A stretch of 64,000 nt of DNA, from the IMG/VR virus record IMGVR_UViG_3300048587_000114, positions 3,646 through 67,645 of that record. The stretch is one strand, 5' to 3'. This DNA is from a virus. Under the pieces are notes generated by a model. The model was not told the origin of the DNA. It did no database searches and saw only the letters and a list, made by a program, of their open reading frames with translations. A program made the position numbers and the translations under genes. Below, in pieces: positions 1-64,000 of this stretch (positions within the stretch are counted from its first letter, which is position 1; each line of letters begins with the position of its first letter).

Positions 1-356
1 ACGCGCAGGCCCAGAGCACGAATCTCACCTACGTCATCGAGCGGATTCCGGTTACTGGAACCGTGACGGCGGCATACCTGATGGTAGATGCACCCCATTT
101 TGGAACTACCGCGACCGCTTGGCGGCTCGACATTCAACGAGCAGCGTCAACTGGCGGCGAGTTCACGACTATGGCCGATGTTGATTTCGTAACCGGAGTG
201 GACATAGAGGCGCAGGTTGAGTTCCCGATGGTGCTGGCATCTGCGGGAAGTCTGGCCGTGACGGAAGGGCAGTACGTGTACGTATGGAACCGGGTCGGAG
301 TCAACTCGGAAGGCACCCCCCGGTGTTTGGTCGTGCTCGTTATTGAACCCGCCTAG
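1..356 (+). CDS. Hypothetical virion-associated protein, probably 5'-truncated by the window
   Basis: ORF ends at TAG 356 followed by AGGAG RBS of next gene; beta-rich composition. Confidence 0.5.
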   Translation, partial: AQAQSTNLTYVIERIPVTGTVTAAYLMVDAPHFGTTATAWRLDIQRAASTGGEFTTMADVDFVTGVDIEAQVEFPMVLASAGSLAVTEGQYVYVWNRVGVNSEGTPRCLVVLVIEPA

Positions 357-367
357 GAGACAAGATA

Positions 368-673
368 ATGCCTAATCTAAATGTTGATCCGCCTCAGTAT
401 TTTGTTGGGGAGACTGTGCGGTTTTGGGCACGGGATATTCTCGACGCGGCGGGTGATCCAGTCGAAGCCGGAGACGGTACGATGCTGGTTCAACTTATTG
501 ACTATAACGATGAAGCGGTGGCATCGGAGTCCGGGCAACCGGACACCGTTGACACGAACGATTGGTACGCGGACGTAAACCTGCCGCAATCCGGTATGCA
601 CGATGTGAAGATCACCGTCACCGTTGGTGATACGGTGCGGATTAGTAAAGAACCGTTTTATATCTACCCGTAA
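368..673 (+). CDS. Hypothetical acidic, beta-rich (Ig-like?) protein
   Basis: RBS AGGAG upstream; 101 aa; directly before terminase. Confidence 0.55.
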   Translation: MPNLNVDPPQYFVGETVRFWARDILDAAGDPVEAGDGTMLVQLIDYNDEAVASESGQPDTVDTNDWYADVNLPQSGMHDVKITVTVGDTVRISKEPFYIYP

Positions 674-682
674 GAAGAATGT

Positions 683-2101
683 ATGGCTAAACAACAAGAC
701 GTCGTTGAAGTCAAACCACAAGAAGGACCACAGACGGAGTTTCTATCAACTCCGGCTGATATTGCTGTCTACGGTGGTGCGGCGGGTGGAGGAAAAACAT
801 GGGCTATTCTCGCAGAACCGCTCAGACACTACGGCAACCCGAAGTTCTCCGCTGTTATCTTCCGCCGAACGTATCCTATGATCGAAAGCGAAGGCGGTCT
901 TTGGGAGGAATCCGGCAACGTCTACCCGCTCGTCGGCGGAAAGCCGAGACAGCGTGACCTAAAGTGGATTTTCCCTACAGGCATGTCCGTTCGTTTTGCA
1001 CACATGCAACACGAAGATGACAAGCTGAACTGGCAGGGAGCGCAAATCCCCTTCATCGGATTCGATGAGTTAACGCACTTCACAGAATCGCAGTTCTTCT
1101 ACATGCTCTCTCGTAACCGTTCGGTGTCGGCGGGAATCAAGGGGTATATCCGAGCGACATGTAACCCGGATGCGCTTTCGTGGGTGAAGCGGTTTCTTGC
1201 CCCGTGGGTTGATCGCTTCTCTCCGGTGAAAGCCGAGAGCGGCGAAATCCTCTACATGATGCGAGATGGGGGACATATCAAATGGTACCGAAGTAAGCAG
1301 GAAGCCATTGATGATCCGGAAAATGCCCACTTGCTGAATAACCCACATGTCGATCCAGAATCTCTTATTAAATCCGTTACCTTCATTAAATCTACGATTT
1401 ATGACAACCAGATTCTTATTAAGCAACAGCCTGAATACCTCGGAAGTCTCCTTGCCCTCCCATACGTGGAGCGTATGCGTCTGCTTGAAGGCGATTGGGA
1501 TGTTCTTCCGGAAGCCGGAAAGGTCTTTGACCGGACGTGGTTTGAAGGGGTGAAGTCGGCTCCGGTCGGCGGCTCCGGTAAAGATAAAGCGTGGGAAGTT
1601 CGGTTTTGGGACTTTGCTGCCACTGAAAAGAAGGTGAAAGGTGACGATCCCGACTGGACAGTAGGTACAAAAATGCGTAAAGTTAATGGAAAGTATTACG
1701 TTGTCGATGTTATTCGCGTACGGGCAAACCCCGGAGAGCTTGAACGGGTGGTGGTGAACACCGCATCACAAGAGCCGGATGTGCCTGTGCGATGGGAGCA
1801 GGAAGGGGCATCCTCGGGTAAGATTGCGACGAATCACTTTGTTGAAAAACTGGCCGGATACGATGCCCGTGGTATGCGTCCAACTGGTGATAAACTGACA
1901 CGGGCGCTCCCCTTTTCCGCACAAGCTGAAGTTCAGAACGTGAAGCTGGTACAGGCTGAATGGAATGAGCAATGGCTAACAGAACTCCACCACTTTCCTG
2001 ACGCAACCCACGACGACTGTGTAGATAGCGCCTCTGGTGCCTTTAATTATCTTGCTCGATTTGGCGCTGATGTAAGCGTCGGCCCGGACATTTGGAGTTA
2101 A
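683..2101 (+). CDS. terL: Terminase large subunit
   Basis: Walker A YGGAAGGGKT, Walker B IGFDELTH, ATCNP coupling motif, nuclease motifs FWDFAA and HDDCVDS. Confidence 0.95.
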   Translation: MAKQQDVVEVKPQEGPQTEFLSTPADIAVYGGAAGGGKTWAILAEPLRHYGNPKFSAVIFRRTYPMIESEGGLWEESGNVYPLVGGKPRQRDLKWIFPTGMSVRFAHMQHEDDKLNWQGAQIPFIGFDELTHFTESQFFYMLSRNRSVSAGIKGYIRATCNPDALSWVKRFLAPWVDRFSPVKAESGEILYMMRDGGHIKWYRSKQEAIDDPENAHLLNNPHVDPESLIKSVTFIKSTIYDNQILIKQQPEYLGSLLALPYVERMRLLEGDWDVLPEAGKVFDRTWFEGVKSAPVGGSGKDKAWEVRFWDFAATEKKVKGDDPDWTVGTKMRKVNGKYYVVDVIRVRANPGELERVVVNTASQEPDVPVRWEQEGASSGKIATNHFVEKLAGYDARGMRPTGDKLTRALPFSAQAEVQNVKLVQAEWNEQWLTELHHFPDATHDDCVDSASGAFNYLARFGADVSVGPDIWS

Positions 2102-2104
2102 TAC

Positions 2105-3586
2105 ATGAGCTACCCACCTTCCGCCCCACAGCAATATCCGTCGTTCACCTTTACGCCACAAGTGGTGTCTGTTCCTCATGGGGCTTCAGGAGCAGCGGCG
2201 AATAAAATGAACCTTGCGAAACGGGCGTATCACGGTGACTATGCCGCTCCACTCCGGACGAAAGCCGGTGCCCCAAACGACAACATCACCATGAACCTGT
2301 GTCGTTCGATTGTCGATAAGTCGGTGAGTTTCCTGTTTGGACGACCGGTAAGTTTTGCACTCGATCAAGACGTTACAAAATCGCCTGATGAAATCCTTCT
2401 CGATCAAATCTGGAAGTTCAGTAACAAGGACGCCTTGCTGCAACGACTGGCAACCAACGGAGCAGTCTTTGGACAGGTGTTCCTGAAGATTCGTATTGAA
2501 GAAACCTTACCGCGATTGCTGGTGCTCGATCCTACCTGTGTCACGGTAGAAACCGCTCACGATGATTACACGCAGGTAAACCGCTACGTCATTAAGTGGA
2601 AAATTACGCTTGACGAAGCAATAAAAAAGCAGCGCATCTACCGTCAGCGTATTGCCCGTGTGCCAGCCCGGTTGTACTTCGATCCAAATGGCGACTTGCA
2701 GAACGCTCCGCAGTCGTGGACGATTGAAGATGACTACGCCGATGTGCAATGGGATCAGGAACCGACTGATGGAGATTGGGTTCGAATCGGATATGAGGAC
2801 TGGCCCTATGAGTTCTCTCCGATTGTAGACTGCCAGAATCTTCCGTCTGCAAATGAATATTGGGGATTGTCTGACATTGAGCCGGATATTATTCGACTCG
2901 TTGAATCTATTCACCGATCCGTGTCAAATATTAACCGTATCATTCGTAACCATGCGTTCCCTCGCACGTATACGATTGGGCTGGACGGCAAGCAAGCGGA
3001 ACAGGTTGTTATTAATCCGGACGGAATTATTAACATTCCGGGCGATCCAACACAGGTCAAGTTCGCTAACCTTGAAATGCAGTCCGACCTTGCGAGTTCA
3101 TTGAGCTTCTATGATCGGCTCCGAGAAGCCCTCTATGAAGTGTCACGAACACCGGAAGTCGCTGCGGGTAAGGTACAGGATTTGGCCTATCTGTCCGCTA
3201 TGGCGATGCAGATTTTGTATGGCCCAATGCTGGAAAAGACCAACACCAAGCGCATGCTCTACGGGGCATTCCTTGGAGAAGTCTGCAAGCGTGTCATGTT
3301 CATCATGGGACGACCGATTACCGATGATGTTATTGTCATTTGGCCTGAAACCTTCCCACGCGATGCTCAAATTGAGACATTGACGGCGATTAATAAGCTG
3401 CAAGTTGGCTTTTCATCTGATACAATTATCTCTGAACTCGGTGGAAACCCTGAGTACGAACGAGAACGACGTAAGGATGATCCGGGTTCGGTACCGTTGG
3501 TACCGGCTTCGGCTCCTGAGCCACAAGCAGGTAGTTCTGCCAATACCACGCAACGTGCGGCGGCTAATGGTGGACCGGAGCGATAA
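2105..3586 (+). CDS. Portal protein (SPP1 gp6-like)
   Basis: Follows TerL; 493 aa; NLCRSIVDKSVSFLFG and WGLSDIE motifs. Confidence 0.85.
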   Translation: MSYPPSAPQQYPSFTFTPQVVSVPHGASGAAANKMNLAKRAYHGDYAAPLRTKAGAPNDNITMNLCRSIVDKSVSFLFGRPVSFALDQDVTKSPDEILLDQIWKFSNKDALLQRLATNGAVFGQVFLKIRIEETLPRLLVLDPTCVTVETAHDDYTQVNRYVIKWKITLDEAIKKQRIYRQRIARVPARLYFDPNGDLQNAPQSWTIEDDYADVQWDQEPTDGDWVRIGYEDWPYEFSPIVDCQNLPSANEYWGLSDIEPDIIRLVESIHRSVSNINRIIRNHAFPRTYTIGLDGKQAEQVVINPDGIINIPGDPTQVKFANLEMQSDLASSLSFYDRLREALYEVSRTPEVAAGKVQDLAYLSAMAMQILYGPMLEKTNTKRMLYGAFLGEVCKRVMFIMGRPITDDVIVIWPETFPRDAQIETLTAINKLQVGFSSDTIISELGGNPEYERERRKDDPGSVPLVPASAPEPQAGSSANTTQRAAANGGPER

Positions 3587-3867
3587 TGGATAAACAAACT
3601 CATCTAACCCCCGGTGAGCGACTGCAACAGTTGGAGACGACTGTGCAGACACTTACCAAGCAGACACGTCAACAGTTGGAAACGATTCAGGAGTTGACGG
3701 AAACCTTGCGGACGATGTTCGGACTCTTTCAGATTCTCCCTGAATTACTCAATCAAAACATGCCAGCCGTACGTGCTGCGGAGGTACGTAAGTTCAAAAA
3801 CCATATGGACTACGTATCCATGCAGCATATTACGCGTTTAAATCCTGTGGAACAACAAGAAAGTTAG
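3586..3867 (+). CDS. Hypothetical coiled-coil protein
   Basis: TAATG coupling to portal stop. Confidence 0.55.
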   Translation: MDKQTHLTPGERLQQLETTVQTLTKQTRQQLETIQELTETLRTMFGLFQILPELLNQNMPAVRAAEVRKFKNHMDYVSMQHITRLNPVEQQES

Positions 3868-3876
3868 GGAAGTCCC

Positions 3877-3905
3877 TTGACACGCTTTCTTTTGTTTAGT
3901 ATAAT
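3877..3905 (+). promoter_or_regulatory. Sigma70-type promoter for head genes
   Basis: TTGACA-N17-TATAAT, perfect consensus. Confidence 0.85.
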
Positions 3906-3943
3906 GGCCGTATCCAGAACTTGATACGCCACAAGGAGTACCA

Positions 3944-4660
3944 ATGTCTGTACCAATCCCTCCCGATGCGAGTCAGGTACCCGTGTCGAACCCGCCAGCG
4001 AACCCCGGTGGTTCAGAGGCACCAACCACTCCCCCTGCGGCACCACAGACGCCGCAAACGCCACCTTCTCCCCCGGCTGATCCTCCGGCAAATCCTGCTG
4101 ATGATTCGTGGCTTGCCACACAGCCAGAGAATGTGCAGAAGTACATTCGTGACCTTCGACGCGAAAACGGCGACTATCGCACAAAGTATCAGGATGCAAC
4201 TACAAAGCTGACTGAGATTGAACGTGCGAACATGACGGAAGCCGAACGTGTCAAGGCCGACCTAGAGAACTTGCAGACGAATGTACTGCCGACGAAGGAC
4301 CAACAAATCCGTGAACTGCAAGTGCAGATTGCGGCATCCGCAAAGGGTGTTGTTGATCCGGAAGCGGTCGTGAAGTTTCTCGATTGGTCAAAGGTTGATT
4401 CGGGTACGTCCGTTAATCAGGCCATTGATGATCTTCTTGCGGCCAAGCCGTATCTGAAAGCAAGTCAACCGGCTGCGACACCCCCGGCTCCAACCGCTCC
4501 CCCGTCGTCATCGTCTCCTGCGGCTCCGGCTGGTGGAGGGGGGACCGCCGCTCGATACACACAGTCTCAGCTTAACTCAATGAGTCAGGCCGAGTTTGAA
4601 AAGAATCGTAGCGCGATCTTCGAAGCAATGGCAGACGGACGTGTTGACTATGACAAATAA
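3944..4660 (+). CDS. Capsid scaffolding protein
   Basis: Pro-rich N-terminus, coiled coil (IRDLRRENGDYR), LLAAKPYL motif, upstream of capsid gene; RBS AAGGAG. Confidence 0.85.
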   Translation: MSVPIPPDASQVPVSNPPANPGGSEAPTTPPAAPQTPQTPPSPPADPPANPADDSWLATQPENVQKYIRDLRRENGDYRTKYQDATTKLTEIERANMTEAERVKADLENLQTNVLPTKDQQIRELQVQIAASAKGVVDPEAVVKFLDWSKVDSGTSVNQAIDDLLAAKPYLKASQPAATPPAPTAPPSSSSPAAPAGGGGTAARYTQSQLNSMSQAEFEKNRSAIFEAMADGRVDYDK

Positions 4661-4762
4661 ATAATCTCATAATCGGGTGCCGGATGATAAGATGCGATCC
4701 GGCATCCACCCTCCCTCTCTTGTGCGTAATTGGCAAATCGTTTCCATACTAGGAGTTTCCCT

Positions 4763-5638
4763 ATGGCTCTTGATCGTTTTATCCCTACACTGTGGAGTAA
4801 CGAACTACTTGTTTCTCTTAAGAAGGCCCACATTTTCGGACAGCCCGGTGTTGCAAACCGAGACTACGAAGGTGAACTTCGACAAGCCGGAGACACAGTA
4901 AAGATTAATGCAATCGGCCCTGTATCTATCGGAAACTACGTGAAGAACACGAACATCTCCGATCCTGAAGAACTGAACGACGCTCAGACGACACTTGAAA
5001 TCACCGAGCAGAAGTATTTCAACTTCCAAGTTGATGACATTGACCAAGTGCAGCAGAAGCCGAAGGTCATGGGTCAGGCAATGCAGGAAGCAGCTTACGG
5101 GCTGCGAAATACTGCCGACAGCTTTCTTGCTGCGGCATTGGTGGCGGGGCTTTCAACTGGTAACACAATCGGTACGACAGGCGCTCCTGAAGCAGTTTCA
5201 ACTGCTACAGATGCCTACGAACTTTTGGTTGAGATGAAGGTTCGACTCGACATGAACAACGTACCGGACTCCGGGCGTTGGGCGATTGTTCCTCCGTTCT
5301 TCATCGGTCAGATGTTGAAGGACAACCGATTCGTGTCTAACATTGAATCAGTATCCCGAGAAGGTCTGTTGAACGGTAGCGTTGGACGAGCCGCAGGGTT
5401 CGATATTCTAACGACAAATAACACGGTGTACGAAAACACCGGGGCCGTTGGCGACTACTACTACGCGTTTGCTGGAACAAGCATGGCGTTGTCATTCGCT
5501 GAACAGATCGTACAGGTTGAAGCCTACCGACCAGAGAAGCGATTCGCTGACGCGGTGAAGGGACTTCACGTTTACGGTGGTAAGGTTATCCGACCTGAAG
5601 CCCTCGTTGGACTGATCGTAGACCGCCCATCGGTATAA
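4763..5638 (+). CDS. Major capsid protein (P22 coat-like family)
   Basis: ATG 4763 after AGGAG; FIPTLWS, NRDYEGE, GDTVKI, DAVKGLHVYGGKVIRPEAL motifs. Confidence 0.9.
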   Translation: MALDRFIPTLWSNELLVSLKKAHIFGQPGVANRDYEGELRQAGDTVKINAIGPVSIGNYVKNTNISDPEELNDAQTTLEITEQKYFNFQVDDIDQVQQKPKVMGQAMQEAAYGLRNTADSFLAAALVAGLSTGNTIGTTGAPEAVSTATDAYELLVEMKVRLDMNNVPDSGRWAIVPPFFIGQMLKDNRFVSNIESVSREGLLNGSVGRAAGFDILTTNNTVYENTGAVGDYYYAFAGTSMALSFAEQIVQVEAYRPEKRFADAVKGLHVYGGKVIRPEALVGLIVDRPSV

Positions 5639-5688
5639 TCCGATAGCGGTCTACGGACCTTCTTTTAGTACACTAGGAGTAAAGAACT

Positions 5689-6063
5689 ATGGCCCGAACA
5701 GCCCTAACGAAGTCTAGTATTACAGCAGATGCAGGAGTAAACTCTGCGGCTGCGGGGTTCTACCAGACTGGTGACAACACAAATAACATGGTCCTTGATG
5801 CTGGTGGAAAGGGTGAAATCATCCTCCACGCCAAGAACACAAACGGTGCCGAGCGAACGGTAACGGTGAAGGCCGGAACCGGTGGGCATCTCGGTAGCGC
5901 ATGGCGTGCCAGCATGGGCGACCTTGCGGTAGCAATCCCTGCAACATCAGGTGAGCGATTTATCCGCATTGCGGACACAGCGCGATTCATGCAATCAGAC
6001 GGAAACATTCACATCGACATTTCTGGTGCCGGTGTGACGATTGCCGTTCTTAACGTAGACTAA
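5689..6063 (+). CDS. Putative capsid decoration or head-associated protein
   Basis: Position after capsid gene, Gly/Ala/Thr rich, strong RBS. Confidence 0.55.
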   Translation: MARTALTKSSITADAGVNSAAAGFYQTGDNTNNMVLDAGGKGEIILHAKNTNGAERTVTVKAGTGGHLGSAWRASMGDLAVAIPATSGERFIRIADTARFMQSDGNIHIDISGAGVTIAVLNVD

Positions 6064-6075
6064 AGGGAGTAACCT

Positions 6076-6624
6076 ATGGCTGTTCGTTCTTCAATGGCGC
6101 GGCTGATCCGAAAAGTCCGGTCGAACATTGGGGATACAGCCGGTCCTCTACAGGTTTTTTCGGACCAAGAGATTCAGGATGCGCTGGATTCTCGCCGGAG
6201 AGACGTCTACGAATATGCACTTACCGCTGCACCGAACGATCTTGACTACTATGCTGACGGAGGGTGGTGGGAGGATGAACCGACCATCACCCTCACTGAT
6301 GATACCGTTGTAACAGCCGTAAGCACTCCCCTCTACATTGCGTCAGAAAACCCCGTTGTTGGCGTCTGGACGTTCAACCAAGCCCCAAGCACATCAGTAC
6401 GTCTCTCGGGGAGACAATACGACGTTAATGCAGCAAGCGCCGATTTGCTTGATGCGTGGTTGGGAAAGATTAAATTGGAGTTCGACTTCCTAGAATTGGG
6501 AAGTACCTTCAAAGCGTCACAGCAGGCTGTTATGGTTGAGCAAGCGGCCAAACGGTTTCGCGCTCGACAGTGGATCACGACGGCAAATGTACGCCGAACG
6601 GATGACCTTGCGGGATGGTACTAA
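6076..6624 (+). CDS. Head-tail adaptor
   Basis: Synteny; VRSNIGD...FSDQEI N-terminal motif. Confidence 0.65.
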   Translation: MAVRSSMARLIRKVRSNIGDTAGPLQVFSDQEIQDALDSRRRDVYEYALTAAPNDLDYYADGGWWEDEPTITLTDDTVVTAVSTPLYIASENPVVGVWTFNQAPSTSVRLSGRQYDVNAASADLLDAWLGKIKLEFDFLELGSTFKASQQAVMVEQAAKRFRARQWITTANVRRTDDLAGWY

Positions 6625-6625
6625 C

Positions 6626-6883
6626 ATGACAATTCTCATTCGTCGGTGGTCCGATAATGCCGAGTACCGTGTACCGGATATTGACGCCTACAACCGGCTC
6701 TATAAAGGGAAGGGATACTACATCCCCTTCGGCCCTCACGCGACTCATACCCCTGACGGTCAGCGTATTAAGCAAGTAGCACCCCGTGTGCCACGTATTT
6801 CAAGGAAGCCTCATGGTTCACACACGTCTGAGTCCGTATCAACTCCAACGGATGCAGAGAACACAGGACACGAATCTTCCTGA
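6626..6883 (+). CDS. Hypothetical protein
   Basis: ATG 6626 right after previous stop; 3' end overlaps next gene. Confidence 0.4.
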   Translation: MTILIRRWSDNAEYRVPDIDAYNRLYKGKGYYIPFGPHATHTPDGQRIKQVAPRVPRISRKPHGSHTSESVSTPTDAENTGHESS

Positions 6884-7211
6884 TCGGGCGGATATTCACC
6901 GTCCTACCTATGTCGTTGATGAGATGGGTGGGACGGAACCCGATTACACCCCTGTGTATGAGCAGATTCCGATTTATTCAGAACCGCGTATTCTTCGTGA
7001 AATCAAGGAAGATATTGCTGGTGGTGTGATTCAATCTGGTGTTCGTTGGATTTGCCGCGTAGAGTGGAAGAATAACGACATTCGGCTTGACGACATTGTG
7101 ATTATTACTGAGTCTCGCTCATTGCAACAATATGTTTTGCAAGTCACAAGTCTCCTTTCGCCTCAGTCATATGGCACATCCTACGGATTTCAGTGCATTT
7201 TGGTAGACTAA
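6813..7211 (+). CDS. Head closure (stopper) protein
   Basis: Synteny; VDEMGG motif; RBS AAGGAAG before ATG 6813. Confidence 0.6.
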   Translation: MVHTRLSPYQLQRMQRTQDTNLPDRADIHRPTYVVDEMGGTEPDYTPVYEQIPIYSEPRILREIKEDIAGGVIQSGVRWICRVEWKNNDIRLDDIVIITESRSLQQYVLQVTSLLSPQSYGTSYGFQCILVD

Positions 7212-7212
7212 T

Positions 7213-7587
7213 ATGCTACAATACCGAATAGTTATCAGAAACAACCGAATCCCACAGATTCTCGCAACGTTGGATGAACGGGTTGATAACGCAATTCGGG
7301 GTTATGTAACAGACGATCTTATCCCCCAAGCACAGAGAAACCAAGCCCCTCACATTGATACGGGAATGCTGAACGCCTCTGGTGAAGTATTCCGACAAGG
7401 ATTAATGAATTACCTCGTTCGCTTTACCGGTGGAGCCGCAACCGGATGGACCGGAGAGCCGCGTGTGTACGCGATGTACCACGAATACGGAACTCGATTC
7501 ACAGGAGCCTACCCGTTCCTTGGTCCTGCGGTAGACACAACCTTCCCCGGTGACATTATGGATCAGATTATCGCTATCTTCCTCTAA
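7213..7587 (+). CDS. HK97 gp10-like tail completion protein
   Basis: APHIDTGML...YAMYHEYGT...YPFLGPA motif. Confidence 0.85.
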   Translation: MLQYRIVIRNNRIPQILATLDERVDNAIRGYVTDDLIPQAQRNQAPHIDTGMLNASGEVFRQGLMNYLVRFTGGAATGWTGEPRVYAMYHEYGTRFTGAYPFLGPAVDTTFPGDIMDQIIAIFL

Positions 7588-7597
7588 GGAAACGCCT

Positions 7598-8047
7598 GTG
7601 TACGATGTAATTTCGGAAGCCGAAATCTTTATCAAGAGTCGCCTCCTTGCGAAAGCCAGTGTGGTAGCGGTTGTCGGTGAACGAGTATTCACGCACCCCG
7701 GCCCCCGCTACAGCGAAAACGCTGATCGTATCACCTACCCGATTATCACCTACGATTTTCTCTACCCGTCTAATGACACTCTCCTTGTCGGTTCTGATCG
7801 GTTTTGGTCAACACTCCGGTTTCTTGTTCGGACCATTGATAAGGGCAATAGCTCACGAAACGGAGCAGAAGGAGCGGCGGCGATCTACGAAGCCCTACAT
7901 GGTACAAGCGGGTACACACCGAACGGCGCTGTGATTACCTCCTGTATTCAAATCCAACCATATAAAGAAACCGAAGTAATGAGTTCGACACAATACATTC
8001 ACCTTGGTGGCGAGTATTTGATTAATATTAATACTCCAACAAGTTAA
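7598..8047 (+). CDS. Tail terminator protein
   Basis: Synteny before major tail gene; VVGERVF...YPIITY motif; GTG start after AAGGA. Confidence 0.7.
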   Translation: MYDVISEAEIFIKSRLLAKASVVAVVGERVFTHPGPRYSENADRITYPIITYDFLYPSNDTLLVGSDRFWSTLRFLVRTIDKGNSSRNGAEGAAAIYEALHGTSGYTPNGAVITSCIQIQPYKETEVMSSTQYIHLGGEYLININTPTS

Positions 8048-8058
8048 GGAGCTTACTT

Positions 8059-9372
8059 ATGGCACTACGAGAACGAGCACAAGTATTTGAAGCGTCTCAA
8101 TGGGGAGCAGAGTCTATTGTAGCACCGGGCGTTGCAGTGGCTGCGGACAAGCGCCTAGAGGCAATCAGTGCTGCGCTAAAGCCAAATATCGAAGTTGAAC
8201 GCTACCGACCGTTCGGTAATAAGTTTGATACCCTAATGATTCCGGGGAAAGACTGGACGACTGTTGACGTAACGGGGCGACTCGACTACAACAACATCAT
8301 CTACCCACTTGCCTCTGCGGTGAGCTACCCAACGATCACTACACCGGGTGGTGGAACCAACGCCCGACTGTGGGAGTTTGAGTCACGGGCCACGGTTCCT
8401 GATACGGTACAGACGTATACCGTTGAAACGGGATCACCTGTCCGAGCACAACGAGCAACAAATGTTATCCTCAGTGATCTTGGGTTCGCCTTTACCCGAG
8501 GGTCTATCGAAATTACCGCAACTGGTATCGGAAAGCGGTTTGAGGATAACATCTACCAGACTGGTAACGCGGTCTACAGCGTAACGATTGACGGTACGGT
8601 TACTGGTGGTACATTCACCCTGACCTACTCTGCACAAACAACATCGGCTATTGCCTATGATGCAACCGCCGCACAGGTGGAAGCTGCACTTGTGGCATTG
8701 AACAACATTAATTACGGTGATGTTCAGGTGTCTGGCGGTCCCGGCGATGAAGCCCCATTCTATGTAACGTTTACTGGTGATCTTGGCAACCAAGCCATTA
8801 CAATGACAGGAACGTTTACATCGCTCACAGCCGCTCCGGGGACAAGCGCGGTTGCCTCAGTCAAGACAGGGACAGCAATCACAACCGTGACAGCCCTTCC
8901 TGCTATTCCGGGGAATGTTAACGTCTATGTGGATACCGACTTTGCGAACATCGGGACAACAAAGCTGACACGTCTCTTTGAGGCCGACGTCAACATTGCC
9001 AGCCGATTTAATCCAATGTGGGTACTCGACTCTGACCAAACATCGTTTGCGGCAACAGTCGAAGCCCCACCTGATGTGACGTCACGTCTGAAAATGGCGG
9101 CGAACGGTGCTGGTATGGAATACCTGAACACCATCCGAGACGGAAGCACAGTCTACATCCGTATTGAGTCTGAAGGCGATGCCTTTGCCGCTCCTGATGC
9201 CTCACTGAACTACCTGTTCCGTGCGGATATGGCGGCGAAGATCGAATCCCTCAATGACTTCGGTGAAACAGACGGAGCCATGTCGGTTGACTGGATGTTC
9301 CGAGCGGTTGACGACAGCGACTTCGGTGGCGCTGCCCGATTCCAAGTTCAGAACTTGCGAACAGCACTCTAA
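8059..9372 (+). CDS. Major tail (tube) protein with an inserted accessory domain
   Basis: Synteny; Thr-rich; internal TGGTFTLTY...AIAYDATAAQVEAAL segment. Confidence 0.8.
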   Translation: MALRERAQVFEASQWGAESIVAPGVAVAADKRLEAISAALKPNIEVERYRPFGNKFDTLMIPGKDWTTVDVTGRLDYNNIIYPLASAVSYPTITTPGGGTNARLWEFESRATVPDTVQTYTVETGSPVRAQRATNVILSDLGFAFTRGSIEITATGIGKRFEDNIYQTGNAVYSVTIDGTVTGGTFTLTYSAQTTSAIAYDATAAQVEAALVALNNINYGDVQVSGGPGDEAPFYVTFTGDLGNQAITMTGTFTSLTAAPGTSAVASVKTGTAITTVTALPAIPGNVNVYVDTDFANIGTTKLTRLFEADVNIASRFNPMWVLDSDQTSFAATVEAPPDVTSRLKMAANGAGMEYLNTIRDGSTVYIRIESEGDAFAAPDASLNYLFRADMAAKIESLNDFGETDGAMSVDWMFRAVDDSDFGGAARFQVQNLRTAL

Positions 9373-9384
9373 TACAGTAAACTG

Positions 9385-9413
9385 AAGGGGCAACTTACAA
9401 AAGTTGCCCCTTT
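9385..9413 (+). terminator. Hairpin or intrinsic terminator after major tail gene
   Basis: AAGGGGCAACT / AGTTGCCCCTT inverted repeat. Confidence 0.6.
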
Positions 9414-9489
9414 GGGCATTTTGCGGTATAATGCTACCAAAGGTATGCATTATACCGTTTTTTAGTGTAATTAAGGAGTTATCGTCTCT

Positions 9490-9903
9490 ATGCCAATCCG
9501 AGTTGCCGATCTTGCGAAAGAACGGAGCGAAGTTGTTGTCAACACGCCGCTTGGTCAGGTACGTGTTACCTATCGTCCAAACGTTCGAACCCCTGCCGAC
9601 GAAGCGCGTATGGCAAATGCGACAGGCGAAGATGCCTACCGGGAAATGCTTGAATCCCTGCACAAACTCATCGTAGAGTGGGATTTGGTTGGCCCTGTGT
9701 ATGATGCCGAAGATGGAAGCCTTGTCATCGAAGAAGATGCTGAAGTTCCCACAAAGCCACAGATCACACAGCACATTTCGTCAACCCTGCTCGGAATGAT
9801 CTTTACCGCGATGCTGGAAGATATGCGCCCAAACTCACCGAAGAATCCGTCCAAGAACTCGCAGAAGCTCTATGCTACGGATTCACGGGGGAGTCTCGCA
9901 TAA
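9490..9903 (+). CDS. Tail assembly chaperone (gpG-like)
   Basis: Between major tail and tape measure genes; in-frame slippery site C CCA AAC at 9828-9834. Confidence 0.8.
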   Translation: MPIRVADLAKERSEVVVNTPLGQVRVTYRPNVRTPADEARMANATGEDAYREMLESLHKLIVEWDLVGPVYDAEDGSLVIEEDAEVPTKPQITQHISSTLLGMIFTAMLEDMRPNSPKNPSKNSQKLYATDSRGSLA

Positions 9904-10094
9904 AATACGAACCTTACTTTGTTATTAGACGAGCGAAGTATCTTGGCATGTCGCCCACGGAAGTCCTAGAACTCCCTGTGTTCTGGTACGAGTGGGCGGC
10001 ATTAGCCGAAGCAGCGGACAATGCCGCTGACCGCGAAAACCAGAATAAGGCACAGTCGGATAGACAATATGATTCAATAAAAAAACAGCAATAA
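9490..10094 (+). CDS. Tail assembly chaperone gpGT-like product made by -1 programmed frameshift
   Basis: The -1 frame after CCCAAAC stays open to TAA 10092-10094 (...RAKYLGMSPTEVLELPVFWYEW...), filling the gap before the tape measure gene. Confidence 0.8.
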
Positions 10095-10113
10095 TGTAAT
10101 GTAAGGAATTGGT

Positions 10114-13100
10114 ATGGGTCACAGAGTAGCAGAGCTTGAAGTCGTTGTTAATGCCAACGTTGGTCAAGCGCAACGAGAGCTTAATAATCTAAACCGTACC
10201 TTCCACAACATTATTGCTGGTGGTGCGCTCTTGGGTGCCGGTGGCGGACTCGTTGGATGGTTCAAGGATGCCGTAACATCCGGTGCCCAATTTGAGCAAA
10301 CCATGATCCGTGTGCAGCAGCTTGCCACGGGTGCGGAAGTAAGTGTAGACGCACTTACGAAGAAAGCGTTCGCCGTTGACCAAACAACCATTTACTCAGC
10401 ACAGCAAATTGCTGAAGCGATGGAGCAACTTGGTCGTGAAGGATTTACCGGAGAGCAAATCCTTGGCGGTTGGACGGACGCTGCGGTTAACTTCGCAGCG
10501 GTTATTGATGAAGATTTGACACTTGCCACGAACATCTTCGGGCAAGTCGCCCGTGTGTTTAAAGATGAGGGACTAAGCGCGGCAAGAACTGCCGACATTC
10601 TCTCACAGGCGATCCTCCGTTCCGGACGTCCTGCGGCTGAGTTCGCAACTGGTATGCAGTATATCGGTTCCATCGCGGCTCAGTTGGGCGTACCGCTAGA
10701 AGAAACTGCTACATCACTTTCCTACTTGCAGTCACTTGGTATCAAGGGTCGTTCCGCTGGTACCGGTTTGCGAAGCATGTTTACGGAACTTGCGGCGGGA
10801 GCCGATGAGTTCGGTATGAGTCATGGTGTGCAAGCGTTCGATCCCGTAACCGGGAACTTCGTCGGTATGCCGAAGATCATTGACCAATTCAATGAACTGC
10901 TTTCAACTATGTCGAAAGCGGAAGGTTTGTCATTCCTAGAAGATATTTTCGGAAAGCCTGCGTCGTCTCCGTTGTACGCCCTCTTTACCGGTGGAACCGA
11001 AGCCTACGATGAGCACCTTCGAAAGATGGAGGACTTGGGGACGGCTGCGGCATTCATGCGTACATTGATGGATACGATTGGTGGTTCGCTTGACCGCTTC
11101 GAAGCTGCGGCATCGAACGCCATGCGACAGATCGGTGTTATCGGTGGTAACATGATTCGCCCATTCATCGACTTGTTGACCGAGCTACTTGGTGCCTTTG
11201 CAAATGCTCCACGAATCGTTCATATCGCAGCGGCGGCATTCGTTGTACTTACGGGTGCGTTGATGGGGCTTGCCGGAGCAATCATGGTATTCCGAGGACT
11301 CGGAGGGTTTGGTCTGCTCTTTAGCGGTATCGGTATTATGTCCGCAACCTTCCTTGGATTTGTTGCCGTTATTGCCGGAGTCATTGCAGCGTTCGCGTTC
11401 TTCAGTGATGAGTTGGGAGCCGCAAAAGACGCGGTAGCCGACTTCTTTGAGCCTGTGTCTGAACTTATCGACTACCTTAGTCGAATCAATCAAGCGGACA
11501 ATCCCCTTGACTTCCTAATTGCACAGGGGTGGGACGGTCCGTTGCTTACCTTTGCGGAGGGGCTTGGTGATGTGGTCGAAGGGCTGGCCGACCTATGGTA
11601 CTTCATCAGTCGTGGTGATTGGGACCGTTTCATGCGCCGACTACCGGGCGAACTAGAACAAATGTGGAACGGCGTCAAGCTGGCGTTCAGCGTAGTCCCG
11701 GAAATACTTGGATTCACAAGCTGGTCTGATCTTCTTATGGGCGCGTTGGCGTGGACTGGCGAAGAAATTGTGCTACCGATGCTCACGGCGGTAGTTGAGT
11801 TTGGACTATCGCTGGTAAACAAGACAGTTGGGTGGGTTGGTGACCTGTGGAGTTGGATTAAGGGACAAATCTTCGGCGGTCCTGCGGCAACCGTCAACGC
11901 CGACGGGTCGAAAACAGTCAACTACCTGCCGAACGAAGAACGAAATATTCCGTTCGGTACGATCCTTGTAGAAGGTGCCGTTGCTCTCGGAACCGGTTTT
12001 ACGCACATTGCCGGTCGCCTTTGGGAGTGGCTGCAAGAACAATTGATGGGTGGACCAACCTATGGGCCGCCGACAGGAACCCGAAACGGAACGGGTTCCT
12101 TTAACACCGTATTGAGCGAGCCAATTCCGCTCGGAACAGTTATCCTCGAAGCTGCCTTTGAACTAGCCGAAAATGTGTGGGGGGAAGCTGGTAACTTCGC
12201 CGGGTGGGTTGTGTCAAAAATCTCCGAAGTAGGCGACATTTTCATTCCGGTTGAGGGTGCAAAAATCTCACTTGTTAACGCTGTGTTGGAGCTTGACAAC
12301 GCGCAAAATGGCGAAGACGGCGGTGGGCTGTTCGGAAGTATTGGTCGTACTATTGCAGAGGCTATTCCTGACGACCTTAACTTTATTCGAGAAATTGGTA
12401 CTGGCTTCGGGAAGGCGATTGGAAAGGCGATTGCGGCTATTAGCCCAGACGATATGTCTGATCGCGTGGATTGGCAGAACTTCGGTCAAAACATCGGTGC
12501 CTTTATCCGCGATGGTATGTCGTTGATTGCAAAAGCTCCAACCGCGTTGGTATTTGGACTTAGCGAGTTTATCTGGTCCGCAATCTCCGAAATCACCGTT
12601 GAAGACTTGAAAGGTATTGGGGATATTGGTGGCGGTATCATTGCTGCTATTGGTGGGTTCCTTGCCGGGTTGCTTACTGGTAAAGACTCGTCCGAATGGA
12701 GTTTCGGGGAGTTCCAAGCCAAGCTCGGAGAAAAAATCTACGGTGCTATCGGTCGGGCAATCCGATTTGGTGATGGAAGTGGCGGCAAGGGGGGCTTTAC
12801 CGGGCTGTTTGACGATATGGGCAACCAAATTGTCGCACCGGATACGCTATCCGGCTCTATTGCCGACATTGTTATGGAAGAAATTGGCAATGCAATCACG
12901 CGAATTGTTGAAAAAACGGGTGAACTTATTCCGAAGATTTGGGATGGTTTAGAGTTTGCTATTCCGATGATTCCGTTTACGTGGAATGGGCTTGTCACAG
13001 GGGTTGATACCGCTGTTGCGTTTGTTGAGGAACAAATTACTCGGCTTCGAAACAAACTTAAAGAATTGTTCGGATTGCAGGATGAGGTTGGACGGCAAGG

Positions 13101-13995
13101 CGCTGCTGGAAACTTCTTCAATATCCAAAACTACGATCCGCTCAACCCGAATAACCATACCAACGACACAAACACGGTTACGCACTCTCCCGGTGAAGGG
13201 TATGCGATTCCGCAGGGTGCCCCATTCCAAGGCAGCCTAAAACCAGAAGTCAGTGTCACGCTGACTGTGGATGAAACGTCCATGTCGGCGCTTACCCGTG
13301 AAATAGAGTCGAAGGAGTTTAATGCGGAGCTAAAACTCGACGGTATTGATACCGTGATGACTGATTTTGCGGCGGCTTTTGACATGGGACGTGCATGGGA
13401 TTCAAAACAGTTTGAAGCGGATGCACAACTTAATGTTGATGCTGTAATGATTTCAGCAGCAGCGGCATTTGATATTGGGCGTGCATGGGATCAGCAAAAC
13501 TATTGGGGTGATTTTAGCCTAAACGTTGATGCTGTAATGATTGCCGCTGGTGCTGCATTTGATATTGGCCGTGCGTGGGACGGTAAGGTCTTTACTGCAT
13601 CGTTTTCTGTAGATACCAGTGGAATTACGGCTGCGGTTGAAGTTGCTCGACAAGCAGCAGCGGATATTGCCGCTGTGATGCCGCACTCACCGGCGAAGGA
13701 AGGTCCGCTGAAGGAGCCAATTACCTTCGATTATATTGGTGAAAACTTCGGTTCGGTTGCGGATGATATTCGATACAGTGCTGATCGCCTAACATCCGAT
13801 GTTGCAGGACTTCGAAATAGAAATATGGCACCGGTCGATGTTGCTCCATCTCGCACAGGCGGAATGGTAACGAAGAATTACTACTTCGCGGTTACTGGCG
13901 ATGACCTTGCACGTCTGGAACGTCAGTCCCGAGAAGGATCACTCGACGTGGAAACAACAGCCCGTGAACTTGAAATGGCGTTGGGGATGAATTAA
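10114..13995 (+). CDS. Tape measure protein
   Basis: 1293 aa, Ala/Gly rich, TP901-type core (GIKGRSAGTGLR), hydrophobic segment, PHSPAKEGPL C-terminal motif. Confidence 0.92.
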   Translation: MGHRVAELEVVVNANVGQAQRELNNLNRTFHNIIAGGALLGAGGGLVGWFKDAVTSGAQFEQTMIRVQQLATGAEVSVDALTKKAFAVDQTTIYSAQQIAEAMEQLGREGFTGEQILGGWTDAAVNFAAVIDEDLTLATNIFGQVARVFKDEGLSAARTADILSQAILRSGRPAAEFATGMQYIGSIAAQLGVPLEETATSLSYLQSLGIKGRSAGTGLRSMFTELAAGADEFGMSHGVQAFDPVTGNFVGMPKIIDQFNELLSTMSKAEGLSFLEDIFGKPASSPLYALFTGGTEAYDEHLRKMEDLGTAAAFMRTLMDTIGGSLDRFEAAASNAMRQIGVIGGNMIRPFIDLLTELLGAFANAPRIVHIAAAAFVVLTGALMGLAGAIMVFRGLGGFGLLFSGIGIMSATFLGFVAVIAGVIAAFAFFSDELGAAKDAVADFFEPVSELIDYLSRINQADNPLDFLIAQGWDGPLLTFAEGLGDVVEGLADLWYFISRGDWDRFMRRLPGELEQMWNGVKLAFSVVPEILGFTSWSDLLMGALAWTGEEIVLPMLTAVVEFGLSLVNKTVGWVGDLWSWIKGQIFGGPAATVNADGSKTVNYLPNEERNIPFGTILVEGAVALGTGFTHIAGRLWEWLQEQLMGGPTYGPPTGTRNGTGSFNTVLSEPIPLGTVILEAAFELAENVWGEAGNFAGWVVSKISEVGDIFIPVEGAKISLVNAVLELDNAQNGEDGGGLFGSIGRTIAEAIPDDLNFIREIGTGFGKAIGKAIAAISPDDMSDRVDWQNFGQNIGAFIRDGMSLIAKAPTALVFGLSEFIWSAISEITVEDLKGIGDIGGGIIAAIGGFLAGLLTGKDSSEWSFGEFQAKLGEKIYGAIGRAIRFGDGSGGKGGFTGLFDDMGNQIVAPDTLSGSIADIVMEEIGNAITRIVEKTGELIPKIWDGLEFAIPMIPFTWNGLVTGVDTAVAFVEEQITRLRNKLKELFGLQDEVGRQGAAGNFFNIQNYDPLNPNNHTNDTNTVTHSPGEGYAIPQGAPFQGSLKPEVSVTLTVDETSMSALTREIESKEFNAELKLDGIDTVMTDFAAAFDMGRAWDSKQFEADAQLNVDAVMISAAAAFDIGRAWDQQNYWGDFSLNVDAVMIAAGAAFDIGRAWDGKVFTASFSVDTSGITAAVEVARQAAADIAAVMPHSPAKEGPLKEPITFDYIGENFGSVADDIRYSADRLTSDVAGLRNRNMAPVDVAPSRTGGMVTKNYYFAVTGDDLARLERQSREGSLDVETTARELEMALGMN
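13345..13615 (+). repeat. Three 30-aa (90-bp) tandem repeats in tape measure C-terminus
   Basis: D(T/A)VMxxxxAAFD(M/I)GRAWD three times; GTTGATGCTGTAATGATT at 13435 and 13525. Confidence 0.8.
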
Positions 13996-16607
13996 TGGCA
14001 GTTTCAACGGTAACATACGGATACGAAAATACAGGATCAAGTGAGGGGTATGCTGTTCTTTCTGATGGGTATGTACGTGCCTATACGGAAAACGCTGTTA
14101 CATCTCACATGTGGGGGTTCCGTTTCCGTGGACGTCTTGGACGTGTCTCTGGAACGTCCCCGACAATGCGCTACGGACTGTGGCTGGCAAATGCTAGCAA
14201 GGAACCTGACACCCGTGTTGGGTACTCCGAACAGAAAACCGCGTCAACGCCAATGGACTCCGGCTCTACCGGAGCGATCATTGACGCGAACGTTGTGGAA
14301 GCCGATGAGTCTCCTTCGGACACCGCAATTCAGATGTGGTCAGGGAACCGATACTCTATAGGTGCGCTGGTTGATGGGGCCAATGCGAATGTGGGGATGA
14401 TTTTTGCGGGGTCTATTTCCAAAGACTCTGAATTGCTGTACCAGAAAATCGCTGCCACGTCAGGGACAACCCCTCCCGATCCGTTCGGAAGTGCGAGTTC
14501 CGTAACAGCCGGTCATTTGACGATGTGGGTGGAAGCCCACACCAATGAAGCCCCTCGCGTACCGGTTGACCGCTCTCCAAGCGGAACGATTAATACAACA
14601 ACGCCAACCTTTACGTCTACGTTCCGTGATCGAAACGGCACATGGGGTCCGGGTAATGACGGTTACGACGATGGGGATGAAATCAAGCGGTACCGTATTC
14701 AGGTACGCCGTGTGTCCGATGGAGTCATCATGTGGGCACCCGCCGCGTTCTCTGCTTCGACAACGGAGAAAAGCGGGGATAGCACAACGAAACTCTACGC
14801 CGGGTCTACCCTTTCCCGTGGAGTTGCCTACGAATGGCGTATCCAGCATCAGGACATGTTTGATGAGTGGGGTAGTTACTCAGATTGGCTAACTTTCACA
14901 CCGGCAAACAGTGGCTACGTATTTACGAATGCAAGTTCTCCAAGTGGGAAGCAGGAAGTTAACACAGGCATTACCTTTGGCGGGTCATGGACTCACCAGA
15001 GCAGCTTGTCCACAAATGCGGTACAAGTACGTATCAAGGAAAACGGGCTTGTTGTGCAAACGAGTCCAACCATCACAAAAACCGTTGCATCATCGGCCTC
15101 TCCGGGGACTGCATTCACGGTTTCGTGGGCGGATACAACCTTCGCTGATCTGGATTGGGGCCACTCGTATACCTATGAAATCCGAGCGCGGGATACCGCA
15201 AGCGCGTGGTCGGATTGGTCAGACGGACGTGCGTTTAACACGAACGCGGCACCGGCTGTGCCAACAAACCTGTCTCCAACCGGAAGTGCCACCGTATCAA
15301 GCTACCCGCTTTTGACGGCGAATACGTCTGATCCGGACAGTGACGATATTGCGTCAACATTGGTGGTCACAGGGACGATTACACGACCGAACCTAACGAC
15401 GGTTGATGTAACGTTAGCGTATAATTCGACAACTGGAAAGTTTGAATACCAAACTACCGCAACGGAAATCAGTGCTGAAGGAACGTACTCATGGGTTGCC
15501 TATGCGTACGACGGAACGCTGTACTCTGGGGACTCGACAACTTCTGGTGGGGCAACAACATCGGTTTCGTCAACATTCGTCTACACCAATGGTCCGGACG
15601 TTACGATTACATCGCCAACAGAAGCCGAAGTTCTCACAACGATTACTCCTACGGTGTCGTGGTCGGTGTCTGGTGGTACACAGGCGAAGTACCGAATTAA
15701 GATTTATAAAGTTTCAAATGGGCTTATTGTCTATAACTCACTGTTCCAAGTGAGTACCGCAACAAGTCAAGAGATTCCTCCTGCCGAGTTGGAGAACGAA
15801 ACCGACTACACCATGACGGTAGAGATTGAAGATAGCCTTGCGGTTATCGGAACCTCTGAAGTCCGGTCGTTCCGAGTTGAGTTTGATCCTATTCCGGAGA
15901 TTACAAACTTTCAGGCAACCCCTGTGAAGATCGGTACCGATACCGTAGAGTCGGCCATTCGCCTGACATGGGATGCATCCGTAGAGCCTGCTCCGTGGTT
16001 TGTTCGATACATTCTCCGACGCAGCGACTTGGAACGCCCATTGGCGTACATTGATAGCCAATCAACAACGGCGTACACTGATTATCTCCCTGTGTCCGGA
16101 GTCGAATATGAGTATACGATTCGTCAGGTAAACGTTCTGGAAGGGATCAACGTTGCCAGCCCAACCGTTGCGGCTGAAGCATCGGTGAATCTCGACGGCG
16201 TACACCTGTGTAGCGTAGAGAATCCGTCAACGTACCGAACAACACTGTCGTTCGGTGAAGGGCGCAATCATAAGCGTACAAATAATGACACCTTCTATCT
16301 TCCGTGGTCGGCAACCAAGCCGACGACGGTACGTGGAAAGGTGAACTACTGGACAACAACGGCGAAATACAATCTCGTTACAGACCCACGCATCGGAGTG
16401 ACGGCGCTTGTGCGATTGGCCGAGATTGAAGATTTGATCGAAAACGGTGGAACCCTGTGCTACCGCGATGAGCGTGGTCGCAAGCGATTTGTAACTATTG
16501 AGGCGAATGGGTTGGGCGTTGAAGATTTGTTCCCTGAACGATCTGATGTGTCGCTAACCGTTCGTGAAGAAGCCTATGACGAAGGCGTTGTGACGGAAAG
16601 ACTCTAA
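13995..16607 (+). CDS. Minor tail protein with multiple Fn3/Ig-like domains
   Basis: Ser/Thr rich; repeated YEWRIQ / YEIRARD...WSDWS Fn3-type motifs; after tape measure. Confidence 0.75.
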   Translation: MAVSTVTYGYENTGSSEGYAVLSDGYVRAYTENAVTSHMWGFRFRGRLGRVSGTSPTMRYGLWLANASKEPDTRVGYSEQKTASTPMDSGSTGAIIDANVVEADESPSDTAIQMWSGNRYSIGALVDGANANVGMIFAGSISKDSELLYQKIAATSGTTPPDPFGSASSVTAGHLTMWVEAHTNEAPRVPVDRSPSGTINTTTPTFTSTFRDRNGTWGPGNDGYDDGDEIKRYRIQVRRVSDGVIMWAPAAFSASTTEKSGDSTTKLYAGSTLSRGVAYEWRIQHQDMFDEWGSYSDWLTFTPANSGYVFTNASSPSGKQEVNTGITFGGSWTHQSSLSTNAVQVRIKENGLVVQTSPTITKTVASSASPGTAFTVSWADTTFADLDWGHSYTYEIRARDTASAWSDWSDGRAFNTNAAPAVPTNLSPTGSATVSSYPLLTANTSDPDSDDIASTLVVTGTITRPNLTTVDVTLAYNSTTGKFEYQTTATEISAEGTYSWVAYAYDGTLYSGDSTTSGGATTSVSSTFVYTNGPDVTITSPTEAEVLTTITPTVSWSVSGGTQAKYRIKIYKVSNGLIVYNSLFQVSTATSQEIPPAELENETDYTMTVEIEDSLAVIGTSEVRSFRVEFDPIPEITNFQATPVKIGTDTVESAIRLTWDASVEPAPWFVRYILRRSDLERPLAYIDSQSTTAYTDYLPVSGVEYEYTIRQVNVLEGINVASPTVAAEASVNLDGVHLCSVENPSTYRTTLSFGEGRNHKRTNNDTFYLPWSATKPTTVRGKVNYWTTTAKYNLVTDPRIGVTALVRLAEIEDLIENGGTLCYRDERGRKRFVTIEANGLGVEDLFPERSDVSLTVREEAYDEGVVTERL

Positions 16608-17734
16608 TGGCGACTGTTCCTATTGGTGGGCGAGTTACAATTTCATCTGAACTATGGCGCACAGATATTGACGGATTCCCCCTTGAAGATTTGTCTGATT
16701 ACGTTCTCTCCGGATCAGTAGACTGGCACGGGGATCGAAGCGGGGGAACACCAATGGGGTGTTCCTTCCGCCTTTCCGCAACCGATGTTGTACGTCCATA
16801 TGCAGACTTCATCATGCCATATCTTATTTTGGAATACGAAGATGGATCAGACACCATCCGTGAGCCAATGGGGATTTTTGTGGTCATGCCGTTCGGGGAA
16901 GAACACACTCCGGTCACGGGGGAGACAACGATTGAGGGACGTGACCTAACATTCTTGCTTTCCGTATCGAAGTTTACTGACCGAGAAAACTTTGCAGCCG
17001 GAACAAACCTCGTAACAAATGTAACCTCACTGGTGACAGACGTTGGCCTTTCTCGGGTGAGTTTCCCGACAACAACAAAGACACTTGGCAAGGCACGTAG
17101 CTTTAAAGTAGGCACAAGCCGCCTTGAAGCGGCAAATAGTTTTCTTCAACGGCACGGATGGTATAAACTATTCATGGAACGCGACGGTCGTTTGCGATCA
17201 CTCCCGTTCCGAAGCCTGTCTAAAACACAGCCTGCAAAGCTCTACACCGAAGAAAACCTTGTTGATGTACTGAGCGTAGAGACGCCACCGGCTGACAAGT
17301 TTGGGAATGTCGTTATTTTGCAACGAGAACGAACCGACGAATCTACACTCACAGCGATTGCCCGTGAAGATAATCCGGCTGTGCCGTGGTCTACAGCGGC
17401 TCTCGAACGAGAGATTGTCATTGGTCCGGAAACGGTCGATGACGCCGAAGATCAAGAGGCGCTTGATGCACTGGCACAGGAGCGACTGGATAACGCCGGA
17501 GCCTATGAGAAGATCATTACATTCCGAACCATGCCTGATCCCTACCAAGAAATTAACCGAACAGTAGATATTTACTTGCAAGGAGATAAGTCACATCTCA
17601 ACGGTCGCTACCGTTTGCGTGGGTGGAAAGTCGGCTTTACGCCGGAAGTAGCCCTTGTCGATATTGAAGTTACCCGCGTTGCGCGATTTATTTCCGGTAT
17701 TCTTGAACCCGGACAAGGATTGCTACCTGTATGA
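16607..17734 (+). CDS. Minor tail or baseplate hub protein
   Basis: Synteny; EPMGIF...IEGRDLT motif; translational coupling. Confidence 0.65.
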   Translation: MATVPIGGRVTISSELWRTDIDGFPLEDLSDYVLSGSVDWHGDRSGGTPMGCSFRLSATDVVRPYADFIMPYLILEYEDGSDTIREPMGIFVVMPFGEEHTPVTGETTIEGRDLTFLLSVSKFTDRENFAAGTNLVTNVTSLVTDVGLSRVSFPTTTKTLGKARSFKVGTSRLEAANSFLQRHGWYKLFMERDGRLRSLPFRSLSKTQPAKLYTEENLVDVLSVETPPADKFGNVVILQRERTDESTLTAIAREDNPAVPWSTAALEREIVIGPETVDDAEDQEALDALAQERLDNAGAYEKIITFRTMPDPYQEINRTVDIYLQGDKSHLNGRYRLRGWKVGFTPEVALVDIEVTRVARFISGILEPGQGLLPV

Positions 17735-18327
17735 GTTCAACAACTGCTCGACGTCTAGCGAGTGCGATCCGTAGTGCAATCGCCATTGAAATGCTCCCGT
17801 ACGTGGACACATACACAGCGGAAGTTACCGCTGTGTCCGCGTCCGGGGTGCAATTTAAGCGTGCCGGAGAAACTACAGGCAGCACAGAAGTCTATGCTCG
17901 ACTACGATTCCAGCACATCCGAGTAGGCGATCAGGTTGCCGTTATTCAGGTGGGGAAGCATCCGTTCGTCGTCGGTGTTGTGCAGCGTGCTGCATACGGA
18001 ACCCCAACGTATACGCTCAATTCTATTGCGGGGACCGGAGCTACCATGTCCATTGCCGGTTCTGACTATTCCGGTGTGATTACTGTTAACTCCGGCTCTG
18101 CGAGTCTTTCGGCAGGACAGCTTTTCGATTTTACCTTCGTAAATGCATGGGCAAGTACCGAGTACACCGTGGTCCTTCAACCGGCTAGTAATGCAGCCGG
18201 GGATTTACAAGCCCGGTTCAACATTACATCCCGCACGACAACTAAATGGACACTTAACTTAAGAACCGCATTAACTGCGAGTTCAACATATATTTGGCAT
18301 TATCAAATCAGGCCATATGAACCGTAA
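17731..18327 (+). CDS. Minor tail or spike-like protein
   Basis: OB-like N-terminus (RVGDQVAV...FVVG), beta-rich C-terminus. Confidence 0.55.
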   Translation: MSSTTARRLASAIRSAIAIEMLPYVDTYTAEVTAVSASGVQFKRAGETTGSTEVYARLRFQHIRVGDQVAVIQVGKHPFVVGVVQRAAYGTPTYTLNSIAGTGATMSIAGSDYSGVITVNSGSASLSAGQLFDFTFVNAWASTEYTVVLQPASNAAGDLQARFNITSRTTTKWTLNLRTALTASSTYIWHYQIRPYEP

Positions 18328-18390
18328 ATATTGTAAAATATGGCAAGGTGTGTTAGAGTTAGCGTAGTGTTTTTGTTTAGGAAGGAAATC

Positions 18391-19050
18391 ATGCGCGTAC
18401 CTCATACATCCGCCCTTCAGCGACTTGGAAATGTGTCATGGCAGACATGGCGCGGGGTTCTCCAAGAAGCGAACAGCCCTTTGCTTCAAGAGGGCACACT
18501 ACCGTATAATGCGGCACAACCCTACACGGCGCTCTGCCTTGCTTGCATGAAACTTGCGACTCACTTTGGAACGCTTGCTTCAGAAATTACCCGAACCAAG
18601 AACCCTTTCATGCTTCGAAACGAAGGTAGCTTCTCCGGTCTTATGGAGTTTGCTACATGGGAAGAAGCAATTGAGTATTGGAAACGGCACGCGTTCCCAT
18701 CCACAGAAACACATCAGGTTGAAACCCTGTGGGAAATTGTACGCATTGCAGACCTCTATACAACCGCCGATCAAGAGCGTGTGTATGCGGTTTCAGTTCC
18801 AGACTATCTCAATGAGGATGGACAGCCGCTAGAAACAACGTTCTTTCGCTGGTTCGGTGCAATTGATCCAACACGCTATCCGATGACGTATCGCGTTTGG
18901 CGAGAGTGGTGCGAAAGCCGGGGTGTCTATCCGCCCCTTACCGATACCTATAGCCTTGGTAACGGTACTGTGGAGTTTACGTTCTCCAATGGACTCCGCA
19001 TTTACGATAGTGGGGACGCTGCGTACGTGGTTGGGGATGTGCAATATTAG
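18391..19050 (+). CDS. Hypothetical protein, weak glucosaminidase/lysozyme-like similarity
   Basis: KNPFMLR...FATWEEAIEYW resembles GH73-type motif, but no obvious catalytic Glu. Confidence 0.4.
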   Translation: MRVPHTSALQRLGNVSWQTWRGVLQEANSPLLQEGTLPYNAAQPYTALCLACMKLATHFGTLASEITRTKNPFMLRNEGSFSGLMEFATWEEAIEYWKRHAFPSTETHQVETLWEIVRIADLYTTADQERVYAVSVPDYLNEDGQPLETTFFRWFGAIDPTRYPMTYRVWREWCESRGVYPPLTDTYSLGNGTVEFTFSNGLRIYDSGDAAYVVGDVQY

Positions 19051-19115
19051 CTCATTGGGGAGCACATAATTGTACCCGCTCCCCGTGAGAACTAAGGTAA
19101 TAGAGATGCGAAATT

Positions 19116-19322
19116 ATGTTGGACCAACTAACCGACAACATCCCGTGGACTACCGTAAAGCTGGCGTCCGTCGCTGGTTTCCTACGCTTGATCTTCCTTT
19201 GGGTTACGGCCTACCCTCTTTTAGTTATCGAACGCCGGAAGAACAAGGCTCTGGTGGGGGCAATTACTCAACTGGAAGAAATCGTGGACAGGAACAACCG
19301 CCTAGTAGAGCCGAGAGATTAA
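19116..19322 (+). CDS. Small membrane protein in lysis region
   Basis: One hydrophobic helix then coiled tail; overlaps alternative ORF 19070-19510, so gene model is uncertain. Confidence 0.35.
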   Translation: MLDQLTDNIPWTTVKLASVAGFLRLIFLWVTAYPLLVIERRKNKALVGAITQLEEIVDRNNRLVEPRD

Positions 19323-19506
19323 TTTTATTTCTACGCTCGGTAACGGGTGACATTGAAAATGATCCCGAAGTGCAGTATGCTTACCATACCGTAGAGAAAG
19401 CAAAGAAGCTCGACAGCAATATTCGACGGTTGGCAAGCGGCGACGGGAATCCGCTTGAATATGATGTGTTTGGTCATGGGGGCCGCACATTTGTAGGAGA
19501 GCGGAG

Positions 19507-20010
19507 ATGACATGGACGCCCTTCACTAAAGTTAAACAACGAATTAACTCTGTTGTGCAGAGTCAAAATCCGTGGATGCTTCAATGGGGGCGACTCCTAT
19601 TCTGGACGGCTCTCATTAGTATTGCATGGGTAGTAAAACACTTTCACACAGCAACCTACACGGAAGATACCTACATTCTGCTCATTATCGCAACGGCGTT
19701 CTTTCTTGCGTTTCTTATTATGGTTATTGGTACAGCCGTTCGAACCCTTCGTAATCTTTCCCTGATGACTATTTTCCTTGGCGGCTCCGTTCTCTTTGGT
19801 CATGCTGGACTCTCCCGACTCGGATACGTACCTGTAGCGGAAGAACGTCAGCTTGACGTCACACGTACGTTGTTCATTGTTGGCGGATTTGCATTCGTGT
19901 ATAGTGCCGCCAACGTTATCAAAAATTGGGAGTGGACAACACACCATATTATTTGGTCAACGATTATGCTTCTCCTTCTTCTCTCTGTCCTTTCTCTTGC
20001 ATTAATCTAA
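19507..20010 (+). CDS. Multi-pass membrane protein
   Basis: About 5 hydrophobic segments; upstream of endolysin. Confidence 0.7.
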   Translation: MTWTPFTKVKQRINSVVQSQNPWMLQWGRLLFWTALISIAWVVKHFHTATYTEDTYILLIIATAFFLAFLIMVIGTAVRTLRNLSLMTIFLGGSVLFGHAGLSRLGYVPVAEERQLDVTRTLFIVGGFAFVYSAANVIKNWEWTTHHIIWSTIMLLLLLSVLSLALI

Positions 20011-20020
20011 GGATACTCCT

Positions 20021-21550
20021 ATGGCATATACTGTAAACATGCCGACAACCGGAATCAATCACAGCAAGGCAACAAAAGAAGCTGCTCTCGCTCACGCACG
20101 TTCGCGTGGCGCACAGAAGTGGTCTGACGTCGTTGAACTGTTTGATACATTCTGGCTACTCGGACCAAAACTCAACATTCGTCCCGAAGTGCCTTATGGT
20201 CAGTGGTGTGATGAAACCGCAACCGGAACGTCGTGGTACTGGATTAACCATCTCAACCCCGGTGGGCTACGTATCACCTACGCCGGAGAACAGAGCCGAA
20301 CATGGCAGAACGGCACACAGGCCGCTCTTGGCATGCTTCACCGCCTGTGTCTCTACATTCATGGCTCGGTTCCAGAATGGTTTAACTACGCAGAACAGTA
20401 CGATCCAATGCCTGAGAAGGTTGCGGAAGCTGGTTATCTTGGCGTAGCAAAGAAACTGTCCGATCTATCCGGGCGTTGGGCAACTAACCCGAAGTACGCG
20501 GCACAAATTGTTGACCATCTCAATCTTGCATTCCCGACCGGCGCGGATGTTGCCGACCGGGTAACGCCACCAACGACACCGGCTCCGTCTCCGGATGTGC
20601 CGAAGTCTCCGTACCCGGCACCACCTGTGCAAATCTCGTTGATTCCGTACGCGAATGCCAACCGGCCAAAACTTGAAATGCCGTCTCCCTCGTACGTTAC
20701 CGTACACGAAGTGGGGAACATGTCACCCGGTGCCGACGAAGAAATGCACCGACGCTTTACGCATAACGGTGGCGGACCGTCGCAGGTATCGTTCCACTTT
20801 GTTGTCGGACCGACACAAGTAATCCAGTTGCTCCCGCTCGATGAAGCGGCGTGGCACGCCTCTGACGGGTATTACGGGACGGGCAACCGAGACTCGATTG
20901 CTATTGAGACGATCCAGATTGGCGACTTCAACAAGACGCTCTGGAACCTTGCATGGCTTATTAACGAAATCAATACGAACCCGAACCGATTCGCTTCGAA
21001 CCATCGCCGGTCATGGGATATGTCCAACGACCGGATTGTGCAGCACAACACATGGGCACCGGATAAGAAGAACTGCCCTCAGTTCATCCGTGACCGTGGA
21101 TTGTGGCCGACACTGATGCAGCGAGTTGATATTTGGGAAGCCCAAGTAACGGCTCCGGTGGCACCACAATACGCACGCCCTGTGAAATACTTCTGGCTGG
21201 AAAAGGACGAAGCGGCAAAGGGCTTGGACCGGGAAATCAACGACGTACCGGTTCACTACCTGCCACTCGTTTACACAGCCGTTCAGGAAACACCGCGACG
21301 ACAGGCAACCGGAACAAATCGAAAGATTATCGGCCCTCCGATCAAGGTAGGAGAAACGTTCCGTGCCGATTATGTCTATAGAAGCGGTCGTGAGACATTT
21401 GTGTTGACACCACACGGTACGCGGGTAAAGGCGGCTCACCTTCTACCGAAAGTGCAGATTAGCTCCAACCAGAACATCTCTATTCGACGTACGGCTGACG
21501 CTAAAGGTGTCCTTGCCGATCACGCGCACAAGACGGAGGATACCGAATGA
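20021..21550 (+). CDS. Endolysin: glucosaminidase-like domain, Pro linker, Zn amidase (Amidase_2)
   Basis: DETATG/NPGGLR/RWATNPKYA; TVHE, SFHFVV, AWHA, IAIE, QHN...KNCP amidase motifs. Confidence 0.85.
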   Translation: MAYTVNMPTTGINHSKATKEAALAHARSRGAQKWSDVVELFDTFWLLGPKLNIRPEVPYGQWCDETATGTSWYWINHLNPGGLRITYAGEQSRTWQNGTQAALGMLHRLCLYIHGSVPEWFNYAEQYDPMPEKVAEAGYLGVAKKLSDLSGRWATNPKYAAQIVDHLNLAFPTGADVADRVTPPTTPAPSPDVPKSPYPAPPVQISLIPYANANRPKLEMPSPSYVTVHEVGNMSPGADEEMHRRFTHNGGGPSQVSFHFVVGPTQVIQLLPLDEAAWHASDGYYGTGNRDSIAIETIQIGDFNKTLWNLAWLINEINTNPNRFASNHRRSWDMSNDRIVQHNTWAPDKKNCPQFIRDRGLWPTLMQRVDIWEAQVTAPVAPQYARPVKYFWLEKDEAAKGLDREINDVPVHYLPLVYTAVQETPRRQATGTNRKIIGPPIKVGETFRADYVYRSGRETFVLTPHGTRVKAAHLLPKVQISSNQNISIRRTADAKGVLADHAHKTEDTE

Positions 21551-21834
21551 ATGTACCAAAACAACTCCCACAGTTTGTAGAGACAGAACCCGTCGCTTCA
21601 TTAGCCGGTCTAATGAGTGTGCTGTTTAACAGCACACTCACAACGGCAAAGATGTTGGACTGGATTCCGCTGACATGGGAAGAACTTGTCTATATTGCGG
21701 CATGGTTTAACAGCTTGCTCGTTGTATTTACATACGTCCAACGTAGCCGGGTAACACCGGTTGCGAAGGCGAATGCTCGTATTGAGGAAGCAACGCAACT
21801 TCCTCCTGACGCTGATCCGCCGTTTATTAAGTAA
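21547..21834 (+). CDS. Holin
   Basis: Two TM segments, TEPV start and RSRVTPV tail; coupled to endolysin. Confidence 0.7.
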   Translation: MNVPKQLPQFVETEPVASLAGLMSVLFNSTLTTAKMLDWIPLTWEELVYIAAWFNSLLVVFTYVQRSRVTPVAKANARIEEATQLPPDADPPFIK

Positions 21835-21878
21835 GTGGTTGATTCAACGACAATGTGGTAAACTAAAGAAACATTCGG

Positions 21879-21906
21879 ATGAGCGGGGTGTGTACCCCGC
21901 TCATTT
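21879..21906 (+). terminator. Hairpin after holin
   Basis: ATGAGCGGGGT-GTGT-ACCCCGCTCAT followed by TT. Confidence 0.55.
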
Positions 21907-21925
21907 CTTAGTCAGGAAAGAGTGC

Positions 21926-22915
21926 ATGACGACACGATTCTGGACGCTCGATGAGATTGACGATGCTCATGCCTTGTCGGACGCCGAGTTCTTTGCTAAG
22001 TATCCCGACCGTTCGTTCGACGCTTTGCGTATCAAACGTGGTCGAACAAAACCCTCCGGATACACACGCTCGTTTGTGAGCGATAAAGTTACCAGTGATT
22101 TCAATTGGCGCGATGCAAATAAGGTTATCGCGTCCATGCAGGAACTCAAAACAACTGCACGCCTCAGTCAAGACACCGCTGACATTCGTATCGACACCGA
22201 TAAACCCATCTGCGTATTCGGACTGTCTGACACCCACATCCTTTCATGGGGGACCGATCACACCCTGTTCGAAAAGGTGACAGACGAAATCCTGAACACC
22301 GATGGGCTGTATGTCGCCCTTCTCGGTGACTTGGAACAAATGTCGATTAAACTGCGGGGCGTCCTTGAAGTAATGGACAACATGCTGCCACCAGAGTTGC
22401 AGCACCGTTATATTGAGTCGTGGCTGGACGAAATCAAGCATAAAGTCCTCTTTGCTACGTGGGATAACCACGCGGTTATGCGTGAAGAAAACGCCTCTGG
22501 TTATTCACGCTTTGCCGACATTATGAAGCGGAACGTGGTCTACTTTAACGGGATCGGGCACCCGGACATTCAGGTAGGCAACCAAGTCTATAAGTTCGCC
22601 GTAACACACCGGTTCCGTGGACGATCCATCTATAACCCGTGCCACGGCTCTATGATGTACCTTGTCCGAGAAGCCTTTGACCGGGAAATCGCTATGGCCG
22701 GAGACAGCCATGTGCCGGGACTCCTACAGTTTACCCACGGAGCAAAGACGAAGCTGGCACTCAATGCAGGTTCCATCCAAACAAACTCAGGGTATGCGAA
22801 GCGGTTTTTCTCCCTATCGACACACCCTGAGTTCCCCGGTGTTGTATTGTTCCCCGATGAGCACCGCTTTGCTCCGGTGTGGAACGTGCAGGACTGGATC
22901 AAGCTCCGGGGTTAA
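21926..22915 (+). CDS. Calcineurin-like metallophosphoesterase
   Basis: SDTH, GD, DNH, TH, GDSH motifs; ATG 21926 after AGGAAAG. Confidence 0.8.
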   Translation: MTTRFWTLDEIDDAHALSDAEFFAKYPDRSFDALRIKRGRTKPSGYTRSFVSDKVTSDFNWRDANKVIASMQELKTTARLSQDTADIRIDTDKPICVFGLSDTHILSWGTDHTLFEKVTDEILNTDGLYVALLGDLEQMSIKLRGVLEVMDNMLPPELQHRYIESWLDEIKHKVLFATWDNHAVMREENASGYSRFADIMKRNVVYFNGIGHPDIQVGNQVYKFAVTHRFRGRSIYNPCHGSMMYLVREAFDREIAMAGDSHVPGLLQFTHGAKTKLALNAGSIQTNSGYAKRFFSLSTHPEFPGVVLFPDEHRFAPVWNVQDWIKLRG

Positions 22916-23502
22916 AGGCCAAGCCCTCTGTTCAGCAATGTGCAGAGGGCGTGTGCATTTCCAAGTGCGTCCTCTGCGGCATTGTGCGTATGGGCTAACG
23001 GCCCTCTGAGTCCATCCTGGCGAAAGTCTCGTTTCATGCTTTTCTTGTAGCCCTTATAGAGACTTGTCAGGCTATCGCAGCTAAATCCGTAGGGATTACG
23101 CTGCTGGATATGCTTCTCTTTCATGTAGTGGTGGAAGTACCAACACACGAACATCCAGTCGAACCCGGCGTTATCCGACACAAACCGGATAGGGCCGTTT
23201 TCCTTTAGCGCCACGCTCCATTGCCAGAACAGTTCAATCATATCCCACGGGGCCGGATACGACAGCGTTTCGGCACGGGTACGCCCGATTGCTTTCAGCG
23301 CACCGGGGTCGTATGATTTGGTAATGGGGTGCATTTGAGCAAGGAAACGCGGTTGGTCTGCAATGCTCCAAATACCGATACCCTTCACATCCCGGTGAAC
23401 GACAACGGCTCCAAGTTCAATCAGAGAAAAGTCCCCCGGAATTGGGCCGTCTGCTTCGACGTCTACGCAGACGTATTGCATGGTCATGGTAAATCCTCCC
23501 AC
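22912..23502 (-). CDS. DEDDh 3'-5' exonuclease
   Basis: VDVEADG, NAGFD, HTHNAAEDA motifs. Confidence 0.85.
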   Translation of the reverse strand: MGGFTMTMQYVCVDVEADGPIPGDFSLIELGAVVVHRDVKGIGIWSIADQPRFLAQMHPITKSYDPGALKAIGRTRAETLSYPAPWDMIELFWQWSVALKENGPIRFVSDNAGFDWMFVCWYFHHYMKEKHIQQRNPYGFSCDSLTSLYKGYKKSMKRDFRQDGLRGPLAHTHNAAEDALGNAHALCTLLNRGLGL

Positions 23503-23930
23503 CAGTCAATGATAACGTTTGCCGCAACAAAGTCGCGGAACACGGACTCTGCAATCGCATTGTCCTGCGATGAGTAGTGCTTCCCGAATACGACACGTTC
23601 GATCCCGGCATTCAGGATGAGATTTGCACACTCCCTACACGGGAAGTGTGTGGCATACAGGGTGCCTCCCTGAGCCATTGCCCCGGCTTGTAGAAGCGCA
23701 TTAGCCTCTGCATGCACGGTACGCTTGCAGCGGCCCGTTTCAGGCTCGATAAGGCATCCTACCTCATTACAGTGCGGAAGTGCCCGTGGAGCGCCGTTAT
23801 AGCCCGTAGAAACGATAACGTGGTCACAGGTAATGACGGCTCCCACGGCAAGGCGGGGACATGTGCCCCGTTGGGCAACGACTCCGGCCACTTGCATCCA
23901 GATCGAATCAAAGGTTGTTCGTTGGGACAT
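23484..23930 (-). CDS. dCMP deaminase
   Basis: TGYNG, HAEANA, PCRECA motifs. Confidence 0.92.
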   Translation of the reverse strand: MSQRTTFDSIWMQVAGVVAQRGTCPRLAVGAVITCDHVIVSTGYNGAPRALPHCNEVGCLIEPETGRCKRTVHAEANALLQAGAMAQGGTLYATHFPCRECANLILNAGIERVVFGKHYSSQDNAIAESVFRDFVAANVIIDWWEDLP

Positions 23931-24159
23931 TCCATTTTTCCTTTATTTCAGCAAGCTGTTCTTCAGTGCAGCCGCTTTGCTCTGCAAGCCAGAACAGCAA
24001 TTCTAGGATCGCGGTACGGTACCCGGCAAGGGCACCGTACTCTTGAAGAAGCTCCGTTCGCTGCTCGATGGTTCGATATGTCGGTAGCGCCCGTGTCCGA
24101 CTATTCAGATCGTTAGAGCGCATGATGAAGGTGGACGCCATATCTTCTACAAACTTCAT
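23908..24159 (-). CDS. Hypothetical protein
   Basis: Fills gap between polymerase and deaminase genes; start uncertain. Confidence 0.5.
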   Translation of the reverse strand: MKFVEDMASTFIMRSNDLNSRTRALPTYRTIEQRTELLQEYGALAGYRTAILELLFWLAEQSGCTEEQLAEIKEKWNVPTNNL

Positions 24160-24167
24160 AGCGTCCT

Positions 24168-26717
24168 TTATGGCAATGTGGGTGGTATCCACGGTTTTAC
24201 ATTCCCCCAATTAGTCCCGATCTTGGCGTCAATGTCAAGCACCGCACCAGCCGGATTGTCAAACGGCCATGTTGTCATAACGCGATGCACAAGGTCCAGT
24301 GCTTCTTGCTCCCGCCCCTCACGCACTTCGCACTCGATAGAGTCATGGACAAGGAACAGCCCGTGCCCAAGGCGGCGGTCTTTCAGTTCCTTGTGAATCT
24401 CCATGAAGGATGTGAGATTCAAGTCAGATGCCAAACTCTGTACCGGTGAGTTCACCGATTGATTGAGCACGTTCTGACGATTCTCACGCGTTACAAGGTT
24501 CCAGCGACGTACCCGCCCGAATGGTGTCCGCGTCTCGCCCTCACTGAGTGCCTTTTTATGCTGCTCAAAGTACCACTCTCGGAACTTCGGCGCACCTTTG
24601 AAGTAATCGTCAATGAATACCTGTGCTGACTCGATAGTAATACCAAGCCGTTCTGACAGGCCCATTGCCGACATGCCGTAGAGAATGCCAAAGTTAATGA
24701 CCTTGGCCGCTTGCCGCTCATCATCGGTGACGTCATCAATGCTCTTTTTGAACATCTTTGCCGCCATTGCCTTGTGAAAGTCCCCGGACATGACCGCTTC
24801 ACCGAGCACTTCGTCTTGCGAAAGGAACCACGCGCACCGGATTTCAAGCTGCGAGTAGTCTGCGGACAGCCACACATGGCCCGGAGAAGGGAGGAACATC
24901 CGCTTAATGGAGTCGAACCCCTTGACCGTGGCGCTTCGCGGGATCGTCTGCAACGGCGGGTTATGCATCGCAAGCCGTCCAGTCACGGCACCACGAATGT
25001 CGATGTTCGGATGCACCCGTCCGTCAGACTTGATATGTTGTGCGATACCGCGCACATACGTGCTCATCATATGGTTAATCAAGCTAAAGTTCTCTAGCTT
25101 TTCAACCAGCGGATGATTCGCATGCTCTGCACGGAACGGTTTCCCCGTACTCAGATTGCCGGTCTTATCGTCGTACACCGGCTTTAGCTTCAGGTGGTCA
25201 TAAATCAACGAGATAAGCTGCGGTTGTGATTTTGGGTTGAACGGCTCATCTCGATAGAGTTGTTTCCACCCTGTGAACTTTCGCTCGACAACCGGCACGA
25301 ACTGCATCTTTCCATCGACACGCTTTCGCTTTTGCGTGACCACGGTTTCATACACACGCTCTTTCCGGTCAGGGACCGTCCGCTTCCAACCGAGGGACGC
25401 TGCATACTCTGCAAGCTCCCGCTCTGCTGCTTCGACTTTTGGTCCCCATTCCTTTTCTAGCGTTGCGACGTAGGTTTGATCGACAAGTACCCCGTGTCGC
25501 TCAATCTCTGCGAATGTTCGTTGTGCAGGTTCCAGTACATTGCGCACAAGATCAAGTGTGCCTTCTTCCGCACAGAGGCCGGTAAGAATAGGCTCCACAC
25601 GGGCTGTGTATACCACATCAAGGCCAGCGTATTTTGCGAGTATGTGACGCGGCACATTCGCCCACCCTTTCTTCCCGCCAGAAAGATACTGGTGGACTTC
25701 ATCTTCGTAGTAGGGCGCATTCAACCACTCCCGTGAGAGCGTTTTCAAGCCGACCTTATTCTTGTGTTCAGTCAGCCCGAGCGCAAGACACATAGTGTCA
25801 ATGTCGTTTACCGGCGTCCGGTCAAAATACTCCTGAATCCATTGCCGGTCGAACGACATGTTGTGAATTACCCATGTGAACCGCTCATCCTCCATAAGCC
25901 ACTGAAACATCTGACGCGCACCGTCGTTCTTGAATACGTCTGCTTCGATGACGGCGGCACGCTCGGTGTTCCCAATCGCTACCTGAAGCAGTTCAGCATC
26001 CAGTACGCTTAGGTCCGACGTCTCCACGTCCAAGGCCAGCTTAAACCCGGCCTTTCCTGCGAGTAGATCACCGAGGACTGCGAGGGTGCCTTTAAGGTCC
26101 GTAACATGCTTGACAGGAATCTTTTCATTCCGATCAGGGAGTACAAGCGTACCGTTGACCAACCGGACTGCACGCTTTGTCGAACCAAGCAAATCTTCAA
26201 ACTTGCCTTCTTCCTTTCCGTGAGCAACAATACCCGGATGGTACGTTGGTAGAATCGGGGCCGGTACGTCCGGACGATGCTCTACCACACCCTGAAGCTC
26301 ACCGAGCGAGTACCGTGACTGCATCAGGCTTTTGGTTGCCGTAGTGCCGAGCGACAGAACGAGTTTCGGTTGCACGATTTTCAGTTCTTCGATCAGTCGG
26401 GGACGACAACACGCAATAGCCGTTGGGGGTGGCGGAATGTCCGAATAGTCGTCTGCTTGTGATTGGCAGAGGACTGCATTCGTCGTCCACACATCCTTCC
26501 GCTGTGTGTTGTTGCGTTCCAGAATCTTGTCCATGACGTCACCGGGGCGTCCTGCAATTGGCTTGCGTGCCCGAACGTCAAGGTAGTTTGGGTTATCCCC
26601 GACGAGAACAAGATCGGCTCCGGGGTTTCCAGAGCCGTGAATCGGATTGAACTTCTTGTAGAGGGGACAGCTTGTGCATTTTGCGTACTTCAACGCCTGT
26701 GCCGTTGGGTTCTCCAT
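24168..26717 (-). CDS. polA: Family A DNA polymerase with N-terminal uracil-DNA glycosylase (family 4-like) domain
   Basis: CTSCPL/VGDNP/TNAVLC/TYHP; exonuclease DVET, HNMSFD, YAGLD; polymerase TGRL, ADYSQLE, RQAAKVINFGILYG, VHDS. Confidence 0.95.
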   Translation of the reverse strand: MENPTAQALKYAKCTSCPLYKKFNPIHGSGNPGADLVLVGDNPNYLDVRARKPIAGRPGDVMDKILERNNTQRKDVWTTNAVLCQSQADDYSDIPPPPTAIACCRPRLIEELKIVQPKLVLSLGTTATKSLMQSRYSLGELQGVVEHRPDVPAPILPTYHPGIVAHGKEEGKFEDLLGSTKRAVRLVNGTLVLPDRNEKIPVKHVTDLKGTLAVLGDLLAGKAGFKLALDVETSDLSVLDAELLQVAIGNTERAAVIEADVFKNDGARQMFQWLMEDERFTWVIHNMSFDRQWIQEYFDRTPVNDIDTMCLALGLTEHKNKVGLKTLSREWLNAPYYEDEVHQYLSGGKKGWANVPRHILAKYAGLDVVYTARVEPILTGLCAEEGTLDLVRNVLEPAQRTFAEIERHGVLVDQTYVATLEKEWGPKVEAAERELAEYAASLGWKRTVPDRKERVYETVVTQKRKRVDGKMQFVPVVERKFTGWKQLYRDEPFNPKSQPQLISLIYDHLKLKPVYDDKTGNLSTGKPFRAEHANHPLVEKLENFSLINHMMSTYVRGIAQHIKSDGRVHPNIDIRGAVTGRLAMHNPPLQTIPRSATVKGFDSIKRMFLPSPGHVWLSADYSQLEIRCAWFLSQDEVLGEAVMSGDFHKAMAAKMFKKSIDDVTDDERQAAKVINFGILYGMSAMGLSERLGITIESAQVFIDDYFKGAPKFREWYFEQHKKALSEGETRTPFGRVRRWNLVTRENRQNVLNQSVNSPVQSLASDLNLTSFMEIHKELKDRRLGHGLFLVHDSIECEVREGREQEALDLVHRVMTTWPFDNPAGAVLDIDAKIGTNWGNVKPWIPPTLP

Positions 26718-26960
26718 TTAATTCCCCCGTGCCGTATACAGCGGCTCACCGAATTGATCGGTAATCCCCCCGGTGTGAATCTTCACAGCGGTATCACAGG
26801 CGGGGCATGGGATGAAGTTCACCGGCTGCTTGCCGTGCTCCTTGTAGGTCAGGATCACGTCAGTTGCCTCAACCTGCAACACCTTGCTGCATCCGATGCA
26901 CTTGAAGTGCTTTCCAACCGCCCACGGACTACCCGTATGCGCGTGCCGGATAATTTTCAT
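26718..26960 (-). CDS. Small Zn-ribbon protein
   Basis: CIGC...CPAC. Confidence 0.55.
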   Translation of the reverse strand: MKIIRHAHTGSPWAVGKHFKCIGCSKVLQVEATDVILTYKEHGKQPVNFIPCPACDTAVKIHTGGITDQFGEPLYTARGN

Positions 26961-27364
26961 TTGGTATCGTCCTCCTTCAGAATGGTCGCTACGAAGTACA
27001 GGATGTGAGCATAGGCATCAGCCGCGTGGGAATCGCCCACCACAGCCTTTGCCTTGCTCACATACGCTTTTCGGAACTGAGGGGGTTGCACGAACACCCT
27101 CAGTCCGAATAGCGTGCAGAAGTGCTCGATGAGGCCGAGCAACTTCAGAGTGTGTATTGCCGCCTTTGTGCGGTATCCGCCGCCGACGAAGTTCTCGACA
27201 AGAACAAGTACGTTTTCCCCGCTCTCCGCTCTGCTACGTGCTGCGTTGAGTGCGGCTCCGATTTCGGACACATTGCGCGTTTGGACGGCGTGTACGTGTC
27301 CGCTCTCTGTATCAAGTTCGGCTATGCCGGTCGTTTCGCCGGGGTCAAAGGCAACAATCCACAT
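26957..27364 (-). CDS. RuvC-like Holliday junction resolvase
   Basis: AFDPGETTG, LVE, HAADA motifs. Confidence 0.85.
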   Translation of the reverse strand: MWIVAFDPGETTGIAELDTESGHVHAVQTRNVSEIGAALNAARSRAESGENVLVLVENFVGGGYRTKAAIHTLKLLGLIEHFCTLFGLRVFVQPPQFRKAYVSKAKAVVGDSHAADAYAHILYFVATILKEDDTK

Positions 27365-27371
27365 GGGGGGA

Positions 27372-27872
27372 TTATCCCCAACCGAGGGTATTGTCGGATG
27401 CCCCTCCCCCTACGGGGAGAATCCGATCAATCTGGTTACGCTTTTCGTACACACGGCCCGTCTCCGGATCGGTGCGCTGCTCTTGAATCTTCAGACGAAC
27501 GGTTACGCGTTCACCATGAATCCGTTCAAGCATATCGTCAATGTAGATGATAGCTTCGCCTTCTTCCGGCTCGTAACCTTCGAACTCATCTCGGTATCCG
27601 ATGGTGGCTTCACCCTGAAGTTCGTCCCCCGGAATACCCGCTGCGGTCAGAAGTTGCTTGAACTTCCATGTCGTCGTCGGATGGATGATGTAGGTATCGA
27701 ACACCGAACCCCCATCTTCCAGCTTGTACCGCACGTTGATCGTCGTTGCGCCCTTGGTTTTAGCGCCGTTACTGACGTCTCGCTTGAAGCTGAATACAGC
27801 GGCGTCATAATCACCGGCTGGCTTAACTTCGAAATTACTGCCTGCGTTCAGGTCTGTTCGGATAGGTGGCAT
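27372..27872 (-). CDS. ssDNA-binding protein (DUF669-like)
   Basis: KPAGDYDA start; sits next to Sak4-like ATPase. Confidence 0.7.
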   Translation of the reverse strand: MPPIRTDLNAGSNFEVKPAGDYDAAVFSFKRDVSNGAKTKGATTINVRYKLEDGGSVFDTYIIHPTTTWKFKQLLTAAGIPGDELQGEATIGYRDEFEGYEPEEGEAIIYIDDMLERIHGERVTVRLKIQEQRTDPETGRVYEKRNQIDRILPVGGGASDNTLGWG

Positions 27873-27900
27873 CTGTTCCTCCTGAGAACGTTACGTATGT

Positions 27901-27929
27901 AGTATACCCGATAGCTGACGACGTGTCAA
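27901..27929 (-). promoter_or_regulatory. Sigma70-type promoter
   Basis: Minus strand TTGACA-N17-TATACT. Confidence 0.8.
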
Positions 27930-27930
27930 G

Positions 27931-28206
27931 CTATTCGTAGGGGTCAATATGTTCGGCTCCGATTTCGTACAACTCATCGTCGTACCAATCGGTATCAGAC
28001 TCGTAGTCTCCATCGAACGAATCGGGTTGAAGCCCTCCGGACGCTAACATCGTCCCGACGTTCTTCAACGCTCCGGCAATCGCTTCGACGGATTGAAAGT
28101 CGAACGTTTCGACAGTCCATGACCGGAGTTCGTGTCCTGCTTGGTCGAACTCGGTAATGTAAACTTCAAGGTTATACATGAGCATAGGAGATTCTTCGTT
28201 AGGCAT
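27931..28206 (-). CDS. Hypothetical acidic protein
   Basis: Coupled to ATPase stop, RBS GGAGG. Confidence 0.55.
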   Translation of the reverse strand: MPNEESPMLMYNLEVYITEFDQAGHELRSWTVETFDFQSVEAIAGALKNVGTMLASGGLQPDSFDGDYESDTDWYDDELYEIGAEHIDPYE

Positions 28207-28963
28207 CGGTTCCTCCCTTCAGTGCATCAATGACAACTGCAAGCGATGGGTTCTCCATCTTATCAGGCACACGCTTGACGCTCATCGGTTGTCGTACCTT
28301 TGCAGAAAACTTGTTGGTTCCAGCGAGATGCAAGACACGTTGACCGGTCTTTTCGTTCCATGTCAGGTAGCCAATGGAGTCAACCGCTGCACCAACGTTG
28401 ATACTGGAACCCGGTGTGAGCGCGGGTCCAACCTTAACGGTTCCGGTAGCTTCGTCCCTAGTCTCTCGTTCCAAGGCCGTGAAAATGGTGTTAATCCCTT
28501 TGGTGTGGGTGAGCGTACGGAACGCCCGTACCATAGCCAGTAGGCGATCATTCACTTTCCCCCAATCCTGCTGTGTGACTTGTTCACGCGTCCCCACGAC
28601 GCTTTTCAGACACATCGTCTGTGCTTCACTGAGTGAGTCAATAATGACCGTCTTGAAGGTGTTCTCTGTGTCAGACAAAAGCGCATCGTACACACGCTGC
28701 AAGTCTGACCATTGCGACGGACGGTACACCATAATGTCAGGCCGGTCGCTGATGGACATGGTGCCGCCTTCAAGGTCTACGTACAGCACGTCACGCCCAT
28801 TCGGTGTGTCCTGTGCCGTCCCACAAAGCGTCGTCTTTCCGGCTCCGGAAACACCGTACAGGAGAATGTTGAGTCCCCAAACCTGTCCAACTTCGGACGC
28901 TTTGAGTAGGTTCAGGTTGCCGAGTTTCGGCGTGAGAACGGTTTTATCTGTCATACGGTCCAT
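28199..28963 (-). CDS. AAA_24 / Sak4-like ATPase (ssDNA annealing)
   Basis: YGVSGAGKT, DLEGG, VIIDSLSE, QQDWG. Confidence 0.88.
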   Translation of the reverse strand: MDRMTDKTVLTPKLGNLNLLKASEVGQVWGLNILLYGVSGAGKTTLCGTAQDTPNGRDVLYVDLEGGTMSISDRPDIMVYRPSQWSDLQRVYDALLSDTENTFKTVIIDSLSEAQTMCLKSVVGTREQVTQQDWGKVNDRLLAMVRAFRTLTHTKGINTIFTALERETRDEATGTVKVGPALTPGSSINVGAAVDSIGYLTWNEKTGQRVLHLAGTNKFSAKVRQPMSVKRVPDKMENPSLAVVIDALKGGTDA

Positions 28964-29593
28964 CTACTCCTTTCCCCATTGACTAGCCATTGCGTCGGCA
29001 ATACCTTGGAACGTGGTGCTTCTAATTTTCCACCGATCTTTAGACGGTGGAGTGTGCCATAAACGGTGTTGAACCTGTCGAGGCAAAAGAAGCATTTCTT
29101 CTTTAACCACATTTGTCGGGTTTAGCATAGGCAAGTTTTTTAGCCATAGGCATGTACCCTTCCGCTCTGGATGCCCAAACATCCACGGTTGAATAACCTG
29201 TGTTTGGGACTCACCGATAATTTTTCTTGCGTGGTTGTGCATAATGGGATTTTCGACGGCAATGCGCGAAATAGGTGCGTCTAGAAGTGCTCTGAAAAAC
29301 AACGCTCCTTCTCGCATCGCTTTCCATCTCGCTTCTCCGTAAATACCTGTTGTTTTTTTCATATCTCGCGGCTCTCGATAAAGCCATTGAACCCCTGAAT
29401 TACACAGGTAAGTGCATGGCGGGTGCGCGATCATCATATCCCATCCGTTATCCAATACATCCCTCACATCTCCTTGGTAGTGTGGGCCAGGACGATCAGT
29501 AGGAAGAAGGTCGCATGACATGGCATCGTGACCATGCGCAAGAAAGGCATCCCGAACAACTCCCGAATACTCACACGCTACAAGCACTTTCAA
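28964..29593 (-). CDS. Short phage C5-cytosine DNA methyltransferase-like protein
   Basis: VLVACEYSG, AHPPCTYL, VENP, K.TCLWL, RSTTFQGIA. Confidence 0.75.
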   Translation of the reverse strand: MKVLVACEYSGVVRDAFLAHGHDAMSCDLLPTDRPGPHYQGDVRDVLDNGWDMMIAHPPCTYLCNSGVQWLYREPRDMKKTTGIYGEARWKAMREGALFFRALLDAPISRIAVENPIMHNHARKIIGESQTQVIQPWMFGHPERKGTCLWLKNLPMLNPTNVVKEEMLLLPRQVQHRLWHTPPSKDRWKIRSTTFQGIADAMASQWGKE

Positions 29594-29596
29594 GTC

Positions 29597-30679
29597 TTAC
29601 TCCTTTCCAAGTGACGTAAAGTAATCCGCATCAACCGCTTGCTCGTCACCGTGACGCTGCTGGAACGATTGACTTCCGGCATTCTTTGTATACCCAAACT
29701 GGATAATCGTATCCACATCTTCCTGATGCTGCATGGCCGAACACAGGTCTTTGACGTGGCAATCCCACGCACAGGTTGATTGGAAGTTCGGGTACACATG
29801 CGTTAGATCAGACATGTCGTGGTACACCGCTTGTAGTTGTCCCACGAACGAGTCGATTTGCGCCTGTGTAATGGGAATGGTGTAGCGAACATAGAAGGGT
29901 GTCGCGGTCCCGCTATCCCGCTCCATGAGCCGTTCCAGAATGTCCTGATATGGGGCAAAGGCGAGATTGTTTTCGTTGATCGCGGCAACGTACGACATGT
30001 AGTCGATGGAATCTGACCACGCCTTCGACAGACCACCCCGCTGCAACCGCTCCGGCTTGCGAGGAACTTTTCGGCTTACTCCATCGTAGAGAATCCCCGC
30101 AATGGGTTGGCCGAACAGTTGACTCGCCGCCCATGCATACGCGGTAAACTGTGGCCGGAGCACTAGACTGTCGTAGTCAGGCCGACGATCAAACGTCTTG
30201 ATTTCTCCGACGAACCACTGTCCGTCGCTTCGTTCAATCAAGCGGTCAAGCGTTCCAATGAGGAACCCATCGGTTCCGGGGATCGGTACGCGGAAGGTCT
30301 GTTCGGCGGCGCGAACGGTAAAGTTCTCTCCAAGCGGATTCTTGGCTCCGTACTTGGTGAAGTACCGGCGCACCACATCAACCGCCTGATAACCTTGCTG
30401 CTTGAACTCTGCTTCTTCATCCGTAGAAGGTTCAGTGCCAGCCGCATTTTTATAGGCAACAAAAAATCGGTCCCACTCTTTCCCATACTCTGCACTGACG
30501 GCATCATAAGGGTTTTCCCCCGCTGAATGCGCGGCCAGTCCTGCATGAACAAGCGTACCGATATTGAGCACCGCACGCGGTAGCGCGATACGGCGAAGTG
30601 CCTGACGGTTCGGGGAACTAATATCCCACTGACGCCGACACCGAAGGAATTGTGAGACTTCCGAAATGGAAATATCCAA
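29597..30679 (-). CDS. Cas4-like PD-(D/E)XK exonuclease
   Basis: FLRCRRQW, GTLVH, GTLD, EIKT, QFTAY, C-terminal CAWDCHVKDLC. Confidence 0.88.
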   Translation of the reverse strand: MDISISEVSQFLRCRRQWDISSPNRQALRRIALPRAVLNIGTLVHAGLAAHSAGENPYDAVSAEYGKEWDRFFVAYKNAAGTEPSTDEEAEFKQQGYQAVDVVRRYFTKYGAKNPLGENFTVRAAEQTFRVPIPGTDGFLIGTLDRLIERSDGQWFVGEIKTFDRRPDYDSLVLRPQFTAYAWAASQLFGQPIAGILYDGVSRKVPRKPERLQRGGLSKAWSDSIDYMSYVAAINENNLAFAPYQDILERLMERDSGTATPFYVRYTIPITQAQIDSFVGQLQAVYHDMSDLTHVYPNFQSTCAWDCHVKDLCSAMQHQEDVDTIIQFGYTKNAGSQSFQQRHGDEQAVDADYFTSLGKE

Positions 30680-30728
30680 GGTACGTTTACCTTTCTTCGC
30701 TAGTCACGGTACGCTTACCGTGCTTGTA

Positions 30729-30757
30729 AGTATACACAGGGTACATCCCTGCGTCAA
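30729..30757 (-). promoter_or_regulatory. Sigma70-type promoter
   Basis: Minus strand TTGACG-N17-TATACT. Confidence 0.7.
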
Positions 30758-31521
30758 GGGATGATGCACTTCGTTTCCATGCCCACCAGAGCGAAACGTT
30801 GGAGCATCGTATCTATTGCTTGCTTGTTTGCATCAATAGAAAAGGAGTTGCGACTGAGTTGATGTGCAGCAACGGCTGTCGTACCACTCCCCGCAAAGAA
30901 GTCCAATACGGTATCCCCCGGCTGTGATGATGCAGTAATAATACGACGGAGAATACCGAGCGGTTTCTGCGTTGGATAGCCTGTCTTTTCTCGACCACCC
31001 GGACTCACAATCGTATGCCACCATACATCGGTCGGGAGCTTGCCCCGTGCCGCCTTTTCCGGACCGCATAATCCCGGTGCCATATACGGTTCTCGGTCAA
31101 CATCCTCGGAGTTGAAGTGATAGGTCTTTTTATTCTTTACGTAAACGAGAATGTTGTCGTGCTTTGTCGGCCAACGTCGCTTTGTTCGTGCGCCGTAGTC
31201 GTACGCCCAAATGATTTCATTTAGGAAGTTTTCTCGACCAAAGATACTGTCTAACAGTACCTTGATATAGTGGACTTCTCGGTAATCAAGATGAACGTAG
31301 AGCGTTCCGTCGTCTGTCAAAAGACGGTGCGCTTCTCGCAGTCGGGGTTCTATAAACGCGGGATAGTCCGTGTAACGATCTGTATAGGACAACGGACCGC
31401 CACGCTGTTGTGTAATACCTGTGTTGAAGGGAGGATCAATGTAAATAAGCCGAAACGATTCATCGTGCATCGGTTTGAGTGCCGACAGATTATCCTCCCA
31501 AATAACGGTGTGTGTGGTCAC
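30754..31521 (-). CDS. N6-adenine/N4-cytosine DNA methyltransferase (beta class)
   Basis: IDPPFN, YPTQKP, LDFFAGSGTT. Confidence 0.93.
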   Translation of the reverse strand: MTTHTVIWEDNLSALKPMHDESFRLIYIDPPFNTGITQQRGGPLSYTDRYTDYPAFIEPRLREAHRLLTDDGTLYVHLDYREVHYIKVLLDSIFGRENFLNEIIWAYDYGARTKRRWPTKHDNILVYVKNKKTYHFNSEDVDREPYMAPGLCGPEKAARGKLPTDVWWHTIVSPGGREKTGYPTQKPLGILRRIITASSQPGDTVLDFFAGSGTTAVAAHQLSRNSFSIDANKQAIDTMLQRFALVGMETKCIIP

Positions 31522-31535
31522 AGTTCCTCCCCCTT

Positions 31536-32996
31536 TTACATGTCTCTCAGACGTTCCAGCAACGCCTTCTGAATGTTTCGGTTGCGGGTACGGGCTGTCT
31601 CGTACACCGCGTTATCAATGGTTCCTTCTGCCATAACGTGTACGACATGCACACGATAGGCTTGTCCGTACCGACGCGCACGGGCAACGGCTTGATCCAG
31701 CGTACCCGGTAGGTAGTCATGCTCCAAGAAGATGACTAGGCGACTATGTTGGAGATTTGCTCCTTCGGTGAGGGCCGCAAGGGTCGCAACGACAAGACCA
31801 TTAGGCGAGTCATTCCAAGCATGGAGTCGCTGTTCTCTCGTTGCCGCATCCGTACCCCCGTCAATCTGAAAGATCGGACGACCGGTGACTGATAGCCGCT
31901 TGACCGCAAGATTGCTCGTTCCCCTATACCAACAGAAGATAATGGCAGGTTCGTCCGGACGATCCGCAAGAACGTCGATAATGGTATCAATCTTCGGGTT
32001 GTCTTTTGTTTCGCCAACGATAACTCCATCCTGCACCACAAATCCAGCCGTGAGTTGTCGCAACTTGGCAACCAACGCACCACCAGTTTTGATTGCAACG
32101 GTATCGTCAAGGTCCGGGTGCTCAATGAACCACTCCTTCTTCGCCACATCATGCGCTCGTTTCATGGCCGGTGGCAACGGAACATATATACGCTCTGTAA
32201 CCGGTTCCTCTGTCCATGCAGGACGGACACCGTTGGTGCGGACATGCTCATCAATAACGGTATCGTAGGTACGACGCAGCATGTACTTATCCAGCATCGC
32301 GTTAAAGGCCGGTTCCTTATCCGGTTGAATACCGTGAATCTTCGTCGTCCACGGGTCTTGCTCGGTAACACACCACTCCCCAACGAACCGCCAATACGAT
32401 GAAAAGGCACGGCTGTCGATCATTTTCAGCACAGGCCAAATATCGCCGGGGTTGTTGACTAACGGTGTCCCGGTGAGGAAGTATTTGTTGGCGCTTTTGA
32501 TTCGATTGGCATTCGCCGTCCACTGGGATTTTCGCCCCCGGAGACGGTGTGCCTCATCGAAGATGACGGCACCCCATGTGTACGAAATGAGTTCTGTACG
32601 CTTCTTGATCCCGGTGTCCATAAGTGTGTGGTAATTTGTAATTACCCACCCTGTATAGTCCACGGGAATCGGATCGCCTTTTCTCCCCACAATCTGTACG
32701 TCAGCGTCGGGAATCCACCCCGTAATGTCATCCTGCCACTTTCGAAGCAGGTACGATGGAGCAACCACCAGTTTACGCGTTGTCGGTGCCGCTTCGTATG
32801 CGGCTTGAATGGCCGGGTAGGTTTTGCCCATACCCGGCTCATCCCCAAGAATTGCCCGTTGCTTTGCGGAAAGAAACTCGACTGCCTCTTTCTGATAGTC
32901 ACGAAGTCGTGACACATCTACCATTCCAACCCCTTTCGTCGGTGCCACCACCGGTAGAGTTTCCCGCGCCACCGGTAGTACAACCGCCGATACCAC
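31536..32996 (-). CDS. SNF2-like SF2 helicase
   Basis: DEPGMGKT, DEAH, LTGTP, EGANLQ, QAVARARRYGQ; start may be ATG 32924. Confidence 0.92.
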   Translation of the reverse strand: MVSAVVLPVARETLPVVAPTKGVGMVDVSRLRDYQKEAVEFLSAKQRAILGDEPGMGKTYPAIQAAYEAAPTTRKLVVAPSYLLRKWQDDITGWIPDADVQIVGRKGDPIPVDYTGWVITNYHTLMDTGIKKRTELISYTWGAVIFDEAHRLRGRKSQWTANANRIKSANKYFLTGTPLVNNPGDIWPVLKMIDSRAFSSYWRFVGEWCVTEQDPWTTKIHGIQPDKEPAFNAMLDKYMLRRTYDTVIDEHVRTNGVRPAWTEEPVTERIYVPLPPAMKRAHDVAKKEWFIEHPDLDDTVAIKTGGALVAKLRQLTAGFVVQDGVIVGETKDNPKIDTIIDVLADRPDEPAIIFCWYRGTSNLAVKRLSVTGRPIFQIDGGTDAATREQRLHAWNDSPNGLVVATLAALTEGANLQHSRLVIFLEHDYLPGTLDQAVARARRYGQAYRVHVVHVMAEGTIDNAVYETARTRNRNIQKALLERLRDM

Positions 32997-33238
32997 CAGA
33001 ACGGCTCCACCGGATAGTTCACTCCGCGAATAAGCGCGTTAACAATCGTATCAAACGGAACCGTCCGATCAAACTTGACGTATAACACATGCGCGTATTC
33101 CGCAAGTGCCACGGCATTCGATACCACATCCGGGTCTGTAATGCCGAGCGCAAGTGCATAGTCTAGCACGTCCCGATTTCCCCACTGAGGGCCGGGATCA
33201 CGATGGTCTAGCCAGTCCTGTAGCGAGATGGTTTTCAT
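32918..33238 (-). CDS. Hypothetical protein
   Basis: In leftward operon with overlapping start/stop. Confidence 0.5.
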   Translation of the reverse strand: MKTISLQDWLDHRDPGPQWGNRDVLDYALALGITDPDVVSNAVALAEYAHVLYVKFDRTVPFDTIVNALIRGVNYPVEPFWWYRRLYYRWRGKLYRWWHRRKGLEW

Positions 33239-33639
33239 TCATCCTCCACAAGTCCGAAGTTCTGCACAATCGCATTTGCGATTTCCTCAAAGCTGTAGTC
33301 CGTATCATCCGATAGTTCCAGCACCGATACAAACGTGTAATTGAAGTGCTCATCGGTATGCCCCACCGGGAACCGAATGTCTTGCGTCAAGCCTACGGAC
33401 TGTGCTGCGGCCAGCGGAATCAGCGTGGTTTCATGGTCGCCGCACTGATACCGTACCCCTCCGGGGTATTCCTTTCGTTCCCATGCGGGAAGTTCCCCAA
33501 GCTGGATCAAAAGGTCAACCGCAACGCCAAGCGGATCGTACCCGTGGTCGTTCCGGAGTTGTCCCCGAATCTGCGGGTACGTTCCGGAACGCAGCGCGGT
33601 TACGTACCACTTTAAGAATGAGGTATTAGCTCCACCCAT
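33235..33639 (-). CDS. Hypothetical protein
   Basis: WxxALRSGxYxQxxGxL...FEEIA pattern seen in phage hypothetical proteins. Confidence 0.6.
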   Translation of the reverse strand: MGGANTSFLKWYVTALRSGTYPQIRGQLRNDHGYDPLGVAVDLLIQLGELPAWERKEYPGGVRYQCGDHETTLIPLAAAQSVGLTQDIRFPVGHTDEHFNYTFVSVLELSDDTDYSFEEIANAIVQNFGLVEDE

Positions 33640-33763
33640 AACTTGCTCCGAGTGCGAGGAAGAAGCCGATAACAAAGAGGACCAATCCTCCTGCTACAAG
33701 CACTATCGCCGCTACAAGCATACCGGCGATGATTTTTCCGATTCGTTCTGCGAGTGACATGAA

Positions 33764-34159
33764 TTATCCTCCTGCCTGTCTACTGAGCGCGGAACGCCCG
33801 TGCTCTAGTGCTGTGTCAATGAGGGAGTGGATGGTCTTAGCTTCATTGCCACTCAGATTCGACAGCACATCATCCAAGTCTCCGAGTTTTGGTTCGTGAA
33901 GCAAACTTTGTACCCGGATGGGGGAGTATCCTGCGGCAACAAGCATCCAGTCTCGCTGCTCTGGATCAGCACCGACACCCTTTGCGAGACGAAGTACAAT
34001 GTCTCGACTTGGATGTTCGCGTAACCCCCGCTCTAGGTAAGAAATATAGGAGTCGTCTAGTCCTGCTTCTTCAGCAACTTCAACCTGTGACAAGCCTGCT
34101 GCCTGACGCAAGCTATACAAAATCTCTGCGAACGCATTGCGCGTACTCGTATCAGCCAT
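33764..34159 (-). CDS. XRE-family HTH regulator
   Basis: LRQAAGLSQVEVAEEAGLDDSYISYLERG. Confidence 0.9.
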   Translation of the reverse strand: MADTSTRNAFAEILYSLRQAAGLSQVEVAEEAGLDDSYISYLERGLREHPSRDIVLRLAKGVGADPEQRDWMLVAAGYSPIRVQSLLHEPKLGDLDDVLSNLSGNEAKTIHSLIDTALEHGRSALSRQAGG

Positions 34160-34352
34160 GTTGGTCCCTTCGTTTGTCTTTTCCGACGTGCCAGCATCCG
34201 CAATAGACACAGGCGTAATGATTAAACGGTCGTCCATGTTTCCGCTCTAGGTCACGAACGGCCTTCTTTGCCTCTCGCTCCGTGTAGAACGGGTGCTTAC
34301 GGTTACATCCCTGATACCGCAACCATTCTTGCGGCGTCATTTGCGCCACCAT
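34152..34352 (-). CDS. Small Zn-finger-like protein
   Basis: C..K..F...EA...YACVYCGCWHVG. Confidence 0.65.
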   Translation of the reverse strand: MVAQMTPQEWLRYQGCNRKHPFYTEREAKKAVRDLERKHGRPFNHYACVYCGCWHVGKDKRRDQHG

Positions 34353-34354
34353 TG

Positions 34355-34615
34355 TTACATCCTTTCATAGAGTTCGTTGAACTCTGCTTTCTTCATGGTG
34401 CCAACGGCTCCGTCGTCGTACTCAACAACCACCATCCCCGGTTTAATGTCGATGGATCGGTCTGTTCCAGTATCGTACAGAAACGGGTATGGCTCATCGT
34501 CAAACGAGTGTACCATCCCACACGCCCACTCTAGGAGTGCTTCTCGGTTATCCCCCGTGTACTCTAGAGCGCGGACAACCGGAACTTGTTTCAGTACGTA
34601 CGTACCTTCAATCAC
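34355..34615 (-). CDS. Hypothetical protein (family shared with 50565 and 58826 ORFs)
   Basis: ALEYTGDN...KPGMVVV...EFNELYE. Confidence 0.6.
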   Translation of the reverse strand: MIEGTYVLKQVPVVRALEYTGDNREALLEWACGMVHSFDDEPYPFLYDTGTDRSIDIKPGMVVVEYDDGAVGTMKKAEFNELYERM

Positions 34616-34824
34616 AACGTTCTCCTTTGTGAGCCAAGCTCCACACGACGATAGTTAGTTAGTTCAAGGTACTGGTTGTCAATCAGTTCCCATAGCGCGG
34701 ATCGCGCATCTTGCTCATCGACTCCGCGCTGTTCTGCAAACCAGATGAGTTGTGTCACCGTAAGCGGCGGGTTAGCGCGTTGAACTGCATTGAGAAGAAC
34801 TTCGTGTTCTGGATAGAAGGTCAT
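34612..34824 (-). CDS. Hypothetical protein, possible winged helix
   Basis: Overlapping start/stop chain. Confidence 0.5.
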   Translation of the reverse strand: MTFYPEHEVLLNAVQRANPPLTVTQLIWFAEQRGVDEQDARSALWELIDNQYLELTNYRRVELGSQRRTL

Positions 34825-35024
34825 CGGTCGTTTCCAATCCGCTCCTGCTCATGCAGCCACATACTATCCAAGTCCCACCCATTGACGAAGATGCGGCACA
34901 GGCGCTTCCAACCGAAGCTGTTTCCATATTTCTTGAATACAGCCTCCACGTCCTCTTTCGTCTGTGCAGCGTCGAACGCTTGGTAAACCGCATGGAACAT
35001 GTCGTACGTCAGTTTTGTTGCCAC
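34821..35024 (-). CDS. Hypothetical protein
   Basis: Overlapping start/stop chain. Confidence 0.5.
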   Translation of the reverse strand: MATKLTYDMFHAVYQAFDAAQTKEDVEAVFKKYGNSFGWKRLCRIFVNGWDLDSMWLHEQERIGNDR

Positions 35025-35027
35025 GAA

Positions 35028-35282
35028 TCACTCTCCCATCCAGACGTACCATCGCAGGTACGCATTCTTCATGTCGTCCGTTGCGTCTGCTGGCATAATC
35101 CCGTGATCGGCAAAGACCGTCACTTCGGTTTCATCCGCAATGCACACGGTATAGAGTACAGCTGGATCATTGTCTCCGTACATGCGCCGGTTGAGGACGG
35201 AAGTGGACAGGACGACCGCCCACTCCCATCGTCCACCGTAATACACCTGTACCGTCTCACCGACGTCAAAGACGCGTCCCAT
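35028..35282 (-). CDS. Hypothetical SH3/Tudor-like protein
   Basis: FDVGETVQV...WEWAVV. Confidence 0.5.
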   Translation of the reverse strand: MGRVFDVGETVQVYYGGRWEWAVVLSTSVLNRRMYGDNDPAVLYTVCIADETEVTVFADHGIMPADATDDMKNAYLRWYVWMGE

Positions 35283-35283
35283 C

Positions 35284-36228
35284 CTACCCTCCGAGCGCGG
35301 CGTCCATGTGTGCAGCCGCCTGTGTTTTGAGTTCATCGACAACCGCGCCGTAGCGAACGGTCATGCGGATAGACGTGTGCCCAAGCAACTCCATCAGGGT
35401 CTTTTCGCTCACGCCCTTGGAGCGTAGAAGCGTTCCGAACGCGTGCCGGAGTTGGTGTAGTCCAATCGGGTCAATACCCGCGCTTGTTAGCGCGTCTTGC
35501 AGCCCCATGTAGACCGCATGCGGGTCCACAGGCTTGCCAGCTTGCCCTTGAAAGATGTACTCCGTCGCGGCTGGCCGAACTCGATTGTGCTCAAACGCGG
35601 CGTCGTATAGCTGCCCAAGCGTATCGGCGGCGAGACGTGGTAGCGGTAGTACCCGGCGAGAAGCCGCCGTCTTAGGCTCTGATACCACAAGTCCGTTTCC
35701 GGTGATTCGCTGCACAGCGCGGCTAACTGTAAGAGTTCCTGCACCGAAGTCAATGTCACCCCATTGGAGCGCACAAACTTCTCCACGTCGAAGTCCGAGG
35801 GAAAGCATGAGGATGTAGATTGGTTCATACTTGGTACCCTCTACCGCGTTCAGCAACGCCTGTGCATCGGTTGCCGTCGTCGCCTTGATCGTGGTGTTCG
35901 GAACACGCGGCATGCTGACACGCTTCGCCACGTTAACCGGAAGTTCGCCGTACTCAACCGCTTGATCCAAGGCTTGCCGGAGAATAATCTGCGTTAAGCG
36001 GATGGTTCCCGCCGACAATCCCTTGTGATGCTGAAGCACCATAATCTGCCCGACGTCGTTCGGGCGAAGCTCACCGAGTTTCTTGGTTCCGATCACCGGA
36101 ATGATGTAGCTGCGAATGTGCTGACGGTAGTTTGCAGCCGTTCGCGGACGGAGACTGTGCGCGTGCAAGTCCATCCATTCGTTCATGTACTGAGCCACCG
36201 TCATGTTCTCAGTCATCAGTGCGTCCAA
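35284..36228 (-). CDS. int: Tyrosine integrase/recombinase
   Basis: GLRRGE, EPKT, HQLRH, LLGH and catalytic Y (TVRY). Confidence 0.92.
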   Translation of the reverse strand: MDALMTENMTVAQYMNEWMDLHAHSLRPRTAANYRQHIRSYIIPVIGTKKLGELRPNDVGQIMVLQHHKGLSAGTIRLTQIILRQALDQAVEYGELPVNVAKRVSMPRVPNTTIKATTATDAQALLNAVEGTKYEPIYILMLSLGLRRGEVCALQWGDIDFGAGTLTVSRAVQRITGNGLVVSEPKTAASRRVLPLPRLAADTLGQLYDAAFEHNRVRPAATEYIFQGQAGKPVDPHAVYMGLQDALTSAGIDPIGLHQLRHAFGTLLRSKGVSEKTLMELLGHTSIRMTVRYGAVVDELKTQAAAHMDAALGG

Positions 36229-36439
36229 AGTAGAACACCCCCTCCGGTACGATGCTATCCTGAACCACAGTCAATTCAGGACTACATGTAGTATACACCG
36301 TACCCGGAGAAATGACAAGGGCTGTCGGCGGCAATCCGTGGATTTCCTCATAGATTGCCTCACCGATACGGATGGTTTCGTCCGGAGTTTCTTTTTTCGT
36401 CCGTCGCTGAATCATCAGGTAAGGAATTGTCAGGTTCAT
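36209..36439 (-). CDS. Hypothetical protein
   Basis: RBS GGAGAGG, coupled to upstream gene. Confidence 0.45.
   Translation of the reverse strand: MNLTIPYLMIQRRTKKETPDETIRIGEAIYEEIHGLPPTALVISPGTVYTTCSPELTVVQDSIVPEGVFYFGRTDD
36290..36318 (-). promoter_or_regulatory. Putative integrase promoter inside upstream gene
   Basis: Minus strand TTGTCA-N17-TATACT. Confidence 0.6.
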
Positions 36440-36780
36440 GTTGCGTCCTCTCCGAACAACATGGCTACGAGTCGTGTGCGTTCGTTCTGCACACGCTCCC
36501 ACTCGTCGCGGCACGGAAAGTCACCCGGAGGGGTTGCCGTACACACGCCGTACGCATGCTCTGCTTCGTGCAGTACGTCAAGCTGTCGCTCAACACGATC
36601 TTTAAATGCAGGATCGTCCAAGGTAGGTAGTGCCTGCAAAAACTCAATATACCCCATACGATGCCGGTATGCTGCGGCACGCGTCGTTGGAGTTACCTTT
36701 GTATGGTTTATAACAGCGGTAAGTGATTCGATTCGCTTCGTGACATGCTCGGTAATCCGTTTCTTGGTAAATACGCTCAT
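36436..36780 (-). CDS. Hypothetical protein
   Basis: RBS AGGAGGG. Confidence 0.55.
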   Translation of the reverse strand: MSVFTKKRITEHVTKRIESLTAVINHTKVTPTTRAAAYRHRMGYIEFLQALPTLDDPAFKDRVERQLDVLHEAEHAYGVCTATPPGDFPCRDEWERVQNERTRLVAMLFGEDAT

Positions 36781-36810
36781 AGCTCCCTCCTAGCGAGTAG
36801 GGGTTTCCCC

Positions 36811-38010
36811 CTACTCTGCCGCCCGTGTTTGTCCCTTGACCGTCATAATCGGTGTATACGTGTCGGCCACATACACCAAGTCCTCTTGCAAGGCGATTAC
36901 CCGGTCAATGTCCTTATATGCGCCCGGTGCCTCATCAACGTATTCCAATCCCGCCTGTGAGTACGTCCCCGCAAGCGATGCCTGAAACTCGTTAATCGTG
37001 ATCGAACGCTTTGCTTCACCACGGCTCATGGTCCGTCCCGCGCCGTGTGAGCACGACTCAAAGCTATCGGTATTTCCCTTACCGATCACCTTGTAGCTCT
37101 TGGAACCCATGCTCCCCGGAATCAAGCCGATTTCAGAGAACCGCGCACTGGTCGCACCCTTTCGGTGCAGCACCATATCGCCGTCCAATTGTGCGTAGTT
37201 GTGTGGCGTGTCGTGAATAGTGGACTGACTGAGCACACTGGTGATGCCCCGTTCCTGAAGCACATCCGCAAATGCTGACAGAACCGCCGTCATCATACGC
37301 TCTCGGTTGAGTCGCGCATAATCAATGGCCCATTGCATATCGTGCAGATAGTTCTGTCCTTCAACCGTTTCCAGCGACAAGTGTGCGAGGTCACGCGGTA
37401 CACGGGTCTTTGTCTGCGTTACAAATTGCTCTGCCTGCTGGTTGTAGTGGTTGGCGATCCGAAGCCCGATGTGTCTGGAACCAGAGTGCAGCATGAACCC
37501 AATGAAGCCACGGTCGTTTACCTGTGCTTCAATAAAGTGGTTGCCACCACCAAGGGTACCGATCTGGTACGCCCCCTTCGTGTCCACAAGTTCTTGCAAT
37601 TCCCGCGCTCGGAGCGGTTCTAGCTTCAAGTGTCCGAGTGTGTGCGGATACTTGTGCGCGTTGAATCCCATCGGTACGGCACGCCGTACCTTCGTTGCCC
37701 ACGCCTGCCAGAAGTCCGCGTTCATCGCCTCACGGTCGAACGGCATGGTCGTTTGCGCGTGGCGCATACCACACCCAATGTCCACGCCAACCGCGTTCGG
37801 GATAACGGCCAACTCGGTCGGCAACACACAGCCGATGGTTACTCCGACGCCAAGGTGACAGTCAGGCATAACGGCAATGTGCGGACCAAGAGCCGGATGC
37901 CCCGCTGCGGCCATAAGCTGACTCATCGCCTGCGGTTCCATCTCATCCAACGGAAGCCAGCTACGAATCTCACGCCCGTTTCCACCAAGAAAGGTTGTAT
38001 AGGTTCCCAT
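36811..38010 (-). CDS. rtcB: RtcB RNA ligase
   Basis: MPDCH, VGVDIGCG, GTLGGGNHFIE, HSGSR, HNY, HRKGA, PGSMG, SHGAGR, DEAPGAYK. Confidence 0.97.
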   Translation of the reverse strand: MGTYTTFLGGNGREIRSWLPLDEMEPQAMSQLMAAAGHPALGPHIAVMPDCHLGVGVTIGCVLPTELAVIPNAVGVDIGCGMRHAQTTMPFDREAMNADFWQAWATKVRRAVPMGFNAHKYPHTLGHLKLEPLRARELQELVDTKGAYQIGTLGGGNHFIEAQVNDRGFIGFMLHSGSRHIGLRIANHYNQQAEQFVTQTKTRVPRDLAHLSLETVEGQNYLHDMQWAIDYARLNRERMMTAVLSAFADVLQERGITSVLSQSTIHDTPHNYAQLDGDMVLHRKGATSARFSEIGLIPGSMGSKSYKVIGKGNTDSFESCSHGAGRTMSRGEAKRSITINEFQASLAGTYSQAGLEYVDEAPGAYKDIDRVIALQEDLVYVADTYTPIMTVKGQTRAAE

Positions 38011-38011
38011 G

Positions 38012-38380
38012 TTATTTCACGTCCTTGTAGGTGTCTCCGGCCAGAATACCGTAAATCGTTTTTGGATTTGCGTTGTACTTCTGGCAGAGTTCTTTAACGT
38101 ACTTCACACTGGACCGTCCAGTGCTGCGAATGTCCCTGATTTCGTCATCGGTAAACCGACGATAGAGGCTCCGTTGCCCTTTCTTGAATTGAATACCAAG
38201 CTCTCCCAACTTTGCGCGTTGGCGGTCGTGCCAGCAATCAAGGCACCGGAACCCCACCGTGATGAAGGTTCCACAGTCATAGCAGGTTTTTAAGTGTCCG
38301 GTTGGCCGAACGTTCCGTTGCAAGAGGGGACTATCCTCATCAATCGGTTCCTGATCCAGTGCTGTGACGTTAAAACTCAT
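38012..38380 (-). CDS. Zn-finger plus HTH DNA-binding protein
   Basis: CYDC...CLDC; FTDDEIRDIR...LCQKYN..PKTIYGI. Confidence 0.65.
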   Translation of the reverse strand: MSFNVTALDQEPIDEDSPLLQRNVRPTGHLKTCYDCGTFITVGFRCLDCWHDRQRAKLGELGIQFKKGQRSLYRRFTDDEIRDIRSTGRSSVKYVKELCQKYNANPKTIYGILAGDTYKDVK

Positions 38381-38658
38381 CTCCGTAGCTCCACATCTGA
38401 CGGGGTAAGTTCCCGCCCTTGTAGTTGCTCAATGGTTTTCACCATTGACCGCTTCACGCTAAACCCAATGTGCTCACGCACCGTAATCCACGCTCCGTCA
38501 CGCCGTTTAAACTGCAACCGAACACGGGTCTTACGTGCGTCCTTCCCGTTCTGGTGCTCGTAGCCGTAGGTTTCAATGTCGAACCGCATCCACGGTCTGT
38601 TTTGCACCCACGCTTTTGCCAGCCGGTACTTTGCGTCTCGTTTCTGCTCGTTCGTCAT
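38377..38658 (-). CDS. Hypothetical protein
   Basis: RBS GGAGG; coupled. Confidence 0.5.
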   Translation of the reverse strand: MTNEQKRDAKYRLAKAWVQNRPWMRFDIETYGYEHQNGKDARKTRVRLQFKRRDGAWITVREHIGFSVKRSMVKTIEQLQGRELTPSDVELRR

Positions 38659-38666
38659 CGCGCCTC

Positions 38667-39191
38667 CTAGTCGGCTACTGTCCGTTCAAAGTCATAGTAC
38701 GCAAGCGGTTTCGCGTACATCATTTGCTCCCACCACACCGGTTTGACGTTCATCATCCGATCTTGGAGCGCCTGCCAGTCATCTTGTGTGACCGGTTCAA
38801 GGTCATTTACTTTCGGAAATATTTCGTCGCCGCGCTCGGGGTACTGATCCTGAAAGAGCAACCGCCCTCCGAAGAATTGTCCAACGGTACGCAGGACTGC
38901 AACCGTCCCCGGTGTGGAGCGTCCGAAGATACCGCGCCCTCCAAGGTCCATCTCATATGAGAAGAACAGTGGTTGCTGGACGGTAAGCGTATCGAACTCC
39001 CACCGGGTTAGCTCCGGAAAGTTGTGATCCACAAAATGCGTTCGCGCTCCGTGGACACTGACAAGTCGTTGCTGGTTGCGTAACGGGCCGCGCTCTGGTG
39101 GACACCCAAGCGCAATGCCCGTCACGGTCTGTACCCAATGGTACCGCGCCTCAATAGGCAGATAGAGTTCCGCGCATACGGTCGCTGGCAT
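38667..39191 (-). CDS. Hypothetical protein
   Basis: Start overlaps peptidase stop. Confidence 0.55.
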   Translation of the reverse strand: MPATVCAELYLPIEARYHWVQTVTGIALGCPPERGPLRNQQRLVSVHGARTHFVDHNFPELTRWEFDTLTVQQPLFFSYEMDLGGRGIFGRSTPGTVAVLRTVGQFFGGRLLFQDQYPERGDEIFPKVNDLEPVTQDDWQALQDRMMNVKPVWWEQMMYAKPLAYYDFERTVAD

Positions 39192-40447
39192 CAGGCACCT
39201 ACCCGAATCCGCGCACGCTGCTGCTTTGACGAAGCGACGGATGCAACCGCCGTCCGTGCGACGGCTCTCGCCTCACCCTCATAGAGTTGGCATACCATGC
39301 AGAAGTATTCTTCCTCTGCGGTATCCCACATCATGTTAATGTTGGTGTCGCACAGCGGACAAGCCGGATCAATCACCGAACCCATTGCCGTCTCATCGTC
39401 GGAACCACCACGCAGGTAGGCCGCAATATCCTCTTTCGTGTATTCCTCAGACTCACCCTCACCGGTCACTTCGTAGAAGCTGCCGTCTAGGTACGCTTCG
39501 GTTGCGGCTCGTTTCTTCTCCATGTAGTCGTCAAACGACTCATAGAGTACGCCGTTAATAGTAACGCTTGATCGGCCAGTAGCAACTGCTTTAGTTCCGG
39601 CTGTTTCGGTGGACTCGTACTTGTCCCGGCTGTAGTAGGAACCGTACCCGTAGTTGTAGCTGGAAACGTACCGGCCACGACTTTTCTTGTCGGTATCGGT
39701 GTGAAACCATTGCTGATCGGCAAGGTTCTCGCAAATCTCCGTAAAGAGTCCGAGTGTTGCCGCCACATCCTGAATCGACACCATCTCCTTCGATGAGTGT
39801 GCGTTGTAGTACCCACAGGAAACGTTCGCACAGGCAATCGGAAGCCCGTTGTTCTTCAACTGGATTACATCGGAGATGGAACCCCAATCGTAGGACTTGT
39901 ATCCATAAACGGACAGGTACGGTGCAATCGCTTCTTCGAACTCATCTCCGAACAGTTCTGTTCCCGCTCCTACCCGAATGAAGTCACTGTTCCCGTTGCG
40001 GTCCCCTTGGAGCACGAAGGAACAGTCCACGAAGAAGTCCATGTCGGCCTCTCGGGAACCGACACACCCGATTTCCTCATCTCGGAAGAACACAGCCTTT
40101 GCAGCCGGAAGTGTGTTCAAAAGCGAAAGCGCAAGGAAGATACCTACCTTGTCATCGCCGCCTACGCCGGTCGTGTCCATGTTCTTCGGGTCAATGGCGA
40201 AGATAAGGTCATCGGCAACCACGACCTTATACTGGTTCTTGGCCTTGATCCGGTGTACCGTGTCCGTGTGGGCCACGATGCACGGGAAGATTGCCGCGTC
40301 CCCCTTGGTCGCGTAGATGTTTCCATCCTTCACCACCGTGCGAACGCCCATGTCCGCACACTTGGAGAGAATGAATTGGTTCATGCGTTGGGTATCACGC
40401 GAATGGCTCTGAACCCTGAGCGTTTTGAGTAGCAGTCCTGTGTCCAA
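39191..40447 (-). CDS. M20/M28-family zinc metallopeptidase-like protein with C-terminal Zn ribbon
   Basis: AHTDTVH, GGDDKVG, DEEIGCVGS, D, YYNAH; CPLC...CMVC; TTG start at 40447 after AGGAGAAAGG. Confidence 0.85.
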   Translation of the reverse strand: MDTGLLLKTLRVQSHSRDTQRMNQFILSKCADMGVRTVVKDGNIYATKGDAAIFPCIVAHTDTVHRIKAKNQYKVVVADDLIFAIDPKNMDTTGVGGDDKVGIFLALSLLNTLPAAKAVFFRDEEIGCVGSREADMDFFVDCSFVLQGDRNGNSDFIRVGAGTELFGDEFEEAIAPYLSVYGYKSYDWGSISDVIQLKNNGLPIACANVSCGYYNAHSSKEMVSIQDVAATLGLFTEICENLADQQWFHTDTDKKSRGRYVSSYNYGYGSYYSRDKYESTETAGTKAVATGRSSVTINGVLYESFDDYMEKKRAATEAYLDGSFYEVTGEGESEEYTKEDIAAYLRGGSDDETAMGSVIDPACPLCDTNINMMWDTAEEEYFCMVCQLYEGEARAVARTAVASVASSKQQRARIRVGA

Positions 40448-40476
40448 TGCTTGTCCTTTCTCCTGACTAGGATTCA

Positions 40477-40505
40477 AGTATACCACGTCCCCCTCGTACG
40501 TGCAA
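40477..40505 (-). promoter_or_regulatory. Sigma70-type promoter for peptidase-RtcB operon
   Basis: Minus strand TTGCAC-N17-TATACT. Confidence 0.65.
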
Positions 40506-40622
40506 GGGGCTTTGGCAAGTTGTGCTCGGGATAACCCACCGGGGTACAGGTTTTTAGACCGTCCCCGGCGAGTTGCCCTTCCCGATAGGCTTGGGAACAT
40601 CACGCCCGTTGCGCGTCCCCGT

Positions 40623-42512
40623 TTAGAATGGTAGGTCAAGCTCATCCTCCACATCAAGCGGGTCAACATCAGCCGTCCAGCTATGCGTCCACATATTCGT
40701 ATTCTCATCGAATGCGGGAGTTGATAGCGCCCGGAGATTATTCATCGCCGTGTTGTAATCAACCCTATGGACGAACAGCGGCTCACGCGGTTGAATTGTG
40801 TACGAGTAGTCCGGTTGGTAGCTGAATACCCCCGGTTCCGCTGAACGGAACGTTATGGTCGGAGCGGACGGAGACGGGGCATTATCACCCGTCTCCGATG
40901 CCTCACGCCGCAAACGCGCACGTTCGGCACGACGTGCTACTGCTTCTCGATTGCTCTGGCATGTTGGGCATTCGAACGTGTCTCCACGCTGTGTGAACCG
41001 GTTCGTGCGCCGTGCTGTGTCTCCACAGTAAGAGCACCGGAGTCCTTGGCATTCGCCGCACATCCGCTCGGTGTACTCCTGACGGTAGGAGTGATCGACG
41101 TTGAACCGGAGCGTCTGCATGTTCTCGGTGTCTACCCGTGAACATCGCTGGCACGAATGAAGGTCGTAGCAATCCGCGCAAATCGTCGTCCGATCAGGCG
41201 TATGCGGGTTCATCAACACTTGCAGCGCATTGTCCATCGACACGGCGTTGTGGCAGATTGCACAGGGCTGGTCACGTAGCCACGTCTCGTAGCACGTTCG
41301 ACAGACTGGACTCGTTTCGCCATTCCGGTAGTAGGACGGGTAATAGAAGTTCAACCGGTTCCCGTTTCTCTCATAGAGATAGTCATTACAGTTCTGGCAT
41401 CGGTAGTCATCGACGCACAGACTGCACAACTGCCCCTCCGGGCCGTGTCCACGCATCCGATGCTCACAGGCTGTGCAAACGTGCTGCATCCGACAGTCGT
41501 AGCACATCCCGTCTCGGAAGTTGTTCCGGTCGCTTTCCGTTCCGCACTCAGAGCATGTCTGAATGAACGGATACCCGCTTGTACTGGTCAACTCATAAGT
41601 TGCGTGTGCCCCACGCTGGTGATTCTTGACACGGATGGTGCCCTCATCCTCATCAATGAATAGGTACTTGAACGTGTCGCAGTACGGGTAGCCCCGGCTT
41701 GAACCTGTCAGCAAGTCTACCGACAGGAACAACTGCTTACCGAGTTCTCCGGGCACATCCCACAGGGTTTCTCGTTCGAAGCTGTTCGCGTGCCGGATGA
41801 TGTATCCCTGTTCAGCGGCCCAATCACGCAGCATGTGAACAACGGTGTCGTTCCCATACGCCCGATCCATTGCCCACCCCTGTTCAACCGTATTCCACAG
41901 GAGCGCACGGCCAATCAGCAAGTCGCTCTGATCCGTCGCAATGACCATCTTCACCGCGTCCGGATTATTCACGTAGAAGTCCATGTAAGGTTGGCACTCA
42001 TCGTACCGCATGCACGACGTTCGCAGCGTACCGGTGCCACTTGGCGCGTAGTGATTCCCGTCATACCAATGACGGATAGCCTCACCCTCCACAATACGAA
42101 CCGATTGCCGGTCCTTCAGTACCCGTGCCCGGAGATGGTTGGTGAACTTCTCAAAGTCGCTGTCGGTCAGCGTCTTTAGTGTCTCCGGTGTCAGTAGCGC
42201 ACGGGCAACCTTTGCCGGTCGTCCCGCCTGTCGCAGCTTCTTATTCCATTCGATCCCTGTATCCAACGCCGTCTCAATCCGGGCCGTTGGCAGGTAGGTC
42301 AGTTCCCCCTCACCATTAATGGAGATGTAGTCACCAAATGCCTGATGCGTTCGGGCCAGCGGCTCACTCGTTGAACCGTACCAACTCCGGCGATACATGA
42401 GCGCCATAGCTACCCGGTCAGCGTAGTCGTAGATGAGCGTGTCAAGGATGTTTCGGAGTGACGCGGAGTAGGTAAGAATGTACGGGGTCAGGTCTTTAGC
42501 CATGTGCGTCAA
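40623..42512 (-). CDS. Cys-rich hypothetical protein (SCMR...GRALLW...DRxYG domain plus tandem CxxC array)
   Basis: 629 aa ORF; about a dozen CxxC; clear paralog of 45970-48387. Confidence 0.8.
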   Translation of the reverse strand: MTHMAKDLTPYILTYSASLRNILDTLIYDYADRVAMALMYRRSWYGSTSEPLARTHQAFGDYISINGEGELTYLPTARIETALDTGIEWNKKLRQAGRPAKVARALLTPETLKTLTDSDFEKFTNHLRARVLKDRQSVRIVEGEAIRHWYDGNHYAPSGTGTLRTSCMRYDECQPYMDFYVNNPDAVKMVIATDQSDLLIGRALLWNTVEQGWAMDRAYGNDTVVHMLRDWAAEQGYIIRHANSFERETLWDVPGELGKQLFLSVDLLTGSSRGYPYCDTFKYLFIDEDEGTIRVKNHQRGAHATYELTSTSGYPFIQTCSECGTESDRNNFRDGMCYDCRMQHVCTACEHRMRGHGPEGQLCSLCVDDYRCQNCNDYLYERNGNRLNFYYPSYYRNGETSPVCRTCYETWLRDQPCAICHNAVSMDNALQVLMNPHTPDRTTICADCYDLHSCQRCSRVDTENMQTLRFNVDHSYRQEYTERMCGECQGLRCSYCGDTARRTNRFTQRGDTFECPTCQSNREAVARRAERARLRREASETGDNAPSPSAPTITFRSAEPGVFSYQPDYSYTIQPREPLFVHRVDYNTAMNNLRALSTPAFDENTNMWTHSWTADVDPLDVEDELDLPF

Positions 42513-42693
42513 GTTCCTCCTTGTCTGCTTGACGAAGCATTCTCACCATAGAGAGTGCTTCACGGAACGTACTCGCCTTAATGGTGTGGTACCGTTCCTC
42601 GTTTTTGTTCCCGCTGCGTCGGTTTTCACGTTCCTCATGTTCGTGCCACGCGATCACCTGTTTAAGCTGTTCTTCATACCGATCCAGAACCAT
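42496..42693 (-). CDS. Hypothetical protein
   Basis: Fills operon gap. Confidence 0.45.
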   Translation of the reverse strand: MVLDRYEEQLKQVIAWHEHEERENRRSGNKNEERYHTIKASTFREALSMVRMLRQADKEELDAHG

Positions 42694-42696
42694 CGC

Positions 42697-43032
42697 TTAC
42701 CCCTGACTCAACCGGTACTCTGCGAACACCATGCCCTTGTGCATCATCGTGTCCCCGGTTGGCTTGTATCCTGCCGCATTCAGCGCGGCCTCTGCCGCCT
42801 TGATGTGGCGATTCGTGGTGGCGCTGTTCCGCTCGGTGTTAAGCCAGAACGCAGAGTTGTCCGTAAAGTCCATGATGATCGGGAAATGCGGACCATAGCT
42901 CTGCAACTCACGGCACTCTCTGCCGTTCGGGTACGTCACCGTGTCAACCTTCATGCTCTCCAATCGGTAGGCCGGTCGCCGTCCCTCAATGAACGCCGTC
43001 GCAATTGCCATTGGAGTCGTGAGGCTTGCCAT
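42697..43032 (-). CDS. Hypothetical protein
   Basis: RBS AAGGAG; LQSYG...SATTNRH motif. Confidence 0.6.
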   Translation of the reverse strand: MASLTTPMAIATAFIEGRRPAYRLESMKVDTVTYPNGRECRELQSYGPHFPIIMDFTDNSAFWLNTERNSATTNRHIKAAEAALNAAGYKPTGDTMMHKGMVFAEYRLSQG

Positions 43033-43076
43033 GTGTTTGTGTCTCCTTCCCGGTGTCTTGTCTCACCGTCAACTAC

Positions 43077-43105
43077 AGTATACGCGATCACGCACTGGCT
43101 GTCAA
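43077..43105 (-). promoter_or_regulatory. Sigma70-type promoter
   Basis: Minus strand TTGACA-N17-TATACT. Confidence 0.8.
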
Positions 43106-43111
43106 GGGGGT

Positions 43112-43462
43112 TTACTTGACTTCGATCCAGCTTCCGTCGTCCATCACCTGACAGCCGAACGACTCCACATAGGAGAAGAAGCTGTCTGTGGGGTACGCGC
43201 CCATCCGATAGGCGCGGCGTGCGGCCTCATTGCACGGGCCGTCAACGCGGACGTATACCCCTTCAGTCAGTCGCCCCTCATCGCACCCCACTTGGTGCAT
43301 GACCAATGAATCCCTCACCCACGCCTGACCGAGTTCTTCCGCCCACCGCTGGCACTCCATGTTGACCGGTGCAGCGGGACGTGCCGCCTGCATGGTCGCA
43401 TCCGTGTCCGCAAACAGTGATGCCAGCACCAGACCGATACCGAGAATGAATCCCTTTCCCAT
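43112..43462 (-). CDS. Secreted or membrane-anchored hypothetical protein
   Basis: N-terminal hydrophobic helix, 4 Cys. Confidence 0.55.
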   Translation of the reverse strand: MGKGFILGIGLVLASLFADTDATMQAARPAAPVNMECQRWAEELGQAWVRDSLVMHQVGCDEGRLTEGVYVRVDGPCNEAARRAYRMGAYPTDSFFSYVESFGCQVMDDGSWIEVK

Positions 43463-43466
43463 GTGT

Positions 43467-43655
43467 TTACTTTCCCTCCTTCGATGCTGGCTCTACGAGT
43501 CCGCTCCGTAGCGTCATCGTTATCTTTGCGGACAACTCCACCGCTGCATCTTCGGCATCCTCCGGCGTGTCCGCCATCTGTCGCCGCACGAATTGATTGA
43601 GAAGCACCTGTGCAATTCGATCCTCAATCACGTTCCACTGTCGCTCCGTGTCCAT
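43467..43655 (-). CDS. Hypothetical protein
   Basis: RBS AAGGAGG. Confidence 0.5.
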   Translation of the reverse strand: MDTERQWNVIEDRIAQVLLNQFVRRQMADTPEDAEDAAVELSAKITMTLRSGLVEPASKEGK

Positions 43656-43679
43656 CGTGCCTCCTTCGCTGTTGACTCT

Positions 43680-43708
43680 AGTATACACGACTGTCAGTCA
43701 AGTGTCAA
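43680..43708 (-). promoter_or_regulatory. Sigma70-type promoter
   Basis: Minus strand TTGACA-N17-TATACT. Confidence 0.8.
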
Positions 43709-43711
43709 GGG

Positions 43712-43951
43712 CTAGATCGTGCATCCCGCCCGAACACCCCGGCGTGCCCGTGCCTCATCCTCCCACGGCTTGACCGTTGCCTGTACCTGAGCGGGAGAAC
43801 GCCACCCACCCTGCTCAACCTTATCCATGATGAGCGATGCAAGATGCCCTGACATATGGGATGGCCAGAACGTTGCGTGCTCACTATCAAGGTCACTCAG
43901 CACGTCGTAGAGAATACCGTCCAACACCGACTCCAACTCATCTCGGTTCAT
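43712..43951 (-). CDS. Hypothetical protein
   Basis: RBS AAGGAG. Confidence 0.5.
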   Translation of the reverse strand: MNRDELESVLDGILYDVLSDLDSEHATFWPSHMSGHLASLIMDKVEQGGWRSPAQVQATVKPWEDEARARRGVRAGCTI

Positions 43952-44214
43952 TGTATCTCCCTTCCTAGAAGAACGCACGGACACACAGGTCCGTAAGCCA
44001 GCCGATTATCACTCCAACGTAGAGCACAATACTGGCTTTTCCGAACAGGTACGCGGCCTGCTCATCCTTCGTAAACTCGGTGTCCACTAGGCAAAGACCT
44101 CCAATAGCACCGCGACAACGGCACCGATGATGACACAGACAAGGAACAGCCCGATTGCTGTATTGATCTGTTCGGTGTACTCATCCCACTCGTGCAGCGG
44201 GTCTTTTTGTTTAC

Positions 44215-44427
44215 TCACTTAGCCTCCTTCGTAAAATACCGCACCGGCTCAATCTCGATGAGCGTGCTCACCAAGTCAAGCCGGATACCCGTTCCAAACT
44301 TGATGACTCGATCCGCAACGATGCGTTCGATTGCTTCCTCCTTGCTATCGAAGATACCAAAAAATTCCACTCCACCGCACCCATCGTACGGTTGCGTGTT
44401 GTGCTGGTACGCGATCCACTTTTCCAT
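44215..44427 (-). CDS. Hypothetical protein
   Basis: RBS AAGGAGAG before MEKW. Confidence 0.5.
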   Translation of the reverse strand: MEKWIAYQHNTQPYDGCGGVEFFGIFDSKEEAIERIVADRVIKFGTGIRLDLVSTLIEIEPVRYFTKEAK

Positions 44428-44479
44428 GCGCTCTCCTTGTGTTCCATCAGTATAGGCGACCATGAGTCAAGAGTCAAGG

Positions 44480-44610
44480 CCGCGCCAGAAAATAAAAGCG
44501 CGCGCCCGCCGACAGAAAAAATACGCGCGCCCCGTTTTGGCCAAAAAAAAAGCGCGCGCGCCAAAATCGCCGTAGAAAAAAAGCGCGCGCCCGAAAATGG
44601 CGACTTTTTC
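44480..44610. repeat. Four A-tract + (GC)n units at 26-31 bp spacing
   Basis: AAAAGCGCGCGCCC-like units near 44495, 44520, 44549, 44580. Confidence 0.8.
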
Positions 44611-44713
44611 TAAGGTCACAACGCAAATCGGCGTTGGTGTGGGCGACATTGGTGGATTGCGTTATGGCATTAGCATATAACCCCTACATATATATATGAC
44701 GAGACAAATGTCT

Positions 44714-44739
44714 TATACATATATACGTATATATGTATA
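44714..44739. repeat. Perfect 26-bp AT-rich palindrome
   Basis: TATACATATATAC|GTATATATGTATA. Confidence 0.9.
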
Positions 44740-44934
44740 TACATATAATGCACATATATTGATATACACTATATCAACTATCATTACTGAAGCAGCTTTC
44801 CAATTGCAGGTCCGACTTGGTTGGCCGATCCCATGACGAAGCCCGAATGCAGTCGAAACAGATGATTGTTCGATGGGTGTCGAAGAACTTCTATAGGAGT
44901 CAACAAACTTCTGACGGATATTCATAAAAACACT

Positions 44935-45135
44935 CTAAGCGAATCGCTATAGAAACCCCTAAGCGAGTCGCTACCGGAAAGGTTCACCCGGAAAGATACC
45001 CGGAAAGGTATCCCCGGAAAGGTGACGCAGGCGCGTGCTTAGGAGCCTGAATCGGGAAAGATCGGACGTGCGTACCCGGAAAGATCAGGCGTGCGTGCGT
45101 CCGGAAACATACGCGTGCGTACGCGTTCGGAAACC
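44935..45135 (+). repeat. Iteron-like direct repeats
   Basis: CTAAGCGA(A/G)TCGCTA twice; CCGGAAAG at 44974, 44988, 45000, 45014, 45076 plus variants. Confidence 0.8.
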
Positions 45136-45280
45136 ACCCGTGCGAGACGGTTATGCCGATTTTGTGATATGCGAATTGCCGCGACCGGTCAATTCATTTA
45201 TGATGTAAAGTAAAGAAGCATTCTTGAGTTCTTTGTCAACTTAGTTGTTTAGTTCTTTGTCCACAATTACACAAGACGAT

Positions 45281-45329
45281 ACCCCTACGGGGTACGTGTC
45301 CTATTTTGGACGTCATACCCCGTAGGGGT
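45281..45329. repeat. 14-bp inverted repeat (stem-loop)
   Basis: ACCCCTACGGGGTA ... TACCCCGTAGGGGT. Confidence 0.8.
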
Positions 45330-45969
45330 TTACCGTACGTTTTGCGGTTTGTTCCGTGTTTGGAATCGGAGTCCGGACGGGGTTTCGTGTGTCCGGTTTG
45401 CTCGGTTGCTCGGAGACTCGGACGGGGTATGCGTCTCGGTTTCGTACCGTGTTCAGTGCTGGCACTTGGACGCGGTTTCCGTCTCCGTGTCCAGCACCAC
45501 GGAGACAACCGGAGACGAACGGAGACGGTACGAAACCGGAGACACGACCGAACACACATTGCCGCATACCGCGTGCCGTGTGACGCGTTGTGGCGTGTCA
45601 CGGCATGTACTCCGAGCGTTGCTCGGTTGCTCGGTTTGGCGTCCGATTCTGTACCCGTTGCGGACGGGGTTTGTACGGGGTTTCGTGCGTGTGCTGGACT
45701 CGGACTCCGAAACCACCTATAGCGTGGTATGTCCAGCATCGACGGAGACGCGCCTAGCATCGTCCGAGCGGCAATATTTTGACGTTAGCAGTATGTGTAC
45801 CCTAGTCCGCTCGGTTTCGTGCCGTACGTGGCATCCTAGCGCGTCAATGCTACGGAAACCGAAACAATACGCACGGGGTACCGCGTGGCACCGTCTCCGA
45901 GACACGAAAACACGGGTACGTGTACCCGTGTCTCCGTGCGGGTATGCGGTTGTCTGGACTCGGTACGCG

Positions 45970-48387
45970 TTACCGAGACGCGTTGTTTATGCGTGTCCGG
46001 TTGTTTGCGTACGTCACGGGATCAATACCGAGCGGGGTATACCGATACCGATACGCTGGCATGTACTGCCATTGCTCGGAGTCCGGAGTATTGCCGTTCA
46101 GCATGTCACCGAACAACGGGTACCGAGACTCGGACGGGGTTTCGGACACCGTGTCCACAATGCATACGTTACCCGTTGCGGGTACCGTAATTCCGTGTCC
46201 GAGTGCGGACACGCATCGTCCGGCGTCGTACCCGTGCGGGTACGGCAATTCAAACAAACGCGGTTGCCGCTGGCACGCAACGCACTCCGTGTGCCGTGTG
46301 TAGTCCGCTCGGTAGGAGTCGTTCACGTCGTGCCACGAACGAAACCGGAGACACACGGTACAACGGTTGTCCAGACAATCCGTACACACGGAGTCCGTAT
46401 CCAAGTTGTCCACAACCGCTTCACACACGCGGCACGTATGCGACTCCGAGCAATCCGAGCAATACCCGTTCGTTAGGTCGTCTCGGTCGTCCACGACGGT
46501 ACCGCAATCGTTGCATTGATAACCCGGCAAGCAACGCGGGCAATACCCGTCCGTGTGATTGTCTCCGTAGTCAAACCGTCCGCAATGCTGGCACGTCCGC
46601 TCGGAGTAGCAATCCGGACAAAGATCGTACCCGTTATCATCGTCCGCATCGTACGACGTGCCGCACTCCGAGCACTCTAAATACGCGTTGTGCGTTTCGT
46701 AATATCCGGACGTGGATTCCAACACGTAGTACATGCCGTCCGGCAAGTAGTGCTCGGACGTGGCAAGCGTACCCGTGTCCGGATGCAAGTAACGGAACGT
46801 GTCCATATACGGGTATTTGTCAAACCGAGCGTTACGGACGGTAACGGGACTCGCATCGTCCGTGTACCCGTGTTCGGTGGCGTATGTGTGAAATACCCGT
46901 TGCACAACGTCGTTACCGTACACGCGGTCCATATACGTTTCGCCATTGTCCAGCGTCCACAACAACGCACGTCCGAGCAATTCTCCGTCCGCATTGCGGT
47001 ACGTCAACAACGAAACCGTGTCCGGATTGTCCGTGTAAATCCGGAAATACGACTGGCACGAATAGTGCCGCATGCAGGAATGAGCCAGCGTACCGATACG
47101 ATGAGACGGTGCGTACCCGTCTTCCAAGTACGCATCTCGGATTGCGTCACCGGTCACAATTTCAAACGTTCCAAAAGACCGGGAGGCATACGCGCGAATT
47201 GCATTCGTTACGGTTTCGTAGTCTGCATCCGCGAATGCATCCGGAGTGCGTATTAGCATCCGGAGAACTTTAGACGGTTTGGCGGTTTGGCGCCCGGTTG
47301 CATCATATTCGTAATACTGCACGTCTTTACTGATTTTCGATGACGGCAGATAGGACAACCGGTTGCCACTGTCTGCAATGTCGACAAACGACGCTTTACG
47401 GATACACGTTTGCGGCATTCGGACGTACGCATGAACCGTATCCGAGACGGATAGCCCAGACTCCGTGTCCATTGCCACCACGGACACGGAAACGTTGTGT
47501 TGTGTGTCGTACCCGGAGTCCAGCAGTGCCGTTGCCAGTGCATACCCGCTTTCATCGGACGAAGTTTCGTACATGAACGCATGCAACGCGGCACGGACGG
47601 ACTCGGAAAGCGTTGCGGCAGTGTTCGTATTCCGGTTTCCGATTACATCACTACCGTCCGGAGACACGGACAACGCGGTAACGGTTTGGCGTATAGGGGT
47701 ACCGTACGTGTCTAAAACACGCTCGGAGACGGGTACGGCAAACAACATACGGTTTGGCGCGGTAGTTGTCTCATATTCCGAGCGCGCATCGTCCAGCGTG
47801 TCCAGACTGTACGCGTACCCGTACGTGTTTCCCGTGTGCCACGTCATAACCACGAACGAATGAATCAGGGTACCCGTAGGGATATGGACGGGGTATCCGG
47901 TTTCACGGTTAAGACGTTTCGCGGTTTCCGTCAATGCGGCAATGTCCGTCACGGTATTCGTCTCCGTTTCCGTTTCCGTTTCCGTGCTGGACTCCGAGTC
48001 CGTCTCGGAGTCCGTACGCCACAACGTTGCAAGCGTTTCCACAATGTCTGTACGACTGCACTCCGTCTCGGTTGTCGTACCGTCCGTGTACCGCGTGTGA
48101 ATCCGTGCGGACGTCGTGACGTATCCGAGCGTTTCATTGTGTGCGATGGTGTCCAGCGTGGTTCCGACCACGGACGAACACGTATCGCCGTAACACGTTC
48201 CAAGTTCATACGGGGTATCCGCATGCGTGGCGTACAACCGGACGGAGACGTATGCAATCACACGGTATCGCCGTTCGCGTGCGTCTCCGTGAACGGAGAC
48301 GTTAAATGCATCGTCCGTGCCGTACACAACCATTGCATTGTTAATGCGTCGTGCCAGTCGTGCGGTTTCGCTTTCCGTCCGTGCCAT
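45970..48387 (-). CDS. Large Cys-rich hypothetical protein, paralog of 40623-42512
   Basis: SCMRH...DNPD...GRALLW...MDRVYG...YPYMDTF...STSG then CxxC array; ATG 48387 after GGAG. Confidence 0.8.
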   Translation of the reverse strand: MARTESETARLARRINNAMVVYGTDDAFNVSVHGDARERRYRVIAYVSVRLYATHADTPYELGTCYGDTCSSVVGTTLDTIAHNETLGYVTTSARIHTRYTDGTTTETECSRTDIVETLATLWRTDSETDSESSTETETETETNTVTDIAALTETAKRLNRETGYPVHIPTGTLIHSFVVMTWHTGNTYGYAYSLDTLDDARSEYETTTAPNRMLFAVPVSERVLDTYGTPIRQTVTALSVSPDGSDVIGNRNTNTAATLSESVRAALHAFMYETSSDESGYALATALLDSGYDTQHNVSVSVVAMDTESGLSVSDTVHAYVRMPQTCIRKASFVDIADSGNRLSYLPSSKISKDVQYYEYDATGRQTAKPSKVLRMLIRTPDAFADADYETVTNAIRAYASRSFGTFEIVTGDAIRDAYLEDGYAPSHRIGTLAHSCMRHYSCQSYFRIYTDNPDTVSLLTYRNADGELLGRALLWTLDNGETYMDRVYGNDVVQRVFHTYATEHGYTDDASPVTVRNARFDKYPYMDTFRYLHPDTGTLATSEHYLPDGMYYVLESTSGYYETHNAYLECSECGTSYDADDDNGYDLCPDCYSERTCQHCGRFDYGDNHTDGYCPRCLPGYQCNDCGTVVDDRDDLTNGYCSDCSESHTCRVCEAVVDNLDTDSVCTDCLDNRCTVCLRFRSWHDVNDSYRADYTRHTECVACQRQPRLFELPYPHGYDAGRCVSALGHGITVPATGNVCIVDTVSETPSESRYPLFGDMLNGNTPDSEQWQYMPAYRYRYTPLGIDPVTYANNRTRINNASR

Positions 48388-48461
48388 TGCGTTGCACTCC
48401 GTTCCGTTTCGGTTGTCTAACAACCGTTCTACCTTGTCGCACACTCCGTACGACTGCGTTA

Positions 48462-48491
48462 AATGTACCCGACAATATGACGATTAGTCAA
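48462..48491 (-). promoter_or_regulatory. Putative promoter of the 45970-48387 gene
   Basis: Minus strand TTGACT-N18-TACATT. Confidence 0.45.
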
Positions 48492-49321
48492 ACATTGCGT
48501 TATGCCGTTGTTTTGTACGGTGTTTCGTCTCCGATTGTGCCGCAACAACGGCCAAACGCTCGGTTTACCTTATCGGTTTGTCGTGTCACGCGTACGCGTA
48601 CCATATACGGCATTTTTGACGACTCCGAGACGGTACCGAGACACGCTCGGACGCTCGGACGCTCGGTGCTGGCACCGTTGCTCGGTGCTGGCATGCTCGG
48701 AGACGTTGCCAGCGTTGCCAGCACTCCGAGCGGGTACGGACTCCGGACGGTACCGAGACGCCACAATACCCCGTAAACGCGTTGTGTTGCCTCATATTGC
48801 GTCGTAATGCGTGCATAGGTGTCCTGATTCATTTTGGCGGGGTAAACGCGTCTCCGTGTCTTGTGACGCGTTACAACGGCATTGCCCTATTTTCGGTTTC
48901 GCCCAAAATGCCGGTTGTTTGACTTTGCAAAGTAAAACCGCCTTCGTTTGTACGGCATCCGAGACGCAATACCGTATTTTGTACGGTTGCGTGTGCAAAA
49001 AAGTGTTTAGTTTGCCATACAAACGCGAAAAATGGTCCATTTTTGGGGTATGTCTCGGTTTCTGGCACCGTTGCGGGGTATTTTCACACGTTCGGAACGG
49101 CAAACGTTGTTCGGTTTCGGTGAACGTTGTTCGGTGGACGCGGTTATTGCTAACCGTGTTCGGGTATGCGTGCATGCGTACGGTATTCCGAACGACGTTC
49201 GGTTATGCGCTCGGAGACACACTCGGAGACACACTCGGAACGGGGTATGCATGCATGCGGGTACATGCTCGGTTGCGGCACGCTGGACACTGGACACGCT
49301 CGGTACGTGGTGTCCGGTTGT

Positions 49322-49345
49322 GTGGTGGTGGTGGTGGTGGTGGTG
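49322..49345. repeat. (GTG)n microsatellite
   Basis: About 8 tandem GTG units. Confidence 0.85.
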
Positions 49346-49847
49346 TCCAGCGTGTCCGGTTGTGGTGGTGACGTGGTGTCCGAGCGTCAACCGGGGTAAC
49401 GACTCCGTGGCGGTTTGGCGGGGTTTCGGTTTCGGGGTATGTCTCCGTTTCCGTCCGAGTCCGGAGACGGTACCCGGTTGCACGGGGTATCGGTTGTTCG
49501 TTGTGATACGTGCGTGTATGCGGGTATGGCGGGGTTTGGACCGGAGACGGAATCGGGTACGCACGGAAACGCGGAAAATAGGAAAGTAGGTTGACTAGTT
49601 CTATCGGTCCGGACGTGTCACGGTTAGGGGTTCTGTACCGAACGTTTCCTATCTTGGTTTGTGAGACGTTGTATCACCTATGGCACGGTATACCCCTAGT
49701 CCGTATAGGTGGCATATCTCCGTGTCTGCATACCCCATACCCCTACGCATACTGACACTATGCGTATTCCGGGTATGCCATAGGCCACATACCACAAGAT
49801 GTTGTGTACCCCTACCATGCATACCACTATATGTAGTGGTTTATCAC

Positions 49848-49907
49848 TGTATCATCATATCGTGATATCACCATATCATCATATCGTGATATCAGCATAT
49901 CGTGATA
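49848..49907. repeat. Tandem CATATCGTGATA repeats
   Basis: Three copies of CATATCGTGATA, two within TATCATCATATCGTGATATCA. Confidence 0.8.
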
Positions 49908-50336
49908 AGGGCATGGCCGGGGCACCCCCCGTCGGAAAAAAGTTGGACCACCTTCCTCTACGGGGCAGCCCCTCCCACGTTTTACCTTCGTATTCCTTTT
50001 TTGAAAGAGCTACGAACCATACCCCCTCCCCCTATCCAGCATTAGTAAGGTCGTTAGGTGCCTCTCTTTTTCTCTTTCTTTTGAAAATGGTAAAAGTAGT
50101 ATAAATACGTATCTATAGAGAGTTGCAAAAACAGGGGATTCTAAGGAGCTTACTAATTTGCCACGTAAAGGACTAAAAAACGCCCGGTATCTCGGGACGT
50201 TTTTGACCAAAAAAACACCGATGTTGCCAATTTACACATTAGTAAGCTATTTACAACCCAAAAATGGCGAAAAATGGCCCGATTTTGACTTGTTTTCAAG
50301 GCCGAAACCCGGTACAATGAGCGGAAAGGAGACGCA

Positions 50337-50558
50337 ATGACCGACAACATGGCCCACGATTCGATCCTGCTGGCATTTTCCGACAATGGCATGCGCCAAC
50401 TGGACAACCTGACGCTCCTAACCGGAAAAACCCGGTATCAGACCATCGTGGATGCGATTGCCTTCTATCGTCAGGTGCATGAGGACGTACAAAAAGGCAG
50501 CAAAATCTGCCACATGCGCCCGGATGGGCGCGTATTCCAGTATGTAATGAAGGAGTGA
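50337..50558 (+). CDS. Hypothetical protein, possible ribbon-helix-helix
   Basis: RBS AAGGAG; LDNLTLLTGKTRYQTIVDAI. Confidence 0.55.
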   Translation: MTDNMAHDSILLAFSDNGMRQLDNLTLLTGKTRYQTIVDAIAFYRQVHEDVQKGSKICHMRPDGRVFQYVMKE

Positions 50559-50564
50559 CCAACG

Positions 50565-50795
50565 ATGCCCAAGTACATCAAGCAGAACAAACCCGTCGAG
50601 TGCCACCAATGGCACCCACAGACGAATCCGAGTCCCCATGTGCAACAGCCAGTGGGATACGGCGTGCCGATTGTCGAAACAATTCAGGGAATGGTGGTGA
50701 TTCACCCCGGTGACTGGATTATCGAGAATCCGGACGGGACCAAGGAAGTGATGAGCGATCCGGTATTCAAATCGTGGTACTCCGGGCCAAATTAA
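50565..50795 (+). CDS. Hypothetical protein (PGDWII-type small phage family)
   Basis: PVECHQW...ETIQG...HPGDWII...VFKSWY. Confidence 0.7.
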   Translation: MPKYIKQNKPVECHQWHPQTNPSPHVQQPVGYGVPIVETIQGMVVIHPGDWIIENPDGTKEVMSDPVFKSWYSGPN

Positions 50796-50812
50796 GGAAG
50801 GAGGGAATACTG

Positions 50813-51172
50813 ATGGGGAAGCCAATTGACCTGACGCTGCTGTTCGCCAAGATTGGCGCGTGGCAGATGACGACGTTTCCGGATGCGGACGTCCTGTCGT
50901 GCCTGCTGCACCTTCAGGATGAAATGCTGGAACTGGAAGATGAAGTGTACGCCCTTCGCAACGGGCTGGTGGCGCATGGGGCCATGTCGAAGGACGTGGC
51001 GCAAACCCGCGAAGCCCTTGCCGGGGAACTGGCCGATGTGGTCCACCTGTGCATTGCGCTGGCCGCAGCCGCCGAAGTGCATCTGCCAACGGCGATCCTG
51101 AAGAAGTTTGAGCAGAATAAGGATCGCACGTTTACCTATGACCCGGATCGCGGGTATATGAAAGGAGACTGA
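50813..51172 (+). CDS. MazG-like nucleotide pyrophosphohydrolase
   Basis: DEMLEL...GELADV, KKFEQNKDR. Confidence 0.75.
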   Translation: MGKPIDLTLLFAKIGAWQMTTFPDADVLSCLLHLQDEMLELEDEVYALRNGLVAHGAMSKDVAQTREALAGELADVVHLCIALAAAAEVHLPTAILKKFEQNKDRTFTYDPDRGYMKGD

Positions 51173-51178
51173 ACGCCG

Positions 51179-51601
51179 ATGCCACGACCGATGTATACCA
51201 TGCCCTCTCCGTCTGAACGGATGACGGAGGGGTATGGAAGTCAGGTGCTCAGGAAAATCGAGCGGGATATGTACCTGCTGTGGGAGGAACGGGGAATGGA
51301 GCGGATGCCGAGAGTCCTCCGGCTCCACCCCGATCTGTGGCAGGCAATCCGGATGGAGTTCACCAACCGGATTACCGAGACGTTTCATTATGTCGGAACC
51401 TATGATTCGTACCGGCGTGTGGAAACGCCGAACGTGCGGACGCTGTACGGCGACTTCTGGTTCATTGAAGATGGTGGACTGCCTATCGGGGAGTACGTCT
51501 TTGACCATTATGATGCGTGGAAGCGTCGGCATGAGCAGGAAGCGGAACTCTACGCCCGGATTGCGTGGCTAGAGCGGCGTCTGAGTGGGAGGGAACCATG
51601 A
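51179..51601 (+). CDS. Hypothetical protein
   Basis: In operon, RBS AAGGAG. Confidence 0.5.
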   Translation: MPRPMYTMPSPSERMTEGYGSQVLRKIERDMYLLWEERGMERMPRVLRLHPDLWQAIRMEFTNRITETFHYVGTYDSYRRVETPNVRTLYGDFWFIEDGGLPIGEYVFDHYDAWKRRHEQEAELYARIAWLERRLSGREP

Positions 51602-51780
51602 CCAGACCGACAGTAAAGGAAGCTCTGATTGCGTTTTTCGCGGCGGTACCGGTTAGTCTGATGATTGCCATAGACGTCGCGGCGTTCTTCTGGTGGTCCC
51701 TGATCCTCTTGGTCGTGCTTGGTGTCATCCTGTGCGGATTCTGGAAGATCGGGGAACTTGTCGAAAGGTACCTTGACTGA
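51598..51780 (+). CDS. Small membrane protein
   Basis: Two hydrophobic segments; ATGA coupling. Confidence 0.55.
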   Translation: MTRPTVKEALIAFFAAVPVSLMIAIDVAAFFWWSLILLVVLGVILCGFWKIGELVERYLD

Positions 51781-52040
51781 TGCGAGACTTCAGCTATCGC
51801 CGCCCGTGGGAGAACCAGACGGCGCAATGCCCCGCGTGTGGAAGTACCGCTGTGTTTACTGACCGGGATCAGCCCGAAGTGGACACCACGGAAACGAACA
51901 AGCTCTATCCGATTGGGGGAGGGCCGACGAGATATATCGGAACGCTCATCTTCTGGAAACCGTGCATGAGTTGCCGGGACCGCTTGGAATGGTGTGTATC
52001 AGCGGAAGCCCTTGACACGCAGCCGAGACGTGGTGTATAG
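51780..52040 (+). CDS. Zn-ribbon hypothetical protein
   Basis: CPACGS...CMSC. Confidence 0.5.
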   Translation: MRDFSYRRPWENQTAQCPACGSTAVFTDRDQPEVDTTETNKLYPIGGGPTRYIGTLIFWKPCMSCRDRLEWCVSAEALDTQPRRGV

Positions 52041-52041
52041 T
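52012..52041 (+). promoter_or_regulatory. Promoter of tRNA array
   Basis: TTGACA-N18-TATAGT. Confidence 0.65.
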
Positions 52042-52153
52042 ACCTACATCGCCGCAATGGAGCGGTTGCAATGCCCGACGACGCACTACGTTATCGGGCA
52101 TTAGCGTCTCCACCGGCCCTTAACAATCAAACAGGCACATCCTGTGTGCATAC

Positions 52154-52227
52154 TTGGGTGTCGTTCAATGGTAGGACACGTCGCTGTTAACGATGGTATT
52201 GGGGTTCGAATCCCTGCACCCGAGCCA
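52154..52227 (+). tRNA. tRNA-Asn(GTT)
   Basis: Cloverleaf, CGTCG-CTGTTAA-CGATG, CCA end. Confidence 0.9.
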
Positions 52228-52229
52228 AT

Positions 52230-52304
52230 GGGAAGGTAGCGTAATGGAAACGCGGCTCTCTCCAAAAGAGTCAGATGGGGGTTCGAATCCTCTCCGTCCC
52301 GCCA
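52230..52304 (+). tRNA. tRNA-Trp(CCA)
   Basis: GCTCT-CTCCAAA-AGAGT, CCA end. Confidence 0.88.
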
Positions 52305-52305
52305 A

Positions 52306-52379
52306 TGCTTTGTCGGCTAACGGTAGGCCGCTTCGCTCTGGACGAAGTTGTTGTGGTTCGAATCCACACGAAGCAACCA
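52306..52379 (+). tRNA. tRNA-Gln(CTG)
   Basis: CTTCG-CTCTGGA-CGAAG, CCA end. Confidence 0.9.
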
Positions 52380-52387
52380 GAAACCCC

Positions 52388-52416
52388 TTGACAACGAATC
52401 AAGGGTATGCTAAAGT
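52388..52416 (+). promoter_or_regulatory. Internal tRNA-array promoter
   Basis: TTGACA-N17-TAAAGT with extended -10 TG. Confidence 0.6.
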
Positions 52417-52561
52417 AGATACAGTGGAAATGAGGAACGAGACGAACACAGAAATCGAGCCGAAAGGATAACGATGATGTAACCGCTCAACTCACTTCTT
52501 TGAGGGCTGTGCCGTGCAGGTCGCGGTGCATAAGGAACCGGTAAGCACCGGGAACCCAAAT

Positions 52562-52636
52562 GTCGGGGTAGCTCAGTGGTAGAGCACTTGTCTCATAAGC
52601 AAGAACGCATGGGTTCGAATCCCTTCCCCGCCACCA
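52562..52636 (+). tRNA. tRNA-Met(CAT) (Ile2 not excluded)
   Basis: CTTGT-CTCATAA-GCAAG, CCA end. Confidence 0.85.
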
Positions 52637-52752
52637 GAGGTTCGCAGCGTTCCGTGATAAACTGCGTGTGGACGTGCGATTCACATAAAATAAAGAGCAC
52701 AGACCCCGCAGACACGATGCGGGACGGGGTTGCAAACCTGTCGAAAAATCGG

Positions 52753-52823
52753 GCCGGGTTGATGTAGGTGGACTGGCATATCCCCCTGAAGGGGAAAGCG
52801 TGGGTTCGACTCCCACACCGGAG
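52753..52823 (+). pseudogene. Degenerate tRNA-like element
   Basis: Good T arm GTGGG-TTCGACT-CCCAC and TCCCC-CTGAA-GGGGA arm, poor acceptor stem. Confidence 0.45.
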
Positions 52824-52824
52824 T

Positions 52825-52923
52825 TTGCTCGTAGGACAATTGGCAGTCTAACCGTGTAAATCGGGGGCGTACGACCTTGGAGGCACGGACATGTTGCAGG
52901 TTCGAACCCTGCCGAGCAAGCCA
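52825..52923 (+). ncRNA. tRNA-like RNA with 27-nt anticodon loop
   Basis: Acceptor TTGCTCG/CGAGCAA, D arm GGAC/GTCT, CCGTG/CACGG stem, T arm GCAGG-TTCGAAC-CCTGC, G+CCA. Confidence 0.75.
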
Positions 52924-53025
52924 CCCGCGATCTGACCAATTGCGGGGAGAGTCGCGGTTCGGCGGGAGTCGTAACCCAATGAACCCCCTGACCGGGCAGG
53001 GATGGAGTAACGATCCACCCGGTAT

Positions 53026-53098
53026 TTCGCAGTAGCTCAGGGGTTAGAGCACATCTCTGATACAGATGGTGCCGGTGGTTCGATTCCACCCTGCGGAA
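53026..53098 (+). tRNA. tRNA-Ile(GAT)
   Basis: CATCT-CTGATAC-AGATG; no encoded CCA. Confidence 0.85.
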
Positions 53099-53227
53099 CT
53101 GAGGCCGGTGAAGCCTGCGATGCGAAGCGTCGAGAGTACGACGATAGTACCGCGAAGATACCTCGGGTCGGCACCCTATGATACGTGTCGTGGGCCGCTG
53201 GCAATAGCCTGTGTATGAGGCCCGAAT

Positions 53228-53300
53228 GCTGGCATACGCTAATCGGCAGGCGAACGCTCTTTCAAAGCGTTGTGTGCGAGTTCGACTCTCGCTGTCAGTA
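53228..53300 (+). tRNA. tRNA-Glu(TTC)
   Basis: ACGCT-CTTTCAA-AGCGT. Confidence 0.85.
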
Positions 53301-53450
53301 CCGGGTAGATGTACTACCCTTTACAAATCACCGTGTCTCTGGCCGCACTCCCTGTGGTACGACCTGTTCGGTGCAAGCCCGAACGAAAAGCCCCGGACTA
53401 ACCAACCGGGCACGCCCCGGATACATCCCAAATCCGCTCCGGGGCACCTT

Positions 53451-53523
53451 GCCGGGATCGTCTAGCGGTCTAGGACGTATGGTTCTCAGCCATGCAGCCG
53501 GGGTTCGAATCCCCGTCTCGGTA
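53451..53523 (+). tRNA. tRNA-Glu(CTC)
   Basis: TATGG-TTCTCAG-CCATG. Confidence 0.85.
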
Positions 53524-53645
53524 CGAGCCTTGGGCTTCGGCGTAAAACTGCCCACGACCTGAGTATAACGTCGTTAAACTCGCTCCGGAGGATACGTCCT
53601 CCGTCTGGACCTGTAGCTCAATCGGGAGAGCGTCGGTACTGGTAT

Positions 53646-53719
53646 GGGAGATTTGCATAATGGAAGTGCTCTTGGCTTACATCCAAGAAGCGGTGGTTCG
53701 ATTCCATCATCTCCTACCA
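53646..53719 (+). tRNA. tRNA-Val(TAC), nested inside the split tRNA
   Basis: CTTGG-CTTACAT-CCAAG, CCA end. Confidence 0.88.
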
Positions 53720-53738
53720 GTTTCAAGGAGAGTAAATA

Positions 53739-54161
53739 GTGCCAATGCCATACAAACCGAGAGCGGAATGTAAACGCTGCGGGGCTCTGGTAAAGTTTAC
53801 AAAAACGGTTTTCTGTAGTCAGGAATGCCAAATTACACATAAGCGAGAAACCTATCTCGCTCGGTGGAAGTCTGGACAGGAAAAAGGCTACGGAAAGTAC
53901 GGGCAACTGTCTAACACGATTCGGGAGTATATCTTGAAGCGTGCCGGGTATCAATGCGAGGAATGTGGGTGGCACAAAAAGCATCCCGTTACTGGTAGCG
54001 TACCGGTGGAGGTACACCATAAAGACGGTGACTATGCAAATACGCATGAGGGCAATCTGATTGTTCTGTGCCCAAACTGCCATTCACTTACTCCTAACCA
54101 CGGAGTTTATAATAAAGGGAAGGGAAAACCGTATATTCGCCTTGCAAAAGCAGTACCGTAG
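53739..54161 (+). CDS. HNH endonuclease nested inside the split tRNA
   Basis: CEECGW...EVHHKDG...NLIVLCPNCHSLT; RBS AAGGAG. Confidence 0.9.
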   Translation: MPMPYKPRAECKRCGALVKFTKTVFCSQECQITHKRETYLARWKSGQEKGYGKYGQLSNTIREYILKRAGYQCEECGWHKKHPVTGSVPVEVHHKDGDYANTHEGNLIVLCPNCHSLTPNHGVYNKGKGKPYIRLAKAVP

Positions 54162-54248
54162 GTTCTAGGTTCGAGTCCTAGTAGGTCCACCAGTCGAAGA
54201 AGCAGGGGACATAGGGTACCCGTCTTAATAATCCTGCGGAGACTGCAT

Positions 54249-54334
54249 GGGGATGTTTTGGTGTTCGCCCGGTAGATGCGAGGGTACAACCTTGATGATC
54301 GCCGGAAACGTGGGTTCGACTCCCACCATCTCCA
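54249..54334 (+). ncRNA. Miniature tmRNA-like RNA (tRNA-like domain only)
   Basis: GGGGATG/CATCTCC with G3:U70, stemless D loop TTTTGGTGTTCGC, T arm GTGGG-TTCGACT-CCCAC, closed by a short hairpin. Confidence 0.7.
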
Positions 54335-54492
54335 CCGAGACGTTGAGCAGTCGTCTCAAAAAACAGGCTCACGGTTGATTGCACCGGGCTGTTCTCCTGC
54401 ACGGAGACGGCAAGCAATCCTAACGCTTCGGGTCCGCTGGACGGGCGGCTGTGCAGAGAGACGGTAGAAATCCCTCACCGAAGCGTTCACTT

Positions 54493-54574
54493 GGGTTGGT
54501 ATGCAAGCGGCTCAAAGCAGCGTGTCTGTAAAACACGTCCTACTGGTTCACAGGTTCGAATCCTGTCCAGCCCA
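54493..54574 (+). tRNA. tRNA-Tyr(GTA)
   Basis: CGTGT-CTGTAAA-ACACG, long variable arm. Confidence 0.88.
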
Positions 54575-54583
54575 CCGGAGGCA

Positions 54584-54841
54584 ATGATGCGATTTGCTGA
54601 ACAGAACGTAGAAATCGAATCGCTCTACATTTCGCTGGCAATTCTGACTATCGGCATCTATGCAGCCGTGTCATCAGACGATCCAGAGGAAATGAAGCAA
54701 CAACTGAAGAATGCCGCCGTGCATGCACAAGCGGCCTTCCCTGAGCCGTACCACACGGTACTCATGGAGAAGATCGGAGAGCATGCGTTTCGGGATGACG
54801 TCGAGCAGACGCGTCCGCAATATCACACTGAGGGCCGATAG
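54584..54841 (+). CDS. Hypothetical protein
   Basis: RBS GGAGG; stop codon lies inside tRNA-Ala. Confidence 0.55.
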   Translation: MMRFAEQNVEIESLYISLAILTIGIYAAVSSDDPEEMKQQLKNAAVHAQAAFPEPYHTVLMEKIGEHAFRDDVEQTRPQYHTEGR

Positions 54842-54903
54842 CTTAACGGGAAAGCTACTACCTTGCACGTAGTCAGATTGGGGTTCGAATCCCCATTGGT
54901 CCA
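54832..54903 (+). tRNA. tRNA-Ala(TGC)
   Basis: ACTAC-CTTGCAC-GTAGT, G3:U70. Confidence 0.9.
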
Positions 54904-54927
54904 CCGAGTAGGTGAAAGGAGAACACG

Positions 54928-55206
54928 TTGCCTATTCTTTCGTCAGTGAAACAAAAGACCAAGGTTTCGACCAGTTCAACGATTGAAACGACACTGGAAG
55001 CGAAACTCGCAGAAGTCGCGGAACTGACAGAGCAACTTGAAGCAACCGCTGTGCAAGAGATTGACGCATCGAATCAGTCGATTGCTGATCTTGAATCGCG
55101 GATTGCAGCAATTCAACAACGGAAGATGATTGCCAAGGGACGTATCGAACGAGCGGCACAAACCAGAGCGTTGTTCCAACCCGTTCCTCCGGTACAAACC
55201 AAGTAA
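54928..55206 (+). CDS. Coiled-coil hypothetical protein
   Basis: RBS AAGGAG, TTG start. Confidence 0.55.
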   Translation: MPILSSVKQKTKVSTSSTIETTLEAKLAEVAELTEQLEATAVQEIDASNQSIADLESRIAAIQQRKMIAKGRIERAAQTRALFQPVPPVQTK

Positions 55207-55240
55207 TGATCTTTTGATGGTGATGCAAGGAAGTGATACC

Positions 55241-55621
55241 GTGCAGCTAGTATGCAACCAGTGTGAGAAATCATACAAAGCAGAAAAGAGAACGTCGAAA
55301 TACTGTTCCCGAGCTTGCAGCAACACGGCACGCCGAGGGATGACGTATTCGAAAGACTCTCACGGTAACAGTTCCAGACAACGCCTTAATTTGCTGAAAA
55401 ACACGTTCAACTTTACCGAGTGTATGGTAGAGGGTTGTGGCTATACAAAAACGTTTGACATTCACCGATATATACCCGGTAAATTGGGTGGAGAATATGT
55501 CATCGGCAATATGTATGCTATTTGCCCAAACTGCCATGCAGAAGTATCTCGGGGAATTGTAACGTTTGAAAAAGTAGACGATAAAACACTTCGGATCAGT
55601 GGGGTAACGGTAGCCCAATAG
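55241..55621 (+). CDS. HNH endonuclease
   Basis: CNQC...YCSRAC; CMVEGC...DIHR...ICPNCHAE; stop lies inside tRNA-Ser; start uncertain. Confidence 0.8.
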   Translation: MQLVCNQCEKSYKAEKRTSKYCSRACSNTARRGMTYSKDSHGNSSRQRLNLLKNTFNFTECMVEGCGYTKTFDIHRYIPGKLGGEYVIGNMYAICPNCHAEVSRGIVTFEKVDDKTLRISGVTVAQ

Positions 55622-55675
55622 TCTTGAAAACTATCTAACCGAAAGGTTATGTGAGTTCAAATCTCACCTGATCCT
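55593..55675 (+). tRNA. tRNA-Ser(TGA)
   Basis: ATAGT-CTTGAAA-ACTAT, long variable arm. Confidence 0.85.
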
Positions 55676-55679
55676 CCGT

Positions 55680-55765
55680 GGACGATTGGGATAAGGGTAT
55701 TCCAGAGGGTTGCTATCCCTCCCAACCGCAAGGTTGTGTGCGTTCGAATCGCACATCGTCCTCCA
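55680..55765 (+). tRNA. tRNA-Ser(GCT)
   Basis: GAGGG-TTGCTAT-CCCTC, long variable arm, CCA end. Confidence 0.88.
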
Positions 55766-55788
55766 TCTGAGAAAAGGTTTATATACGC

Positions 55789-56121
55789 ATGCCAAAAGTT
55801 ATAAAGTATGCCGACTACATTCCTTTGTGGAAGGCGGGACTTGTAAGCGGAAATCGCGGTATAATACATATAGACGTCTCTGCGAATGTGCGCCGTTACT
55901 TGCTTGAAAGGTGCGGAAATACGTGTGAAGAATGCGGTTGGGGCGCGATAAATCCGTTTACCGGAAAAGTAACACTTGAAGTTCATCACATTGATGGAGA
56001 CTATCAGAACAGCAGAGAAGAAAACTTAAAAGTGCTCTGCCCAAACTGTCACTCTTTAACCTATAACTATAGAGCAAGAAATAAGTCCGGGTTGGCACAA
56101 AGCCTACCCAAGAAAAGGTAA
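55789..56121 (+). CDS. HNH endonuclease
   Basis: CEECGW...LEVHHIDG...NLKVLCPNCHSLT. Confidence 0.9.
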   Translation: MPKVIKYADYIPLWKAGLVSGNRGIIHIDVSANVRRYLLERCGNTCEECGWGAINPFTGKVTLEVHHIDGDYQNSREENLKVLCPNCHSLTYNYRARNKSGLAQSLPKKR

Positions 56122-56125
56122 TCAT

Positions 56126-56200
56126 CGGGGTTTAGCGTAAGGGTTAGCGCACGTCGTTTGGGACGATGTGGACAGGTTTCGAGTACCTGATCCCCGACCA
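56126..56200 (+). tRNA. tRNA-Pro(TGG)
   Basis: CGTCG-TTTGGGA-CGATG, CCA end. Confidence 0.88.
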
Positions 56201-56217
56201 CGGGAAGGAGAAACCGT

Positions 56218-56307
56218 ATGAACTGGAACCTGATTGCAGCGATTTTCTTGGGCGTATTCTTTGCGCTCCTTGCATGGGCACTATTGACCGATCAAATCGT
56301 TCTCTAA
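56218..56307 (+). CDS. 29-aa membrane peptide
   Basis: RBS AAGGAG; MNWNLIAAIFLGVFFALLAWALLTDQIVL. Confidence 0.55.
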   Translation: MNWNLIAAIFLGVFFALLAWALLTDQIVL

Positions 56308-56316
56308 GGAGGGAAT

Positions 56317-57093
56317 GTGGTTCAGATTAACCGTGAGGGGCCAAAAGTCTTTTTGGTCGGGTATACACAGCCGGTCATGCCAGAAATCCGCCGCTATCTA
56401 GATCATCGCGGTGTGAAATGGATTACGGAGAATCCGAAGGATGATCCACTGGCGATTGTTGAAATGGCAGGCCGTGTGTGCTACCACAGTTGGCGGAATC
56501 CGCAAGGGCGGACACGTCAGGAATATATTGCCGAGCAAATTATCGGGCATGAGCATGGAAGCGTGCTCGAACACGTCTGGTTCAATATGCTGGTGGCAGA
56601 CCTTCCCCGAAGTTCGCAGCTTGAATTGGTGCGACATGGGGAAGGAACGGGATTTAGTTTCGAAAGTCAACGGTTTACGGACGCTCATCTACGATTCGTG
56701 GTTCCACCACGGCTACGGGAGGACGACGATGCCATTGCACTCTTTACAAGCGCGGCGAATCTCGCACAAGACTACTACACAGCGTTGCAGGCACTGTCGG
56801 GGTCCGACTCCGATGAAGGAACGCTTGCACGGAAACGCATCAAGGAAGCAGCACGGGCTGTGCTCCCGAATGCCGCTGGAAGCGACGGTATGGTAAGCAT
56901 GAATGGCCGTGCCGCACGGCACATCATTAATCTGCGATCCAACGAACATGCGGACCTCTCAATCAGAGAGTTTGCATGGGAAGTGTATCAGGCGATTTCA
57001 GATGTTGCTCCGGCACTCTTTGCCGACGCAACCGTGAACTATGGAGCGAGTGACGGGATTCCGTCTGTCTCGTTCGAACATCCGAAGGTCTAG
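56317..57093 (+). CDS. thyX: Flavin-dependent thymidylate synthase
   Basis: AGRVCY, HGSVLEH, ELVRH...SQR, EAARAVLPN. Confidence 0.9.
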   Translation: MVQINREGPKVFLVGYTQPVMPEIRRYLDHRGVKWITENPKDDPLAIVEMAGRVCYHSWRNPQGRTRQEYIAEQIIGHEHGSVLEHVWFNMLVADLPRSSQLELVRHGEGTGFSFESQRFTDAHLRFVVPPRLREDDDAIALFTSAANLAQDYYTALQALSGSDSDEGTLARKRIKEAARAVLPNAAGSDGMVSMNGRAARHIINLRSNEHADLSIREFAWEVYQAISDVAPALFADATVNYGASDGIPSVSFEHPKV

Positions 57094-57160
57094 GAGAATG
57101 CACGGGCCGTCAGACTACTGCACATCGTAAGAACAGGCCCGGAGACGCGTCCGGGCACAT

Positions 57161-57234
57161 TCAGGGATCGGTTAACGGTAGGCCGATGGTCTTTGGAACC
57201 ATCTGTATAGGTTCGAATCCTATTCCCTGATCCA
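57161..57234 (+). tRNA. tRNA-Gln(TTG)
   Basis: ATGGT-CTTTGGA-ACCAT, CCA end. Confidence 0.9.
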
Positions 57235-57235
57235 T

Positions 57236-57324
57236 GCCCTTCTGGTGGAACTGGCAGACACGACGGCCTCAAACGCCGGAGCCGAGGGATCGGCGTACAG
57301 GTTCAAGTCCTGTGAGGGGTACCA
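57236..57324 (+). tRNA. tRNA-Leu(CAA)
   Basis: CGGC-CTCAAAC-GCCG, long variable arm, CCA end. Confidence 0.85.
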
Positions 57325-57325
57325 C

Positions 57326-57354
57326 TTGACAAGTAGTCGGAAATCGGGTATACT
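57326..57354 (+). promoter_or_regulatory. Internal tRNA-array promoter
   Basis: TTGACA-N17-TATACT. Confidence 0.8.
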
Positions 57355-57375
57355 GATTTCAGTGAAGGAGACGAG

Positions 57376-57615
57376 ATGCCGAAGATCGCATTTATCAAAT
57401 GGGACACAGGCGACTGGATTCAGATGTACGTCAACGGGGAGAAAGTCTATGAAGGACATTCGATCCCAAGAGACGAACTTCTGAGACTGGCCGGAGTAGA
57501 GTTCGACTCCTACGAAATCCTCGGAGAGAGCGATGAAGCGGAAATGATCGGTTGGTCGGGAAAGTCCCTTGACGAAGCACTTGTCATTGTGAACGACGTA
57601 CTAGTGTGTTACTAG
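57376..57615 (+). CDS. Hypothetical protein
   Basis: RBS AAGGAG; GDWIQMYVNGEKVYEGHS. Confidence 0.6.
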   Translation: MPKIAFIKWDTGDWIQMYVNGEKVYEGHSIPRDELLRLAGVEFDSYEILGESDEAEMIGWSGKSLDEALVIVNDVLVCY

Positions 57616-57622
57616 TACACAT

Positions 57623-57707
57623 GCGTGGGTGGTGGAACTGGTATACACGCTAGTCTTAGAAACTAGTGCCCGAGAGGGCGTGATGGGTTCGAATCCCTCC
57701 CTGCGTA
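57623..57707 (+). tRNA. tRNA-Leu(TAG)
   Basis: CTAGT-CTTAGAA-ACTAG, long variable arm. Confidence 0.88.
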
Positions 57708-57833
57708 CCGTAGCCAAGCGCCTCTCCCGAGAGAGCCGACCATGAATCGTTAGTCTCGGTGAAGCAATTCGGGCTGGAAAGACGGATGCATACGGTGAGC
57801 CAGCAGTTATGTCCGGACTCAATCGGGCACATA

Positions 57834-57901
57834 GGATATGTGTAGCTCAATTGGCAGAGCACCGTCTAAAACCGGAGATTCGGTTTAAGTCCGACACTTC
57901 C
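57834..57901 (+). pseudogene. Degenerate tRNA
   Basis: Canonical D arm TAGCTCAATTGGCAGAGC, shortened anticodon arm, T loop TTTAAGT, bulged acceptor stem. Confidence 0.55.
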
Positions 57902-57906
57902 CTCAT

Positions 57907-57978
57907 GCTGATGTAGCTCAGTGGTAGAGCGTCTGATTGAAGTCCAGATGGTCGGCGGTTCGAATCCGCCTGTCAGCA
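57907..57978 (+). tRNA. tRNA-Phe(GAA)
   Basis: TCTGA-TTGAAGT-CCAGA. Confidence 0.85.
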
Positions 57979-58103
57979 CCGGTCGAATAATCCGATAGAC
58001 CAAAAGAACCGGAGCGTTACTCACACGCTTGCAAGCCAGATATGGTGCGACGGTACGGGTTGAGATTTCTGATTTCGGCCAAATGACGTACGCATTTGGC
58101 AAC

Positions 58104-58179
58104 ATCCCTGTGGTATAATGGACAGTGCAGCACGTTTCTACCGTGCAAGGTGCGGGTTCGAATCCTGCCGGGGATACCA
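58104..58179 (+). tRNA. tRNA-Arg(TCT)
   Basis: GCACG-TTTCTAC-CGTGC, CCA end. Confidence 0.88.
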
Positions 58180-58180
58180 C

Positions 58181-58254
58181 GGTCGCATAGCTCAATTTGG
58201 GAGAGCACCGGCTTGTCACGCCGGAGGTTGCGGGTTCGATCCACGTCGTGACTG
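58181..58254 (+). tRNA. tRNA-Asp(GTC)
   Basis: CCGGC-TTGTCAC-GCCGG. Confidence 0.82.
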
Positions 58255-58287
58255 CTAACAACTAACCTATCAAAACGGAGGTTAAGC

Positions 58288-58716
58288 ATGGGTAATGTGA
58301 AAAAGGCGGAAACACTCGGTATGCCGCATGGCACGGCTACAAATCGCTTACGTAAACAGTTGTTATTTAAGTATGTCTGTCTTGCAGGAGACAATATATG
58401 TTATAAGTGTAAGAATATAATAGAACTGATTGACGATTTATCTATTGAACACATTAAACCGTGGGAGGGTAGGTCCGCAGAACTATTTTGGGATTTGAGT
58501 AATATAGCGTTTAGTCATATCTCTTGTAATAGACCGCACGTTAACGGAGCGGTAAGACGCCGGATAAGTTTAGATGGTGATGTTTTTCGTTGTTGTTCAT
58601 GTAAACAGACGAAAGAACGGTCGAATTTTGGTATAAGCAGTAGTCGATGGAATAATGTGCAGTCAGAATGTAAAGATTGTCGTAATAAACGCCCGAGAGT
58701 GCGTCAGTCGTCGTGA
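58288..58716 (+). CDS. HNH-like endonuclease
   Basis: CYKC...SIEHIKPW...NIAFSHISCN; C-terminal CCSC...CKDC. Confidence 0.75.
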   Translation: MGNVKKAETLGMPHGTATNRLRKQLLFKYVCLAGDNICYKCKNIIELIDDLSIEHIKPWEGRSAELFWDLSNIAFSHISCNRPHVNGAVRRRISLDGDVFRCCSCKQTKERSNFGISSSRWNNVQSECKDCRNKRPRVRQSS

Positions 58717-58735
58717 TCGCCAGTAGCTCGTTTTT

Positions 58736-58810
58736 GCCGGTGTAGTGTAAAGGAAAACACGCAACGCTTCGAACGTTGTAGTGCGGGTTCGAGTCCTGCC
58801 AGCGGCACCA
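58736..58810 (+). tRNA. tRNA-Arg(TCG)
   Basis: CAACG-CTTCGAA-CGTTG, CCA end. Confidence 0.88.
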
Positions 58811-58825
58811 CGGAAAGGGTACGGT

Positions 58826-59086
58826 ATGCAAGTCGAAGTCATGTACCGGGAGCCTGATACGTACCCGGCAATTCACTGGAACGGCCATAACAGTGCTGAT
58901 GTGCAAGCGTGGCTGGATCGGAATCTTCGTTTGTCGGGGGACTACGATAATCAATATTGTGTGCGGAATAATGTTCTCTATCTTGGAATGTATACCCTTC
59001 CGGTGAATACGTGGTTGGTGGCTGACGGGAGCGTGCAGGACTTTACCGAAAGGGAATTTGCAAGTATATTTCTTGTCGTTTCCTAA
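58826..59086 (+). CDS. Hypothetical protein
   Basis: AIHWNGHN...NTWLV...EFASIF. Confidence 0.55.
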   Translation: MQVEVMYREPDTYPAIHWNGHNSADVQAWLDRNLRLSGDYDNQYCVRNNVLYLGMYTLPVNTWLVADGSVQDFTEREFASIFLVVS

Positions 59087-59093
59087 GTTCTAT

Positions 59094-59166
59094 GGTGTTT
59101 ATGGCCGAGCGGTCTAGGCGCATGCCTGTGGAGCATGTTACACGGGTTCGAACCCCGTTAGGCACC
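59094..59166 (+). tRNA. tRNA-His(GTG)
   Basis: CATGC-CTGTGGA-GCATG, G-1:C73. Confidence 0.88.
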
Positions 59167-59172
59167 CTGAGT

Positions 59173-59246
59173 GAGCGGTTGGCCGAGTGGTTAGGCGCGT
59201 CTCTGCAACAGACAGGACAGCGGTTCGAATCCGCTACCGCTCTCCA
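59173..59246 (+). tRNA. tRNA-Cys(GCA)
   Basis: GTCT-CTGCAAC-AGAC, U73, CCA end. Confidence 0.88.
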
Positions 59247-59247
59247 C

Positions 59248-59319
59248 GCCTTTGTAACTCAATGGTAGAGTAAGCGTCTTTTAAACGCGAAGTTGTGGGT
59301 TCGAATCCCACCGGGGGCA
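59248..59319 (+). tRNA. tRNA-Lys(TTT)
   Basis: GCGT-CTTTTAA-ACGC. Confidence 0.85.
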
Positions 59320-59321
59320 CT

Positions 59322-59498
59322 ATGGTACACGTTGTCGGTGTATTGGCGTTGCTTGTCGGGATGATTGTTCTCTGTCGGCACAGCCTGCATGACACACAAC
59401 TCCTGATGGACTTGGAGGGTATTGCCATTTTTGTCCTGATGGTGTACTGTGTACTTCGACTGTATGGTGTGAAACTCGCTTTTGTAGCTCAATGGTAG
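59322..59498 (+). CDS. Small membrane protein
   Basis: Two hydrophobic segments; weak RBS; stop lies inside tRNA-Lys(CTT). Confidence 0.35.
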   Translation: MVHVVGVLALLVGMIVLCRHSLHDTQLLMDLEGIAIFVLMVYCVLRLYGVKLAFVAQW

Positions 59499-59549
59499 AG
59501 CAAGGCTCTCTTAAAGCCGGGGTTGGTGGTTCGAATCCACTCAGGAGCA
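59478..59549 (+). tRNA. tRNA-Lys(CTT)
   Basis: GGCT-CTCTTAA-AGCC. Confidence 0.85.
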
Positions 59550-59669
59550 CGGCTCAATGCGGTGAACAGGTAAAGCTTCCGTGTGGTTGTCCCGACTTCC
59601 ACCCCCAAAGGCCACGGGGACAATAGTTTGCGGCACGTACCGGCGCGTGTGGGAAAACACCGGAACCCT

Positions 59670-59743
59670 GTCAGTGTGACCGAGTGGTTAGGTGCTTGCC
59701 TTCCAAGCAATGAACGCGGGTTCGATTCCTGTCACTGACTCCA
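59670..59743 (+). tRNA. tRNA-Gly(TCC)
   Basis: TTGC-CTTCCAA-GCAA, U73, CCA end. Confidence 0.88.
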
Positions 59744-59760
59744 TGTGCTACGGAGAACCA

Positions 59761-60069
59761 ATGAACGGTTTAGACTACACAAAATACATTACACTATGGA
59801 AAGCTGGACATGTAGATGGTAGCCGTGGTAAAGTAGGAGTGTCTAAACACGTTCGCCGTTATTTGTTTGAGAAATACGATAATAAGTGTGCTGTTTGCGG
59901 CTGGTGTGAAACACATCCGATAACTGGTGAAGTTCCACTGGAAGTACATCACATAAGCGGACACGCGAATACGGAGAGCAATCTTATTTTGCTGTGTCCC
60001 AATTGTCACAGTCTTACGGGTACCTATAGAGGTAGAAATAAGGGACACGGAAGGACAACCCGAAAATAA
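59761..60069 (+). CDS. HNH endonuclease
   Basis: CAVCGW...PLEVHHISG...NLILLCPNCHSLT. Confidence 0.9.
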   Translation: MNGLDYTKYITLWKAGHVDGSRGKVGVSKHVRRYLFEKYDNKCAVCGWCETHPITGEVPLEVHHISGHANTESNLILLCPNCHSLTGTYRGRNKGHGRTTRK

Positions 60070-60070
60070 T

Positions 60071-60149
60071 GCATCTGTAGCTCACGTTGGTCCCGAGCAG
60101 CGATCTTGTAAATCGCAGGACGCAGGTTCGATTCCTGTCAGATGCTCCA
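60071..60149 (+). tRNA. tRNA-Thr(TGT)
   Basis: GCGAT-CTTGTAA-ATCGC, CCA end. Confidence 0.88.
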
Positions 60150-60150
60150 C

Positions 60151-60184
60151 TAGGTTGCGGGTTCGACTCCTGTTCGTAGCTCCA
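60151..60184 (+). pseudogene. Orphan tRNA 3' half
   Basis: AGGTT-GCGGG-TTCGACT-CCTGT-TCGTAGC-T-CCA. Confidence 0.75.
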
Positions 60185-60284
60185 AGGAAAGGACTGCACA
60201 CGCTAGTGCCCTACCCGTTATCCGTGGGTGTGGGAAACTTCAGTCGTTTCAAGTAGCGCATCAATTGGCGGCGAACGGATAAAG

Positions 60285-60313
60285 AAAAGAGCGGCCCTTC
60301 GGGGCCGCTTTTT
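60285..60313. terminator. Bidirectional intrinsic terminator
   Basis: AAAAG-AGCGGCCC-TTCG-GGGCCGCT-TTTT between convergent units. Confidence 0.85.
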
Positions 60314-60777
60314 CATGTCTGGAAAATGCTGAAGTAAATTAAAAAGAGGAACGCTCCGTAGAGCATCCACGGTTGATCCCACCGGACAACCTCCCGGCGC
60401 GACATTGATACTGAAGATGCTCGGTTTCGTCGCTTGCTTCCTCGTTTTGTCTTTCCCAAAACGCGAAGTCGTTCCTTCCGGTAGTAGGAGACTTTCGCCT
60501 GAACGGTTCGGCCCGGAATGGTCCGGGCACCTTTGGCAAGGTTGCACGTTCGGCACGACGTGACAAGGTTACGTGGGTCATCGGTTCCTCCTTTCGCCCG
60601 TGGCTTAACGTGGTCCAGTTGCAGCATGTACCGAGAGTCACAATACACGCACTTGTTATTGTCGCGTTTATAGATGCTCCGGCGCTGTTCGACACTGATC
60701 CAGTTACGGTCGTACGAGTTCGAACGTTTGTGTTTGAGTGGTAGCGTCATATGTGTACCCACCTGAAAGGGCATCAC
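60313..60777 (-). CDS. HNH endonuclease
   Basis: CVYC...LDHVKPRAKGG...NLVTSCRTCNLAKG. Confidence 0.9.
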   Translation of the reverse strand: MMPFQVGTHMTLPLKHKRSNSYDRNWISVEQRRSIYKRDNNKCVYCDSRYMLQLDHVKPRAKGGTDDPRNLVTSCRTCNLAKGARTIPGRTVQAKVSYYRKERLRVLGKTKRGSKRRNRASSVSMSRREVVRWDQPWMLYGAFLFLIYFSIFQT

Positions 60778-61339
60778 ATAGACGGAGTATGCCGTCTACC
60801 GCGTCGTTCTCGGACTGTCCGGTAAGATCAATGACGAAGTGAGCGGTGATGTTGAACTGTTCGGTTTCCGATGCGTGTGTTGTGGATCGCTTATCCGCAT
60901 TCCCACTCGCATCCTCAATATTCCGAATCAGTCGAACGATCCAGAAGCCTTGCTCACGGAGGGCGTCTGCTTCATTCACGAAGCGACAGTCATCCACAAC
61001 CACAGGACCGCTTGTCATGGAAAACGTTTGTTTCCAGCGGTTAATCCAGTGGTCGGGTTCCCCCATAAACTCTCGCCAAAAATCTGTTCCGTACCATTGC
61101 AAGAGCGGTCCAAACGTCGTCTTTTTGAACTGTTCGATGGTAGCCTTGTTCAGAGAGGACGGATTCGGGCTGTGTCCCCGAAGCGTGTGTTGCTTGACCA
61201 CATAATCAAGCATGTCAGCACAGTCCTGTTTGACCGCATCGGCAAAGGCAAGTCGCTGATGCCCGCGATGCTGAACAAGGGCGTTGGCAATCGTTGTCTT
61301 TCCAACGCCATACGGCCCGATAAAAGCGAAGTGACGCAC
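60704..61339 (-). CDS. Deoxynucleoside monophosphate kinase
   Basis: GPYGVGKT, FADAVK, LQWYGTD..R, VDDCRFVNE, HASE. Confidence 0.88.
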   Translation of the reverse strand: MRHFAFIGPYGVGKTTIANALVQHRGHQRLAFADAVKQDCADMLDYVVKQHTLRGHSPNPSSLNKATIEQFKKTTFGPLLQWYGTDFWREFMGEPDHWINRWKQTFSMTSGPVVVDDCRFVNEADALREQGFWIVRLIRNIEDASGNADKRSTTHASETEQFNITAHFVIDLTGQSENDAVDGILRLCDALSGGYTYDATTQTQTFELVRP

Positions 61340-61348
61340 ATAACCCTC

Positions 61349-61561
61349 CTATGTGATGCGGCTGATAAGACTTATTGCAACCATACAGGCGGCTGCAACA
61401 AGGAGAAGAAGGAACATGAGAATAAACTTTGACCAGACTTGGAATAGGTACGCATCGAGTGATGTGTACCCCTCATCGTCTGAACGGCGCTGAAGCCATT
61501 TGTGCAGGTTTCGCAGCGCCTTATACTTCATAAAGCGCAACCAGACAATTAGCCTGAGCAT
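61349..61561 (-). CDS. Small membrane protein
   Basis: C-terminal hydrophobic helix. Confidence 0.45.
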   Translation of the reverse strand: MLRLIVWLRFMKYKALRNLHKWLQRRSDDEGYTSLDAYLFQVWSKFILMFLLLLVAAACMVAISLISRIT

Positions 61562-62037
61562 GACACACTCTCTCCGGTAGTTACCCTGTGATACGTGTAG
61601 AGCATTTGCGGAGACTCGTTCAAGTCCATCGCAGATGCACAGCTACTCAGGATAGGGAGTAGGGAACTGAAGTCGTCAACGTGGAACACTCCGGGCATAT
61701 AGTAGAAAATATGCTCCTGATCCCCCACGATGATGCACGTCTTTTGCTTCGCGTACGCATAGCCGAACTCCCAATGTCGTCCTCCACCGATGGTCGGATT
61801 TTTTGGATCGTTCGCAAAGAGTACAAGCACGTCGCAACGGTCTACATCGCAGGCGTCACGAATTGCCTCTCGTTCGAAGTAGGCCCGTCCCTGCACACCG
61901 TAGGCGCTGTGTGGTCCGTCTGTCCCGTCAAGCCACTGGCTTGTGACATGGATACGATGATCGGCTGTCTGAATAATATCCCGGTAGGCTTTGATTTCGT
62001 CCTTCCGGAGCCATGAACCAGCGAGATAGACGTTCAT
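61549..62037 (-). CDS. Nucleoside 2-deoxyribosyltransferase-like protein
   Basis: VYLAG, DVDRCDVLV, GRHWEFGYAYA. Confidence 0.82.
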   Translation of the reverse strand: MNVYLAGSWLRKDEIKAYRDIIQTADHRIHVTSQWLDGTDGPHSAYGVQGRAYFEREAIRDACDVDRCDVLVLFANDPKNPTIGGGRHWEFGYAYAKQKTCIIVGDQEHIFYYMPGVFHVDDFSSLLPILSSCASAMDLNESPQMLYTYHRVTTGESVSCSG

Positions 62038-62209
62038 TCTTCCTCCTGTTCGTCTAACATCTCACTGATAGTATCTTCGATTTCTTCCAAGTTGTCAAAT
62101 GTCTCCAAGCTGATGCACCCCTGTGCATCGAACTCTTTACTTGCTTTGCGAAGTACATCTTGAATGAAGCGAAGGAAATCACAATCAATACTTTTACGAG
62201 TCGGGAAGG

Positions 62210-62443
62210 TCATACCGTATCCTCCGAGCGTCGGGCCGTCTTATACTGGATCAAATCAAGCGTTCTGTTTGGCTCAATTGAGGGGCCAAGTTCCCGTTCA
62301 ATGTACTCTTTCGCCGCGACGGATGCAAACGACACAAGAACGTAACCGGGAGGGGCCAGCATATAGCCAACATCGTTTCTAATGGAAAGTGGGAGGCGCT
62401 TTTTCAGCGCCACCCACTCATTGTATCGGTATCGGTTGGTCAT
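62210..62443 (-). CDS. Hypothetical protein
   Basis: Coupled to upstream stop. Confidence 0.45.
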   Translation of the reverse strand: MTNRYRYNEWVALKKRLPLSIRNDVGYMLAPPGYVLVSFASVAAKEYIERELGPSIEPNRTLDLIQYKTARRSEDTV

Positions 62444-63999
62444 GCGATCAATGTCCCTTCTACCATTTCGCTCTGTGGAAGAACGTGGTCGGCAAGGACA
62501 AACTTATACAGGTTTGCCGGATTGCCTACCTTGGTATCCATCTGGACGACGCTTGCCATGTCTTTCGACAGTTCCTTCAGGTTTTGGGCAAGCGACCGGG
62601 CGTTCGGGATTTGTCGTTCGTATTCACGAAGCACCCCGAGTGTGTTTGCCAGCCCACGTAGCTCTGCATGGAGTTTCGCGGCGGTTGTCCACTGACCGTT
62701 ATTCTTGAACCCCGGCTCATTGGTCTGCGGGTTGTTCCATACCTGTCGAACCCACTGTTCCAGTACGCTCCACAGGATTGACGCATCACGGGCCGTTTGC
62801 TTCTGGTTCATTTCCAGCGTTCGCAACAGGCCCATCTCCGGAAGATCAAGCGCCTGTGCAGATGCCAGCATGAAGTCCGCATATGCGGCCATACGCAAAT
62901 CGTGTTGTTTCGGTGCCCACGTTTTAATAACACCGACAATTTTGTTCAAGTCCTGCAACAACTCGTACCAGAGTTGGTTTCGGTTGTTACGAATACGATC
63001 CAGCAGGACGGTCGGACTGATCTTCTCGCCGCGACGATCCACGTAGAGCACCACCAGACGTGTTGATACGTCGGATCGGGTGAACCAGTGATTTCGTGTC
63101 GTCATCCCAAGGTGACACTTCACCTTGAATGTGACGTGATCGTTCGTGGTATAGAGCTTCCGGCGCGTAAACTGAATGCCGGTGGCAACTTCGCAAAGGG
63201 CATCTTCAAGCCACTTGTTCGGAGTATCGACGTTATCAAGAAAGACGTGGTGGGCATTGGAGACAGCAGTTTCAAACGTATCCCGGTCGGAAGGGATTGC
63301 TGAAACGGTAGACGTTGATCCAAGCAGCAACTCTCCAACTGCTTGAAGGGCCAAGGATTTTCCAGAATCCGTTGGTCCCGCGATGATAAGGTGTGGTTGG
63401 GCATCCATATACTCCGAAAAGAACAGCGAGTACGTCCACAGACGGAACAAAGCCGTTGCCTGTTCGCGGGTATGTCGGGCAAGCTGTTCGTCGTAGTTCG
63501 GAATGCCAAAAATAGCCGTCTCCAATGACGGCGTACTGGCATCTCCGGGCATTGCCGTAAACGGCTCCATGTTCAACGTATCGCGGAACAGAATCCCATC
63601 GGTGCCGTTTCGGACAACTTCAATGGTTTTTCCGTCCAGACGATAGACCATTCCCTCACCGTTGTAGACGTAGAGCAGCCCTTGTTGCTTGCTCCAAAAG
63701 TATGACGTCTTGGGAACGACCGGAATCCCGCGATCCTGTACGAATGCCGTCAAGGTTTCATTGACTACCTTGAACTCCGGCTCTCCGTCTACGATCCAGT
63801 ACCGAAGATTCAGCAACGTTTTCCACTTGCGGTTCGTCGGGTCCATCGGAATGATATGCTGGCCGTCGTAGTACAACGCTTCGTGGCGCTCGGTGTCCCA
63901 ATAGAGACAACCGGTCGTATTCAGGTCTTTCATCACTTCTTCGCTGATGAGACGTCGGCGCTCCGTAACCGGCGTGCCGGTCTGTGCCCGAAGTTTCTT
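62440..63999 (-). CDS. Primase-associated helicase/NTPase, 5'-truncated
   Basis: Walker A AGPTDSGKS, Walker B VFLDN, RKLYT motif; frame open to window edge. Confidence 0.78.
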   Translation of the reverse strand, partial: KKLRAQTGTPVTERRRLISEEVMKDLNTTGCLYWDTERHEALYYDGQHIIPMDPTNRKWKTLLNLRYWIVDGEPEFKVVNETLTAFVQDRGIPVVPKTSYFWSKQQGLLYVYNGEGMVYRLDGKTIEVVRNGTDGILFRDTLNMEPFTAMPGDASTPSLETAIFGIPNYDEQLARHTREQATALFRLWTYSLFFSEYMDAQPHLIIAGPTDSGKSLALQAVGELLLGSTSTVSAIPSDRDTFETAVSNAHHVFLDNVDTPNKWLEDALCEVATGIQFTRRKLYTTNDHVTFKVKCHLGMTTRNHWFTRSDVSTRLVVLYVDRRGEKISPTVLLDRIRNNRNQLWYELLQDLNKIVGVIKTWAPKQHDLRMAAYADFMLASAQALDLPEMGLLRTLEMNQKQTARDASILWSVLEQWVRQVWNNPQTNEPGFKNNGQWTTAAKLHAELRGLANTLGVLREYERQIPNARSLAQNLKELSKDMASVVQMDTKVGNPANLYKFVLADHVLPQSEMVEGTLIA

Positions 64000-64000
64000 C

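Follow-up and report, generated by a model that had tools for sequence, protein, structure and literature searches.

A single compositional island with a restricted, strand-symmetric DNA vocabulary in a siphovirus-like phage and its relative

A 67.6-kb siphovirus-like genome carries a single compositional island of ~4.5 kb whose DNA, coding and non-coding alike, is confined to a restricted vocabulary used equally on both strands, and this feature is conserved in a second phage. We read the island, with a probability of about one in three (0.35), as an end-adjacent, early-acting segment under selection on double-stranded DNA. The features discussed below lie in the window, the 64,000-nucleotide stretch that we analysed:

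45256..49780, no strand assigned: whole island, restricted strand-symmetric vocabulary (4-mer likelihood-ratio scan, delta*, absent pentamers).
45970..48444, minus strand: island gene P0001, 824 aa from GTG (homologues, period-3 signal).
45256..45969, no strand assigned: non-coding flank 3' of the gene, island vocabulary (weak period-3, tandem repeats).
48445..49780, no strand assigned: non-coding flank 5' of the gene, island vocabulary (period-3 power 0.3-1.2).
48462..48491, minus strand: sigma-70-like promoter match directly upstream of the gene (TTGACT-18-TACATT, 9/12).
49842..49907, no strand assigned: 24-bp tandem repeats (TATCACCATATCATCATATCGTGA x2.5) at the island outer edge (Tandem Repeats Finder).
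44714..45134, no strand assigned: AT-rich palindromic repeat (44,714-44,774) and CCGGAAAG-type iterons (44,974-45,134) at the island inner edge.
40623..42512, minus strand: 629-aa paralogue of P0001 in ordinary vocabulary, an internal control (BLASTP 31% over 442 aa, E 3e-46).

The island is the top-scoring segment of the likelihood-ratio scan and the sole region with a mean LLR >0.1. It contains 1,604 distinct 6-mers versus 2,324-2,518 in five controls, and 68 of the 512 strand-symmetrised 5-mers are absent from it (3-8 in 13 controls). Its dinucleotide distance delta* to the rest is 209, while controls average 37 and reach at most 70 (n = 37). The 4-mer entropy was 7.13-7.40 in 1-kb windows starting at 45,001-49,001 and 7.54-7.81 in every window with a start no later than 44,501 or no earlier than 49,501. 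Markov models of order 1, 2 and 3 gave 6-mer entropies of 10.80±0.036, 10.59±0.039 and 10.28±0.038, and failed to reach the observed 10.12. Only an order-4 model reproduced this value; the effect therefore goes far beyond base, dinucleotide and trinucleotide composition. The restricted vocabulary reported in a preliminary description is thus confirmed as real and strong, and its depletion survives Markov correction. All of the word counts given there also hold. Between 45,240 and 49,620, AGCT is absent where the rest of the genome predicts 9.4 sites, GATC occurs twice (16.5 predicted) and GGCC once (11.6), and the both-strand counts are 4 versus 49.1 for CTTC/GAAG, 2 versus 19.5 for CCTC/GAGG and 3 versus 29.4 for CAGG/CCTG. 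Both edges had been called sharp; this is true of the left edge (≤ ~100 bp), whereas the right edge fades over ~300 bp.

The vocabulary is most simply described as avoiding runs of purines or pyrimidines and favouring alternating words, a principle that the preliminary description had missed. The use of 6-mers rises monotonically with the number of purine/pyrimidine switches, from 0.10x for all-purine or all-pyrimidine words to 2.45x for alternating ones. Purine or pyrimidine runs of at least 6 number 13 (48-97 in 37 controls), the longest such run is 7 (versus 9-18), and there are 56 alternating runs of at least 8 (versus 8-28). At the level of steps, rho* is 0.44 for AG/CT and about 1.6 for CG and AC/GT; AG plus CT make up 7.0% and CG 12.5% of the steps in the flank at 45,256-45,969. 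Alternation is 0.59-0.60 in this island (genome median about 0.51), a level reached by none of 2,073 2-kb windows surveyed from 220 other viral loci. The strand symmetry, also absent from the preliminary description, is seen when k-mer counts are correlated with those of their reverse complements: 0.93, 0.90 and 0.81 for k = 3-5, versus -0.03 to 0.40 in five controls.

We found the constraint to act on DNA and not on protein, at synonymous sites and in non-coding flanks, on both strands equally. Compared with versions that encode the same protein with codons sampled from genome usage, the gene showed z scores of -20.4 for 4-mer entropy, -18.5 for distinct 6-mers and -8.8 for AG+CT; its AGCT, GATC, GGCC and TCGA sites total 4 against 25.6 under the same-protein codon draw. 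The DNA vocabulary skews the codon use of P0001. The effect at synonymous sites is still present in the conserved domain (aa 345-600; z -6.0). The paralogue, which sits 3.5 kb from the P0001 gene, gave an AG+CT z of 0.1 in the back-translation test versus -5.7 in the aligned part of P0001.

P0001 is the single convincing gene that had been described in the island. It has homologues (3,157 representatives at E ≤ 1e-3, the closest being P0003 and P0011 at 41%) and a period-3 power of 2-6. The flanks lack period-3: at 45,256-45,969 its power is 0.26-0.86 (genome median 2.2), and this flank has no tblastn match to the P0001 gene family. None of ten alternative island ORFs matched PHROGs. The signal-bearing DNA is one real gene plus both non-coding flanks. 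Translation probably starts at the ATG at 48,387, the start that P0002, a 99%-identical protein, has. The promoter match is a consensus match only, and the number of such sites in the region equals the shuffle expectation. The protein consists of an N-terminal region rich in T, S, E and D, a conserved core (aa 420-531) with a weak GNAT-like fold predicted by a structure model and fold search, and a CxxC zinc ribbon run at aa about 590-712. P0001 has no family match in Pfam, PHROGs, NCBIfam or PADLOC, and so no A1/A2/dmp-type match.

The flanks are rich in repeated words. The 3' flank holds the short repeats TTGCTCGG x2, ACGGAGACGA x2.9 and GTTGCTCG x2.4, and CGGAGAC recurs there at 10-bp spacing (45,499-45,527). 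The 5' flank holds the tandem repeats ACGCTCGG x3 and CTCGGAGACACA x2.5, a (GTG)8 run and arrays of GCTCGG-type words mostly on the plus strand (9 of 11 GCTCGG sites). These observations suggest a possible, if doubtful, nucleoprotein platform: the words arrayed in the flanks, specific to each lineage, would be recognised by a DNA-binding protein of the phage, which could be the island gene product itself, rich in zinc ribbons with its about 9 CxxC pairs. Such arrays, comparable to the repeat-rich non-coding DNA next to the T5 first-step-transfer segment, would have a role at the chromosome end in packaging, replication, regulation or the control of ejection, and the gene would have acquired its composition by local duplication or gene conversion. 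Consistent with binding sites, the island accounts for 31 of the 69 GCTCGG sites in the window, with 14 of the 18 flank copies lying on the plus strand, and the 7-mers CGGAGAC (25 versus 1.3) and GCTCGGA (19 versus 0.7) hugely exceed expectation. A model that forbids the 42 most depleted 4-mers reproduced only about half of the over-use of favoured words, giving 60 GTAC (observed 128), 66 ACGG (observed 146) and a 6-mer entropy of 10.65 (observed 10.14); so there is positive over-use that avoidance alone does not explain. However, the shift is equal or stronger within the ORF, including conserved-core synonymous sites, where there is no clear reason to find binding sites. Moreover, the over-used words are dozens of different ones and not a single motif, most occur in both orientations, and a search for helical periodicity in the island found none.

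Alternatively, a physical property of dinucleotide steps (alternating purine-pyrimidine, no homopurine tracts) may itself be selected, a reading that we consider unlikely. Such DNA could provide high bendability in the last-packaged, first-ejected segment, Z-DNA or cruciform capacity to absorb negative supercoils where transcription units diverge, or a low tendency to form triplexes and R-loops. The monotonic switch gradient, the run lengths and the unmatched alternation fit this reading, as does a bias that is strand-symmetric and indifferent to coding status. The location fits as well. Genes left of the island are on the minus strand while tRNAs and ORFs to its right are on the plus strand, bearing out the divergence of transcription noted earlier, and the island also lies at the presumed end. 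However, some alternating steps are not favoured (GC 0.78 and AT 0.89 are lowered, CA/TG is unaltered) and 5-mers that fit the rule can be missing (ACGAG, 0 versus 20). We know of no precedent for kilobase-scale, sequence-encoded mechanics in a phage, and found none in the literature.

Could the island have arisen without function? Slippage, microhomology-mediated duplication and gene conversion may homogenise a region neutrally. The many short tandem and dispersed repeats would fit such a process, as would the low-complexity stretches TETETETE and DSETDSES in the poorly conserved N-terminus of P0001 and the between-repeat deletion variants of other samples (48,010>48,403 in X1 and X3; 48,637>49,226 in X1). 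The island signal also dips at 47,000-47,300, the most conserved part of the gene. Nevertheless, a neutral origin is improbable: the bias is also present at synonymous positions in the conserved core (aa 420-531), where AG+CT is 14 versus 29.8 (z -4.1), its direction is kept in the relative described below despite the lack of blastn-detectable island similarity, and the island has sharp edges and is unique in each genome.

The phage as a whole bears an extreme, genome-wide signature of restriction avoidance. The 63 kb beyond the island lack 22 of the 64 six-base palindromes, with 462 sites found versus 919-994 expected; CCWGG occurs 4 times versus 83, and CTCCTC, CTCTTC, GAAGAC and similar words are almost absent. 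The preliminary description had missed that 6-bp palindromes are already purged genome-wide. It had proposed that the segment was purged of restriction motifs, and the island does obey the genome-wide lists (forbidden palindromes, 1 site versus 10.9-30.8 expected; avoided asymmetric words, 2 versus 9.4-13); beyond them, it is nearly free of AGCT, GATC, GGCC and TCGA. As stated, however, the proposal is not supported, for the island's own depletion is not enriched in restriction-type palindromes. Among 4-mers, palindromes are not preferentially depleted (median log2 ratio -0.38 versus -0.37 for non-palindromes, p 0.84), and tolerated 6-bp palindromes are enriched more than other words: the island has 74 6-bp palindromic sites, the highest count, versus 19-46 in 14 control windows. 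GTAC (63 versus 22), ACGT (45 versus 21) and CGCG (32 versus 16) are enriched, and TCCGGA, CGTACG, ACGCGT and GGTACC strongly so. Genome-wide Markov bias did not predict island bias (Spearman -0.04, -0.02 and -0.16 for k = 4-6). Because the rest of the genome is also purged of 6-bp palindromes, the island evidently makes no general anti-restriction shield.

The shared forbidden-palindrome list also bears on the integrity of the assembly. The assembly is metagenomic and its 127-bp end overlap is just the assembler k-mer, yet the chance of a chimera or artefact is negligible. A 352-nt contig from another run spans 45,012-45,362 across the left edge with 0 differences, another contig covers 49,603-50,013, a 99%-identical protein is encoded on a separate 26.5-kb contig, and a homologous island lies in the same gene order in the relative.

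That relative, G001, is collinear with this phage (TerL 75% identical, conserved genes 65-70%) and carries an island of the same kind around the orthologous gene. The two islands have no blastn match and their lexicons partly differ. In the homologous 3.6 kb of G001, delta* is 165 and rho* is 1.43 versus 1.04 for AC/GT, 0.62 versus 0.85 for AG/CT and 1.53 versus 1.21 for CG. The island-to-rest k-mer ratios of the two phages correlate with r of 0.59, 0.47 and 0.39 (k = 3, 4, 5), versus -0.41 to 0.23 for 20 G001 control windows at k = 4. The G001 island has 1,735 distinct 6-mers versus 2,091-2,271 and 38 absent pentamers versus 2-10 (13 controls), an ORF with an H4 z of -12.2, and an alternation of 0.57-0.59 (genome median about 0.49). 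What the two phages have in common is mainly the dinucleotide-step pattern and not the word list, as expected if DNA structure were selected. On the other hand, the G001 island is full of CCWGG (AACCAGG; 41 in 8 kb versus 9.1 expected). The flank copies largely share one orientation, among them about 20 upstream of the ORF, which itself contains just 4; this pattern looks more like binding-site arrays. A different word in the same two flanks looks like co-evolving protein-DNA specificity.

The conservation in G001 also makes it quite improbable that gene and flanks came in as a module, not yet ameliorated, from some phage whose oligonucleotide signature differs greatly. The sharp edges around a complete gene plus flanks, a GC content 4-5 points over the rest in both phages and the K-poor, T/D/Y-rich composition that P0003 and P0011 share with P0001 would suit an import. 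However, the island obeys its own genome's forbidden-word lists and occupies the same site in G001 with flanks diverged beyond blastn detection; in so diverged a relative, a foreign signature should have decayed. We found no mobility genes or terminal inverted repeats. In the alternation survey, the G001 locus was the only homologous-gene locus to near the island composition; 79 other loci with family members were screened for low 4-mer entropy only. To our knowledge, the rho* values of the island fall outside known genome-wide values.

The ends of the G001 contig map to the island outer edge. The 223 bp at its start recur at its end with 99.55% identity (terminal overlap), and positions 36-105 and 67,781-67,850 align to window positions 49,842-49,907, within the 49.6-50.0 kb where the preliminary description had placed the genome end. 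Local repeats, or diversity among strains, could instead have caused the contig break. That a distant relative retains the feature at the corresponding site, beside an assembly end, makes the island look selected. At the inner edge, the repeats and iterons at 44,714-45,134 are, by analogy only, origin- or operator-like; the cumulative GC-skew minimum lies at about 45 kb, and the terminase genes are about 45 kb distant from the island.

Taken together, these results partly support the earlier interpretation. In our preferred reading, the island would be a conserved end-adjacent chromosome segment with one early-type gene, reading inward from the presumed end, and two long non-coding flanks, maintained by selection on double-stranded DNA and not on RNA or protein. 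Its sequence would be confined to a small lexicon of "safe" short words, with no purine/pyrimidine runs, few AG/CT steps and many ACG/CGT, CCG/CGG and GTAC, which slippage or duplication would then multiply in the unconstrained flanks. The most likely reason would be that this DNA must work while naked, at the very start of infection: the phage faces exceptional pressure from host nucleases that recognise specific sequences, and an island with about one-third fewer distinct 6-mers and hardly any purine-rich asymmetric words would present fewer possible targets. We infer a physical terminus in this phage, first entry of this end and defence evasion as the agent. According to PMC10644984, T5-like phages are restricted only with sites in the first-transferred DNA, and according to PMC12455610, Murciavirus phages escape a Type I system if the leading region lacks the motif. 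Against our preferred reading, neither the T5 first-step-transfer (FST) DNA nor the P23-45 terminal repeat has such a signature. The absence of preferential palindrome depletion, the positive over-use of words, a genome-wide bias that does not predict that of the island, the partly different lexicon of G001 and the distance of the terminase genes weigh against it as well.

Among known systems, the T5/BF23 FST and its "injection stop" region resemble the island in several respects: a siphovirus genome with many tRNAs, early gene(s) in a segment next to an end (the end being presumed here), and, alongside that segment, extensive non-coding DNA with numerous direct and inverted repeats. T5 restriction sensitivity depends on sites in the FST segment (PMC10644984). 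However, the FST DNA of T5, the model invoked in the preliminary description, has no vocabulary restriction of this kind: within it the 1-kb 4-mer entropy is 7.39-7.57, versus 7.39-7.69 beyond, and distinct 6-mers per 4.4 kb are 2,184-2,197 versus 2,245-2,403. The long terminal repeat and two-step transfer are T5 features; restriction sites occur in the rest of the T5 genome but are avoided genome-wide here. In Murciavirus and T7-like phages, too, motif position in the first-entering DNA and not the genome-wide count decides restriction (PMC12455610), but this concerns one bipartite motif in podoviruses, against hundreds of words and purine/pyrimidine-run avoidance here. Conjugative plasmid leading regions, to which the raised island GC in both phages is a likeness, are reported to be codon-adapted, with palindromes not consistently depleted; codon adaptation cannot explain the island shift because that shift is also non-coding and strand-symmetric. 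In Thermus phage P23-45, the physical ends lie at a transcription divergence and end-adjacent genes read inward and are expressed first (PMC10770324). Its close relative P74-26 encodes a member of the island-gene family, in a module that also includes PolA, a RecB-type nuclease and an integrase. However, the P23-45 terminal repeat has ordinary k-mer diversity, the family member lies far from the end, and no virion RNA polymerase was seen in the tape-measure protein of the present phage. Finally, genome-wide palindrome avoidance, known in phages, is extreme here and the island follows the same list, but the extra bias of the island is local, is not palindrome-centred and has a positive component.

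We delimited the segment of restricted vocabulary (the island) with a likelihood-ratio scan, which bounded it at 45,256-49,780 and revealed no second island in the genome. The preliminary description had placed it at 45,240-49,620, and all of its word counts proved correct on recount. The island and its surroundings are laid out as follows.

24-44 kb, minus strand: replication block encoding PolA with a UDG-like domain, SNF2 helicase, PD-(D/E)XK nuclease, N6/N4 methylase, integrase, RtcB and peptidase
45,256-45,969: flank, non-coding by periodicity
45,970-48,444, minus strand: island gene, encoding P0001 (824 aa)
48,445-49,780: flank, non-coding by periodicity
49,842-49,901: 24-bp tandem repeats, directly outside the island
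52,154-60,149, plus strand: 26 tRNA genes covering nearly every amino acid, with HNH endonuclease and ThyX genes in between

The composition of the island is extreme. The 4-mer entropy of 1-kb windows was 7.13-7.40 for starts at 45,001-49,001, versus 7.54-7.81 for starts at or below 44,501 or at or above 49,501. The island held 1,604 distinct 6-mers (2,324-2,518 in five controls) and missed 68 of the 512 symmetrised pentamers (3-8 in 13 controls). AG+CT steps were halved and CG and AC+GT steps were up 1.6-fold (dinucleotide step ratios rho*: AG/CT 0.44, CG 1.60, AC/GT 1.57), and the dinucleotide signature distance delta* from the rest of the genome reached 209 (x1000; 37 controls, mean 37, maximum 70). 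The depletion withstood Markov correction: the 6-mer entropy of 10.12 lay 19, 12 and 4 SD below order-1, -2 and -3 models fitted to the segment itself. A search for three spaced copies of CGGAGAC returned at least 119 loci, mostly coding repeats, none with the island vocabulary, and the closest 4-mer profile correlated at 0.59. Windows of low entropy also lie close to family members in AT-rich phages; inspection of one (locus L154) showed ordinary AT/K-rich coding DNA. In a literature search, no account of a comparable island was found.

Double-stranded DNA is the level at which the constraint acts. The abundance of a k-mer tracked that of its reverse complement: for k = 3-5 the counts correlated at 0.93, 0.90 and 0.81 across the island and, within the ORF taken by itself, at 0.88, 0.84 and 0.74, versus -0.03 to 0.40 in five same-genome controls. 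As the preliminary description had claimed, coding and non-coding parts are biased alike: the flanks carry the island vocabulary and the ORF deviates at synonymous sites. In the P0001 gene, AAG supplies 1 of 8 Lys codons, ACG 65% of Thr codons and TCC 45% of Ser codons, compared with 66%, 33% and 17% in 18 reference genes. We then kept the protein fixed and redrew its codons from genome usage in 500 simulations. The real gene deviated strongly (4-mer entropy, H4, z -20.4; distinct 6-mers z -18.5; AG+CT z -8.8) and held 4 AGCT, GATC, GGCC or TCGA sites versus 25.6 simulated. Restricted to the conserved domain (aa 345-600), the test still gave z -6.0, and restricted to the GNAT-like core, z -4.2. 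A 629-aa paralogue at 40,623-42,512, 31% identical to P0001 over 442 aa (E 3e-46), served as an internal control: in its aligned part AG+CT was normal (z 0.1) and the loss of k-mer diversity was mild (H4 z -5.6 versus -11.3 for P0001). H4 z values for TerL, PolA and the peptidase were -0.5 to -3.5.

The depletion of a word scales with its purine or pyrimidine purity. Relative to the rest of the genome, 6-mers with 0, 1, 2, 3, 4 and 5 purine/pyrimidine switches occurred at 0.10, 0.64, 0.83, 0.98, 1.52 and 2.45 times the frequency; 5-mer switch classes in five control windows stayed at 0.92-1.16 save one class value (0.71, fully alternating words in one control). Purine or pyrimidine runs of at least 6 numbered 13 in the island, with a longest run of 7, versus 48-97 and 9-18 in 37 controls. 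The favoured steps AC, CG, GT and TA make up the ACGT cycle, every 4-mer register of which was up 2.1-2.8-fold. Alternation was 0.591-0.604, and a convenience survey that took in 220 other viral loci (2,073 windows of 2 kb) peaked at 0.588. Alternating runs of at least 8 numbered 56 (8-28 in controls) and those of at least 10 numbered 19 (1-7), the longest being 19; judged by such sequence criteria, the island is predicted to be Z-DNA-prone alternating purine-pyrimidine DNA. No helical periodicity of island words was found, the sole spacing signal being a 6-nt preference of CGG/CCG.

We wondered how the island relates to the avoidance of restriction sites. In the 63 kb outside it, 22 of the 64 six-base palindromes are missing and a further ten are present once or twice; in all there are 462 sites versus 919 (Markov) or 994 (composition) expected. 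CCWGG occurs 4 times in the genome versus 83 expected, and CTCCTC, CTCTTC, GAAGAC, CTCCAG, GACATC, CTCAAG and GAGACC are nearly missing genome-wide; several of the asymmetric words from CTCCTC to GACATC are Type IIS/IIG recognition sites. Only 8 of the 2,016 non-palindromic 6-mers are missing from window positions 1-64000 and bases 1-3645 of the parent record (G000) combined. The island obeys the same lists, with 1 site for the 22 forbidden palindromes (10.9-30.8 expected from island composition) and 2 for the asymmetric set (9.4-13 expected), which speaks against the island being chimeric or recently imported.

The preliminary description had proposed that the island was purged of many restriction motifs. 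This part was only partly supported: palindromic and non-palindromic 4-mers were depleted to the same degree (median log2 -0.38 versus -0.37, p 0.84), and the extra bias of the island is not a palindrome purge. Tolerated 6-bp palindromes were in fact enriched relative to other words (+0.32 versus -1.08, p 0.04), giving 74 six-base palindromic sites versus 19-46 in 14 controls (TCCGGA 13, CGTACG 11, ACGCGT 10 and GGTACC 9 among them), and GTAC occurred 63 times versus 22. AGCT, GATC, GGCC and TCGA were, however, reduced to 0, 2, 1 and 3 sites versus 9-18 expected. Genome-wide Markov bias did not predict the island bias, and banning the 42 most depleted 4-mers reproduced only about half of the over-use of favoured words. 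The phage methylase is nearest by sequence to M.RsrI. A CcrM-type link to GANTC was considered and set aside (28 sites versus 18.9, not telling), and a hypermodified base was dropped when the thymidylate-synthase-like gene turned out to be an ordinary ThyX.

A relative keeps the feature. The first sets of homologue loci that we examined contained no island; an alternation screen of such loci then flagged L152, a stretch of the phage record G001 (67,968 bases, 46% GC, CheckV 100% complete). The TerL of G001 is 75% identical to that of the window phage, and the genomes are collinear, with 64-76% nucleotide identity in conserved genes. The G001 orthologue of the island gene encodes 740 aa (33% identical) and lies in an island of its own:

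G001, 63,569-67,169 (3.6 kb): same-direction shift around the P0001 orthologue

In this segment rho* was 1.43 versus 1.04 in the rest of G001 for AC/GT, 0.62 versus 0.85 for AG/CT and 1.53 versus 1.21 for CG, with a delta* of 165 and a GC content of 51% versus 46%. Distinct 6-mers numbered 1,735 versus 2,091-2,271 and absent pentamers 38 versus 2-10 in 13 controls. The ORF again departed from its back-translations (H4 z -12.2, CG z +8.9), and G001's own paralogue was normal (z -1.1). Island-to-rest k-mer ratios of the two phages correlated at 0.59, 0.47 and 0.39 (k = 3, 4 and 5), versus -0.41 to 0.23 for 20 G001 control windows at k = 4. Blastn between the two islands returned nothing.

Part of the lexicon differs between the two islands. 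The G001 flanks are full of AACCAGG-type words: CCWGG occurs 41 times in 8 kb versus 9.1 expected, about 20 of these upstream in one orientation and only 4 within the ORF, and elsewhere in G001 it is not avoided (31 versus 21.8 in 20 kb). The window flanks carry GCTCGG-type words, with 31 of the 69 window sites in the island and 14 of the 18 flank sites on the plus strand. The island might be a nucleoprotein platform, as would suit flank words that are oriented and lineage-specific; we hold this as a tentative second choice. A structural or mechanical role is suggested by the conserved step pattern, and we consider it somewhat less probable than a platform. A bolder form, in which we place less trust again, is that phage chromosome ends can bear a kilobase-scale, sequence-encoded physical module: 4.5 kb by the terminus, in genes and non-coding DNA alike nearly free of purine or pyrimidine runs and favouring ACGT-cycle steps, would serve DNA mechanics or alternative structures in packaging or ejection, its lexicon drifting and its step pattern kept. 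Bendability of the last-packaged, first-ejected turns, or absorption of supercoils, would then matter for packaging and ejection.

That step pattern and low diversity are kept while words drift suggests that selection, or some local process, is still at work, and argues against unameliorated import. Neutral repeat dynamics, as a local process, fit the data less well and seem unlikely; import fits less well too and seems more unlikely still. A horizontally acquired genomic island was rejected: atypical as its composition is, the island keeps to the forbidden-word lists of the resident genome, sits at the same site in G001 and has neither terminal inverted repeats nor a mobility gene. A transposon was likewise set aside, there being no terminal inverted repeats and no second copy of the island sequence within the genome.

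Several other features of G001 deserve mention. As a caveat, a G001-specific ORF (stretch L234, 4,499-7,786, plus strand; 1,095 aa, T/S/G/V-rich), unrelated to the island protein, shows a weaker shift in the same direction (CG z +7.1, H4 z -6.9). At 9588-9659 and 11218-11291 of L234, ARAGORN called tRNAs with anticodon TTA, which reads the stop TAA; these are possible suppressor tRNAs, and none with this anticodon was called among the window's 26. Palindromic ATTGGTnnGACCAAT-type iteron arrays, which have an operator- or partition-type look, bracket the G001 island (L152 1-290 and 4230-4560) and fill its 223-bp terminal overlap.

Where do the ends of the chromosome lie? The IMG/VR record has 67,645 bases, of which the window covers 3,646-67,645. 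What the record lists as a 'direct terminal repeat' is an assembler k-mer, an exact overlap of 127 bp located away from the island; the assembly is thus circular and carries no information on real ends. Terminal redundancy was seen solely in the contig of G001, the first 223 bases of which equal the last 223 at 99.55%; given the one mismatch, IMG/VR calls it linear. Both ends align with the block of tandem repeats at the outer edge of the island (window 49,842-49,907), and the chance of a random break within a few hundred bases of it is about 1%. The alignment can serve as a pointer but not as proof, because repeats and strain diversity attract breaks. Short contigs from four other runs, with shares of 0.08-0.16 and covering the window only in part, have 85-99% similar sequence and bridge the left edge of the island, one of them spanning 45,012-45,362 with zero differences; others carry deletions from 48,010 to 48,403 (392 bases, N-terminal part of the gene) and from 48,637 to 49,226 (588 bases, upstream flank). 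An assembly chimera, a possibility raised in the preliminary description, is opposed by this left-edge contig and by the obeyed forbidden-word lists, and an artefact, the poorest fit, is extremely improbable.

The inner edge of the island bears an AT-rich palindrome and CCGGAAAG-type iterons, coinciding with the cumulative GC-skew minimum. The motif ACCCGGAAA was rejected as a bracketing element, exact copies occurring on the left side only. Directly beyond the outer edge of the AG/CT-poor island, the tract 49900-50090 is moderately pyrimidine-rich (58-65% C+T on the plus strand) and contains a weak tblastx match to G001 272-370; at that pyrimidine content it is not comparable to a P23-45-like triplex tract.

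The gene that the preliminary description had singled out as the one convincing gene is real: another contig encodes a protein 99% identical to P0001, two relatives match it over the full length at 41% identity, and its central domain is common to 3,157 representative homologues. Coding periodicity in the island is confined to 46,050-48,300, within the ORF at 45,970-48,444 on the minus strand. P0001 matched no family in Pfam, PHROGs, NCBIfam or PADLOC (curated families), and none of the 10 other island ORFs matched PHROGs. With no family match for the sole island gene, no counterpart of the pre-early takeover genes A1, A2 or dmp was found among known families, though an analogue from some other family may exist. 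The language-model neighbour of P0001, PcfJ-like (PF14284), scored 0.79, under the threshold for a lead, and no Pfam family reached E<=0.01. The structure model is confident over about aa 280-700, and the core at aa 420-531 (pLDDT above 90) aligned to GNAT structures with Z 5.0-6.2 and rmsd 2.8-3.7 over 85-99 residues, where a Z below 8 may reflect a common arrangement only. The modelled core thus weakly resembles GNAT folds; the best Foldseek hit was weak (E 0.01) and there was no Pfam GNAT match. About nine CxxC pairs lie C-terminal to the core. Tblastn of both paralogues against the flanks returned nothing at E<=0.01, and we dropped the idea that these are decayed gene copies.

The paralogues (40623-42512 and 45970-48444, both minus strand, 3.5 kb apart) belong to a family of large, uncharacterised phage proteins in which several CxxC zinc ribbons in a row accompany a conserved core that has a weak GNAT-like fold and an invariant S-C-M motif. 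In huge phages, each record has 7-15 places that match the family. Across 36 aligned sequences the family showed no stretch of sufficient conservation for a locus scan, for which we therefore aligned 6 sequences. When viral, metagenome and genome contigs were scanned with PolA and P0001, only distant domain homologues emerged, and blastn of the island region and of 24 kb of flank matched none of 50,697 phage records.

The phage itself is siphovirus-like, with a large terminase at 683-2,101, a portal, a major head protein and a 1,293-aa tape measure. Its family A DNA polymerase (24168-26717, minus strand) has the uracil-DNA-glycosylase-like domain at the N-terminus. The plus strand also holds ThyX and nucleotide-metabolism genes, and the phage encodes a dNMP kinase, a nucleoside 2-deoxyribosyltransferase and a MazG-like protein. 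An 852-aa ORF on the minus strand runs from window 62440 across the assembly junction to G000 1125, without a family match for the first 498 aa, which were searched; the late operon begins only 124 bp from it on the opposite strand.

Taken together, these results establish a selected, double-strand-level feature, putatively end-proximal; the same data do not single out the selecting agent. The reading that we rank first, at a probability of about 0.35, modifies the idea of leading, restriction-evading DNA: the island would have to act unprotected at the onset of infection, and extreme nuclease pressure on the phage would leave it only a small safe lexicon. Should the island prove to be leading DNA, a minimal 'safe' lexicon for exposed DNA, rather than deletion of single sites, would be a general counter-defence strategy, carried so far that a conserved gene has its codons and amino acids bent to it. 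It would also offer a purely computational route to the first-entering end of an uncultured phage and to its earliest gene. A cause in DNA structure or in protein binding would point to a sequence requirement at phage chromosome ends that is so far undescribed. Either way, this is a clean natural experiment: of two paralogues separated by 3.5 kb only one is recoded, and the feature is kept by two phages that have diverged.

Precedents for the leading-DNA reading come from T5-like phages, with the FST rule (PMC10644984), and from Murciavirus, with the leading-region rule (PMC12455610). For plasmid leading regions, a 2026 study reports GC enrichment and codon adaptation, with palindromes not consistently depleted (PMC13478746). 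The revised map of P23-45 offers an analogy for the island end: its terminal repeats and first-expressed genes lie where transcription diverges (PMC10770324). Yet k-mer diversity is ordinary both in the T5 DNA that enters first and in the P23-45 terminal repeat, unlike in the island.

What the first reader, a model, noticed from the sequence alone, without database searches (positions are those of the whole stretch)
53607..54192. Nested tRNA: a tRNA gene whose anticodon loop holds a whole second tRNA plus an HNH gene
Seen: a 5' half GGACCTG-TA-GCTC-AATCGGGA-GAGC-GT-CGGTACTG (53607-53641) and a 3' half CAGTACCG-TAGGTT-CTAGG-TTCGAGT-CCTAG-TAGGTCC-ACCA (54151-54192). They form a full 7-bp acceptor stem and intact D and T arms. 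An 8-bp helix CGGTACTG/CAGTACCG, longer than a normal 5-bp anticodon stem, closes a roughly 510-nt insert containing complete tRNA-Val(TAC) and an HNH ORF whose stop lies in the 3' half. ACTGGTA (53638-53644) can alternatively pair with TACCAGT (53715-53721), which would hide the inner tRNA's CCA end. The insert leaves no room for a group I/II intron core. Known: RtcB joins 2',3'-cyclic phosphate or 3'-P ends to 5'-OH ends of tRNA halves, and this genome encodes one. Inference: either a protein-spliced or two-piece tRNA released when the inner tRNA is processed, or an HNH+tRNA cassette that homes into tRNA anticodons. Both halves being undecayed suggests selection or a recent event. The anticodon cannot be assigned.
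Basis: partly seen in the sequence, partly recalled or inferred. Interest (0 to 1): 0.92.

Follow-up and report, generated by a model that had tools for sequence, protein, structure and literature searches.

The report
HNH-plus-tRNA cassette splitting a phage tRNA-Val
A mobile piece of DNA carrying a homing-type HNH nuclease gene and its own valine tRNA has landed in the anticodon loop of a phage's resident valine tRNA gene and destroyed it, so the "tRNA inside a tRNA" is a fresh insertion scar and not a spliced or two-piece tRNA.

Summary
Window 53607-53637 and 54154-54192 are the two parts of one tRNA gene. Between them lie 516 nt holding a complete tRNA-Val(UAC) (53646-53719, 60.1 bits) and an HNH ORF (53739/53745-54161) whose stop codon lies in the 3' part.

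The decisive result is. Contigs from two soil runs match the flanks with 2 differences in 183 nt and 3 in 249 nt, but carry only six letters (GTTACA) in place of the 516 nt. A more distant contig from a wastewater run has 13 letters there. ARAGORN calls both uninterrupted forms tRNA-Val(tac), 76 nt.

So the outer gene was a tRNA-Val(UAC). The insert replaced loop positions 32-37, including the anticodon. No joining of the halves could restore a decoding tRNA. The inner tRNA is the same isoacceptor and the genome's only Val tRNA.

The HNH belongs to a family that lives in phage tRNA arrays: 71 of 80 related loci hold tRNAs. At least five other loci show tRNA genes split around this HNH, three of them with a nested tRNA.

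Verdict: a homing-endonuclease cassette insertion, recent and polymorphic. It is a new variant of the known homing endonucleases of tRNA arrays (T4 SegB, T5 F-Tfl). The spliced or two-piece tRNA reading is rejected.

The parts
53607..53637 (+). 5' remnant of the resident (outer) tRNA-Val(UAC) gene: tRNA positions 1-31 (acceptor strand, D arm, 5' strand of the anticodon stem)
   Evidence: Read. It is the left side of the joint in the X1 and X2 contigs, which end their match at 53637. ARAGORN places the start of the uninterrupted allele at 53607.
53638..54153 (+). 516-nt insert (the mobile cassette). It is absent from near-identical contigs, which hold six letters here instead.
   Evidence: table 5: the joint 53637->54154 skips 516 nt in X1 (side 183) and X2 (side 20). 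Table 5c gives 6 letters between the sides.
53638..53645 (+). 8-nt leader of the cassette (ACTGGTAT). Seven of its letters are complementary to the last acceptor base, the ACCA end and 2 further nt of the inner tRNA (53715-53721).
   Evidence: Read. The function is unknown.
53646..53719 (+). Inner tRNA-Val(UAC) with encoded CCA. It is the only tRNA-Val gene of the genome.
   Evidence: ARAGORN; RF00005 60.1 bits; 26 tRNAs and a single Val in the 67,645-nt genome.
53720..53744 (+). Spacer holding a Shine-Dalgarno-like AAGGAG (53724-53729) ahead of the HNH start
   Evidence: Read. No sigma-70-like promoter was found inside the cassette on the + strand (a weak scan).
53739..54161 (+). HNH endonuclease ORF, 140 aa from GTG at 53739. 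The likelier start is ATG at 53745, which matches the start of the closest homologue P0001. The last 8 nt (54154-54161: the third letter of the Val codon, the Pro codon and the stop TAG) lie in the outer tRNA's 3' remnant.
   Evidence: ORF. PHROG 1271 'HNH endonuclease', E 5.8e-18. Pfam HNH 19.9 bits, under its 21.4 cut-off. All 17 invariant columns of an 18-sequence alignment are present, including C73, C76, H94, N106 and C111-P-N-C-H115. P0001 alignment.
54154..54192 (+). 3' remnant of the outer tRNA-Val(UAC): positions 38-76 (last loop letter, 3' strand of the anticodon stem, variable loop, T arm, acceptor strand, A73, CCA)
   Evidence: Read. It is the right side of the joint in X1 and X2, starting at 54154. 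ARAGORN ends the uninterrupted allele at 54192.

Best explanation
A 516-nt mobile cassette sits in the anticodon loop of the phage's resident tRNA-Val(UAC) gene. It consists of an 8-nt leader, a complete tRNA-Val(UAC), a short spacer with a ribosome-binding site, and a free-standing HNH homing-type endonuclease gene. It replaced loop positions 32-37, including the anticodon.

Shown:
- The filled allele (this window) and the empty allele (contigs of other samples) both exist.
- The borders of the insert are exact.
- The empty allele is a normal tRNA-Val(UAC).
- The outer halves are unchanged relative to the empty allele.
- The inner tRNA is the genome's only Val tRNA.
- The HNH family habitually sits in phage tRNA arrays, and other tRNA genes are split around it at the edges of the anticodon loop.

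Inferred:
- The HNH enzyme cuts the DNA of intact tRNA genes at or near the anticodon loop.
- The break was repaired by copying in the HNH gene together with its neighbouring tRNA-Val.
- The inner tRNA-Val has a different anticodon stem, so it escapes cutting and takes over decoding. That would make the insertion nearly free of cost.
- The array is transcribed as one precursor. RNase P and 3' processing release the inner tRNA, the HNH is translated from the stretch behind it, and the outer halves are discarded as leader and trailer.

The outer 'nested' tRNA is a young scar. It is not a functional gene.
For::
- X1 record 3 (438 nt) matches window 53455-53637 (2 other letters), then 6 letters, then 54154-54402 (3 other letters).
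- X2 record 9 (317 nt) matches 53618-53637, the same 6 letters, then 54154-54444.
- X3 record 14 (295 nt, a different study) matches 53516-53634, then 13 letters, then 54158-54320.
- None of the 28 pieces listed from the four runs (29 more are not shown) covers 53741-54139, and the depth there is 0 in all four runs.

Other calls:
- ARAGORN at default settings calls both uninterrupted forms tRNA-Val(tac), 76 nt, spanning 53607-54192.
- the genome has 26 tRNAs and one Val, the inner one.
- the protein is an HNH with all family-invariant residues.
- 305 of 588 candidate stretches in IMG/VR encode relatives and the best 80 were kept. Of those 80 loci, 71 hold tRNA genes, and in 34 a same-strand tRNA starts within 10 nt of the HNH stop.
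- the relatives found in cultured phages (all under 60% identity; the 25 listed reach at most 47%) lie in the tRNA arrays of a T5-like Klebsiella phage and of Enterococcus phage iF6.
- tRNA genes are split around this HNH in L006, L026, L034, L047 and L055. L026, L034 and L047 also hold a complete inner tRNA. The clean L026 junction 2229|2981 is called tRNA-Ile(tat).
- (T4 SegB paper, abstract and one passage): homing endonucleases of tRNA arrays that recognise tRNA-gene DNA are an established kind.
Against: - No enzyme activity, cut site or homing event has been shown for this HNH.
- Pfam's HNH model scores below its cut-off (19.9 against 21.4 bits).
- The empty alleles come from short contigs (295-438 nt) of coded public runs. 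X1 and X2 belong to one study, so they are not independent.
- The donor arrangement is unknown.
- In the other three nested cases the inner tRNA is not the isoacceptor of the broken one (L026 is Arg in Ile; L034 is Gly, L047 is Ala). The 'replacement copy' idea may therefore be a coincidence here, with roughly 1 chance in 26.
- The 7-bp complement between the cassette's leader and the inner tRNA's CCA end is not explained.
Confidence: 0.85

Rival explanations
1. This is a functional split or spliced tRNA. Processing of the inner tRNA cuts the precursor, and the outer halves pair through the 7-bp acceptor stem and the 8-bp helix, or are joined by RtcB, to give a working tRNA or tRNA-like RNA.
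For: The halves are intact and pair 7/7 in the acceptor stem. Joined bodies are tRNA-like in 290 of 396 junctions. RtcB is encoded in the genome.
Against: The anticodon and five neighbouring loop letters of the ancestral gene are gone and stand at neither junction. ARAGORN with introns allowed does not call the gene. There is no intron core. The intactness of the halves is explained by youth, since the flanks differ from the empty allele at only 5 of 432 positions. RNase P leaves a 3'-OH, which is not an RtcB substrate (established knowledge, recalled). The inner tRNA already covers Val(UAC).
Confidence: 0.03
2. The insert arrived by a route that did not need the HNH, such as illegitimate recombination between tRNA arrays or another element. 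The HNH would then be a passenger or inactive.
For: No activity has been shown. Pfam HNH is below its cut-off. No flanking direct repeat longer than 4 nt is seen.
Against: The same HNH family stands in the gap of five other split tRNA genes in unrelated contigs. All family-invariant catalytic and zinc residues are kept. The ORF runs in frame into the 3' remnant and ends there.
Confidence: 0.08
3. This is an assembly artefact: a chimeric contig that wrongly nests one tRNA region inside another.
For: tRNA arrays are repeat-like and the record is a metagenome assembly. None of the four laid runs covers the HNH.
Against: The ORF is continuous across the right junction. An independent 74%-identical protein of the same length ends in the same two residues. 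The contig closes with 127-nt terminal repeats. The same nested layout is seen in three unrelated contigs.
Confidence: 0.03

Closest known systems
T4 SegB (GIY-YIG homing endonuclease in the T4 tRNA gene cluster; PMC2330249, abstract and one Discussion passage)
   Same: It is a free-standing endonuclease gene inside a phage tRNA array. It recognises tRNA-gene DNA and drives inheritance of itself and neighbouring tRNA genes. Its ORF ends at the 5' end of the next tRNA, as I see in 34 of 80 loci of the present HNH family.
   Different: The nuclease fold differs (GIY-YIG against HNH). The SegB site lies in the T-psi-C stem-loop motif, whereas here the insertions lie at the anticodon loop. SegB sits between intact tRNA genes, whereas here the cassette lies inside a tRNA gene and destroys it.
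[quoted passage not shown] 2004; seen only as a citation and one sentence and a reference, the paper itself not read)
   Same: They are HNH ORFs within the tRNA cluster of a phage. Relatives of the window's HNH (about 40% identity) lie in the tRNA array of a T5-like Klebsiella phage.
   Different: I did not test whether the window's protein is orthologous to any of the three. No nested or split tRNA is reported in what I saw.
Group I introns with homing endonuclease genes in bacterial tRNA anticodon loops (review PMC3984707 and preprint 10.1101/2020.01.27.920355; search listings only)
   Same: The insertion is in the anticodon loop of a tRNA gene and holds an endonuclease ORF.
   Different: There is no ribozyme core: no Rfam group I or II match at E<=1, and only about 35 nt of the insert are neither tRNA nor ORF. 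Loop letters are lost, so no splicing could restore the tRNA. The cost is instead covered, if at all, by a second tRNA gene.
Split and permuted tRNA genes of Archaea (review PMC4090602; search listing only; details recalled)
   Same: Two tRNA halves lie apart on the DNA with a complementary helix at the break.
   Different: Those halves together hold every nucleotide of the mature tRNA and are joined by a splicing endonuclease and ligase at a bulge-helix-bulge motif. Here six nucleotides including the anticodon are missing.
Aeromonas phage Aeh1 MobE insertion that splits the nrdA gene (recalled; MobE is mentioned in the passage, the paper not read)
   Same: A free-standing HNH homing endonuclease gene is inserted inside a host gene of a phage without any intron.
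   Different: There the two protein pieces still assemble into a working enzyme (recalled). Here the split gene is dead and a second, complete gene rides in the insert.

Membership tests
HNH (His-Me finger) endonuclease | Beta-beta-alpha-metal motif with catalytic His, structural Asn and the zinc-binding CxxC pairs | tested here: met
   PHROG 1271, E 5.8e-18. H94, N106, C73/C76 and C111/C114-H115 are invariant in 18 of 18 aligned sequences. A profile hits the McrA HNH domains 6ghc and 5zmm at E 7.9e-4 and 4.8e-3. Pfam PF01844 scores only 19.9 bits against a 21.4 cut-off.
Homing endonuclease gene (mobile, free-standing) | Presence/absence polymorphism at one exact site between otherwise near-identical genomes | tested here: met
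   the joint 53637->54154 in X1 and X2, with flanks differing at 2 of 183 and 3 of 249 positions.
Homing endonuclease gene (mobile, free-standing) | The enzyme cuts the empty allele site-specifically and the filled allele is immune | not testable with these tools
   This needs purified protein and DNA substrates. See next steps.
Homing endonuclease gene (mobile, free-standing) | The same element sits at the same site in diverged genomes (a cognate homing site) | tested here: inconclusive
   P0001 (74% identity) has the same length and ends in the same two residues, which here are encoded in the tRNA remnant. Its contig could not be fetched. No closer relative was found in the viral, metagenome or genome collections.
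tRNA (outer gene, as it stands in the window) | A complete cloverleaf with a 7-nt anticodon loop and an anticodon | tested here: not met
   It is not called by ARAGORN with or without introns nor by RF00005 at E<=1. Loop positions 32-37 are replaced by the insert.
tRNA (outer gene, empty allele in other samples) | A complete cloverleaf with an anticodon | tested here: met
   ARAGORN default: tRNA-Val(tac), 76 nt, for both the X1/X2 form and the X3 form.
tRNA (inner gene) | A covariance-model score above the Rfam gathering threshold | tested here: met
   RF00005 60.1 bits against 29. ARAGORN calls Val(tac).
Group I / group II intron | A conserved catalytic core detectable by the Rfam models | tested here: not met
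   No such match at E<=1 in window 51500-61000, nor at E<=10 in L006, L026 and L055.
Split or intron-bearing tRNA joined by protein enzymes (archaeal type) | The two exons together contain all nucleotides of the mature tRNA | tested here: not met
   Six letters of the empty allele are absent from both junctions of the window.
RtcB RNA ligase (context gene) | A match to PF01139 above its cut-off | tested here: met
   245.9 and 68.8 bits in one 401-aa open frame, at window 36811-38010 (-).

The most novel reading that the evidence does not exclude
This HNH family homes into the DNA of tRNA anticodon loops without any intron, and the cassette brings along a complete tRNA gene. In this window the passenger is a cut-resistant copy of the very isoacceptor it destroys. 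That would be a third way, besides self-splicing introns and inteins, for a homing endonuclease to make an insertion into a gene harmless. Repeated rounds of it would drive breakage, replacement and turnover of tRNA genes in phage arrays. The nested layouts in L026, L034 and L047 and the half-duplicated tRNA-Val in L027 would be other outcomes of the same process.
Probability: 0.45. Interest if true: 0.65.

Novelty: new variant of a known kind. Interest (0 to 1): 0.5.

Why it matters
Phage tRNA arrays are now seen as counter-measures against tRNA-cutting host defences, and homing endonucleases are known to move and amplify them (search listing for PMC13096335; T4 SegB).

This locus gives a natural filled/empty pair with base-exact borders for an uncharacterised HNH. 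That turns 'what does this nuclease cut?' into a direct bench test, with the anticodon arm of tRNA-Val(UAC) as the predicted target.

It also shows that tRNA genes in phage arrays are broken and replaced by such cassettes. That explains orphan tRNA halves and 'nested' tRNAs that annotation pipelines miss or could misread as introns.

It removes a more exotic claim, that of a protein-spliced or two-piece bacterial-virus tRNA.

Tried and rejected
Relatives by DNA:
- blastn of 53300-54500 against cultured phages gave no match.
- An exact 32-nt 5' part, an exact 38-nt 3' part and a 41-nt stretch of the inner tRNA in viral contigs gave 0 matches each.
- The 38-nt and 35-nt 3' parts in metagenome contigs gave 0 matches each.

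Relatives by protein:
- The HNH alone and ThyX alone in viral contigs gave none.
- The two-sequence alignment A2 gave only 3 distant loci in viral contigs and none in genome contigs.

Other dead ends:
- Relatives of the L026 nested locus: only its own contig was found.
- Earlier findings of this scan: nothing to show.
- RNA evidence: no RNA holder was listed. X3 and X4 are labelled RNA-Seq cDNA but the tool rates them as probably DNA, so nothing is claimed about expression.
- Parts of the window without contig cover (53114-53284 and 53741-54139) are not used as evidence of absence beyond the joints themselves.
- Other joints (X4 53631->54160 with 18 letters and side 21; X3 and X4 53631->54310 with 23 letters) look like other organisms' tRNAs aligned on conserved arms and were set aside.
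- X4 record 23 (53619-53681, 10 other letters in 63) might be a diverged relative with the same left junction. It ends at the contig end and could not be examined.
- The MFE fold of 53607-54192 gave a long rod of no use for tRNA questions.
- The promoter and terminator scan was not above shuffles.
- My 'orphan 5' half' motif alone proved too loose (many hits). Only T-arm orphans and pairs with 7/7 acceptor pairing were used.

Readings dropped:
- Reading the 5' part as Thr(GGU) from the loop-like CTGGTAT.
- Reading the outer tRNA as a CAT-type tRNA from body similarity.

Literature: six searches found no description of a tRNA nested with an HNH gene in another tRNA's anticodon loop. ('split tRNA' + bacteriophage + homing endonuclease) and one search returned 0 papers. 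Subscription journals and supplements were not searched, and the T5 paper (Akulenko 2004) was not read.
Full report
WHAT IS THERE

The window is bases 3646-67645 of a 67,645-nt IMG/VR virus record with direct terminal repeats (127 nt by my script). Its right part holds 26 tRNA genes, all on the + strand, between 52154 and 60149. The whole genome has the same 26.

At 53607-53637 I read the acceptor strand, D arm and 5' anticodon-stem strand of a tRNA. At 54154-54192 I read the last loop letter, the 3' anticodon-stem strand, the variable loop, the T arm, the matching acceptor strand, A73 and CCA. The acceptor stem pairs 7 of 7, with one G-T pair.

Between the two parts lie:
- a complete tRNA-Val(tac) at 53646-53719 (RF00005 60.1 bits);
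- a 140-aa ORF at 53739-54161 whose TAG stop lies inside the 3' part.

IS IT MORE THAN CHANCE

I scanned for a 5' acceptor plus D arm that pairs 7/7 with a T arm plus 3' acceptor lying 130-1600 nt away. It found this pair alone on the + strand of the 64-kb window and nothing on the - strand.

I joined the two parts in a script at 396 junction combinations. The body was called a tRNA in 290 of 396 at a relaxed ARAGORN threshold, and every row visible in the truncated output starts at 53607. The interrupted gene itself is not called, even when introns of up to 700 nt are allowed. No group I or II intron model matches at E<=1.

THE DECISIVE RESULT

A search of public runs listed 17 rows that hold parts of 53400-54400, the best holding 0.24 of the sampled words, and none on record as RNA. 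I laid the Logan contigs of four of them on 53000-54700.

- In soil run X1, one 438-nt contig matches 53455-53637 with 2 other letters, then has six letters (GTTACA), then matches 54154-54402 with 3 other letters.
- In X2, from the same study, a 317-nt contig shows the same joint and the same six letters.
- In X3, a wastewater run of another study, a 295-nt contig matches 53516-53634 (8 other letters), has 13 letters, and resumes at 54158-54320 (2 other letters).
- None of the 28 pieces listed for the four runs (29 more are not shown) covers the HNH, and the depth over 53741-54139 is 0 in all four runs.

I built both uninterrupted forms in a script from window slices plus the reported letters. 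ARAGORN at default settings calls both tRNA-Val(tac), 76 nt, from 53607 to 54192. In the X3 form the anticodon stem differs on both strands and still pairs.

None of the five differences between the X1 contig and the window lies in the tRNA parts (tables 3 and 8).

WHAT FOLLOWS

- The outer gene was a normal tRNA-Val(UAC).
- The window's allele is derived. A 516-nt insert (53638-54153) replaced loop positions 32-37.
- The six lost letters, including the anticodon, stand at neither junction. The empty allele therefore cannot arise from the filled one by deletion, and no cutting and joining of the transcript could give back a decoding tRNA.
- The halves are 'undecayed' because the event is young.

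THE CARGO

The ORF is an HNH endonuclease:
- PHROG 1271, E 5.8e-18;
- distant profile matches to McrA-type HNH domains in the PDB;
- all 17 invariant columns of an 18-sequence alignment are present, including the two CxxC pairs, H94, N106 and C-P-N-C-H115;
- Pfam's HNH model is just under its cut-off, 19.9 against 21.4 bits.

Its closest relative among 58 hits is P0001: 74% identity, on an 813-nt ENA contig, of the same length and ending in the same two residues, starting at the codon that corresponds to ATG 53745. The rest are at most 61% identical over partial alignments, and at most 53% where three quarters or more of the query is covered.

The inner tRNA-Val(UAC) has a different body and a different anticodon stem from the outer one. 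It is the only Val tRNA of the genome.

THE FAMILY'S HABITS

An alignment-based scan of IMG/VR found 305 relatives among 588 candidate stretches and kept the best 80 loci.

- Of the 80, 71 hold at least one tRNA gene within about 2.5 kb. In 34, a same-strand tRNA gene starts within 10 nt of the HNH stop codon. This is the layout described for T4 segB and tRNA-Arg (passage read).
- Cultured-phage relatives (101 records, all under 60% identity; the 25 listed reach at most 47%) include one in the tRNA array of a T5-like Klebsiella phage and an unannotated one in the tRNA array of Enterococcus phage iF6.
- Five of the 80 loci show a tRNA gene split around this HNH:
  - L006: HNH only, outer Ile(GAT), break at 31/32.
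  - L026: HNH plus a complete tRNA-Arg(CCT) of 69.1 bits. The clean junction 2229|2981 is called tRNA-Ile(tat).
  - L047: HNH plus tRNA-Ala(TGC), break at 38/39, outer anticodon read as TTA.
  - L034: HNH plus tRNA-Gly(GCC). The outer 3' anticodon strand is missing.
  - L055: HNH only, anticodon stem unclear.
- Orphan T arms with an acceptor strand stand directly after the HNH in L007, L008 and L036.

Breaking tRNA genes at the edges of the anticodon loop, often with a whole tRNA as passenger, is thus a repeated outcome for this family. It is not peculiar to the window.

HOW IT MOST LIKELY WORKS

Shown: the filled and empty alleles, the exact borders, the identity of the broken gene, the intact HNH motifs and the family's association with tRNA arrays and split tRNAs.

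Inferred: the enzyme cuts tRNA-gene DNA in or beside the anticodon loop. The break in the resident tRNA-Val gene was repaired by copying the HNH gene together with its neighbour tRNA-Val from a co-infecting phage.

Two facts could be explained if the enzyme's natural target is the tRNA-Val gene next to which it lives in its donor lineage: the same isoacceptor is involved on both sides, and the passenger copy, with another stem, survives.

Selection for a replacement is the other possible reason for the shared isoacceptor, and coincidence (about 1 in 26) is not excluded. In L026, L034 and L047 the passenger is a different tRNA from the broken one.

After insertion the array is presumably still read as one precursor, since no promoter-like site lies in the cassette (a weak scan). 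RNase P and 3' trimming would free the inner tRNA. The outer halves would be leader and trailer.

RtcB needs no link to this locus. Its presence beside a large tRNA set fits repair of tRNAs cut by host nucleases; that is established knowledge, recalled and not tested here.

COMPARISON WITH WHAT IS KNOWN

Homing endonucleases inside phage tRNA arrays that recognise tRNA-gene DNA and carry neighbouring tRNA genes along are known. The examples are T4 SegB (abstract) and the T5 F-Tfl HNH enzymes (seen as a citation only). Endonuclease-bearing group I introns in bacterial tRNA anticodon loops are also known (search listings).

The present case differs from the first kind because the element lies inside a tRNA gene and kills it. 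It differs from the second because there is no ribozyme and no way to restore the tRNA.

Six literature searches found no description of such a nested tRNA-plus-HNH insertion. The library lacks most subscription journals, and supplements were closed.

I rate it a new variant of a known kind.

VERDICT

- Observation: confirmed.
- Reading (a), a spliced or two-piece tRNA: rejected.
- Reading (b), an HNH+tRNA cassette homing into tRNA anticodon loops: supported, confidence 0.85.
- Interest: 0.5. The exotic reading falls. What remains is a clean natural filled/empty pair that names a testable target for an uncharacterised homing nuclease, and a recurrent, undescribed way in which phage tRNA genes are broken and replaced.

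Noticed in passing
window 54249-54337 (+): An 89-nt element matches the tmRNA model RF00023 end to end with the whole middle missing, at 46.4 bits against a gathering score of 47. By eye it has a 7-bp acceptor stem with a G-T at the third pair and a good T arm. ARAGORN calls neither a tRNA nor a tmRNA here. It may be a tRNA-like-domain-only relic or a mini tmRNA.
   Followed up: no
window 55130-55621 (+) and tRNA-Ser 55593-55677: A second HNH ORF (163 aa; Pfam HNH 25.9 bits; PHROG 1271, E 3.4e-13; 25% identical to the first) overlaps the first 29 nt of tRNA-Ser(tga). RNase P processing of the tRNA would cut off the end of its mRNA, which is the layout discussed for T4 segB.
   Followed up: partly
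No link to the split tRNA was found.
   Followed up: partly
window 52757-52819 and 57840-57897 (+): Two sub-threshold tRNA matches (25.9 and 27.0 bits against a gathering score of 29, model positions 5-66) lie inside the array. They may be decayed or truncated tRNA genes.
   Followed up: no
L026 2199-3021; L047 2403-3014; L034 2401-2997: Three further 'tRNA inside a tRNA' loci from unrelated IMG/VR contigs, with the order outer 5' part, HNH, complete inner tRNA (Arg-CCT, Ala-TGC, Gly-GCC), outer 3' part. L026 and L047 keep every outer nucleotide (breaks at 31/32 and 38/39). L034 lacks the outer 3' anticodon strand.
   Followed up: partly
L027 1186-1680: An orphan 5' fragment of a tRNA-Val(TAC), running through the anticodon arm, is followed by an HNH ORF of another family (1260-1631) and a complete tRNA-Val(tac) (1606-1680, 67.9 bits) that has the same acceptor strand. 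The ORF overlaps the start of the complete tRNA. It looks as if the insert brought a new 5' half that rebuilt the gene.
   Followed up: partly
L003 2072-2223 and 3206-3359; L006 4320-4436, 4446-4562 and 4573-4706; L018 4321-4460; L022 2864-2961; L049 1213-1807: These tRNA genes of large phages carry ORF-less inserts of about 22 to 520 nt in the anticodon loop. Rfam's tRNA model spans the two L003 genes and the three L006 genes (42.8-59.7 bits). The three L006 inserts share a hairpin and a following motif, and the two L003 inserts share a 5' hairpin and hold a T-arm-like hairpin. No group I match was found at E<=1 (L003, L018, L049) or E<=10 (L006); L022 was not scanned against Rfam. What removes the inserts, if anything does, is unknown.
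   Followed up: no
L055 2570-2710: In this locus two Trp positions of the family (W43 nearly invariant, W78 invariant in the alignment) are encoded by TGA (read), so the contig probably uses a TGA=Trp code.
   Followed up: no
window 56317-57093 (+): A ThyX thymidylate synthase gene (PF02511, 126.7 bits) sits in the middle of the tRNA array.
   Followed up: no

What the first reader, a model, noticed from the sequence alone, without database searches (positions are those of the whole stretch)
54249..54337. 86-nt tmRNA reduced to its tRNA-like domain
Seen: GGGGATG/CATCTCC-A acceptor with G3:U70, a stemless D loop (TTTTGGTGTTCGC, compare tmRNA TGGATTCGAC), a canonical T arm, and only a roughly 46-nt hairpin (CCGG..GAT..CGAGG/CCTTG..ATC.CCGG) where tmRNA has its pseudoknots and tag ORF. 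Known: G3:U70 is the AlaRS determinant and this domain binds SmpB and EF-Tu. The order is not that of permuted two-piece tmRNA. Inference: a tag-less tmRNA mimic that could titrate SmpB, or release stalled peptides without adding a degradation tag.
Basis: partly seen in the sequence, partly recalled or inferred. Interest (0 to 1): 0.82.

Follow-up and report, generated by a model that had tools for sequence, protein, structure and literature searches.

The report
Phage mini-tmRNA without a tag
A phage tRNA gene cluster holds a short RNA gene that keeps only the tRNA-like end of the bacterial ribosome-rescue RNA (tmRNA), a kind already reported once in a mycobacteriophage and which turns out to be common in uncultured phages.

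Summary
Window 54249-54337 (+) matches the Rfam tmRNA model end to end, with about 40 nt where 326 model positions (pseudoknots and tag frame) should be: 46.4 bits against a gathering score of 47, E 4e-17. ARAGORN calls no tRNA there.

A covariance model built without the window sequence scores it 50.4 bits. The next best hit in the window is tRNA-Ala at 25.3.

The kind is not new. Mycobacteriophage DS6A has a published 'TLD only' tmRNA, and a similar molecule is reported to inhibit tmRNA, perhaps by titrating SmpB (PMC4131195, PMC11915505, passages). I located the DS6A element, and it fits the same model.

What is added here:
- At least 62 IMG/VR loci carry such 69-90-nt elements, 57 distinct sequences in all with DS6A, the window and five MAG contigs, and their stems covary strongly.
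- A strict pattern found only 5 copies in 185,579 species genomes.
- None of 11 carrier records searched encodes SmpB.

The window copy is an atypical member. It has UUCGCC...AAAC instead of UUCGAC...GGAC and a longer three-segment hairpin. It sits inside a 26-tRNA array.

Function is inferred, not shown: most likely a tag-less competitor of host tmRNA. I file it as a new member of a known kind, of moderate interest.

The parts
54249..54255 (+). acceptor stem, 5' strand GGGGAUG (G3 of the G3:U70 pair at 54251)
54256..54268 (+). stemless D-loop analogue UUUUGGUGUUCGC (GG and UUCG as in tmRNA; GCC where the family usually has GAC)
54269..54305 (+). helix-2-like hairpin replacing pseudoknots and tag frame: CCGGU/GCCGG, bulged A, GAU/AUC, internal loop G/AUG, CGAGG/CCUUG, loop GUACAA
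   Evidence: fold; the only difference from close relatives inside the element, G54297A, lies in the unpaired AUG.
54306..54309 (+). linker AAAC (family consensus GGAC)
54310..54326 (+). T arm GUGGG-UUCGACU-CCCAC
54327..54337 (+). acceptor 3' strand CAUCUCC (U70 at 54331), discriminator A (54334), then CC and G: CCA is only partly encoded, as in tRNA-Tyr, Ala, Ser(UGA), Leu(UAG) and Phe of the same array
52154..60149 (+). co-directional array of 26 tRNA genes (all 20 amino acids, including tRNA-Ala UGC at 54832-54905) in which the element sits, with HNH ORFs and a ThyX gene between them
52012..52041 (+). promoter-like site (TTGACA-18-TATAGT, 11 of 12) upstream of the array; consensus match only

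Best explanation
The element is a phage gene for a CDS-less ('TLD-only') tmRNA, the same kind of molecule as the one in mycobacteriophage DS6A.

Inferred mechanism, step by step:
1. It is transcribed with the tRNA array and cut out by the host's tRNA-processing enzymes. RNase P would cut at 54249, and the 3' end would be trimmed and completed to CCA.
2. Host AlaRS charges it with alanine through G3:U70 and A73.
3. It binds host SmpB, since the phage has no SmpB gene, and EF-Tu.
4. It has no resume codon, tag frame or stop codon, so it cannot complete trans-translation. It would therefore compete with host tmRNA for SmpB and for stalled ribosomes. This would lower SsrA tagging, and hence proteolysis, of proteins made during infection.

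What is shown here is the anatomy, the family membership, the covariation in the family, the absence of a tag frame and the absence of phage SmpB. Expression, processing, charging, SmpB binding and the effect on the host are inferred.

My odds: about 0.9 that it is a homologue of the tmRNA tRNA-like domain, about 0.75 that it is a functional RNA, and about 0.45 that inhibition or competition is its main action.
For: Identity of the window element:
- RF00023 aligns both ends of the model, 1-374, across 89 nt.
- The best overlapping match of the tRNA clan is tmRNA, not tRNA.
- ARAGORN finds no tRNA there.
- Model R2, built from 57 other sequences without the window, scores it 50.4 bits against at most 25.3 for the 26 tRNAs.

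Link to DS6A:
- The unannotated DS6A element at JN698994 28478-28561 scores 62.8 bits on model R1, which was built without it.
- It scores 43.2 bits on RF00023.

The family is under selection:
- In 57 distinct sequences, 98.3% of pair cells are standard pairs. Column shuffles give 70.7% and slid partners give 47-56%.
- 11 of 17 pairs change on both sides, including all 5 helix-2 pairs.
- In 5 of 5 carrier records searched, the minis pass the Rfam cut-off (54.6-76.3 bits) and no full-length tmRNA is present.
- SmpB (PF01668) is absent from 11 of 11 carrier records, including the window's complete genome and DS6A.

Context in the window:
- The element has the same strand as the array.
- It has the same AU at -2/-1 as 11 of 26 tRNAs, and the same A-CC-G 3' end as five tRNAs.
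- No + strand terminator-like site lies in the array after 52348.
- Close relatives in two soil-metagenome runs keep the element. Their single change falls in an unpaired position.

Literature (passages only):
- TLD fragments accept the peptide on the ribosome (PMC3895274).
Against: - No RNA evidence exists for this element.
- The window copy departs from the family where conservation is highest. It has UUCGCC instead of UUCGAC (48 of 57 have UCGAC) and AAAC instead of GGAC (46 of 57). It lacks the purine-rich RAR-N-CC inner motif found in 45 of 57. If those positions matter for SmpB binding, this copy may bind poorly.
- Its RF00023 score is just under the curated cut-off.
- No distant homologue of this particular variant was found. 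There were 0 hits for the variant-specific pattern in metagenome contigs. The looser pattern gave one unrelated long-hairpin mini. So its own hairpin has no covariation support.
- G1-G4 and C69-A73 were fixed by my search patterns, so their invariance in the family is by construction. DS6A and the window are the exceptions.
- The inhibition experiment (Mao et al. 2009) was not readable here, and it used E. coli, not this phage's unknown host.
- Gene neighbours of the minis give no functional link. The commonest is a PHROG 284 exonuclease, in 10 loci.
Confidence: 0.5

Rival explanations
1. Tag-free rescue or alanine tailing. The charged mini-tmRNA with host SmpB enters stalled ribosomes and accepts the nascent chain. 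With no template to resume on, either one alanine is added and the chain is released by other factors, or further rounds add several alanines. The phage would gain ribosome recycling without the SsrA degron, or with a different C-terminal mark.
For: - All charging and ribosome-entry features are kept: G3:U70, A73, the T arm and the D-loop GG.
- Peptidyl transfer to a TLD-only tmRNA occurs (PMC3895274, passage).
- CDS-less mitochondrial tmRNAs are conserved together with SmpB and are thought still to help with incomplete mRNAs (PMC11915505, passage).
Against: [quoted passage not shown]
- No release step is encoded. I tested the idea that a conserved UAA/UAG after helix 2 acts as a stop codon. 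The first base is often G, C or A, and DS6A has CGAAAA, so I dropped it.
Confidence: 0.2
2. Decaying remnant. A formerly full-length phage tmRNA gene lost its middle by deletion and is now a non-functional pseudogene kept only by chance.
For: - The window copy lacks the family's most conserved internal motifs.
- It scores lowest but a few in the family (60.2 bits on R1) and falls under the Rfam cut-off.
- No distant homologue of its hairpin was found.
Against: - All stems are intact, with no mismatch in the acceptor or the T arm.
- Relatives at 95-99% identity keep the element, with one change in an unpaired base.
- The compact form is the rule in 57 distinct sequences with compensatory changes, so compactness itself is selected.
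- No leftover of a tag frame lies nearby. The flanks fold unremarkably, z = -1.47 and -0.07.
- The only other RF00023 signals in the genome are at or below 13.2 bits.
Confidence: 0.15
3. Decoy for something other than SmpB. The tRNA-like RNA soaks up a host nuclease or defence protein that attacks tRNA or tmRNA, in line with the idea that phage tRNA arrays counter tRNA-cleaving defences.
For: - It is placed inside a tRNA array.
- A phage anti-CRISPR is known to work together with tRNA and tmRNA fragments (PMC11662646, passages).
Against: - Most family members are not inside tRNA arrays. ARAGORN finds any tRNA gene in the held flanks of only 6 of the first 22 loci, and those lie 2.5 kb or more from the element.
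- Nothing in the sequence points to a specific nuclease target.
Confidence: 0.1
4. An unusual tRNA, or a tRNA-Ala pseudogene, with a long extra arm.
For: - It lies in a tRNA array and has G3:U70 like the array's tRNA-Ala.
- The hairpin loop GUACAA recalls a Val anticodon loop.
Against: - It has no D stem and no 7-nt anticodon loop.
- ARAGORN does not call it.
- tmRNA is the best match within the tRNA clan.
- The array already has tRNA-Ala(UGC) and all 20 specificities.
- The mini-tmRNA model separates it from all 26 tRNAs by 25 bits.
Confidence: 0.03

Closest known systems
TLD-only tmRNA of Mycobacterium phage DS6A (tmRNA Website tmID 11587; 'Standard, no CDS' form in the 2025 tmRNA database)
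   Same: - Both are phage-encoded and 84-89 nt long.
- Both have a 7-bp acceptor with G3:U70, a stemless D-loop analogue, a canonical T arm, and one short hairpin instead of pseudoknots and tag frame.
- Neither phage has an SmpB gene.
- Both match one covariance model.
   Different: - DS6A has UCGAC...GGCAC and the purine-rich stretch plus small inner hairpin typical of the family. The window copy has UUCGCC...AAAC and a longer three-segment hairpin.
- DS6A's copy lies between gp33 and a DNA polymerase III gene, not in a tRNA array.
- DS6A encodes an integrase. No relation between the two phages was seen.
Standard bacterial tmRNA (SsrA, Rfam RF00023)
   Same: The tRNA-like domain is shared: acceptor, G3:U70, A73, D-loop GG and UUCG, T arm, and the base of helix 2.
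   Different: About 326 model positions are missing: four pseudoknots, resume codon, tag reading frame and stop codon. It therefore cannot supply a template or a degradation tag.
CDS-less organellar tmRNAs (jakobid and oomycete mitochondria, Rfam RF02544; about 65-bp Mallomonadaceae plastid forms)
   Same: They are reduced to the tRNA-like domain, have no tag frame, and depend on an SmpB encoded elsewhere (PMC11915505, passages).
   Different: - They are organellar, mostly permuted two-piece genes. Here the gene is viral, one piece and in standard order.
- RF02544 was not the best clan match in the scan.
Synthetic TLD fragments used in structural and kinetic work (for example the Thermus TLD capped by UUCG, PDB 2CZJ)
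   Same: The design is the same: the 5' and 3' ends of tmRNA joined by a short capped helix. Such fragments bind SmpB, accept peptide, and with SmpB support template-free polyalanine synthesis in vitro (PMC3929946 and PMC3895274, passages).
   Different: The window element is a natural gene with a longer and different helix, and it has not been tested.

Membership tests
tmRNA (RF00023), tRNA-like domain | 7-bp acceptor stem with G3:U70 and discriminator A73 | tested here: met
   GGGGAUG/CAUCUCC followed by A
tmRNA (RF00023), tRNA-like domain | D-loop analogue without a stem, with GG and UUCG; canonical T arm (GGUUCGAnUCC) | tested here: met
   Alignment to the model consensus
tmRNA (RF00023), tRNA-like domain | Score at or above the curated gathering score (47 bits) | tested here: not met
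   46.4 bits, short by 0.6 bit. Five other minis score 54.6-76.3.
tmRNA (RF00023), full molecule | Pseudoknots PK1-PK4 and an mRNA-like domain with resume codon, tag frame and stop | tested here: not met
   Only about 40 nt stand where 326 model positions belong. ARAGORN predicts no tag peptide. No second tmRNA piece is in the genome. The permuted model scores 14.7 bits, E 1.3.
CDS-less phage mini-tmRNA (DS6A type) | One-piece gene under 100 nt: tRNA-like domain closed by a single helix-2 hairpin | tested here: met
   R2, built without the window, gives 50.4 bits, E 2.5e-9. DS6A scores 62.8 bits on R1.
CDS-less phage mini-tmRNA (DS6A type) | Family consensus UCGAC...GGAC at the base of helix 2 and the RAR-N-CC stretch with an inner hairpin | tested here: not met
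   The window has UUCGCC...AAAC and no such motif. In the family, 48, 46 and 45 of 57 have them. These are consensus features I derived here, not a published definition.
CDS-less phage mini-tmRNA (DS6A type) | Alanylation, SmpB binding, inhibition of host trans-translation | not testable with these tools
   Needs bench work. Known for a DS6A-like molecule only through citing passages.
tRNA (RF00005) | Cloverleaf with D stem and anticodon arm with a 7-nt loop | tested here: not met
   No ARAGORN call. Not listed at the Rfam gathering score. Lower than tmRNA within the clan.
Permuted two-piece tmRNA (RF04321) | The 3' half (T arm and CCA) lies upstream of the 5' half in the gene | tested here: not met
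   The gene order is standard. The permuted model gives 14.7 bits against a gathering score of 47.

The most novel reading that the evidence does not exclude
CDS-less mini-tmRNAs are a widespread class of RNA genes almost restricted to viruses. I found at least 57 distinct sequences, against nine 'standard, no CDS' entries in the 2025 tmRNA database. Phages would use them to switch off or re-programme the host's trans-translation, either by sequestering SmpB or by template-free alanine addition. In that reading they are an RNA-based takeover or counter-defence factor. The window copy would be a structurally distinct subtype recruited into a tRNA array.
Probability: 0.35. Interest if true: 0.7.

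Novelty: new member of a known kind. Interest (0 to 1): 0.45.

Why it matters
Trans-translation is the main ribosome-rescue and quality-control route in bacteria and is a drug target. A natural, compact RNA that phages carry to interfere with it would be useful in two ways. It would be a tool for blocking SmpB-tmRNA, and it would open a view on how phages protect their own truncated or cleaved-mRNA products from SsrA tagging.

The single published phage case, DS6A, could be taken for an oddity. The census here suggests a recurrent solution across many unrelated uncultured phages, with a conserved inner motif of unknown role.

Annotation pipelines miss these genes. ARAGORN called none of them a plain tmRNA, so they go unannotated.

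Tried and rejected
- **Stop-codon idea.** A UAA/UAG just after helix 2 in many minis might have acted as an immediate stop. I rejected this because the first base is G, C or A in many members, and DS6A has CGAAAA.
- **Second tmRNA piece or tag frame nearby.** None was found. The flanks 54194-54248 and 54338-54492 fold no better than shuffles.
- **attP-type ssrA fragment.** blastn hits in GenBank phages cover only the 3' 27-34 nt. The window element also has the 5' half, so it is not an attachment-site remnant.
- **Close cultured relatives.** There is no megablast match. The ThyX peptide scan of viral contigs found no relative. The large terminase is at most 46.9% identical to Rhizobium phages. 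The host remains unknown.
- **Homologues of the window's own variant.** The first metagenome-contig scan gave 0 hits. The second gave 1 hit, an unrelated long-hairpin mini, L143.
- **Expression.** No RNA holder is listed. The four runs laid are contigs and probably DNA, so nothing can be said on expression or RNA ends.
- **Functional neighbours.** Clustering of 596 ORFs around 69 loci gave no translation-related partner. The top cluster is a PHROG 284 exonuclease.
- **Sources not available.** Mao et al. 2009 is not held. Supplementary tables of the tmRNA database paper, which would list its nine 'standard, no CDS' entries, were not seen.
- **Literature searches for a described family of phage mini-tmRNAs**. 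Only the DS6A mentions turned up. Subscription journals are not covered.

Full report
**What is there**

The window is bases 3646-67645 of a 67,645-bp virus record with direct terminal repeats, estimated complete. Positions 52154-60149 (+) hold 26 tRNA genes covering all 20 amino acids. Five HNH-endonuclease-like ORFs (three over Pfam's own cut-off, two under it) and a ThyX gene lie between them, and a sixth HNH ORF lies just past the array on the other strand.

The finding lies between a tRNA 3' half (to 54193) and tRNA-Tyr (54493).
- Acceptor GGGGAUG/CAUCUCC with G3:U70.
- Discriminator A, then CC-G.
- A stemless D-loop analogue, UUUUGGUGUUCGC.
- A canonical T arm.
- One hairpin of 37 nt at 54269-54305.

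**Is it more than chance, and is it tmRNA-like rather than tRNA-like?**

- ARAGORN calls nothing there, and the default Rfam scan lists nothing.
- With the E-value threshold, RF00023 (tmRNA) aligns both ends of its 374-position model across the 89 nt. About 40 nt stand in for 326 positions. The score is 46.4 bits against a gathering score of 47, E 4.3e-17.
- tmRNA was the best of the overlapping matches in the tRNA clan.
- In the whole phage genome the next RF00023 signal is 13.2 bits, so there is no second piece and no full-length tmRNA.
- The permuted model gives 14.7 bits, E 1.3.
- Folding energy alone is not exceptional, z = -1.23.

**Relatives**

An IUPAC pattern modelled on the element found 22 IMG/VR loci with 78-80-nt look-alikes.

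A covariance model, R1, scored all 22 of the first set at 67 bits or more. It scored 40 of the 72 new loci at 51 bits or more. The other 32 are mostly 71-nt matches that I take to be ordinary tRNAs, and I did not analyse them further.

With DS6A, the window and five MAG contigs, this gives 69 sequences, 57 of them distinct. Covariation in them is strong:
- 98.3% of pair cells are standard pairs, against 70.7% in column shuffles and 47-56% with slid partners.
- 11 of 17 pairs change on both sides, including all five helix-2 pairs.

Two cautions apply. The alignment was fitted to the model. My patterns fixed G1-G4, G7 and C69-A73, so those columns say nothing.

A second model, R2, was built from 57 sequences without the window. 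It scores the window element 50.4 bits, E 2.5e-9. The best tRNA, tRNA-Ala, gets 25.3.

**Where the family lives**

- A strict version of the pattern hit only 5 places in one genome for each of 185,579 prokaryote species, all of them MAG contigs. The same pattern fits 52 of the 94 IMG/VR loci I hold.
- In five carrier records the minis themselves pass the Rfam tmRNA cut-off (54.6-76.3 bits), and no full-length tmRNA is present.
- SmpB is absent from 11 of 11 carrier records searched. Six of those records are at least 90% complete by CheckV or are a finished genome.
- Gene neighbours show no translation-related partner. The most frequent is a PHROG 284 exonuclease, next to or near the mini in 10 loci including DS6A.
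- Most minis are not in tRNA arrays. The window copy is the only one I saw inside an array.

**Family anatomy and how the window copy differs**

| Feature | Distinct sequences with it (of 57) | Window copy |
|---|---|---|
| UCGAC before helix 2 | 48 | UUCGCC |
| GGAC after helix 2 | 46 | AAAC |
| Purine-rich RAR-N-CC stretch with a 3-4-bp inner hairpin | 45 | absent; longer three-segment hairpin with loop GUACAA |
| CCA encoded | 25 | CC only |

The window copy is therefore an atypical member. A few others also deviate: L049 and L097 have plain short hairpins, and L058 and L143 have long ones.

No distant homologue of the window's own variant turned up. Contigs from two soil-metagenome runs carry the region at 95-99% identity. 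Inside the element they differ only at 54297 (G to A), in the unpaired AUG of the hairpin.

**What is already known**

- Hudson et al. 2014 list 'Mycobacterium phage DS6A (TLD only)'. [quoted passage not shown] 2009 (PMC4131195, passages).
- The 2025 tmRNA database paper repeats this. It counts nine 'standard, no CDS' sequences among 97,179, with 79 phage entries drawn from RefSeq viruses (PMC11915505, passages).
- I could not read Mao et al. or any supplements.
- I found the DS6A element, unannotated, at JN698994 28478-28561. It scores 62.8 bits on R1, which was built without it, and 43.2 bits on RF00023.

So the window element belongs to a published kind. I did not find the breadth of that kind in uncultured phages in print (searches; subscription journals are not covered).

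**Mechanism**

Shown here:
- A complete tRNA-like domain with the alanine identity pair.
- No template part.
- No phage SmpB.
- Co-orientation with the tRNA array.
- tRNA-like flanks: AU at -2/-1 as in 11 of 26 tRNAs, and A-CC-G as in five tRNAs.
- A promoter-like site upstream of the array, and no + strand terminator-like site within it after 52348.

Inferred: processing, charging, binding of host SmpB and EF-Tu, and competition with host tmRNA.

Published in-vitro work with TLD fragments shows peptide transfer and, with SmpB, template-free polyalanine synthesis (PMC3895274 and PMC3929946, passages). This keeps a second reading open, tag-free rescue or alanine tailing. I give sequestration or competition about 0.45, alanine addition about 0.2, a dead remnant about 0.15, another decoy role about 0.1 and an odd tRNA about 0.03.

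**Verdict**

The identity call is right, and the function is plausible but untested. The concept is not new. The window copy is a new, atypical member of a known kind. The family census is the more interesting by-product.

Noticed in passing
window 53607-54193: A tRNA-Val(UAC) gene is split in its anticodon loop by a 516-bp insert. The insert carries a second, intact tRNA-Val(UAC) (53646-53719) and an HNH endonuclease ORF (53739-54161). Contigs of two soil-metagenome runs join 53637 to 54154 with six other letters, and ARAGORN reads that uninterrupted form as tRNA-Val(tac). It looks like a homing-endonuclease cassette that brings its own replacement for the tRNA gene it disrupts.
   Followed up: partly
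window 52154-60149: The 67.6-kb phage carries 26 tRNA genes for all 20 amino acids. Five HNH ORFs lie between them, and a sixth lies at 60313-60777 on the other strand. That is an unusually dense tRNA set for a genome of this size.
   Followed up: no
L026 10275-10670 (-): ARAGORN calls a permuted tmRNA with tag peptide VEKLDIGLGFGIMYA* that overlaps the mini at 10574-10656. This is probably a mis-call seeded by the mini's T arm and CCA, but I did not check it.
   Followed up: no
family alignment A2/A3 (for example L074 2846-2929): 45 of 57 distinct minis share a purine-rich RAR-N-CC stretch followed by a 3-4-bp hairpin inside helix 2. Its role is unknown. It is not a conserved stop codon.
   Followed up: partly
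L030 (JN698994) 28478-28561: The published DS6A TLD-only tmRNA is not annotated in the GenBank record. It lies between gp33 and gp34. The same phage encodes an RtcB-like RNA ligase, gp76.
   Followed up: partly
L140 877-957 and L142 6730-6810: Two Christensenella MAG contigs carry a mini identical to that of IMG/VR locus L077. They may be a prophage or a mis-binned phage contig.
   Followed up: no
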